32,000 bases of DNA from Candidatus Jordarchaeales archaeon (lineage in GTDB: Archaea > Asgardarchaeota > Jordiarchaeia > Jordiarchaeales > Freyrarchaeaceae). The notes under the pieces are model-generated. The model did no database searches and was not told where the DNA came from. It worked only from the letters and a program-made list of their open reading frames with translations. Of this stretch, positions 1-32,000 are shown piece after piece. The position numbers and the translations under genes are program-made. Positions within the stretch are counted from its first letter, which is position 1, and each line of letters begins with the position of its first letter. Location: assembly GCA_038889235.1 (NCBI GenBank), contig JAWAHN010000003.1, positions 203,703 through 235,702 on the forward strand, in the 5' to 3' direction.

Positions 1-83
1 TGGGAGATGGTTGGCAGTTGACCCAGCCACTCGCAGAAACCGAGACGTTAGGGTGGCTGTCGAAGCCTGGCTGTCGCCCTGTT

Positions 84-1913
84 TCACAGGGTGCTCATGA
101 ACTTGTCAAGCTGCTGCTCTGTGTCCTCTGACTTTATGAATATTGGCACGTTGGTCATCCCGGTAGCTATGTAGCTTGACAGGAGCCATTCTCCAGGCCT
201 AAACTCAAGCGTTCTTTCAAGGATTTCCCGGTCTATCATGAACGTGTTACTGATAAGCCCTCTATCGTAGGGTCTGGGAAGGGTTCCTATGAAGTACGTG
301 TGGAGCTGTTGTAAAGCTGAAGTGTTGAGGTGGGCTATGCGCTGCGTTACAAGGCAGCCTCCGAGCCCGTACTTCCTCCCCTGCCTCAGGAGTCTTTCAA
401 CCTCTTCCGAGCAGGCCTTCTCTATCCCTCTCGCCTTGTCAGGGGCTGGGGCGAATTCCTGCGCCTCATCCCAGACGAAGAGAATGTAAGGCTTAACGCT
501 GAACTCTCTCTTCCTCCTGGATAAAGCATTCCTGATCGTGTTAATTGTCAGCTGCTTGATCGTCTCAGGGTCTCCTATTGAGAGGCATATGAGTCTGAGG
601 TCACTGTCGAAGAGTTTCTCCACTATGGTTTTCGGGGCTATGCCTCCTGCAACTTCCTCCTCAACCTTCCTCTCCTTTATCTTTGAGTATATTGTTTTGA
701 GCGAGGAGAGCCAGCCGTAAAGGTTGCTCCTCTCGTAGACCCCGTATGTAACCTTGAAGTATTCCACGTGTTCGTCTAAATGCCTCACGTACTCCTCGTC
801 GACCTCGTCCTCCTCCACGAACCCCCTAGAAGTCATGTAGCTATCCGTGAACATCCTTATCTCAGCTATGGCATTCAAGTAGTTCGGCTTGTCGGCGTTT
901 GAGCTCGCTAGGCTTTCCAGGGTTTGCAGGATATCTGCGAAGGTCGGTGTTTCCACGCTGCGCCTCACGAGGTGTGTGACCCGCCCCAACGAAAGTATTT
1001 TTCCAAGCCCCTTGAGGACGCGTGGGTCGTTTTCGTACTTTTTCGGCTTAACTATTGAGAGGTTGAACTCTTGGGGGGAGTCGACTTCACGCTCCAATAC
1101 CACGAGCGACGGGATTGAGGGGTCTGCCAGGAGGTCCATTAGGAGGAACGGGTACTCGCATGAAATGTCGAAGATCACTATCTTGGTGTCCCGCGTGTGT
1201 CGCAGTATCTTCCTTATTAGGGTTGCGAGGAGGTTGCTTTTTCCGCCGCCGGTGAAAGCGAATATCCCGAAGTGATACCTGACAAGCGACTCGAAGTCAA
1301 CATATATTGGAATCTCCTCGCCGGCGGACTCAAACATTTTCAGGCTGCCTATGTGCCCTCCCTCTCCTTGGATCTTGTCGATCACCCCTCGGTTGTACAT
1401 GTTCTTTATCATCTCCCTGTTGAGGATGTAAACCTGTTCGCCTACCACCGGGTATGAGAAACCTCTAACGTACTCCGCTGACTCCCCTGAAACGACTAGG
1501 TCATAGTTTACGGGTATTGCTGAAATGTGTATGGCCATGGTTGCCTTGTCCTTTGTCTCCCAGTCTTGAACCGTTTGCTCTATGACCTCGAACTGCATGG
1601 GGAAGTATTGGTGCTCCTTAACGCCTAGGAGGCCGAAGTGCTCCGGCCAGAAGCGGGAGAGCTCCATGAGCGTGTAGCGCTCCACTCCTCCCCCACTTTT
1701 AAAGTTCTTCACGGCGAGGAGCATTCCGACGTCTAGAAGCCTCAGCAGCTCCCTGTCGTACTCGACGAGCACGGTGCAAGTGTACGGGGCGGAGGTGCCA
1801 AGCCGCTCGTCTGATGCGGCTTTAGTAGGCTCAACCTTGCTTAACCTTGCCCTAAAACGCCCGTCGAAATCCGTGAAAAAGAGGCTTTTCCTGTCGTCCA
1901 GCCTATTCAACAC
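84..1913 (-). CDS. herA: HerA-family DNA translocase/helicase ATPase (HAS barrel + HerA/FtsK P-loop)
   Basis: 609-aa ORF with GTG start (TTG at 1910 also possible) after GGTG. Walker A variant AFTGGGKSN, Walker B VWDEAQEF, HerA signature RQGRKYGLG..TQR. Lies directly downstream of a NurA-family gene. Confidence 0.88.
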   Translation of the reverse strand: MLNRLDDRKSLFFTDFDGRFRARLSKVEPTKAASDERLGTSAPYTCTVLVEYDRELLRLLDVGMLLAVKNFKSGGGVERYTLMELSRFWPEHFGLLGVKEHQYFPMQFEVIEQTVQDWETKDKATMAIHISAIPVNYDLVVSGESAEYVRGFSYPVVGEQVYILNREMIKNMYNRGVIDKIQGEGGHIGSLKMFESAGEEIPIYVDFESLVRYHFGIFAFTGGGKSNLLATLIRKILRHTRDTKIVIFDISCEYPFLLMDLLADPSIPSLVVLEREVDSPQEFNLSIVKPKKYENDPRVLKGLGKILSLGRVTHLVRRSVETPTFADILQTLESLASSNADKPNYLNAIAEIRMFTDSYMTSRGFVEEDEVDEEYVRHLDEHVEYFKVTYGVYERSNLYGWLSSLKTIYSKIKERKVEEEVAGGIAPKTIVEKLFDSDLRLICLSIGDPETIKQLTINTIRNALSRRKREFSVKPYILFVWDEAQEFAPAPDKARGIEKACSEEVERLLRQGRKYGLGGCLVTQRIAHLNTSALQQLHTYFIGTLPRPYDRGLISNTFMIDREILERTLEFRPGEWLLSSYIATGMTNVPIFIKSEDTEQQLDKFMSTL

Positions 1914-2068
1914 TCACACCCAACTAGAACTTGAAAGGAGAGAGATAAAAACTTAAAGTAGATTCTCTTAGGAAACGTGAGCCCACCGCTCGTGTTATGC
2001 GCGTTAAGCTGCACAGGTTTCTCGGGCGCCAAGTGTGATAAACGGCGGTCGTCAACCGCCTAGACACG

Positions 2069-3988
2069 TTATTTCGTCCTCCTAGCCTGCTCAAACTCTG
2101 CCCTCTTCTCCCTGAAAGTGGACATGTAGAACATGAACCTTCTAACATCCTTGTTATTGGCAACCCAGTTTTTCATGGAGTCTATTACGCGCTTGAAGAG
2201 GCCGTAGTGCCACTTGGCCACTTTGTCCGCTATGAAAAGCGGCTTGTTGTGGCCGAAAGCCTCCGGAATGGACATGGTGCTCATTGAGGCTAGTACGCAG
2301 AGGAGCATGTTTTGAATGAGGTTTTCTACGTGTCTATCCCTGTACACTATGACTTCCAGCGGCTCCTCGTACCCGCTGTAAACGTTGACTAGTGGCAGTG
2401 TAGTCTCGCCTTTCAGGTCGAACTCCGGGTAGGCCAGCCTGTCTATTAGGAGGACGTTGCTCCTCAGGAGGGGGTCGTGTTTGCCCTCAGCGAGCTGAAC
2501 GTAGGACCTTAGGAATAGGCGTTCTATGGCTGTCTTGTTCCTCCTGGCTCCGAGGACGAAACCTGCCCCCCTGTTTCTGTCGGGGATTATCGTCGGGAAG
2601 ACTGAGTCGTACTCTATGAGGGACCACGGGGGGCGGACATCCTCCCAGAACGCCACCGAGAAAGATTGGAGGAGCATGCGGTCCGTGTTTGGAAGCGCTG
2701 AGAGGACCTCTTGCGGCGGTACCTCCTTGAACACCCGAACGTTTCCACAAATTGGGATCACGTGGTTCTTGAAGTCTCTGGCGTAAGTGTCCTTGCTTAT
2801 CCCTACCAGGAGCTTCCTGTTCCTCCAGCATTCCTCCATCACCATGTGCTGGGCGAAGAGAGTGAGGAAGGCTAGGTCTAGCGTTGTCAATATGCGCCGC
2901 TCGCCGCCAACGTTAATCCACATTTTGTTCTCGTCCACGGTTCCAGCGTCTTCAATGAAGAGTCGCTCCCCGATAAATTCCACGACCTTCCTAACTCTGC
3001 TCCACGAGTCCCTGTATCTCTCAGCCAGGTGGTACCTACCTTTCTTCTCGACGAGCACGCCCTTCGCGGTGAGAGTTTTAAGGTGGCGTTTAACCCTCTC
3101 CTTCCTCCCCCCCTTAACGCCGAGCATTTCACATATCTGGTTTGGTGTTAGGGGTGTTTCAGAGCGCTCGAGGAGGAATACTATGCTCGACTTCAAGTAG
3201 TCCCCCCTAGGTGGAGGGAGGTTGAGCCCCGTGTTGACGACGCGGTGCCTTGCAAGCATAAGGTCTTCTTCGTCGATCGGGGTTCCGTCGACTTCAAAGC
3301 CGAGTATGGCGCACATCTTCCAGAGCCTTCTCCTAGAAGTGTCATACATGATGGAAGAGTGGGTGTTAGAGAGGGAGCGGTCCATGAGAATTATCTTCGT
3401 GTCGGGGTTCTTGTTGGAGGCAAAGAAGTATGCTAGGTAGAACTCAGCAAAGGTCATAATCCAGTTGGCTATGCGCGAGTTGTTTACGACGTCCTCATCC
3501 GCTAGGGGTCTCGAGAGACCGCCCTCCTCTGTGAAAAACGTTTGGTCGACCTCGACGACCTGGTTCAGGAAGAGGGGGACACAGCTTGAGACACCGCAAC
3601 CTTCGCGCATTATATGGTCATCGTAGCTCACGCTTGGAGGCTTGTCGTCGTGGAATTCCACGGTTCCAGTTGAGGCGTAAGCTCCACCGAAGAAGAGGAC
3701 CATGTCGAAGAAGATCTGGGAGTACTCTGTTCCATCTATTGCGGCGAAGCGAACTTTGTCAGACCCAAAGAAGGCGCATGCAGTTTCACGCGCCCGCGCA
3801 AAATCCAGCTTAGAGCAGATGAGGTTTGAGAGGAGGGCGTAGAGCTCGGATGCCACACTAAGCCTTTCAGAGTACTCCTCGACTTGACTAAGGATACCTG
3901 ACTTCAAAATCCTGCTAACCCTGCCAAGCTGCTCGCTCAGAAAAGACGCACACAATAAAACCACCGCCAGGTGAGGGAGGCACTTCAC
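2069..3988 (-). CDS. nurA: NurA-family nuclease, long form with internal winged-helix insertion
   Basis: NurA-type acidic motifs FAAIDGT and ILMDRSL, plus GISKD and C-terminal PLFIADKVAK. Adjacent to herA. Start uncertain: GTG 3988, or a later TTG such as 3907. Confidence 0.82.
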   Translation of the reverse strand: MKCLPHLAVVLLCASFLSEQLGRVSRILKSGILSQVEEYSERLSVASELYALLSNLICSKLDFARARETACAFFGSDKVRFAAIDGTEYSQIFFDMVLFFGGAYASTGTVEFHDDKPPSVSYDDHIMREGCGVSSCVPLFLNQVVEVDQTFFTEEGGLSRPLADEDVVNNSRIANWIMTFAEFYLAYFFASNKNPDTKIILMDRSLSNTHSSIMYDTSRRRLWKMCAILGFEVDGTPIDEEDLMLARHRVVNTGLNLPPPRGDYLKSSIVFLLERSETPLTPNQICEMLGVKGGRKERVKRHLKTLTAKGVLVEKKGRYHLAERYRDSWSRVRKVVEFIGERLFIEDAGTVDENKMWINVGGERRILTTLDLAFLTLFAQHMVMEECWRNRKLLVGISKDTYARDFKNHVIPICGNVRVFKEVPPQEVLSALPNTDRMLLQSFSVAFWEDVRPPWSLIEYDSVFPTIIPDRNRGAGFVLGARRNKTAIERLFLRSYVQLAEGKHDPLLRSNVLLIDRLAYPEFDLKGETTLPLVNVYSGYEEPLEVIVYRDRHVENLIQNMLLCVLASMSTMSIPEAFGHNKPLFIADKVAKWHYGLFKRVIDSMKNWVANNKDVRRFMFYMSTFREKRAEFEQARRTK

Positions 3989-4403
3989 TTTTAAAAGTAA
4001 GAGGATGATGCAATTTAAAGCCCTCGCACAAAAATCCGATATGCTTCCAGAAAAAAGATTGAAGATACACGCCTTTAATGTTCGGCACGAAGCTTCCAGC
4101 AGAAAAGCGCCCTAGGACACCCACTTGCTTAAATCAACTCCTTTTTTACGCACGCTTGCAACGAGAGGAGGCCTTCACATTCAACAACCACCTAGCAGGA
4201 TCCTCCTTTCGACAGCCCACTACACCGCCTTCTTAAAATTAAGGATGCAGGTGCTCAGCCTAACGCATACAAGAAAGACTTTGCCCCCCTCCAGCGCACG
4301 GAAACCTCTCACTTGGTTTCCCTTCCTCCGGCAAAAGCCGACGATCCCTGAAAGGGTTTCACCCTTTTGAAGTTAGGTGTAAAGCATGGATGAAAAAAGG
4401 AAG

Positions 4404-5234
4404 TTAGTTTATCTGGTAGTGTTCGTGTCTCCAGAAGGAGAGGAGCCTTGAAGTCTGAGCCTTCTTGAGCTTTTCAGGCCTCTTGACCATCACAGTAGCA
4501 TTGTTCGGGCAGTTTAGGGCGCACGCCCCGCAGCCGTAGCACGCCAACTGGTCAACCTCGATTTTTCCGTCCCTTAGACGTCTCGCGTCGAACTGGCAGA
4601 TTTTAATGCACTCCCCGCACCCCTCGCACTTCTCCTTGTCGACGTAGGCAAGGTAGTCTCCGGGGTCGAAGACGTGTACTCCAGCTATCCTCTGGGCTAG
4701 TATCGGTATGCATGAGTGCCTGCAGCAGTTGCATATGACGAAGGAGGTAAATGAACCCCCAGCAATGCAGAAGGCGTAGATCATCGGAACCAGACCCTGC
4801 TTGTTGAAGTTCCTTATGAGCTCCTTAGCCTTTTCCTTGTCAATCAGCTCGTAGTCCTCCTTGAAGAAGCCTTTGTATATTGCGGCGCCTGTCTTTATTG
4901 TGATGTCGCTCTTCATGGAGCAGTCACAAGCCCTTGTTCCAAGCCTACACCTGCAGCTTCCAACAGCAATCAGCAAGTTGCTATCTATACTATCTAAGTA
5001 GCTTGCGAGCTCCTCGCCCGTCATAACCTTTCCATGCTGGCCTAAGCCTAGCATCAACGCCACGTTGAGGTACACTAGGGGGGAAAACAGCAGTCTGCCT
5101 ATCCTGCTCCTGTAGGGTCCACGCAGGATGAAGTAGTTTAACTTCACATAGGGTATCTCGAAGCGAGCGTAGACCATGAGCGCCATTTTCCTTAGAAGGC
5201 TCCTCTCGTCGGGCTTAAAGTGAAATAGACCCAA
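4404..5234 (-). CDS. 4Fe-4S binding protein, CNCC-type with C-terminal 2x[4Fe-4S] ferredoxin domain
   Basis: TTG start 7 nt after GGAGG. Motifs CRCR..CDC, ICNCCRHSC, CEGCGECIKICQF and CYGCGACALNCP. Confidence 0.85.
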   Translation of the reverse strand: MGLFHFKPDERSLLRKMALMVYARFEIPYVKLNYFILRGPYRSRIGRLLFSPLVYLNVALMLGLGQHGKVMTGEELASYLDSIDSNLLIAVGSCRCRLGTRACDCSMKSDITIKTGAAIYKGFFKEDYELIDKEKAKELIRNFNKQGLVPMIYAFCIAGGSFTSFVICNCCRHSCIPILAQRIAGVHVFDPGDYLAYVDKEKCEGCGECIKICQFDARRLRDGKIEVDQLACYGCGACALNCPNNATVMVKRPEKLKKAQTSRLLSFWRHEHYQIN

Positions 5235-5420
5235 AACATCGCCTCCATCTATTCAGAAGACAGGCTTTCAACGAACCTTCTCTCCGTTCGGAACAATTAA
5301 ACCTACAAACGTCAGGATTAAAAGGTTTTCACATTCAACAAGCAACAGGTTCACAGGCTTCGGAGCAGGGTTGACAGCCGCCTTAAGAGAGAAATGAGAG
5401 CGACTGGCTCGCACGATAAT

Positions 5421-5603
5421 TCAAGACGCCTTCCGCATGTTTTGTAACGGGCCCGTAGAAAGAGACATCATTCTGATGGTTCTCCAGATAAACCGCTGGC
5501 AGAACAAGAATAGACAGATGTACGAGAAAGATAGCACTAATGTTAGGATCAACATGACACTATCCTCTTGGAAGTTCTGGTAAAACGAGAGGTATATGAG
5601 CAA
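5421..5603 (-). CDS. Possible small membrane peptide or gene remnant
   Basis: Hydrophobic stretch VMLILTLVLSFSYICLFLFC followed by basic residues. Weak TTG start with no clear RBS. The frame is open upstream to 5660 without a start codon. Confidence 0.25.
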   Translation of the reverse strand: MLIYLSFYQNFQEDSVMLILTLVLSFSYICLFLFCQRFIWRTIRMMSLSTGPLQNMRKAS

Positions 5604-5744
5604 AAGCAGCCAAAACCTTAATAAATGAGGTTTATGCCTTTGGGATAGAGTGATAAATAATTAATCTGTAAGAGATGGCTTGTGGAGTGGTTGAGGGAAG
5701 TTTAGTTATGGGGGGTTGAGTATACGTCTGCTAAAGAGATAGAT

Positions 5745-6047
5745 TTGGAGGCTAGTACTTCAATAATCATGATAGCTTCTAAGTATATTATCGCGAGTGT
5801 TATCACGGTTGCTGTTGGGTCGGTGAGCATTGTTTATGGAGTTCTCACCTACATCGTTTATGGCACTTATGCTTCCAGTGTAGCGATGTTTATGGGGTTC
5901 TTCATTGGCCTGGCGCTGATTCTAATAGGGGTGTTCTTGACGTTTTGGGGCTTATATTGGATGCGAAGCGAAGGGAGAAGGCTGAGAGAGAAACTCGGAA
6001 GGGAACCTCAAAAAGCAAAGGAGGAGAAGAAGGTTGAAGGAAAGTAA
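5745..6047 (+). CDS. Small two-TM membrane protein (paralogue A)
   Basis: Two hydrophobic helices and a charged C-terminal tail. Shares IVYGVLxY and FxGxFIG...WGxxWxR with the next ORF. Start TTG 5745 or ATG 5769. Confidence 0.75.
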   Translation: MEASTSIIMIASKYIIASVITVAVGSVSIVYGVLTYIVYGTYASSVAMFMGFFIGLALILIGVFLTFWGLYWMRSEGRRLREKLGREPQKAKEEKKVEGK

Positions 6048-6444
6048 AGAAGGAGGAAAGAGCACTATTCAGAGAAAGACGAGGCACCCTACACCCAGAT
6101 GGGAGGACATCACGGAGCAAGTCTATAGCAGGATCAACTGGTATGCCACGCGCTTCATAATTTTCTCCGTTGTCGGCATGGTGGTTGGGGTTATAGGCAT
6201 AGTTTATGGAGTATTAGCCTACTATTTTCTCGTGAATCCACTCACGACAATCAACCCTGTCACGGTCGCCATTTATTACGAGATAAATCCCGCAATGCTC
6301 TTCACTCTAAAAACGTCAGGGCTTCAAGAAATCTCAGTGTTTCTAGGCGTTTTCATAGGCATCGGCTCCATAGTTGCCTCCCTTGTATTGCTGGCGTGGG
6401 GAATATTCTGGAGAAGGAAGGTGGACGCGCGCAGCATATTCTAA
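6034..6444 (+). CDS. Small two-TM membrane protein (paralogue B)
   Basis: TTG start 9 nt after GGAGG (6020-6024), overlapping the end of the previous gene by 14 nt. Two TM helices aligning with paralogue A, with a longer loop. Confidence 0.75.
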   Translation: MKESKEGGKSTIQRKTRHPTPRWEDITEQVYSRINWYATRFIIFSVVGMVVGVIGIVYGVLAYYFLVNPLTTINPVTVAIYYEINPAMLFTLKTSGLQEISVFLGVFIGIGSIVASLVLLAWGIFWRRKVDARSIF

Positions 6445-6729
6445 AGATCCAACGCGACCGGCATCTAGTAACTAAGCTTGAGTACTCCTACAGGTAATCT
6501 ATTCTCACGGTGAAGTATACGGAGAGCGAATTGAGCTGATTGCATGCAATGTAGTTGCTGGAATCATGCCTTAGGGAACACTGCGTAGCAGAGACTTCAC
6601 CGTACTGATTTGATGAACGGGAGTTGGTTTCATATAACTAAGTTTTTAAGTGTGTGAGAATTGGGTTTGGAACTGTCGCCGAGTGAGTTTGTTCAAAATT
6701 GATGACTGAAAGATATGAGGAGGGTTAGG

Positions 6730-7018
6730 GTGCCAAGAAGGAAAACAGCTAAGAGAGCTAGGGCAGCGAGAAGGGCGAGGAGACATATTCTTCTTGGAGC
6801 ATTCCTACTGATCGTTCCCCATTCGTTCCAAACATATACTTCGCCTTTACGAGTAGAGGTGACTTCCCTCGCTTAGCGGCAGAATAGACTTCTGGTTGAC
6901 CAGCTCGATTGTTGGGGTCATAGTTCTGATAATAGGAGTCATTGTTCTCGTAGGATACCTCGTATCCGACCGGGATGCTTCACTAGTTCTCGTTGTACTC
7001 GGAGGAGTAATAGGATAA
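6730..7018 (+). pseudogene. Frameshifted small membrane protein gene with Arg-rich N-terminus
   Basis: GTG 6730 follows GAGGAGG. Frame +1 reads MPRRKTAKRARAARRARRHILLGAFLLIVP, frame +3 reads PFVPNIYFAFTSRGDF, frame +2 reads PSLSGRIDFWLTSSIVGVIVLIIGVIVLVGYLV...VIG to TAA 7016-7018. Both junctions lie in C runs. The joined reconstruction is my inference. Confidence 0.5.
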
Positions 7019-7488
7019 TAGGATTAGCTTGAGTATCTTATGACTTTTATCGATGCTACCGGGATTGCCCTTCAGGCCAGCAGCGGCGTTCCCAGATGGG
7101 CTCTTAGCCATATTTGGAGTACTAGTGAGATAGTCTTTCCATTTCTTTTTCTCTTTAAGAGAAATTTCCAACCTTAGTGTTGAAAGCAGACAGCAACTGC
7201 AAGTAAAATTGGCGCCTCTTACAGATTGCACTTCACTGCATAGTTTTCCATGTAGTCTATTAATAAGTATATTATTTTAATAAGATTTATTAGGTTCAAT
7301 TTTTCAGTACTATTACCAAGAAGGGAGCGCCCGCCTTTGAGCGCCCTCAAGTAGCTGGTGGGGGAACAAATGCTAATAATTTTTCCTCGCCAGCTTCAAG
7401 CTTAACAAATGTGAATGAGTCCCTCCTGAGGAGGGCTGCTTTAAGGCGGTTGCTTCCGCCACGAGAAAGAGAGAAAAATGGAGAAGGG

Positions 7489-7893
7489 ATGGCTTTGAAG
7501 GTTGTAGTACAGTCCTGCTGCGGACCAGAGAAAGTGTACGGACTAGTTGCAAGGATGGCTGCACGGCTTCTGGCGGAGCAACTCAGGCCCGACAAAGTGC
7601 TTTTCGTTTGCCTCCCCAGGTTGGCGCATGGAGACGAAGAAACTAAGAAACTGGTTGAGGAAAACCCCTGCATAACCATCGATGGATGTGTAAACAGGTG
7701 CGCTAAAAACATCGTCGAACAGGCTGGAGGAAAACCTATGGTGAGCATAACCGTCGTCGACGTGCTTAAAGAGAACAGACATCTAATGCCTAGGGCTCAG
7801 CAGCTTATGAAGCTAGACGAAAAAGGAGTGAAACTCGCCGAAAAAGTGGCAGAAAGGCTAGCTGTCGAAGTAGACTACTTGCTGGGGGAGTAG
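7489..7893 (+). CDS. DGC-domain putative zinc-binding protein
   Basis: ATG 7489 after GGAGAAGGG (the ORF-track start at 7411 is probably too long). Pattern SCCG...VCLP...IDGCVNRCA. Confidence 0.85.
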   Translation: MALKVVVQSCCGPEKVYGLVARMAARLLAEQLRPDKVLFVCLPRLAHGDEETKKLVEENPCITIDGCVNRCAKNIVEQAGGKPMVSITVVDVLKENRHLMPRAQQLMKLDEKGVKLAEKVAERLAVEVDYLLGE

Positions 7894-7895
7894 CT

Positions 7896-8330
7896 ATGAG
7901 CTGGGAAGCGGTAATAGCTAAAGGTGTAGGAGTCCTCCCCTGTGTCGGGGATATCCCCGAAGGCGAAGTGACCCGGATAGCGGCGAGGATCGCAGCGGAC
8001 GATCTGTGTAAGGGAAAGGCGACTGTCCTCTCGCTTCCATTGATCCTCTGCGGTAACAAAGAGGAGACGGCTTTTATCGAAAGCTCACCCGTAATAGTTG
8101 TCGACGGCTGTGAAAGAAAGTGTGGTCAATGTGCCATTAAGAAACTCGGATACTTGGCTGATGAAACGCTGGTCGTTACGGACATCGCTAAAAGCGAGAA
8201 GATAGAGCATCTAACACCGGAAATGATAGATGAACTTTCATACAAAGTGGCAGTAAGAATAGCCGAGAAGATCAACAAGATTCTAAGGAAGATAGCCGAA
8301 GACAGGAAAATAAGGCCCATGGAGTTGTAA
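7896..8330 (+). CDS. DGC-domain putative zinc-binding protein (second copy)
   Basis: ATG 2 nt after the previous stop, preceded by GGGGAG. Pattern PCVG...LSLP...VDGCERKCGQC. Confidence 0.85.
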   Translation: MSWEAVIAKGVGVLPCVGDIPEGEVTRIAARIAADDLCKGKATVLSLPLILCGNKEETAFIESSPVIVVDGCERKCGQCAIKKLGYLADETLVVTDIAKSEKIEHLTPEMIDELSYKVAVRIAEKINKILRKIAEDRKIRPMEL

Positions 8331-8574
8331 CGCTAACCTAACCCTTCACCAAAGTAATCTAACATTAGTGAAACCCGACTGGCATCCCTTCATCTCACTT
8401 TTTATCGCTTTTAACGTTCCCTAAAACTTGGGACAGCTCGGGTTCCTGCTTCTTCTAGAAAAATTAAAGTAAAATGAAGAAAGATTGTGAAAAAAGTGAT
8501 CTTTACTCGAAAACTTTTTATCTATCTTTTCTGAAGCCTCCTCCCTAGGAGGCTTTCTAGGGGAAGGGAGGCTT

Positions 8575-9981
8575 TTGTCTTCTGATATGGTTTCCCTTCC
8601 AGAAGAGATTGTTGAAGCTCTTAGCCGTAGAGGGGGGTTCAGCCTTCTAGTTAAGGGTGATCCAGGATCCGGGAAAACTATTTTCGCGTTAAGTGTTTGC
8701 AATGCTTTCAGCAAATCCTATGAATGCTTCTACGTGACTTCAAGGTCCACGGCTGACGAAATCAAAAGGTATTACCCAATAGTGGAGAAGTTTTTTGACG
8801 AGAGGAGAGTTATAGATGCGACGGAAAGTAAAGCTGAAGTCAAGCTTGAAACCGCCATTTCGCTGAGAATGTATGACAAACCCTCGTTTCTTCAAAGACT
8901 TTACTCCATAATTCACTCCACAATTGGAGCCGAAAAGAGAGCACCACTAGTAGTCGTAGACAGTTTGGAAGCATTAAAGGAGAGCATGAAGCTTGCTAGG
9001 GACGACTCAAGCCTCGAGGACGCATTAATAGACATAGCTAGAGAAACTGAGGGGAAAATTCTTTTCGTTTCGGAGAGCGCGGAGAAATCGTTCTTAGATT
9101 ACTTGGTCGACGGGATTGTAACTCTCAGAAAGGAGGAAGATAACGGTCACTTGTTAAGGTTTATCAAAATAGAGAAGCTGCGCGGCATCAAAGTAGTGCG
9201 GCCTACCTATTTGTTCACTCTTGAGGGAGGAATATTCAACGCTACACGCTTTGAAGCATTCTCTATGACGCAAAAAATCATTCAAAGCAACGAAAAATTT
9301 GAACTAATATACCGTGAGCCAACCATTAAAGGGCGTGTTTCGACAGGAATAAGGCAACTCGATGAGCTAATTGGAGGATACATTAAAGGAAGCCTCAACC
9401 TCATAGAAGTAGCAAAAGGGGTTGGAGAATTTTACGACTACTTTTACCTGCCAACAGTGATAAACCACGTTATCAGTGGAGGAAAAGTGGTTATAATTCC
9501 TCCAGGAGGGCTCTCCGCGTCTTTCATAAGGCACGTCTTAACGAGGATTCTACCTGAAGCCAGCGTTAGGAACAACATCACCATAGTAAAGTACATGTAC
9601 GGGGAAGAGAGCGATACGACTATGCTTAAAGGAAAGAACCTTCTTGAGGACGCCGAATTCTTCTTTAGACAGCTCGGGGAAGAAGGGCTTATCGTGTTTG
9701 GAATGGACACGCTTCAACACGTATACGGACTAGACGAGCTAAAGAGATCCCTTGGACGACTGGTAGCCAGGATTAAGCACGACAAAATAGTTGCAGTTGG
9801 AATAGTTAAGTACGGGCAAGAGATCATAGACCTGCTTAACCACCTAGCCGATACACACCTAATGGTCAAGAATGTTAACGGAAACATAATTGCCTACGGC
9901 ATCATACCGTGCACACCAGCCTTATACCCCCACCTTGCAAAAGGAAGAATCTTGGAGGTAAATCTAACAGCCATAATATGA
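8575..9981 (+). CDS. GvpD-like KaiC/RecA-superfamily ATPase (intact N-terminal P-loop, degenerate second domain)
   Basis: FSLLVKGDPGSGKT, FYVTSR, VVVDSLEAL and IEKLRG in domain 1. Second domain starts VSTGIRQLDELIGG but has no Walker A. Start TTG 8575 or ATG 8587. Confidence 0.82.
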   Translation: MSSDMVSLPEEIVEALSRRGGFSLLVKGDPGSGKTIFALSVCNAFSKSYECFYVTSRSTADEIKRYYPIVEKFFDERRVIDATESKAEVKLETAISLRMYDKPSFLQRLYSIIHSTIGAEKRAPLVVVDSLEALKESMKLARDDSSLEDALIDIARETEGKILFVSESAEKSFLDYLVDGIVTLRKEEDNGHLLRFIKIEKLRGIKVVRPTYLFTLEGGIFNATRFEAFSMTQKIIQSNEKFELIYREPTIKGRVSTGIRQLDELIGGYIKGSLNLIEVAKGVGEFYDYFYLPTVINHVISGGKVVIIPPGGLSASFIRHVLTRILPEASVRNNITIVKYMYGEESDTTMLKGKNLLEDAEFFFRQLGEEGLIVFGMDTLQHVYGLDELKRSLGRLVARIKHDKIVAVGIVKYGQEIIDLLNHLADTHLMVKNVNGNIIAYGIIPCTPALYPHLAKGRILEVNLTAII

Positions 9982-10103
9982 AAATTTCGCAACCAAGAGC
10001 GACTTGCAATCGAAACAACAGTTCAAGTGCACGTCTCCCCCAGCAACATGAAATTAAAGCTGCTGAAAGACTATCATGCAAAAGTGCACCACGTTGACGC
10101 TTC

Positions 10104-10133
10104 AAAGGAGGAGCACAACCTCCTTTTTCTTTC
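10104..10133 (+). terminator. Hairpin plus T-rich tract after the GvpD-like gene
   Basis: AAAGGAGG(10104-10111)-agcacaa-CCTCCTTT(10119-10126) is an 8-bp perfect stem, followed by TTCTTT. Confidence 0.4.
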
Positions 10134-10160
10134 CCTCAATTCTTTATTCTCTATTAACTT

Positions 10161-10192
10161 TTTTAATATAAAGTATAAGGTATATATATTGA
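10161..10192 (+). promoter_or_regulatory. TATA-rich promoter for the KaiC-like gene
   Basis: ttttaatataaagtataaggtatatatattga lies directly upstream of the ORF. Confidence 0.45.
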
Positions 10193-10244
10193 AGTGCATC
10201 TGAAGTTATTTGTAGTTGAAACGGCTGTTGGGTGGAAGGGGCTC

Positions 10245-11609
10245 TTGAAGTCTGGTATCAGGGGTCTGGACGATGTGGCGGGTGGTTTTCCGGATAGGGG
10301 GATTGTGGTTATTGCTGGTGGCCCGGGGATAGGTAAGACTGTGATGGCTGCTCAGTTCGTCTATAATGGTGCGGTCATGTTTGGCGATAGGGGGGTTTAC
10401 GTTAGCTTTTCTGAGTCTAAGGAGGAGTTTTACGGTAACATGCTTGCCTTTGGCATGGATTTCGACGAATTGGAGAGGAAGGGGTTGTTTCGCTTTCTCA
10501 GCCTTATGATCTTGGGTGGAAAAAACTCGTTTACGCGGTGTATGGATGAAGTATTTGAGTCTATTGCTGCTATTAAGGCTAAGCGTGTGGTTTTAGATTC
10601 GATAAACGCTGTAACATTCGCGATGAGCGACGAAGAGGCTAGGCGCTTCGCCAATGTTTTGAGGACGCTTATGAAGAACATGGACGCTGTCTGCTTTCTG
10701 GTGTACGAGACTTCGAGTGAAGTTAAGAGCGAGGAGCTTGGGCCCATAGCTTTCGCAGCCGACATGGTTTTACTTTTGAGGTGGAAGGAGGAGGAAGGTG
10801 TGAAGGTGAGGGAGCTCGAGCTATTGAAGACTAGAGGGGCCCCGGTGGAGAAGGCGTCCTACGAGTTTGACGTTGACAGGGAGCATGGTGGAGTATGGGT
10901 GATCGCGCTGCCGAAAAGCATACCCGACGTGGGAAGTGAAGTGGTGTCTACTGGTTTAAACTGGTTTGACAGCGCTGTAGGTGGAGGGTTAAGGCGGGGG
11001 AGCCTCACGCTGATTAAAGGTGAGACAGGGTCAGGCAAAACTTGTCTCAGCGCTCAGATAGCTATCGGTATAGCTAGTGCTGGGAAACGGTGTGTCTACG
11101 TTTCAACTGAGGACGGAGAGAGCGTGGCGAGGATCATTAAGGGATTCAACCCCGACGCGGAGCTGGAGGACGAACGGCTGAATGTGGTGAGCATTGTTCC
11201 AGAGGAGTATGGGGTTCAGAGGATATACAGTTTCTTCGACAATATAGTGCGCAAGAGGAGGCCCGACTTGCTCGTAATAGACAGTTTGACGCCGTTCAAG
11301 CACAGCCTCCCACAGGCGAGACTTTACAAGTTTCTAAGGTTCCTCCAACTTCTGGCAAGGGTTAACGGCTTGATCGTGATAGCTACACTCACCCTCTCAT
11401 TAATAGAGGAGGCCCTTGAAACAGATATTCTAGGACTCTTCGACAACATGCTGATACTGAGAAACATGCCAACGGACGGGGCGCCTCACAGGCTACTGTT
11501 CATAGTTAAGGTGAGGGGGAGCGATCACAGGAAGACACCTATTCGGCTTGAAGTGACAAGCAAGGGGGTAACGTGCGTAAGCGAGGAAAGCCTCATGCCA
11601 GCAATTTAA
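10245..11609 (+). CDS. KaiC-family double-domain ATPase (RAD55/KaiC-like)
   Basis: Two RecA-fold domains: GGPGIGKT/VVLDSIN/LLKTRG and GETGSGKT/LVIDSLT/IVKVRGS. TTG 10245 (MKSGIRGLDD) preferred because the track GTG at 10194 abuts the TATA region. Confidence 0.88.
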   Translation: MKSGIRGLDDVAGGFPDRGIVVIAGGPGIGKTVMAAQFVYNGAVMFGDRGVYVSFSESKEEFYGNMLAFGMDFDELERKGLFRFLSLMILGGKNSFTRCMDEVFESIAAIKAKRVVLDSINAVTFAMSDEEARRFANVLRTLMKNMDAVCFLVYETSSEVKSEELGPIAFAADMVLLLRWKEEEGVKVRELELLKTRGAPVEKASYEFDVDREHGGVWVIALPKSIPDVGSEVVSTGLNWFDSAVGGGLRRGSLTLIKGETGSGKTCLSAQIAIGIASAGKRCVYVSTEDGESVARIIKGFNPDAELEDERLNVVSIVPEEYGVQRIYSFFDNIVRKRRPDLLVIDSLTPFKHSLPQARLYKFLRFLQLLARVNGLIVIATLTLSLIEEALETDILGLFDNMLILRNMPTDGAPHRLLFIVKVRGSDHRKTPIRLEVTSKGVTCVSEESLMPAI

Positions 11610-11690
11610 GTCTGTGAGTCCTCGTAGGCGAGGAAAGAGTTTTATTAGTTCGAAGATAGCAAGAGTTCTTTTAACGGGGAGTGTTTAGCC

Positions 11691-12917
11691 TTGAGGGCTA
11701 TCGTAGTTGAGTTTAGCCTTCTGAAAGCCGCCCTGACTCTCGTGGGGGCGAAGCTGAGCAAAAGTGCCTATTATGGTCCCCTATCCATAGTTTCCTTCCG
11801 CGACGACTATCCTGAACCGGAGCTGCGAGGGCCTGAATGGGTTAAGGTCAAGAGCGTCTTGTCTGGGATCTGTGGCTCCGATATGCGGCTGATAACGCTC
11901 GCGGAGAGCATGTACCTCTACCCTCTCACATCCTTCCCGCTAGTTCTAGGCCACGAGGTCGTCGGAGTGGTGGAAGAGGTTGGAGAGAAGGTTAGGGGAG
12001 TGGTGGAGGGGGATAGAGTCGTACTGGACGACATTTTGTCGTGTAGGGTTAGAGGGATAGAGGAGCTCTGCCCGTCGTGCCGTGAAGGTAGGTACTCCAT
12101 ATGTTACAACTTCGATAGGGGCAACCTTTCCCCGGGGATGTTTACGGGGTTCTGCCGGGACACCGGCGGCGCCTGGAGCGACTACTTTGTAGCCCACGAG
12201 TTTCAGCTGTTCAAGGTTCCAGAGGGCGTCAGCAACGAAGCGGCAGTATTCACTGAACCGTTTGCCGTATCGCTCCACGCAGCTCTCAAGGCTTTTCCGA
12301 GGGACGACGAGACGGTTGCGGTTGTCGGGTGCGGTGTGATGGGAGTAGGCGTCATAGCGGCGTTGAGAGCCCTAGGCTTCAAGGGAGAGATTATAGGAAT
12401 AGACCTCTACAAGTTTCAGGGAGATATGGCTAAGAGGTTTGGCGCAACGCGGACGATCGTCGCCGAGGAAGGTGGGAGGGTTGTAGAGGACTTGGCTGAG
12501 CTAACCGGCGGCAGGGTCTACTACCCTCCCAGGGAGAAGCCGATGTTTGTGGGTGGTGGCGTGGACATTGTATTCGAGTGTGTTGGGCAGCCTGGAACAG
12601 TGGACGACTCTCTCAGGATAGCGAAGCCTGGTGGAACAGTAGTCCTCGTCGGAACAGCTGGGAAGCTCAACGTGGACTGGGCACCAGTCTTCTCAAAGGA
12701 GATTGTAGTTAAGGGGGTTTTAGGATCGGGGGAGGAGAAGGTTGACGGTAAGAGGAGAGCTTTCGACCTAGCACTCGAGTTCTTCTCTAAGGGTAAAGTC
12801 GACCTTTCCCCGCTACTGACACACAAGTTCCCAATAGAGAAGTGGAAGGAGGCGTTGAAAGTAAACCTCAACAAGAGAAAGTACAAGGCGATAAAGGTGG
12901 CATTCACCTTCCAGTAA
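11691..12917 (+). CDS. Zinc-dependent medium-chain alcohol dehydrogenase (MDR)
   Basis: Catalytic GICGSD and GHE, structural Zn motif C..(x8)CPSC(x7)C, Rossmann motif GCGVMG. TTG start after GGGGAG. Confidence 0.92.
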   Translation: MRAIVVEFSLLKAALTLVGAKLSKSAYYGPLSIVSFRDDYPEPELRGPEWVKVKSVLSGICGSDMRLITLAESMYLYPLTSFPLVLGHEVVGVVEEVGEKVRGVVEGDRVVLDDILSCRVRGIEELCPSCREGRYSICYNFDRGNLSPGMFTGFCRDTGGAWSDYFVAHEFQLFKVPEGVSNEAAVFTEPFAVSLHAALKAFPRDDETVAVVGCGVMGVGVIAALRALGFKGEIIGIDLYKFQGDMAKRFGATRTIVAEEGGRVVEDLAELTGGRVYYPPREKPMFVGGGVDIVFECVGQPGTVDDSLRIAKPGGTVVLVGTAGKLNVDWAPVFSKEIVVKGVLGSGEEKVDGKRRAFDLALEFFSKGKVDLSPLLTHKFPIEKWKEALKVNLNKRKYKAIKVAFTFQ

Positions 12918-12990
12918 GCATGTAGAAGTAGCCGGGGGCACAAAGACCTCTCTTTTCACTTCATCGTGTCCTCTGGTTTTTCTTGAGCTC

Positions 12991-13041
12991 AAAAATGTAT
13001 TTAAGAGCAGTTTGCCACTTCTCTAGGAGACTTTCGAAAGT
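12991..13041 (+). promoter_or_regulatory. Promoter of the ferredoxin-aor operon with a downstream palindrome
   Basis: aaaaatgTATTTAAG (12991-13005, BRE/TATA-like) and a perfect 12-bp palindrome ACTTTCGAAAGT (13030-13041) before the RBS GGAGGGGG. Confidence 0.4.
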
Positions 13042-13062
13042 GATGGAAAAGGAGGGGGTTTA

Positions 13063-13467
13063 TTGGTAAGGCGGCTTTCAGTGGTTGACCCCGAGCGGTG
13101 CGTCGGCTGCCAGATGTGCATGTTCGCATGTACGCGCAGGTTTAGCCTAGGAGGGTTCGGTAGGAGTACGATACTAGTTAAGTCTGTTGGCGGGGTAGAG
13201 CGAGGGTTTGTTGTCGTTGTTTGTAGAGCTTGCGACGAGCCTGCTCCGTGCGTTCGCGTATGCCCTACAGACGCACTGGTCTCTAGAGAGGGGAAGGGAG
13301 TTAAGCTTGTTAGGGATAAGTGCATTGGCTGCGGGAAGTGCGTTGAAGCCTGCCCGATAGGGGCTGTTTTCTGGGATGAGGAGAGTGGGAAGCCAGCTAT
13401 ATGCGTCTACTGCGGGTACTGCGCCGATTACTGTGAGTATGGAGTGATAAAGCTTGAGGAGGTGTAA
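13063..13467 (+). CDS. 4Fe-4S ferredoxin-like electron-transfer subunit of AOR
   Basis: CVGCQMCMFAC, CRACDEPAPCVRVCP, CIGCGKCVEACP and CVYCGYCADYC. TTG after GGAGGGGG. Stop is 2 nt before aor. Confidence 0.92.
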   Translation: MVRRLSVVDPERCVGCQMCMFACTRRFSLGGFGRSTILVKSVGGVERGFVVVVCRACDEPAPCVRVCPTDALVSREGKGVKLVRDKCIGCGKCVEACPIGAVFWDEESGKPAICVYCGYCADYCEYGVIKLEEV

Positions 13468-13469
13468 GC

Positions 13470-15233
13470 ATGCCGCACAGCGCTTTACCCTCAAAGGTTC
13501 TCTACATAGACCTAACTAGGAGGCGCTTCTGGGTTGAGGACAGAGGCGATCTTTTCGAGGAATACCTTGGAGGGGCTGGGGTAGCAGCACAGCTGCTTAA
13601 GGAGGAGTGCCCTAAAGGGACAGACCCGTTCAGCCCCGACAACCCGATAATATTCGCAGTCGGGCCGCTCACCTGTCTTTTCCCTATGGCGTCTAAAACA
13701 GTCGCAATGTTCAAGTCACCCTTAACAGGAGAGCTTGGGGAGAGCCATGCCGGTGGCAGGAGCGCCATAGCCATAAGGTCGGCTGGCTACGGGGCAATAG
13801 TTATCAAGGGAGCAAGCGACATGCCCATCTATGTTGCAGTGCACGGGAGCAAGGTGTACTTCAGGGATGCTGCAGCGTATTGGGGGATGGAGAGCGCGCT
13901 GACCGTTGGCAGGGTGATAAGGGAGAACGAGCCGGGGAGTGGTGTGAGGTCGATAATGAGGATAGGAAGGGCTGGAGAGAAACTGGTGAGGTACGCCATG
14001 GTCATGACGGAGACATTCAGGCACTTCGGACGCCTAGGCTTGGGTGCGGTTTTCGGAAGCAAGAAGCTGAAGGCACTTGTGGTCTCAGGCAAGAACACCG
14101 TGGAAGTTCCGAACAAGAAGCTCTTCAGGGATGTTTACGACGAGCTCTTCAAGCTCATGGTCGAGTCAGACCTCCTCAAAAAGTACCACGAGATAGGCAC
14201 GCCCATAAACGTGCTCACGCTTAACGCCCTTAAGGGTCTACCGACACGGAACCTTAAGAGCGGCGAGTTTGAAGGAGCAGAAGCTATATCAGGCGAGAAG
14301 CTAGCAGAGGACTTTTTGGGAAGGAGGGTTGCGTGCGCCCACTGCCCGGTCGCGTGCATACACTTAGCAGCCCTAAGGGAACCCTACGAGGAGGAACCAT
14401 ACTTCTACAAGACAACATGGGTGTCATACGACTACGAGCTGACATACGCTCTCGGATCCATGCTCGGCATATCAGACACCGTCGGCTTCCTCAAACTGGT
14501 CGACACCGTGGAGAAGTACGGTTTAGACGCCATGAGCACCGGGGTTTGCCTAGCGTGGGCGACTGAAGCATACGAAAGGAAGCTGATCTCCAAGGAAGAC
14601 CTTAACGGGCTGGAGCCCAAGTGGGGGGACCACGAAACTTACATAAAGATGACCAAGTTGATCGTGACCCAGCCCAACGACTTCTACAAGAGCCTCGCCA
14701 TGGGAGTTGAGGCTGCAGCAACTAAGTACGGGGGGCTGGACTTCGCTCTATCCTTCGGAGGAAACGAGATGCCGGGCTACCACACTGGGCCAGCAGCGCA
14801 CGTAGGCTACCTGACAGGAGCCAGGCACAGCCACCTGGACTCGGCGGGCTACAGCCTAGACGAGAAAACCATTGGAGCGACGCCGAGCCCGGAGAAAATA
14901 GCGGATGAACTTTTCAAGGAGGAGGCATGGCGCCAAGTTCTTTCAAGCCTTGTAGTCTGCTTCTTCGCCCGCAGAGTTTACACGCCGGAAAACACGTCTA
15001 AAGCACTGCGCGCAGCAGGGGTCGAGAGAAGCGTGGAAGAGCTTACCTCGCTGGGAACTAAAATACTAGCAGAGAAGTACGAATTTAAGTTCAGGGAAGG
15101 CTTCAACCCAGAAAACCTCAGGGTGCCCAAGAGGATCTTTGAAACCCCAACCCCGCACGGGAAAATAAGCGAGGAAACAGTGAGGAAAGCAGTACAGTTA
15201 TACGTTGAAAAAGTCAAATCCGTTAAGAAATAG
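13470..15233 (+). CDS. aor: Aldehyde:ferredoxin oxidoreductase family (W/Mo-pterin) catalytic subunit
   Basis: KSPLTG, ESHAGG, GRLGLGAVFGSKKLKA, CAHCPVAC, DYELTYALG and GLDAMSTG. ATG after GAGGAGGTG. Confidence 0.93.
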   Translation: MPHSALPSKVLYIDLTRRRFWVEDRGDLFEEYLGGAGVAAQLLKEECPKGTDPFSPDNPIIFAVGPLTCLFPMASKTVAMFKSPLTGELGESHAGGRSAIAIRSAGYGAIVIKGASDMPIYVAVHGSKVYFRDAAAYWGMESALTVGRVIRENEPGSGVRSIMRIGRAGEKLVRYAMVMTETFRHFGRLGLGAVFGSKKLKALVVSGKNTVEVPNKKLFRDVYDELFKLMVESDLLKKYHEIGTPINVLTLNALKGLPTRNLKSGEFEGAEAISGEKLAEDFLGRRVACAHCPVACIHLAALREPYEEEPYFYKTTWVSYDYELTYALGSMLGISDTVGFLKLVDTVEKYGLDAMSTGVCLAWATEAYERKLISKEDLNGLEPKWGDHETYIKMTKLIVTQPNDFYKSLAMGVEAAATKYGGLDFALSFGGNEMPGYHTGPAAHVGYLTGARHSHLDSAGYSLDEKTIGATPSPEKIADELFKEEAWRQVLSSLVVCFFARRVYTPENTSKALRAAGVERSVEELTSLGTKILAEKYEFKFREGFNPENLRVPKRIFETPTPHGKISEETVRKAVQLYVEKVKSVKK

Positions 15234-15290
15234 CGTCACATGGTTCAAAGACATGTTGGTAAAGCGGCCGGGAAAATTTAAAGCCAAAAC

Positions 15291-16235
15291 TCACTTTTTC
15301 TGCTTTTTCAGTTTCAGCTCAAACAGTTTATCCGCTAGGAGTGCTATGTACTCGGAGTTCTCAAGCTTTCTCACCCACTCTCGCGGTATTCCCTCCTCTC
15401 CATGGTATGCCCCACTTATCGCTCCAGTCATCGCCCCGATAGTGTCAGTGTCTCCCCCAAGGCTCACAGCGTAGAGCACAGCCTTCCTGAAGCTACCAGT
15501 GTTGGCTGCAAAGCAGTACACTGCCGTCGGAACAGATCTGAAAGCCTCAATGCCGTTACCTAACACAGATACAACTTCCCTCTTATCAGCAGCCCTCTCA
15601 AGAAGGCGAACCGCGTTTCTTAACGCCTCCCTGTAAACCTCCTCCCGCGTGAACGCCTCCAACGTCTCTAGGAAATCTCTAGGGTCGAGGCTTGGAGGTT
15701 TAGCTTTAACGGCAAGAGAAACAGCGTAAGCCTGAACAACCGCGCCCTCGATTCCCAAGGGGTGGGCGTGCGTTATGAGGCTTGACTTCTCAGCGATAAC
15801 TCTCAACTCCTCCGGGTCGTCAAAGTACAGCAGGCCGACTGGCGCCACTCTCATCGCCGCACCGTTACCAAACGATCCCTCACCGCCAAACAGCCTCCTG
15901 CCGGCAACATCCCACCGCTCCCCCCGCTCAATCATCCTGAAAACCATAGGAGGACCCGCACCGTAACCCCTAACAAGACGGTCGAGCTCTGGGTCATAGT
16001 TTTTCACGAAAGTCTTAGCCATATGCTCACCATCGAAGCCTCCAACTTCAATCAGCGACTCGGCAACTCCAATCATCATCTCGGTGTCATCCGTGTATCT
16101 TCCATCGAAATACGGCTCCTCCTCCACCAACAATGGAGGGCCACCCTCGAGGGGACGCCCCACAGCGTCCCCGACACCGGTACCAAGCATACCCCCTCTA
16201 AACTTAGAACGAAGCAAGCCCACATCCAATCTCAA
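15291..16235 (-). CDS. ADP-ribosylglycohydrolase (ARH/DraG family)
   Basis: GDAVG, YTDDTE, GNGAAMRVAP, ITHAHP and GGDTDTIGAMTGAISGA. Confidence 0.93.
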   Translation of the reverse strand: MRLDVGLLRSKFRGGMLGTGVGDAVGRPLEGGPPLLVEEEPYFDGRYTDDTEMMIGVAESLIEVGGFDGEHMAKTFVKNYDPELDRLVRGYGAGPPMVFRMIERGERWDVAGRRLFGGEGSFGNGAAMRVAPVGLLYFDDPEELRVIAEKSSLITHAHPLGIEGAVVQAYAVSLAVKAKPPSLDPRDFLETLEAFTREEVYREALRNAVRLLERAADKREVVSVLGNGIEAFRSVPTAVYCFAANTGSFRKAVLYAVSLGGDTDTIGAMTGAISGAYHGEEGIPREWVRKLENSEYIALLADKLFELKLKKQKK

Positions 16236-16433
16236 ACACCGGAAAATAACCCTCCCCCCACTACCTAATTAACCTTCTCTTTTAAATAGGGCAAGGAAGC
16301 ATACGAATCCGAATTGTATCAAAAGTTGTAAAAGTAACGAATAATATTAAGACTTGAAAGAAAAAGCGAAAAATATATATTGTTAGAAAAACGCCATATT
16401 GTCTAAAACTTGTAAAGAACAGGTGGTGTCTGA

Positions 16434-17036
16434 GTGGGGCGGTGGAGGTATAAGCTACTCGGCGTTCTAATGCTCGCTCTGGTGTCCTGTATAGTGGTTT
16501 CAAGTTCTCCGGTTGCCGCTGTAAGCAGCGGTTACACTGGTGACGGCAACAACCTCAACTTGAGTCTCCTGCAGAAGGGCGACATAATAGCAGTCTCGGG
16601 AGTAGTAATGGGTGGACTTCTAGACGTGGTAGTACCGGGACACTTTACTCACGTCGCCATGTACATCGGGAACGGGATGATGATTGAGGCATGGAAGGAT
16701 GGTGTGCGGGTGATCAGTGTTACCGAGGTTTTGAAGGCTAACGATGCTGCAATAGTTAGGGTTAGGACTTCGGACAGCATTAAGCAAGCTGCAGTAAACT
16801 GGGCGCTGACGAAAGTGGGCTACCCATACGACTACATTTGGCTGACGTACGTTGGAGGCAAGCAAGTTTACGGTAACAGCTACTACTGCAGTGAGCTGTG
16901 CTGGGCAGCCTACTTGGCTGTCGGTGGACCAGACATAGACCAGAACCCCGGCTGGTCATGGAAATACGGTTACAATGTTGCGCCACAAGAGATAGTCGAC
17001 GATGGAGACACCTATATAGTGGCATACTCTGCTTAG
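16434..17036 (+). CDS. Secreted permuted papain-like NlpC/P60 hydrolase (YaeF/YiiX family)
   Basis: N-terminal signal-like segment MGRWRYKLLGVLMLALVSCIVVSSSPVAA. Motifs LQKGDII, FTHVAMYIGNG (His before Cys), GYPYDY, YYCSELCWAAY and VAPQEI. GTG after AGGTGGTG. Confidence 0.88.
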   Translation: MGRWRYKLLGVLMLALVSCIVVSSSPVAAVSSGYTGDGNNLNLSLLQKGDIIAVSGVVMGGLLDVVVPGHFTHVAMYIGNGMMIEAWKDGVRVISVTEVLKANDAAIVRVRTSDSIKQAAVNWALTKVGYPYDYIWLTYVGGKQVYGNSYYCSELCWAAYLAVGGPDIDQNPGWSWKYGYNVAPQEIVDDGDTYIVAYSA

Positions 17037-17048
17037 GTTCTGCTACAC

Positions 17049-17068
17049 TTTCTATTTTCTTCTTTTTT
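17049..17068 (+). terminator. Oligo-T tract after the NlpC/P60 gene
   Basis: tttctattttcttctttttt starts 12 nt after the stop, typical of archaeal terminators. Confidence 0.4.
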
Positions 17069-17300
17069 AGTTGATTTTAAGGAAAAAGAGGGTTGATTTG
17101 TCTAGAAGGCTTGGCGAAAATTATTAGGGAGGCTTTTTGGTTCCACGTGGAGAGTGAAATTTATTGGTGAATCGTGGATTGGGCGGGGTTGGAGGTGGCT
17201 TGGCTCGGATTTGCTGACTTTTAAGAGTTGGAAGTGTGTTGCCGGTTTGGGGTGGCCGGCCGTGATTCACGTGTTTGAAACGTTTCTAGCGGGAGTGGTT

Positions 17301-19859
17301 TTACACTATGCTTTTCTCCCTGATGTACTCTTCTGTTATGGTTGTTTCTTCTCCTTTGATTATTTTTCTAAGTGAGCTTATTGCTCCCGGTTTTGAGAGG
17401 GGTTGGTTGTTTGAGCCGCACTGCCATGAGTGTGTGCAACGTGGGCAGCCGCTCTCGCTCTCGCACCCGCATTCTTCAAGTATGTTTAACGCCCTCTTGA
17501 AAGCTTCTTCCAGTCGATTGTAAAGTAGTAGGGATATTCCGTTTCCTCCCGGGCAGGCGTCGTACGCGAATATTACACCTGATGTTCCCATAGAGATGCC
17601 GCCCACTTCGCCACTGCCTCCCCCGGTGAGCATGTTGCTGCTCTCCAGCACAACGTGTTCCACGGCGTGGAAGCTTCCAGCTAGGAACAGGTCGACATCT
17701 TTCTCTGACATTTCCCCTTCAAGGTCGGGTTGCGGCGCCCTGAAAACTATTCCCAACGTGTCGAAGGAGTATTCTATGGGTTCAGCCAGCGGCTCCATTG
17801 TCACGATTTCGTCGCTCAGTATTTCCCTCACCACGTATTGATCGACGACCTGGGTTACGTTAAGCTTGCAGTAGAGGGCTTCGACGCCGAACACCTTTTT
17901 CCGCTCCATGGTTTCCAGTATTTCTGGCTGTGAGTGGAAGAGGGCTTGAGTCCTGTAAGGGTAGTCGTCTGGGAGGGGTTCAACTTCAGCAATTCCGACG
18001 CCCCCCTTGAACTTGAAGGACTTTGAAAGGTAGTTTCGCCCACCATGCATGTAGACGGCGTTCGGGAAAAGCTCTCTAGCAGCGAAGGGCATCTCCCTCT
18101 CCCCTATCCTCCTCTTTCCCTCGTATATCTCGACGACCTCCCCGATCCCCCTTATGTTGTACCTAGCAGTCTTTTTGCGCGCTTCACGGGTGGCGTAAAG
18201 CAAGCCGCCGCGCTCAACGAGTAAGCCCTCCCTCTTCAGCTTCTCTATCACTGGCTGGAACTCCTGAAACTCTCCGGGGCTCAGCGGCTTATCCATGGCT
18301 GCGAAGAGTATCTGGTACTCTGCGACCACGGGGTTTCCCGGCTCCACGTAGGCTGGGTCTACGTCTGAAAAGTAGGTTTCCGGGTGGTTCTTGTAGTATG
18401 TACTCATGGGATCCTCGTCCCTCAGCGCGACCACGCAGATGCTCTCTTGCCCCTTCCTGCCCGCGCGTCCAATCCTCTGAAGGAAGCGGGTGTACCCGGT
18501 GATCATGGAAACAACGGCGTCCAAGTCGCCTATATCTATGCCGAGCTCAAGTGTCGGCGTAGCGATAATGCACTTAGCTTCGCCCTGCTTAAACTTCTTC
18601 TCAACCTCCCTCCGGTGCTCCTCTGGTAGCCCGCCCCTGTGTATTAGCACGTTGAGACCTCTCCGCCTCGCTATCCTGAATATTGTTTCAGCGTCCTTGT
18701 GCGTGTTAGCGAAGACCAAGGTTTTCAGCCCAGCTCCAATGCACTTTGCCAGCGCGTCCACTATCATAGTCCTGAAAGAGCGACCAGTTGGGTATAGCAT
18801 TACGAGGTGCATTCGTCCCCTCTTCCCCTCACTGCACTTGACCACTTCCACATTCCCGTCGACGAGTCGGGCCCAGAATTCTTCCGGGTTGCTTATCGTC
18901 GCCGATGCACCTATGACTTGAAAGCCGCCGAAAATTCTCTTCATCCTCCGCAGTATGAAGTGAACGTTTGCCCCGAAAGCGCCAACATACTGGTGCACTT
19001 CGTCGAGAACGACGAACTTCGCAGTTGATATTATGCGGGCGAACTCGTCCCTCCTCTTAAGGTGGTAGTCTATCATGTCGAAATTCGTTATCAAGACGTC
19101 GGGCGGGTTTCCGTAGATCTTCCTCCTCTCATGCTGCGGCGTGTCCCCGTCGAGGACGGCGACAGTTATGCCCGCGTGTCTACCTAGAGCTTGAAGCTTC
19201 GCTAGTTGATCTCTGTTGAGGGCCTTAGTCGGGTATATGAAGAGAGCTGAGACCCCCCGCCTCTGGACTCTAAGCCCGCCGAACACTGCCCTTGACTGGA
19301 GTATCATGTGAAAGATGGGGAGCGCGAACGCCTCAGTTTTCCCCGTCGCGGTGGGAGCTACGATCAAAACGTTTTTTCCTTCGAGGATCCTGCTAATCGC
19401 CTCCTCTTGGAACTTGTAGAGCCTCTCTATCCCTGCTTTTCTGAGCGCGTGGACGAGTGGGGGTGCGAGCCCGCTGCTCTCTACGCTGACACCCTTGGAC
19501 GGCTCGACAGCCTTCCATAAGTCGTATTTCACGACGTAGTCCTGTCCTAGGAGGAGGTCCCTAACTACGGGGGGAACCTCGTTGAACGTCAACCCAGCTC
19601 TCCTAAGCTCCTCTTCAATCGACCAGAGGGGGCGAATCAGACCCAGCTCCTCTAACCTCGCTTTTCCTAGCTCTTCCACAACCCCCCTTTCTAAGGCTTC
19701 TTGCAGCTCGATGAACGCCTTAACCCTGCTATCGGCTTCACTGGACGTTACGAAGCGTAGTCCACAGGACGTGCAGTAAACAAGGTAGCCTCCGGAGTCC
19801 AGTTCGCGGAACATTAGGTCCTCGCCGCATCTAGGACAGGGATACAAGGAGCCCACCAA
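17301..19859 (-). CDS. SF2 DEAD/DEAH-box helicase, Hrq1/MrfA(YprA)-type, with C-terminal DUF1998 Zn domain
   Basis: APTATGKT, YPTKAL, LDEVH, SAT, TLELGIDIGD, QRIGRAGR. C-terminal C.CESESGCPRC..SWQC. N-terminal Zn ribbon CPRC...CTSC. Confidence 0.9.
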   Translation of the reverse strand: MVGSLYPCPRCGEDLMFRELDSGGYLVYCTSCGLRFVTSSEADSRVKAFIELQEALERGVVEELGKARLEELGLIRPLWSIEEELRRAGLTFNEVPPVVRDLLLGQDYVVKYDLWKAVEPSKGVSVESSGLAPPLVHALRKAGIERLYKFQEEAISRILEGKNVLIVAPTATGKTEAFALPIFHMILQSRAVFGGLRVQRRGVSALFIYPTKALNRDQLAKLQALGRHAGITVAVLDGDTPQHERRKIYGNPPDVLITNFDMIDYHLKRRDEFARIISTAKFVVLDEVHQYVGAFGANVHFILRRMKRIFGGFQVIGASATISNPEEFWARLVDGNVEVVKCSEGKRGRMHLVMLYPTGRSFRTMIVDALAKCIGAGLKTLVFANTHKDAETIFRIARRRGLNVLIHRGGLPEEHRREVEKKFKQGEAKCIIATPTLELGIDIGDLDAVVSMITGYTRFLQRIGRAGRKGQESICVVALRDEDPMSTYYKNHPETYFSDVDPAYVEPGNPVVAEYQILFAAMDKPLSPGEFQEFQPVIEKLKREGLLVERGGLLYATREARKKTARYNIRGIGEVVEIYEGKRRIGEREMPFAARELFPNAVYMHGGRNYLSKSFKFKGGVGIAEVEPLPDDYPYRTQALFHSQPEILETMERKKVFGVEALYCKLNVTQVVDQYVVREILSDEIVTMEPLAEPIEYSFDTLGIVFRAPQPDLEGEMSEKDVDLFLAGSFHAVEHVVLESSNMLTGGGSGEVGGISMGTSGVIFAYDACPGGNGISLLLYNRLEEAFKRALNILEECGCESESGCPRCTHSWQCGSNNQPLSKPGAISSLRKIIKGEETTITEEYIREKSIV

Positions 19860-20046
19860 TTGAATGAAGGCGGACGAAAACTAAAAATTCTTTCCAGAAA
19901 GCAACCGGGGGCCGGCAGTCCCGCTGAGCTGCTTTCACCTTTCAGCTTCAGAAGAGTTTAAGAAACTTGTGCAGTGGTTTTTTAAGCAGCGAGATGTTAA
20001 TTGATGATTAAAGGAGCGTTTGCGAGAAGCACATCTGGGTGGTCTA

Positions 20047-23000
20047 ATGGCTGACGGGGTGTTTGCCGGGCTTTGTCCTTCGTGTGGAGGGGATTTAACG
20101 CTCGACGAGGTTGAGTTAATGACGTGCAAGAATACGGGTGCCCGACTATGCATGTTCGACATAGACCAGGAGTTCAAAGAGTTCCTCGAGTTCTTCAGGG
20201 TTGCTGTCGGCGCCAATCCCCGCGCTTTTCAAAGGCTGTGGGCTAGACGTATTTTGAGGGGGGAGAGCTTCGCCGCTGTAGCTCCAACCGGAACCGGTAA
20301 GACCTCCTTCGGCGCGGCTATGGCCCTATTCTTAGCGGGAAGGGGGCTTAAATCGTATTTGATAGTTCCAACCACGCTTCTCGTGAGACAGGTTGTAGAA
20401 ACTCTTAACGAGTTTATGGAGAGAACGGGCGTTAAGGTGGACTTGATATGGTACCACTCCGGGTTGAGGGGGGAGGAGAAGGAGAGGTTCTTCAGGTCAC
20501 TCTCAGAAGGGGGCTTCCAGATACTTGTGACCACATCCCAATTTCTTTCAGCCCACTTTAGTAAACTCAAGGGGAACGTGTTCAACTTTCTTTTCGTCGA
20601 CGACGTCGACTCCGTCCTTAAGGCTTCGAGGAACGTTGAACGCCTCCTCACGCTCCTAGGCTTCGAGGTGGTTAACGGCAGATGGATGGGTGAGCCCGCC
20701 GGAGTCTTAATGGTTTCAACGGCGACCGCGAAAACTGGTGGTAAAGTTGTGCTTTTCAAGAAGTTGCTAGACTTCGACGTAGGTAGCTCGAGCTTCGAGG
20801 TAAGGAACATAGAGGACGTGTACTTTGGCAGGAAGAGCCTGGATAACTTATTGAGTACTGTGAAGTTGATGGGCGGAGGAGGGATAGTCTACTGTTCATC
20901 TTCTGAGGAGGCAGAGCACGTCATGGAGTTCCTAAACGCTAACGGCATCAGGGCTGGTTTCGTCGGAGTTAGGAGCAAAAAAGACTTCGACGAGTTCTGC
21001 CGCGGCGAGCTCGACGTGCTGGTTGGGGCAGCGTACTACTACGGGCTCCTGGTTAGGGGCTTAAATCTCCCGGAGAGGGTTAGGTACACGGTGTTCTACG
21101 GGGCCCCCTTCTTCCGCGTCAGACTAGTAGACTTAGACTCTGCTTCGACGAGGTTACTTAGAGTTCTTGCCGGAATATTCAAGGACGATGAACGGTTGAA
21201 GCCTTACATTGCAAACGTGGAGAAGTACGCGGAGAAAGTGCGCACCATACTCAAGGAAAACTTTCCAGAGATGAAGCCGAGCGTTGACGACGTCGTGGTT
21301 AGGGAGAACGAAATCCTCCTTCCGGACGTGAGGACGTACATTCAGGGGTCTGGGAGAGCTTCCCGCCTCCACGCCGGGGGGATAACGAAGGGTGTATCCA
21401 TACTGCTCGAGGATGAAAAGCTCGCCGGCGCCTTCATCAAGAGGGCAAGCTACTACGATATCGAGTTCAAGGGGAAGGATGAGGTCGACTTTGAAAGGTT
21501 GAAGGAGGAAGTTGACCGCTCGAGGAGAGAAGTAAGAGTGTCTGAAGTAGAGCTGGTGAGACCCGCCCTCTTCATAGTTGAGAGCCCGACTAAGGCGAGA
21601 CAAATAGCACGGTTCTTCGGGCAGCCGAGCATGAAGGTTTTCAGGGACAAGAACGGCGAAGTGGTTCTTATCGCCTACGAAGTAGCCACCGGGAAGTACG
21701 TAATGACCGTGACCGCCTCCCTGGGGCACATAGTCGACCTGGTTAGGGATAGAGGGTTTTTCGGCGTGCTCGTCGAGGAAAATCACAGGTATATCCCAGT
21801 TTACGGTGCAATCAAGAGGTGCAGGGGTTGCGGTTACCAGTACGTTGGGGAAGGCGTCTGTCCAAGGTGCGAGGGAAGGGACGTCGGAGCCCCTATTGAC
21901 TCTAAGTCGAGGATAGAGGTCCTCAGGAGGCTTGCAAAGGATGTTGAGCTAGTCATAGTGGGCACAGACCCCGACGCTGAAGGAGAGAAAATAGCATGGG
22001 ACCTAAAGGTCCTCCTCAAGCCGTGCGCGAGGGAAATTAAGAGAGCTGAGTTCCACGAGGTCACGAAGAAAGCGGTGATTCAAGCACTAAACCAGCTTAG
22101 GGATGTGGATGAGAAGCTTGTGGAGGCTCAGATAGTCAGGAGAGTGGAGGACAGGTGGGATGGCTTCTCCCTCAGCAGAAAACTGTGGGATCGTTTCAGG
22201 GACTACAATCTTTCTGCTGGAAGAGTACAGTCGCCAGTCCTAGGCTGGATAATAAAGAGGGCTGAGGAAAGCAGGAAGAAGAGGCCTGTAACCATTGTGG
22301 ACGAGCTATCACTGGTCATAGACGGGCTGGCGAGCAGAGAACCCATGCTCGAGATAAAGCTCTTGGAGAGGAGGGTTGAAAAACAGACTCCACCGCCGCC
22401 ATACACAACCGACATGCTTCTTAGGGACGCGAACGCCATTCTAAAAATCCCAGTTGACAGGACCATGCAACTCGCGCAGGACCTCTTCGAGAACGGCTTG
22501 ATAACTTACCACAGGACTGATAGCACTAGGGTGAGTGAGAGGGGGCTTGCCGTCGCGAAAGAGTACCTAAAGGAGGAGTTCACGCCGAGAACGTGGGAGG
22601 CTGAAGGAGCACATGAGGCGATAAGGCCGACTAGGCCGCTTGACAGAGTGAGCCTCGTGCGGCTCATCGAGGAAGGAGTCATAGGGCTGTCCATGGAGCT
22701 CACCCCAAGCCACCTCGCACTGTACGACCTCATATTCAGGCGGTTCATGGCTTCGCAGTGCCCACCTGTCAAAGTGGTCAAGGATGTTTACAGGGTTGTC
22801 GCCGACGGTGTTGAAACCACAGAGGTCAGAGTGATCGAAGCCGAGGGTAAAGCATACCAGCTCTACAAATACATGCTACCCCCGATCAAGCCCCCGCTGC
22901 CTGAAGGCATGCGGAAGGTTAAAGCGAGAGTGCTACGCCTGCCAAAAGAACCATTGTACACGCAGTCAGATGTCATCAGGCTAATGAAAGAGAAAGGGAT

Positions 23001-23307
23001 AGGTAGACCGTCAACGTACGCCACCATAATCCAAAAGCTCCTCATAAGGGAGTACGTTAGAGAGGTTAAGAAGGGGAAGCTTATACCCACGGAAAGGGGT
23101 GTGGAAGTGTATAACTACCTCAACCAGCACTACGGGAAGTTCATTTCGGAGGAGCGGACGAGGCAGCTTGAGGAGAAGATGAGCATGATAGAAAAAGGTC
23201 TGCTCAACTACCAGGAGGCGCTGGACGAGATATACCACGAAGTGAGGAGCCAGATACTCCCGGTAGGAGAGGAAGCACGAATACCAACATCTACCTCGCC
23301 AGAGTAG
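20047..23307 (+). CDS. rgy: Reverse gyrase (single polypeptide)
   Basis: ATG 20047 after GGGTGGT. N-terminal Zn finger CPSC...C..C, helicase motifs APTGTGKT/DDVD/STAT/QGSGRASR, Toprim IVESPTKA and TDPDAEGE, second Zn finger CRGC...CPRC, SAGRVQ, catalytic ITYHRTDS, GIGRPSTY. Confidence 0.97.
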   Translation: MADGVFAGLCPSCGGDLTLDEVELMTCKNTGARLCMFDIDQEFKEFLEFFRVAVGANPRAFQRLWARRILRGESFAAVAPTGTGKTSFGAAMALFLAGRGLKSYLIVPTTLLVRQVVETLNEFMERTGVKVDLIWYHSGLRGEEKERFFRSLSEGGFQILVTTSQFLSAHFSKLKGNVFNFLFVDDVDSVLKASRNVERLLTLLGFEVVNGRWMGEPAGVLMVSTATAKTGGKVVLFKKLLDFDVGSSSFEVRNIEDVYFGRKSLDNLLSTVKLMGGGGIVYCSSSEEAEHVMEFLNANGIRAGFVGVRSKKDFDEFCRGELDVLVGAAYYYGLLVRGLNLPERVRYTVFYGAPFFRVRLVDLDSASTRLLRVLAGIFKDDERLKPYIANVEKYAEKVRTILKENFPEMKPSVDDVVVRENEILLPDVRTYIQGSGRASRLHAGGITKGVSILLEDEKLAGAFIKRASYYDIEFKGKDEVDFERLKEEVDRSRREVRVSEVELVRPALFIVESPTKARQIARFFGQPSMKVFRDKNGEVVLIAYEVATGKYVMTVTASLGHIVDLVRDRGFFGVLVEENHRYIPVYGAIKRCRGCGYQYVGEGVCPRCEGRDVGAPIDSKSRIEVLRRLAKDVELVIVGTDPDAEGEKIAWDLKVLLKPCAREIKRAEFHEVTKKAVIQALNQLRDVDEKLVEAQIVRRVEDRWDGFSLSRKLWDRFRDYNLSAGRVQSPVLGWIIKRAEESRKKRPVTIVDELSLVIDGLASREPMLEIKLLERRVEKQTPPPPYTTDMLLRDANAILKIPVDRTMQLAQDLFENGLITYHRTDSTRVSERGLAVAKEYLKEEFTPRTWEAEGAHEAIRPTRPLDRVSLVRLIEEGVIGLSMELTPSHLALYDLIFRRFMASQCPPVKVVKDVYRVVADGVETTEVRVIEAEGKAYQLYKYMLPPIKPPLPEGMRKVKARVLRLPKEPLYTQSDVIRLMKEKGIGRPSTYATIIQKLLIREYVREVKKGKLIPTERGVEVYNYLNQHYGKFISEERTRQLEEKMSMIEKGLLNYQEALDEIYHEVRSQILPVGEEARIPTSTSPE

Positions 23308-23327
23308 CGAGGCAACTGTTTAGAATT

Positions 23328-24638
23328 TCACGGGGCGAGGATACGGCAGCTCCTTAGTCTCAGGTGCGGTCCCCCTTCACCCACGTTGAAACCTTTCTCT
23401 ATGTCTGGCCTAACCCTGAAATCTCTTCCTATAGCGTCGACGCTCGCTAGGAGGTGGGGCAACAACCCGGCAACCCTCACTCCCGCCACCGACCTAACTT
23501 CTTCTCCCTTCTCAACGAGGTAGGCGACTTCCGGCGTGAGAAAGAAGACGCCACTGGATGGAGCCACCCGGCTCTCAGAGAAAGCCCTAACGTAGATCCC
23601 TTCCTTCGTCTCTTCAACTATCTCCCTAGGCTTCCAGTCAAGTGGTTCAAAGTAAATGTTGCTCATCATGGGTCTAGGTTTGTGGTCTACACCACGCGCG
23701 TTTCCAGCCTCGCTCCCACTTGGAGCTGAGAGACGCGTATGGAGGAGGCGCACAACCCCCTTTGCGAGCAGAGTTTTCCTCCTAGCTGCAACTCCTTCGT
23801 CGTCCCATCGGAATGAGCCGTAGCCGTGTTCAAGGGAGGGGTCGTCGACCAACATTAAGCCGTCCGGGAGACTGACTGACTTAAATGGCTCTCCAGTACA
23901 TATGTCTCCTTCAAGCATATGGGCGGCCTCGTGGGCCAGTCCGCCTACGGCTTCACAGTCGAGTATAACGGTCTGCTTCCTCCACCTGAATGTGGGGGGG
24001 AGAGGTTTTGCGTCAGCTGAGTCCAGAGCCCTTGTGACAAAGTCCTCCATGAGACTCCTCCACTCAGCCACCGTCTCCAGCCCGCCTCTCCCCCCAACGC
24101 ATAGGCTCGAGAACCCTTCCCTTAAACCCCTCACAACGAGGTATGCTACCAGGTCTGTTAGTGGGGTAACCTCTCTAACCCTAGCCCCCTCCGAGGTGAT
24201 CAAGGTGCTGTCGGTGATTGTGAAAGACGCCACGACCTCAAGTCTGAACTTCCTGTTTCCGAGAAGGTCGTAAACCATGCCGCTCAGCTCTGATACTAAT
24301 TCTTTCACGCGTTCTGGCTCGAACTCCTCTTGGACACTCCACTTCTTCTCGCCAACCTCCACTTCAACCTCCGCTAGCTTGAAATCTCCCTCAGCCATCA
24401 TAGCCTGCCTCAAAGCTCTTTCACCTATTTCCCTCCCGTCCACGGCGCTGTTCAGGTCCAGACAGGCGACACCATAACCTCTAGCTATACACCTACAGAC
24501 GATCCTGCTGATCTTCGACTCGGAATACTCTGCGGAGTCACCCCTGAAAGCGACACGGGTACACCGCTCTTCCAAAACCCTGACATCGGCGTACCTTGCA
24601 GCTGAAAGAGCTTTGAGAGCTTCTTCAGCAACCCCCAT
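23328..24638 (-). CDS. tldD: TldD/PmbA-family protein (TldD-like, variant metal motif)
   Basis: N-terminal YADVRV, HEAAHMLEGD, DDP...GSFRWDDEGV, GNAR...PRPMMSNIYF and C-terminal GEGGPHL. Confidence 0.82.
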   Translation of the reverse strand: MGVAEEALKALSAARYADVRVLEERCTRVAFRGDSAEYSESKISRIVCRCIARGYGVACLDLNSAVDGREIGERALRQAMMAEGDFKLAEVEVEVGEKKWSVQEEFEPERVKELVSELSGMVYDLLGNRKFRLEVVASFTITDSTLITSEGARVREVTPLTDLVAYLVVRGLREGFSSLCVGGRGGLETVAEWRSLMEDFVTRALDSADAKPLPPTFRWRKQTVILDCEAVGGLAHEAAHMLEGDICTGEPFKSVSLPDGLMLVDDPSLEHGYGSFRWDDEGVAARRKTLLAKGVVRLLHTRLSAPSGSEAGNARGVDHKPRPMMSNIYFEPLDWKPREIVEETKEGIYVRAFSESRVAPSSGVFFLTPEVAYLVEKGEEVRSVAGVRVAGLLPHLLASVDAIGRDFRVRPDIEKGFNVGEGGPHLRLRSCRILAP

Positions 24639-24750
24639 GCGGGCGCAAACCCCTGAAAACTAAAGGTGTAAGGATGTCTTAAAAGCGTCGCCTGCGAAAG
24701 AAAAAATCTTTTTAGAAGCATCGAACCGGTAGTTTGGTGGAGGGACTTCT

Positions 24751-25281
24751 TTGAGCAACGGGAAGGAGGCTTTAAAGAAGCTTATTCTTGAAAAAGGCGT
24801 CGTCAGAGGGAGACCGATTTTCATCTCAAGCACTAGGATGAGCACCTTTTACTTTAACCTGAGACCCATACTCTTCAGCTACGAGGGAAGCCGGCTGGTC
24901 GCCGCAGTACTCCTTCCAATGATTAAGGAGCTAGAAGTCGACTGCATCGGGGGAGTGGAGGACAGCTCTGTCCCAATAGTTATGGCTCTATGCGTCCTCA
25001 ACGGTTACAACGGCTTCTACGTGAGAGAGAAAGCCAAAAAGTACGGTCTCCAGGAGCAGATAGAAGGAAACCTTGGCAAGAAAGCCGTCCTAGTCGACGA
25101 CGTCGCCACAAGCGGGCTCACACTTCTAAACGTTGCACGGATAGTAAGAGCGAGGGGTTGCGAGGTAAAACACGCCGTCGTGATAGTCGACATGTTGGAG
25201 GGCGCCAAGGAAAAGCTCGCCTCTGAGGGAATAAGTCTCAGGTCGGTTTTCACAAGGGAAGACTTCAAAGAAATCAAGTAG
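24751..25281 (+). CDS. pyrE: Orotate phosphoribosyltransferase
   Basis: PRPP-binding loop VLVDDVATSG, flexible loop VREKAKKYG, FYFNLR. TTG after GGTGGAGGG. Confidence 0.82.
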   Translation: MSNGKEALKKLILEKGVVRGRPIFISSTRMSTFYFNLRPILFSYEGSRLVAAVLLPMIKELEVDCIGGVEDSSVPIVMALCVLNGYNGFYVREKAKKYGLQEQIEGNLGKKAVLVDDVATSGLTLLNVARIVRARGCEVKHAVVIVDMLEGAKEKLASEGISLRSVFTREDFKEIK

Positions 25282-25357
25282 AGCCAGATGGGTGTGCTGA
25301 AACCCTGGAAGGGCGATCTTTCACAGCCAGCACCTGCACTAGTACAATGAAAAGAGG

Positions 25358-26113
25358 TTACGTGGAGGAGAGGACGGGTTGCCTCTGTCCGGCAAGCTCG
25401 CGGAGAAGCCTCAGTACAGCCAGCCCGCTCCTCGTAAGCACATACCTCCCCCTAGGTTTTTCTTGTACTACGAAGCCCGCTTCAACAAGCTTGCTGAGGT
25501 GAAACTGCAAGTGGCCCCCCCTCATGCTTGTTGCCCGCTCAAGGTCTGCGAAACTTCTTCCTCCCCTTGAGAGAACTTTGAGAATCCTTATCCGCATAGG
25601 ACTCGACAACGGGGGTAGTAGTTCTGCAATCTTGTCCTCCTCAACCTCGTCGAAGCCGCCAGGCTCCCCGAAGAGAAACTTCACGTTACTTACAGGCCGC
25701 CTCGATCGCTTGATGAGCTCCTCAACCGCCTTGAAAACCCTAGCAGCGTTTTTCAGGCACTTCTCATCTGGGCAGTCCTTAACGTGTTTCTCCAAAGCTT
25801 CAAGGTGCCTCTTGACTTCCACAAGCGCGTCCTCCACCCCCCTATCTGCAACCACTTGGAGCACTTTAAACGCGGCTTTCTCCACCCTTCTAACGCAGAA
25901 GTCCCTTAGACTGCAAGTAGAGACCCCAGCCTTGAAAGCGCTCAAACCCTCATTTACCTCCAGAGATATCTGAGATAACAGCTCCCTCTCAGCCGCCCTC
26001 GCGCCAACCACTTCAAGCATAGCGGTAAGTTGGAGGAGGAGGTCGTGAATGGATCTAACATTCCTCAGTAATTCATCTAGCTTTATGTTGAGCCCGTTGA
26101 GGAGAGACTCCAT
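25358..26113 (-). CDS. ArsR-type winged-helix regulator with N-terminal four-Cys domain
   Basis: ATG 26113 after GGGGAGGTG (the track start at 26242 runs through the promoter). Cys motifs CSLRDFC and CPDEKC. C-terminal wHTH LSSPMRIRILKVL...FADL...RGGHLQFHLSKLVEAGFV...GRYVLT. Confidence 0.87.
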   Translation of the reverse strand: MESLLNGLNIKLDELLRNVRSIHDLLLQLTAMLEVVGARAAERELLSQISLEVNEGLSAFKAGVSTCSLRDFCVRRVEKAAFKVLQVVADRGVEDALVEVKRHLEALEKHVKDCPDEKCLKNAARVFKAVEELIKRSRRPVSNVKFLFGEPGGFDEVEEDKIAELLPPLSSPMRIRILKVLSRGGRSFADLERATSMRGGHLQFHLSKLVEAGFVVQEKPRGRYVLTRSGLAVLRLLRELAGQRQPVLSST

Positions 26114-26157
26114 GCAGTGCACCTCCCCGGGTGTATGGCTAACGATAGGACACTGTA

Positions 26158-26195
26158 CTATATAAAAGTGTAGTAAAAAGGATACTCTTATATAG
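26158..26195. promoter_or_regulatory. Back-to-back divergent TATA boxes
   Basis: CTATATAA (26158-26165) is the exact reverse complement of TTATATAG (26188-26195), so each strand has a TTATATAG box facing its own gene. Confidence 0.55.
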
Positions 26196-26240
26196 AAGTG
26201 GGCGCTGTGCTTCGTGTAGTGCTTCCGACGGGTGAGGTGC

Positions 26241-27347
26241 ATGCACCACTCGCACCACTTGGAGGTTTATGAGAAGCTGAGGGAGAAGCTCAACAAGGCT
26301 CCTATAGGAATGCCTAAAACTGTTAGCGGGGTGGAAAGAGAGATTCTCAGCGTCCTTTTCGACGAGGAGGAGGCACGGATCGCTGTTCACATGCCCTTCA
26401 TACCTTTCACTGTTGAGCAGCTGGCGGAGAGGACGGGGAAGAGTGTTGAGTATTTGGAGAAGCTGCTGAACGAGATGGCGAGGAAGGGGACTGTTTGGAA
26501 GGGTGAGAGAGACGGAAAGGTCCACTACAGGCTTTTCCCCGTTATAGTTGGGCTCTCGGAGATGCCCTTCCTTCCAGGTCCTGGCAACGACCCGCGTCAA
26601 GAGAAGCTTGCCCCACTCTATGCGAGGTATTGGAGAGAGGGATTTCTAGACGAGATTGGAGATAGGAAGTATGCTGTGATGAGGGCGCTTCCCGAGAGGA
26701 GCGTGGTTAAAGAGGCTGAAATACTTCCGTACGATGATGCCGTGAAGCTTGTTAGGGAGCGTGACTTCCACGCGGTCGGCTATTGCCCTTGCAGGATAGT
26801 TGCAAGGCTTAACGGGGAGGGGTGTAGGCGCTCCCTGGAGAACTGCCTCCACTTCGGGTCCCTAGCTAGGTACATGGTGGAGCACGGGTATGCAAGGAGG
26901 ATAACGGCGGACGAGGCTATCGAAATTCTGAGGAGAGCGAACAGGGAGGGGCTGGTGCACACCACGGAGAGGAGTAAGGGGCCTATAAGCACAATTTGTA
27001 ACTGTTGCAGTGACTGCTGCGTGTTTTTCAGGGCAATCCACGAGGCGAAGCATCCAAACACTATAGCGCACTCGAGCTACGTTGCAAGCGTTGACCCGTC
27101 TAAGTGCATTGCCTGCGGTATTTGCGCGCTCCGCTGCCCTATGAAGGCTGTGAAAGTTAAGGTTAACAGGAAGCCTGCGAGCGTGAACGTGAAGAAATGC
27201 CTTGGATGCGGCGTGTGCGTGCCTACCTGCCCGGTTGAAGCCATAGAGCTTGTTGGAAGAGAAGAGCTCCCAGACGTACCCGACCATAAGACGTACCTGC
27301 TACAGCTACTCGAAGACAGGGGGAAAGACTTCTCATCTCTCCTCTGA
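26241..27347 (+). CDS. 4Fe-4S binding protein, CNCC-type (N-terminal HTH-like region + 2x[4Fe-4S])
   Basis: ATG 26241 after GGTGAGG. Motifs YCPCR..C...C, ICNCCSDCC, CIACGICALRCP and CLGCGVCVPTCP. Confidence 0.88.
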   Translation: MHHSHHLEVYEKLREKLNKAPIGMPKTVSGVEREILSVLFDEEEARIAVHMPFIPFTVEQLAERTGKSVEYLEKLLNEMARKGTVWKGERDGKVHYRLFPVIVGLSEMPFLPGPGNDPRQEKLAPLYARYWREGFLDEIGDRKYAVMRALPERSVVKEAEILPYDDAVKLVRERDFHAVGYCPCRIVARLNGEGCRRSLENCLHFGSLARYMVEHGYARRITADEAIEILRRANREGLVHTTERSKGPISTICNCCSDCCVFFRAIHEAKHPNTIAHSSYVASVDPSKCIACGICALRCPMKAVKVKVNRKPASVNVKKCLGCGVCVPTCPVEAIELVGREELPDVPDHKTYLLQLLEDRGKDFSSLL

Positions 27348-27382
27348 GAGGCGACGACCAGTGAGAGAAAAAGCCTTACCGG

Positions 27383-27420
27383 TTTTTCTTTTTACAGTTT
27401 CACCAAGTTTTTTTATTTTT
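27383..27420 (+). terminator. Oligo-T tracts between convergent genes
   Basis: tttttcttttt and tttttttattttt lie downstream of the Fe-S gene stop. Confidence 0.45.
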
Positions 27421-27470
27421 CAGCTCCCCAGTTTGCCCCGAACGGTTGAAAGGAGTTCTTCGTCCCCGTT

Positions 27471-30400
27471 TCACTTTATGGACGCCAGGTTCCCTATGAG
27501 AACCCATGGGAGCTCTTCCGGAGACTTTATGACTTTTAGTATGCTTGCAGCTGAGCACATTTCCTTGAGATGTCTGGGTTCTCTGCCCATAGTTATGTAG
27601 ACGACCCTTATACCCTTGCTCTCCGCTTCCTCTATTGCCACTTTCACGTCTGGTATAGCGTTCTCCTCTTGCTCGTAGCCTTCTGGTTCCCCGTCCGAGA
27701 ACACGAACATTATCTTTGTTTTAGCCTCGCGTTTAAGGAGCTCCTCGTAAGAGTACCTTATCGGTGCCCCCATTCTCGTTAGCCCCCCACTTCTCACGGC
27801 TCCAACCCTTTCCTGGATGGTGGCTGTCCACGGCTCATCAAAGTCCTTTGCTATGTATATCCTAGCCTTTCTGCCCTCCGTGTTGAACGCGTATATCGCG
27901 AACTTGTCTCCTAAAGCGTTGCACGCGTCGCCGAAAAGTATCGCTGAGATCTTCAGGCTGTTTATTATCCTGCTCGTCGACCCACTTGCGTCTATTAAGA
28001 GGACTGCGGCGACGTCCCTCGAGTCCCTGTGAATTTTGTCGAATATCCTCTTCTCTCTGCGGTCACAGTGCGCGTCCACTATGCCGTCCATGTTGAGCTC
28101 GCTTCCATCCAGGACGCGCCTCTCCACCTTGAACTTTCTTGGAACTATCTTTTCGAGCTCGTTAATCAACTGCTGCCTCACGTAAGAGTACTCGTACAGG
28201 GACGGGATCGGGGCGCCCTTCTGGATTCGTATCTCATCCACGTTTATCCAAAGTGAGTACGTCTTAAACTGCTCATCCCACTCTGGAACCTTCCTCATGC
28301 TGTGGGCTTCCTCAGCTTCCTCGATGGTCGTCTTGCACACCCTGGCTGTCAGCTGCTCAGCGTATTTCTCTTTCAGCTCTTGGAGCTTGTCTGTGCTAAA
28401 CTCCTCGGATGGGATCACCGACTCCTGGTTCTCAGAAGACTCCATGTCGCTTTCAGCCTGCTCGCTTTCAGGCGGCTCGGGAATGTAGTCCTTTAGCAGC
28501 TCTACGAGTTTGAGAGAGGTTTCAACGGAGTCTAGTACTGTTCCACCCTTAACCCGCTCCGCTTCTTTCACCGCCTGCTCAATGAGCTCACTGTACTTTT
28601 CCAATTCAATCTTTTCAAGCTCTATGTAGGCTTTCGCCCTTTGAACGGACCACCCTTTCTTCTCGAGCAAATCCTGCTTCAGCAACTCTTCTAGGTGTTC
28701 GCCTTTAGTCTTGCCGTGAACTATCTTTTCCAGCACTAATTCTAGGAGTGGTGACGGGCTGCTCTGTATGGTCCTCTTCCTAAGGTTGAAGAGGTTAACC
28801 GTCCTGACAAGTGGTTCTAGCTCGCTAAACTCCCTGATCAGGTGGTCTTCGCACCTGGCGTCTTCAAGCGCCGTGAATATCACCGTGGCAAGCCACGAGT
28901 GACCAGTTTTCTTGAATTCCTCGTAAAGCTTTGAGAGTGGGATCGCGAAGCTCCCATACCTTATGTGGCTTACAGCGTGGAGTGCTCCGTAAAGGTAGAG
29001 GAGCATGTTTCTTTCCTTGTCGGGGAACTCGTTTATCACCGATGGTAGGTATATGTGCTTTCCGTCGCTTCTAGGCCCGTCCTTGCTTGGAACTATTGGT
29101 ATAGAGCCGCATAGCGGCGTCAACCACGCCATGAGATCGCCTTTCACGTCGTTAAGGTGCAAGCCGCCCTTGAGCCAGCCCACTGGGTTGGCGAATATAG
29201 CGAGAAGCTCACTTTTGTCTAGGTCCGTGATTCTCTTTTCAAGCATCGATATGTAGAGTGACAGTAGGTCTGGCTCGTCGAACTGCTGCACGGAGGCGAG
29301 GAAGGCTTCGCCTAACCCTATCCCTTCAAGCAATTGGAATATTCCAGCAGCCTTCAAAACTTGTTTTACACTTTTTATCGGGGCCTGAAGAAGGAAGTCC
29401 ATGAGGGGCGGTCTCTTCTCTATTATTGACATTACGCTTTTCAGGTGTGTTATCCCTTCTCTCTTGTACTTGTCAATGAACTTCTTTATGGTCTGGTAGC
29501 CCATGCTGCTGAGGTTGCCGAGCCGCCCTATTAGTGAAACTATCTCCTTGCTTGTGACTTCATCTATCTCCTTGTTTGAAAGGATCTCTTCCAGTCTCTT
29601 CCTTACGCTGAAACGCTTATCGTCGCTCAGGACCTTTACTTCATATGTTATGGAGAGTATGTCGCTGCTTGTAATCTTCTTCAGCTTCGGGTTGGATATT
29701 ATCTCGAGGATGGTGTTGTAGCCTGTGTCGTTGAGGTACTTGAGCTCCCATATGAGCTCTGCTAGGTCGTCTGGCTCCACTTGGACTATCTTCGGGTTTA
29801 GTATGACGTTTCTTATACGCTCCCTGAAGTCTAGGGGCTTAACGATGCGGTGCCTCCTCAGCCTGCTGGCTAAGGCGAGCAGGTGTTTCCCCTCTATCTT
29901 TGAGAGCACGTTGCTTTCAAGTATCTCTAGCAGTATCTCGTAGCCCTCATCTGTGAGCTCTTCGAACTTGTCGACGAACTCTAGCAGGTTGTTCTCGTTT
30001 CCTATTTCGACCTTGGGGTTACTCAGTATTCTGATGAGGATAGAGTAGTACTTGTCGCCGAGGCGGGAGAGCTGGCTTATGAGCTTGAGCAGCAACCCAC
30101 CTTCGAGCGAAGCGACCTTGGAAGCTGAAAGCACCTCTTTAAGCCTGTGCATGACCAAGTTGAAGGTCTCATTGCTCATGTCTCTTATCTCCGCTATTAT
30201 CCAAGCAAGGTTGTTTCCACCTATCTCGGTCACGTGGTTTGACGAGAAAACTTCTAGAAGTCTCTTGTACCTGTCCTCCCCCAACAGTTTTAGCCCCCTT
30301 ATTAGCGAGGGAATGCTGTTCCCCTCGACTTTGTTGACGCTGTCTAGCAATAGCAGTTCGCTCAACCTCTTCTCCAGGACTTTGATCTCGCTGTCATCGA

Positions 30401-30944
30401 GCTGCGCGACTTCCGACACTAGGAGGGGGATACAATAACTGCTGATCTGGGTGAACTTACTCCTCGAGAGGAGGAACTTCAGGAAATCTTTGTGTTGCTC
30501 TGAGAGCTTGCCGCACTCCCTGAAAGTGCTAGGGAGGTCGCGTCCATCTATTGAGCTAACGGCAAGCTCGCCCAGCATCTGTCTTAGGAAGAACTCCACT
30601 GAGACGCTTTTCTCGCCGAGCCTCTCCACCTCGTAGAGCAACCTTATAATGTTTCGTTCACCAACGCTGCCTACCTTGGGGTTCTCAATTATTCTAGCGA
30701 TAATGTTTCGTTGAACCCTGGTGAGGTTCTTAAGCTTGTGGGCGAACTCCACAAGCACCTCTAACGAGGTGAACTTGACTTTCCCGCCTTCAATTATTCT
30801 CCTTACATCTTCCACTATTTCCGACCCAAAGGACTGAAGTAAAATATCCAGAGCTCTATCTATGTCAAATCCGGAAGAAGTGTTCTCAAACTCTCTTCTC
30901 AAGCTCCTAAACCTCTCAAACGTGGCATAAACCTCCTTCAACAC
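27471..30944 (-). CDS. CbbO/NorD-type VWA (MIDAS) protein with a large N-terminal helical-repeat extension
   Basis: SDGKHIYLP...LEDAR, PEWD...Y..W, DGSELNMDGIV, RDVAAVLLIDASGST (MIDAS DxSxS), GLTRMG and FSDGEP. About 590 extra N-terminal residues precede these motifs. Confidence 0.88.
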   Translation of the reverse strand: MLKEVYATFERFRSLRREFENTSSGFDIDRALDILLQSFGSEIVEDVRRIIEGGKVKFTSLEVLVEFAHKLKNLTRVQRNIIARIIENPKVGSVGERNIIRLLYEVERLGEKSVSVEFFLRQMLGELAVSSIDGRDLPSTFRECGKLSEQHKDFLKFLLSRSKFTQISSYCIPLLVSEVAQLDDSEIKVLEKRLSELLLLDSVNKVEGNSIPSLIRGLKLLGEDRYKRLLEVFSSNHVTEIGGNNLAWIIAEIRDMSNETFNLVMHRLKEVLSASKVASLEGGLLLKLISQLSRLGDKYYSILIRILSNPKVEIGNENNLLEFVDKFEELTDEGYEILLEILESNVLSKIEGKHLLALASRLRRHRIVKPLDFRERIRNVILNPKIVQVEPDDLAELIWELKYLNDTGYNTILEIISNPKLKKITSSDILSITYEVKVLSDDKRFSVRKRLEEILSNKEIDEVTSKEIVSLIGRLGNLSSMGYQTIKKFIDKYKREGITHLKSVMSIIEKRPPLMDFLLQAPIKSVKQVLKAAGIFQLLEGIGLGEAFLASVQQFDEPDLLSLYISMLEKRITDLDKSELLAIFANPVGWLKGGLHLNDVKGDLMAWLTPLCGSIPIVPSKDGPRSDGKHIYLPSVINEFPDKERNMLLYLYGALHAVSHIRYGSFAIPLSKLYEEFKKTGHSWLATVIFTALEDARCEDHLIREFSELEPLVRTVNLFNLRKRTIQSSPSPLLELVLEKIVHGKTKGEHLEELLKQDLLEKKGWSVQRAKAYIELEKIELEKYSELIEQAVKEAERVKGGTVLDSVETSLKLVELLKDYIPEPPESEQAESDMESSENQESVIPSEEFSTDKLQELKEKYAEQLTARVCKTTIEEAEEAHSMRKVPEWDEQFKTYSLWINVDEIRIQKGAPIPSLYEYSYVRQQLINELEKIVPRKFKVERRVLDGSELNMDGIVDAHCDRREKRIFDKIHRDSRDVAAVLLIDASGSTSRIINSLKISAILFGDACNALGDKFAIYAFNTEGRKARIYIAKDFDEPWTATIQERVGAVRSGGLTRMGAPIRYSYEELLKREAKTKIMFVFSDGEPEGYEQEENAIPDVKVAIEEAESKGIRVVYITMGREPRHLKEMCSAASILKVIKSPEELPWVLIGNLASIK
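29487..30803 (-). repeat. Protein-level tandem repeat: 12 units of 35/38/39 aa in the VWA protein (aa 48-486)
   Basis: Manual alignment gives consensus xxILSNPKVxxIxxxxLxxLIxELxxLxDxGYxxI. Unit lengths are 35,38,35,39,35,39,35,35,39,35,39,35. The repeats are not obvious at DNA level. Confidence 0.8.
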
Positions 30945-31148
30945 TTAAATGTAGTAGAGGGCGTTGCGAGGAGAAGTAGAACACAGTCGCCGGTAGAGTA
31001 TTAAAGCCAAGAGAATGGTGGTTCAGGGGTAAGGCTTGTTTCCGGGCGGCCTTCGATGGGCGCCCCACAGTTCCACGTCCCATAAACCAGAGGAGGGTGC
31101 TCGGTATAAATACATTTTGGTAAGAATGCCTCATGTGCCCGCGGCGAC

Positions 31149-32000
31149 TTATATCCCTTCAAGGGTTTCTAGGGGGATCTTCCTAAGGCCGACGTAGTAC
31201 GCCACAGCTTCAACTATCTTTCTAACCTCGGTCGCCTGTGAGGGTTTAAGGTTCGCGCTGAGGTTGTCGGCAACGCGCTCAACGCTCTCGTTCAAGGCGT
31301 CTCTTTCACCGAACAACTTGTAGGTTTCAAGGTACGCGTCGATCGCCTTGTGGAGTATTCTCTGCGTTGGACACCTTATCTGCCCAGGGGCTAGCTTCTG
31401 GTGTAGGAACGAGGAAATGAGGTCTGCAAGCTCCACGTTTTGAAGCTGTATGGTTCCATACTCGTATACTTGTCTGAGCTTGTCGACGAGGTCGGCTATC
31501 TTCCTCATGTTGGAGATGTGCTCCTCGAGCCCAGCTTCCTCCATGAGCTTGTCACTGTACTCCTTAGGCACATTCTGAACAGCGACGTACGAAAAGCTCG
31601 GCTCTTCGTCAACCTTCTTCTCCTTGAAGTCGCGCCAGCACCCTGAGTCCCACACCATTGGGATAAACTCTTTCTCACCCAGCCATATTCCACGGTACTG
31701 CACTGGGCCGTTCAGTTTCGACGCCTCCATCGCCATCTCCTCAAACTTCTCCTGTTTCACCTTCCTCGTCTCGACGAGGGAGATCAAAAGTTGAACTTCA
31801 ACCTCGTGGTACTTGAACTTGAGAGTGTTAAACCTGTCGAGCGCTGGCTCAGGCATCTGCGAGCCTACTCTCCCGATCTCCGTCGGGTTATAAGATACGA
31901 TTATCATGTAGTCAGTTCCACCGATTTCCTCGCCGTTTGGAAGCAAGCCACGCCTCCTAGTGTCAAGCCAGGGGAAAAGCGTTGGCCATATTTCAGCCCT
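31149..32000 (-). CDS. MoxR-family AAA+ ATPase, CbbQ/NorQ-like (5' part beyond window)
   Basis: Frame is open to base 32000 (RAEIWPTLFPWLDTRRRG). Contains MIIVSYNP and sensor/arginine-finger ALDRF. Immediately upstream of a CbbO/NorD-type VWA gene. Walker A/B lie outside the window. Confidence 0.78.
   Translation of the reverse strand, partial: RAEIWPTLFPWLDTRRRGLLPNGEEIGGTDYMIIVSYNPTEIGRVGSQMPEPALDRFNTLKFKYHEVEVQLLISLVETRKVKQEKFEEMAMEASKLNGPVQYRGIWLGEKEFIPMVWDSGCWRDFKEKKVDEEPSFSYVAVQNVPKEYSDKLMEEAGLEEHISNMRKIADLVDKLRQVYEYGTIQLQNVELADLISSFLHQKLAPGQIRCPTQRILHKAIDAYLETYKLFGERDALNESVERVADNLSANLKPSQATEVRKIVEAVAYYVGLRKIPLETLEGI

Follow-up and report, generated by a model that had tools for sequence, protein, structure and literature searches.

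A diverged NorQ/NorD-like AAA+/VWA gene pair with a helical-repeat adaptor arm in a Jordarchaeales archaeon

MoxR-class AAA+ ATPases encoded next to VWA-domain proteins are widespread and, to our knowledge, few of these pairs have known clients, namely Rubisco, cNOR, CobN and LdcI/Frd (RavA-ViaA). Such a pair lies at the end of a 32,000-nucleotide stretch of DNA (hereafter the window) from a Candidatus Jordarchaeales archaeon, and it raises the question of what kind of machine is encoded and on what it might act. The evidence set out below makes it likely that the pair is a stand-alone, strongly diverged MoxR AAA+/VWA remodelling machine of the NorQ/NorD-CbbQ/CbbO kind, confined, as far as has been searched, to one family of Jordarchaeales. 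A preliminary description of the locus had proposed an archaeal remodelling pair of this class with no client gene alongside, and the domains, the solved relatives and the gene neighbourhood all support that proposal.

The two genes lie on the same strand, the ATPase gene 204 bp upstream of the VWA gene (31148-30945), and the ORF coordinates bear out the earlier account of this arrangement (Table 1). The ATPase reading frame runs off the window; its N-terminus, expected beyond position 32000, was recovered by reading the genome contig past the window end, giving a complete protein of 390 residues (L002:3852-5024, window-equivalent 31149-32321). Pfam places an AAA_5 domain (PF07728) at residues 27-164 (E 3.5e-20), with intact Walker A (GLPGTGKT, 32-39) and Walker B (IFYIDE, 98-103) motifs, a sensor-1 region (SYNP, 143-146) and an Arg-finger region (DRF, 162-164). 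A MAFFT alignment of its sequence to those of CbbQ, NorQ and five partner ATPases brings the helix-2 insert, pre-sensor-1 insert, sensor 1 (SYNP) and Arg finger (DRF) into register. The closest solved relatives are CbbQ (PDB 5c3c; E 2.4e-16) and NorQ (9qh4; E 2.9e-15, 59 bits), although the score of 63 bits to CbbQ compares with ~300 bits for members of that family. In the C-terminal part, no CbbQ_C lid domain (PF08406) was found by Pfam at E<=0.01, no similarity to the CbbQ/NorQ lids was detected in residues 170-390, and residues 285-390 and 197-284 resembled the CbbQ/NorQ C-termini no more than shuffled controls did. Residues 285-390 were considered as a candidate for a lid of CbbQ type that an insertion had displaced, and this claim was dropped because the sequence test was not significant. 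In a tree of 16 rows, a small sample in which long-branch effects are possible, with two MoxR paralogues of the same genome as outgroup, the Jordarchaeal ATPases form a clade on a branch of length 4.4; it is the sister group of the clade that unites CbbQ, NorQ and orphan-partner ATPases and does not nest within it. A feature search of the ESM Atlas with the ATPase returned generic AAA_5 clusters only, and the literature on MoxR subfamilies (APE2220, APE0892) yielded no usable classification text.

Table 1. Positions of the pair and its parts within the window
Feature	Positions	Strand	Basis or remark
C-terminal 283 codons of AAA_5 (MoxR-class, CbbQ/NorQ-like) ATPase	31149..32000	(-)	ORF open at window edge
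Spacer from ATPase to VWA gene	30945..31148	(-)	TATA-like box and conserved 25-nt block
Whole gene of NorD/CbbO-type VWA adaptor with N-terminal solenoid (1157 aa)	27471..30944	(-)	1157 codons
aa 28-500, ~13 helical-hairpin repeats of 33-39 aa	29445..30863	(-)	recurring I-L-S-N-P-K-like turn
aa 501-589, helical connector from solenoid to N-domain	29178..29444	(-)	AF2 model
aa 590-820, NorD/CbbO-type N-terminal domain	28485..29177	(-)	SDGKHIYLP 626-634; E694, R697
aa 821-880, acidic disordered linker	28305..28484	(-)	pLDDT, composition
aa 881-906, long beta-hairpin 'VWA finger' with conserved E888-W889	28227..28304	(-)	AF2 strands, Foldseek, motif
aa 907-1157, VWA domain with complete MIDAS	27474..28226	(-)	D985, S987, S989, T1056, D1084

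The VWA protein had been described as a solenoid followed by a NorD/CbbO N-domain, an acidic linker and an intact MIDAS, and the AF2 model (mean pLDDT 81.9), Pfam and family alignments all confirm this order, the model also revealing a hairpin ahead of the VWA domain. Approximately 100 NorD/CbbO-family proteins align with it from residue ~590 to the end. Its N-domain carries the family motifs, one of TDGxxIYLP type and the other ExxRxE, and D627, L633, P634, N646, E694 and R697 are conserved at >=90% in the family alignment. A flexible linker joins this domain to the VWA domain; its acidic stretch (EPPESEQ...) begins at residue 823, residues 821-880 have a pI of 4.05 with 18 D/E in 60 residues, and pLDDT falls below 50 at residues 827-879, giving ~55 disordered residues. 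The finger strands, assigned from the AF2 model, span residues 881-890 and 895-906. Pfam VWA covers residues 981-1132, where D985, S987, S989 and D1084 are invariant in a 62-row alignment and T1056 completes the DxSxS...T...D signature. For this part of the protein NorD is the best match in both sequence and fold: the six top Foldseek hits to the finger and VWA domain are NorD VWA and finger chains (TM(target) 0.71-0.76), chain 9qh6_G scoring E 3.8e-15 and TM(target) 0.76. In a tree of its own, however, the VWA part sits on a long branch (length 2.2) outside the canonical CbbO/NorD clades. The layout is thus that of NorD/CbbO with a solenoid added, and the pair is a fast-evolved one, with a long arm of helical repeats acquired by its adaptor.

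The solved NorQD complex comprises a ring ATPase and its adaptor, which insert FeB into the cytochrome c-dependent NO reductase (PDB 9qh4-9qhg; PMC13036017, PMC9976466); N-domain, flexible linker, finger and MIDAS are the standard architecture of NorD (PMC13036017). The Jordarchaeal pair shares with NorQ/NorD the order of an AAA_5 ATPase gene followed by a VWA adaptor gene, as well as an adaptor with the TDGxxIYLP-type motif, flexible linker, beta-hairpin finger and complete MIDAS. It differs in that norCB is not nearby, in the ~590-residue N-terminal extension of its adaptor, in an ATPase of 390 rather than ~270 residues with no CbbQ_C match, and in the position of both proteins outside the NorQ/NorD clades. 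By analogy with NorQD (PMC13036017), the 390-residue ATPase would form a hexameric ring, the finger before the adaptor's VWA domain would enter the pore of this ring and the NorD-like N-domain would dock on an ATPase lid. ATP-driven rotation would then stretch the acidic linker, and the MIDAS metal would bind an acidic residue of the target. Since the ATPase lies on so long a branch outside the CbbQ/NorQ clade, ring formation and finger engagement are assumptions in this scheme. A complex prediction, run with alignments on one ATPase chain and adaptor residues 590-1157, gave a score of 0.21 (mark 0.32), a value that speaks neither for nor against binding of the two.

CbbQ/CbbO (PDB 5c3c, 6l1q; encoded, for example, in the carboxysome operon of a Nitrobacter hamburgensis plasmid) belong to this two-protein family as well, and the Jordarchaeal ATPase finds its best PDB match in CbbQ. 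The genome also encodes a form III-like Rubisco (a 441-residue RuBisCO_large protein, on contig C1) and CbbO is in the adaptor's own family, which together suggest that the pair could be a CbbQO-like activase for this enzyme. This we regard as improbable: the Rubisco gene is on a different contig from the pair with no AAA or VWA gene adjoining it, it is present in each of the five genomes of the family, two of which (G001 and G003) did not yield the pair, and the adaptor and ATPase do not group with CbbO and CbbQ, respectively. Nor was the adaptor core found in the 296 other genomes of the phylum that were searched. The absence of rbc and nor genes from the window, reported earlier, holds for this stretch and for a further 17 kb beyond it; no Rubisco, nor or cob genes adjoin the pair or lie upstream of it, carboxysome genes are likewise not beside it, and a search of the whole genome for the COX1/NorB family found no member.

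Pairs without an evident client are not exceptional. The nearest relatives outside the Jordarchaeales, whose neighbourhoods were taken from contigs of representative matches together with annotated plasmid references, are two-gene units of an AAA_5+CbbQ_C ATPase and a long VWA protein with neither Rubisco nor nor genes alongside, and orphan NorQ/NorD-like pairs are common. The long-form units of anaerobic bacteria (e.g. a 1472-residue VWA protein from Smithella sp., NLN39179.1) resemble the Jordarchaeal pair in lacking an adjacent client and in having adaptors with N-terminal extensions of 400-900 residues before the NorD-like core. Their ATPases, in contrast, are canonical (~275 residues, AAA_5+CbbQ_C, ~300 bits to NorQ/CbbQ), and their extensions have no detectable sequence similarity to the Jordarchaeal solenoid.

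The solenoid itself forms a ~470-residue arm of ~13 hairpins, with repeats of ~36 residues (33-39), ahead of the N-domain. It is lineage-specific: exhaustive searching found it only in the Jordarchaeal orthologues and in one 179-residue fragment. No repeat family was detected for it at the sequence level, Pfam and an ESM Atlas feature search included; the latter gave no usable match, and an ESM Atlas shape search found nothing reaching TM 0.5. Fold matches are weak (TALE/mTERF-like at TM<0.25; TM<=0.40 in AFDB). In the PDB, the N-terminal model comes closest to TAL effectors, TALE-derived editors and mTERF1 (E 5e-4 to 0.2), whose repeats the solenoid resembles in period, and this would fit an array that binds nucleic acid on a machine remodelling a nucleoprotein complex. 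That possibility is highly improbable given that the matches have TM 0.14-0.25 and rmsd >13 A, values typical for any two-helix solenoid, that the repeats have a net charge of zero and a pI of 7.2, and that they belong to no detected sequence family. The 13-hairpin arm is inferred to be a built-in platform for binding a client or partner, and it provides a handle for finding the client by pull-down or pairwise modelling.

The pair is adjacent in all three genomes that carry it, at 84-86% identity for the ATPase and 72-79% for the VWA protein. Five genomes of the family were searched; of the two in which the pair was not found, G003 did not yield a flanking PRTase gene either, so that the region may be unassembled there and the absence cannot be called a loss. 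Word-index searches with both proteins returned Jordarchaeal orthologues only, and among the 301 genomes of the phylum that were searched the adaptor core was found solely in the organism's own family. The genes for a 4Fe-4S protein and an ArsR protein adjoin the VWA gene in the window, and the preliminary description had suggested that the client might be a neighbouring metalloprotein; both genes are absent from that position in the two related genomes with the pair (the congener G002 and G004, from another genus), which argues against the suggestion. The only conserved extra neighbours are two V4R proteins, just upstream, in two of the three genomes and within the genus: the order V4R-V4R-ATPase is kept in G002, whilst in G004 the V4R genes are not beside the pair.

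A patchy distribution within the genus, together with HEPN-MNT modules 2-4 kb upstream, might point to a conflict or defence system of MoxR-vWA type, or to cargo of a mobile element. The surroundings of the pair make this very unlikely, as the flanking PRTase, DUF998 and Asn synthase-like genes are syntenic across two genera, no conserved third gene of effector type accompanies the pair and the GC content is unremarkable. In addition, no phage relatives were found, and no PADLOC family was matched except for IetA matches at the level of the P-loop.

The preliminary description had also drawn a parallel to eukaryotic midasin (Rea1/MDN1), with the caution that it was architectural only. Midasin and the Jordarchaeal pair have in common an AAA_5-type module, a MIDAS domain bearing an inserted loop, which in midasin enters the ring, and the order motor, linker, acidic region, MIDAS; midasin is among the PDB matches of the ATPase (E 1.8e-9), and the MIDAS domains of Rea1/MDN1 are the next fold matches of the adaptor after NorD (E 3e-7 to 1e-5). 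As the host is an Asgard archaeon, the pair could be read as an archaeal forerunner of midasin, or a relative of it, in split form and acting in ribosome biogenesis. Yet midasin is a single chain of ~4,700-4,900 residues with six tandem AAA modules, whereas here one module is found in the ATPase chain, the MIDAS is on a separate protein and the acidic linker has ~55 residues. The likeness, moreover, is common to the whole NorD/CbbO family, and sequence similarity to midasin is far below that of canonical CbbQ: the scores are 209 bits for an ordinary CbbQ from bacteria and 184 bits for an orphan-pair ATPase, compared with 40 bits for the Jordarchaeal ATPase, and the VWA part has no midasin sequence match even at E<=10. 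Because the adaptor core was found in a single family among those 301 genomes, it does not count, on present sampling, as a trait inherited from the Asgard ancestor. A midasin forerunner is thus extremely unlikely: the earlier caution was well placed, but the split-midasin layout is standard NorD architecture and not specific to this locus. The pair has no special kinship to eukaryotic midasin, the parallel being generic, and because the layout is family-wide and the ATPase is among the least midasin-like of those compared, this Asgard pair offers no evidence that midasin arose in archaea.

The best lead to a client comes from the V4R neighbours of the pair. V4R_199 and V4R_185 match the N- and C-terminal halves, respectively, of double-V4R proteins of ~400 residues (41%, E 6e-51; 40-42%, E 2e-44) and, judged from these alignments, correspond to a split form of the double-V4R proteins that flank the CobN/ChlID chelatase of the same genome. 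Beside this CobN (1232 residues) lie genes for an AAA+/VWA fusion of ChlI and ChlD, for a 4Fe-4S protein rich in Cys and for two proteins of the double-V4R type; the studied locus has the AAA+/VWA pair, the split double-V4R pair and a 4Fe-4S protein that is a paralogue, at 28% identity, of the one beside CobN. CobS/CobT is likewise a motor of the AAA_5/VWA type, and V4R takes its name from BchJ. Both CobS/CobT and ChlI/ChlD of the class I chelatases are AAA+/VWA motors with an acidic linker. Together with the V4R-V4R-ATPase order conserved in G002, these parallels allow a reading in which the pair is the motor or adaptor of cofactor or metal insertion tied to tetrapyrrole chelation; the upstream V4R proteins would be its carrier or its sensor, and it might feed or regulate the CobN-type chelatase or a similar enzyme. 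This reading is unlikely: CobN has its own ChlI/ChlD motor alongside, 140 kb from the pair, and the Jordarchaeal pair, unlike the chelatase motors, has no CobT_C or Mg_chelatase match and no adjacent CobN-like catalytic subunit. CobS is absent from the PDB matches of the ATPase, and similarity of the VWA protein to CobT is marginal (E 0.014). Neither G002 nor G004 has the 4Fe-4S gene beside the pair, G004 also lacks the V4R genes there, and V4R pairs are found in many unrelated contexts.

As a lead, and not as proof, the V4R pair weakly suggests maturation of a cofactor or metal centre, or gating of the motor by a ligand. There is a small chance that the two genes represent a separate and so far undescribed branch of AAA_5/VWA machines, with the solenoid selecting the target and the heterodimeric, split double-V4R serving as ligand sensor or cofactor carrier; the result would be a maturation machine of four components, gated by a ligand and akin in its logic to the class I chelatases. 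The repeated co-location of V4R, AAA+/VWA and 4Fe-4S genes in one genome is in any case a small hint to the function of double-V4R proteins in Asgard archaea.

Against the preferred reading, a stand-alone pair of the NorQ/NorD-CbbQ/CbbO kind, stand the great divergence of the ATPase and the long branches on which both proteins fall outside the canonical groups of CbbQ/NorQ and of CbbO/NorD. The start of the adaptor gene is less certain than its domains. The ORF begins with GTG, directly preceded by an in-frame TAA, the true start may be codon 2 or codon 15, and gene models of the orthologues start at positions equivalent to residues 16-32; given this uncertainty, the distance between the two genes could reach about 250 bp. 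Rfam gave no match in the spacer, and the consensus fold, computed on three leader sequences, is weak at -8.3 kcal/mol. The spacer does contain a TATA-like AAAATGTATTTATA box at 31105-31118 and, at 31058-31082, a block of 25 nt with almost the same sequence in the three genomes, and it is predicted, as a probable assignment, to hold an internal promoter and a conserved leader.

The pair formed by the AAA_5 ATPase and the NorD/CbbO-type VWA protein is real and intact, and represents a strongly diverged form of the NorQ/NorD-CbbQ/CbbO machine. As described in the preliminary account, the two genes are adjacent on the same strand and 204 bp apart, an arrangement borne out by the open reading frames and by the contig beyond the window. 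Reading past position 32,000, as that account had proposed, recovered the N-terminus of the ATPase and showed the gene to be complete at 390 codons. The start of the VWA protein is ambiguous, as orthologue gene models begin at the equivalents of residues 16-32; translation may in fact start at codon 2 or codon 15. The ATG used in the congener (G002) and in a relative of another genus (G004) is missing from the genome under study (2.14 Mb, 8 contigs). Within the spacer, a 25-nt block located ~23 nt downstream of a TATA-like box is nearly invariant in the three genomes that carry the pair, whilst its flanks have diverged, and it matches no Rfam family. A separate promoter and a conserved leader are probable for the VWA gene, and this part of the spacer may serve as a leader or regulatory element.

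Features of the ATPase/VWA locus, its surroundings and related loci (window positions unless prefixed; G000, the genome under study; C3, its contig that contains the window at 203703-235702; L002, contig stretch running past the window end; L038 and L042, stretches around the CobN locus and on contig C1; aa, residues of the VWA protein in its AF2 model)
Feature	Coordinates	Strand	Remarks
VWA gene	27471-30944	-	1157 codons; GTG start; in-frame TAA immediately before
VWA start candidates	30902-30944	-	GTG 30944, TTG 30941, TTG at codon 15
25-nt spacer block	31058-31082	-	TGGGACGTGGAA.TGTGGG..CCC
TATA-like box	31105-31118	-	AAAATGTATTTATA; ATPase-VWA spacer
ATPase gene	L002:3852-5024	-	390 codons; stop at window 31149
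V4R_199 and V4R_185	L002:5203-6356	-	199 and 185 aa; 4-bp overlap; 500-1650 bases past window end
4Fe-4S protein	26232-27347	+	371 aa; Cys-rich
ArsR-type gene	25358-26242		294 aa
Double-V4R proteins	G000:C3:84789-87376 (L038:789-3376)		two tandem copies; beside CobN and ChlI/ChlD chelatase
4Fe-4S protein	L038:5587-6444	+	285 aa; Cys-rich; between CobN and ChlI/ChlD
HerA-like (DUF87) ATPase and neighbour	84-3988	-	609 and 639 aa
KaiC/GvpD-like P-loop ATPases	8575-11609	+	468 and 471 aa; adjacent
MrfA-like DEAD-box helicase	17301-19859	-	852 aa
Reverse gyrase	20020-23307	+	1095 aa
Proteins without Pfam match	L042:432-5428 (G000:C1:342431-347427)		1024 and 644 aa
Helical hairpins	aa 28 to ~500		33-39-aa period
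Helical connector			between hairpins and N-domain
N-domain	aa 590-820		
Acidic disordered segment	aa 827-879		pI 4.05
Long beta-hairpin	aa 881-906		
VWA domain			after beta-hairpin

In the VWA protein, Pfam recognizes the VWA domain alone (981-1132) and NCBIfam gives no match; a sequence search of the PDB returned NorD as the sole match (E 5e-21 and 2e-17). When 1.8 billion representatives were searched exhaustively with HMMER, 3404 relatives emerged, among which a single cluster, itself Jordarchaeal, spans the full length. In ~100 of the best 150 matches the alignment starts at residue ~590, a point equivalent to ~residue 115 of ordinary family members of 700-790 aa, and continues to the C-terminus. 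Family motifs are retained (SDGKHIYLP at 626-634, E694/R697 and E888-W889), as is the MIDAS (D985/S987/S989/T1056/D1084). When the AF2 model (mean pLDDT 81.9) was compared with the PDB using Foldseek, the six best matches were NorD chains comprising VWA domain and finger (best E 3.8e-15, target-based TM 0.71-0.76); after these came the Rea1/MDN1 MIDAS domains (3e-7 to 1e-5) and, behind them, integrin-type I domains.

The ATPase is strongly diverged as well. It matches Pfam AAA_5 (E 3.5e-20), with no Pfam match to CbbQ_C, and contains a Walker A motif at 32-39 and a Walker B motif at 98-103; its helix-2 insert, pre-sensor-1 insert, SYNP and DRF segments can be aligned with those of CbbQ/NorQ, whilst no similarity to the lids of these proteins was detectable in residues 170-390. 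Against solved structures, CbbQ (5c3c, 63 bits) ranks first, followed by NorQ (59 and 56) and midasin (40). Judged by sequence scores, similarity to CbbQ/NorQ is low: a canonical CbbQ encoded in a carboxysome operon of Nitrobacter reaches 467/295 bits, and an ATPase paired with an orphan long VWA protein, i.e. one from a pair lacking an adjacent client gene, reaches 313/304 bits. A small tree unites CbbQ, NorQ and five orphan-pair ATPases in one clade and leaves the Jordarchaeal ATPases outside it (branch length 4.4). An orthologue with 87% identity bears the NCBI name 'Candidatus Jordarchaeales archaeon'.

In the NorQD structures reported in 2026, the finger of the NorD VWA domain inserts into the NorQ hexamer's pore, and the N-domain of NorD docks on a NorQ lid; the linker between N-domain and VWA domain was not resolved, ATP-driven rotation stretches this linker, and holding the client is the role proposed for the MIDAS (PMC13036017). 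All of these adaptor elements (finger, N-domain, linker and MIDAS) are found in the Jordarchaeal VWA protein, and by analogy the pair would operate as NorQD does. This bears on the midasin-like layout noted in the preliminary description: the order N-domain, acidic linker, MIDAS is indeed present but is not special, since with every NorD element in place it represents the standard NorD/CbbO plan. As the finger-in-pore arrangement is common to midasin and NorQD (PMC13036017), the resemblance is a family property. Four results also speak against a special kinship with midasin: the ATPase scores 40 bits to midasin, compared with 209 for canonical CbbQ and 184 for the orphan-pair ATPase, the VWA part has no midasin match by sequence even at E<=10, the core is family-restricted among the 301 genomes of the phylum that were sampled, and a literature search found no paper tying Asgard MoxR/VWA pairs to midasin specifically. 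The midasin parallel is without evolutionary weight.

Jordarchaeia are placed within the Asgard archaea (Promethearchaeati). Across 301 sampled genomes of the phylum, the NorD-like core turned up in no family but the organism's own (the genome under study and two of four relatives, plus one marginal VWA-only match), and on present sampling the pair is restricted to Jordarchaeaceae. Searches of G001 (73% complete) and G003 (92% complete) did not recover the pair; G003 also lacks a gene that flanks the pair elsewhere, so the pair's absence there may reflect incomplete assembly. Outside the lineage, the nearest relatives share ~33% identity in the VWA part; they occur as two genes on their own in varied settings, and their N-terminal extensions reach ~900 aa. 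For the N-terminal solenoid, the exhaustive HMMER search recovered nothing beyond the lineage except one 179-aa fragment. A separate model of residues 1-600 (pLDDT 80.1) gave weak fold matches in the PDB to TAL effectors and mTERF (TM 0.14-0.25), and to unnamed proteins in AFDB (TM<=0.40), and no Atlas match exceeded TM 0.5. The solenoid, neutral in net charge, is of a generic two-helix type, and its fusion to the adaptor is a lineage-specific feature.

The earlier observation that the pair has no visible client holds: neither the window nor the 17 kb upstream of the pair contains Rubisco, nor or cob chelatase genes. That upstream stretch encodes two V4R proteins, a PRTase, HEPN-MNT modules, DUF998, an Asn-synthase-like gene, ferritin and cobamide-salvage genes. 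No COX1/NorB-family gene was found in the genome; its one Rubisco large-subunit gene (each of the five family genomes has Rubisco) sits on a different contig and has unrelated neighbours, and CobN, 140 kb from the pair, has its own ChlI/ChlD fusion. Such a lack of client genes is common in the NorD/CbbO-like family, given that the nearest outside relatives are likewise bare units. It had also been suggested that a neighbouring metalloprotein might be the client. The comparison of synteny in related genomes, another check proposed at that stage, removes this suggestion, because the 371-aa 4Fe-4S gene adjoining the VWA gene and the adjacent ArsR-type gene are an insertion when compared with G002 and G004, both of which lack them at that position.

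The remaining lead is the V4R pair, encoded on the same strand as the ATPase and 178 bp upstream of it. V4R_199 and V4R_185 correspond to the N- and C-halves of ~400-aa double-V4R proteins (41%, E 6e-51; 40-42%, E 2e-44), of which tandem copies are found at the CobN locus; the 4Fe-4S proteins of the two loci are also paralogous (28% identity, E 1e-17). The V4R-V4R-ATPase order is kept in G002 but not in G004, where two unrelated 116-aa genes stand upstream of the pair, and the double-V4R family occupies five loci in the genome under study and three in G004, most of which have unrelated surroundings. For these reasons a link of V4R to the pair, through ligand sensing or cofactor carriage, is put forward as a hypothesis that we consider improbable. 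V4R is related to the eukaryotic TRAPP/Bet3 fold, according to published work (PMC2253512, PMC10933270), and the expansion of this family in an Asgard archaeon, with both split and fused members, may on that account merit separate study. Another split V4R pair, together with SelB/SepSecS selenocysteine genes, lies beside the 1024- and 644-aa proteins on contig C1, which are rich in Ser/Gly/Thr/Asn repeats and begin with a signal-like segment.

Elsewhere in the window, besides the two KaiC/GvpD-like ATPases, the HerA-like ATPase adjoins a 639-aa protein without a Pfam match, and the sizes of the two recur together in G002 (L019:8823-14725, a stretch of that genome). The MrfA-like helicase, which carries a Lar-like zinc ribbon at its N-terminus and an MZB zinc domain at its C-terminus, is divergent from the reverse gyrase gene, whose product combines helicase, Toprim and topoisomerase IA domains and marks the source organism as a (hyper)thermophile.
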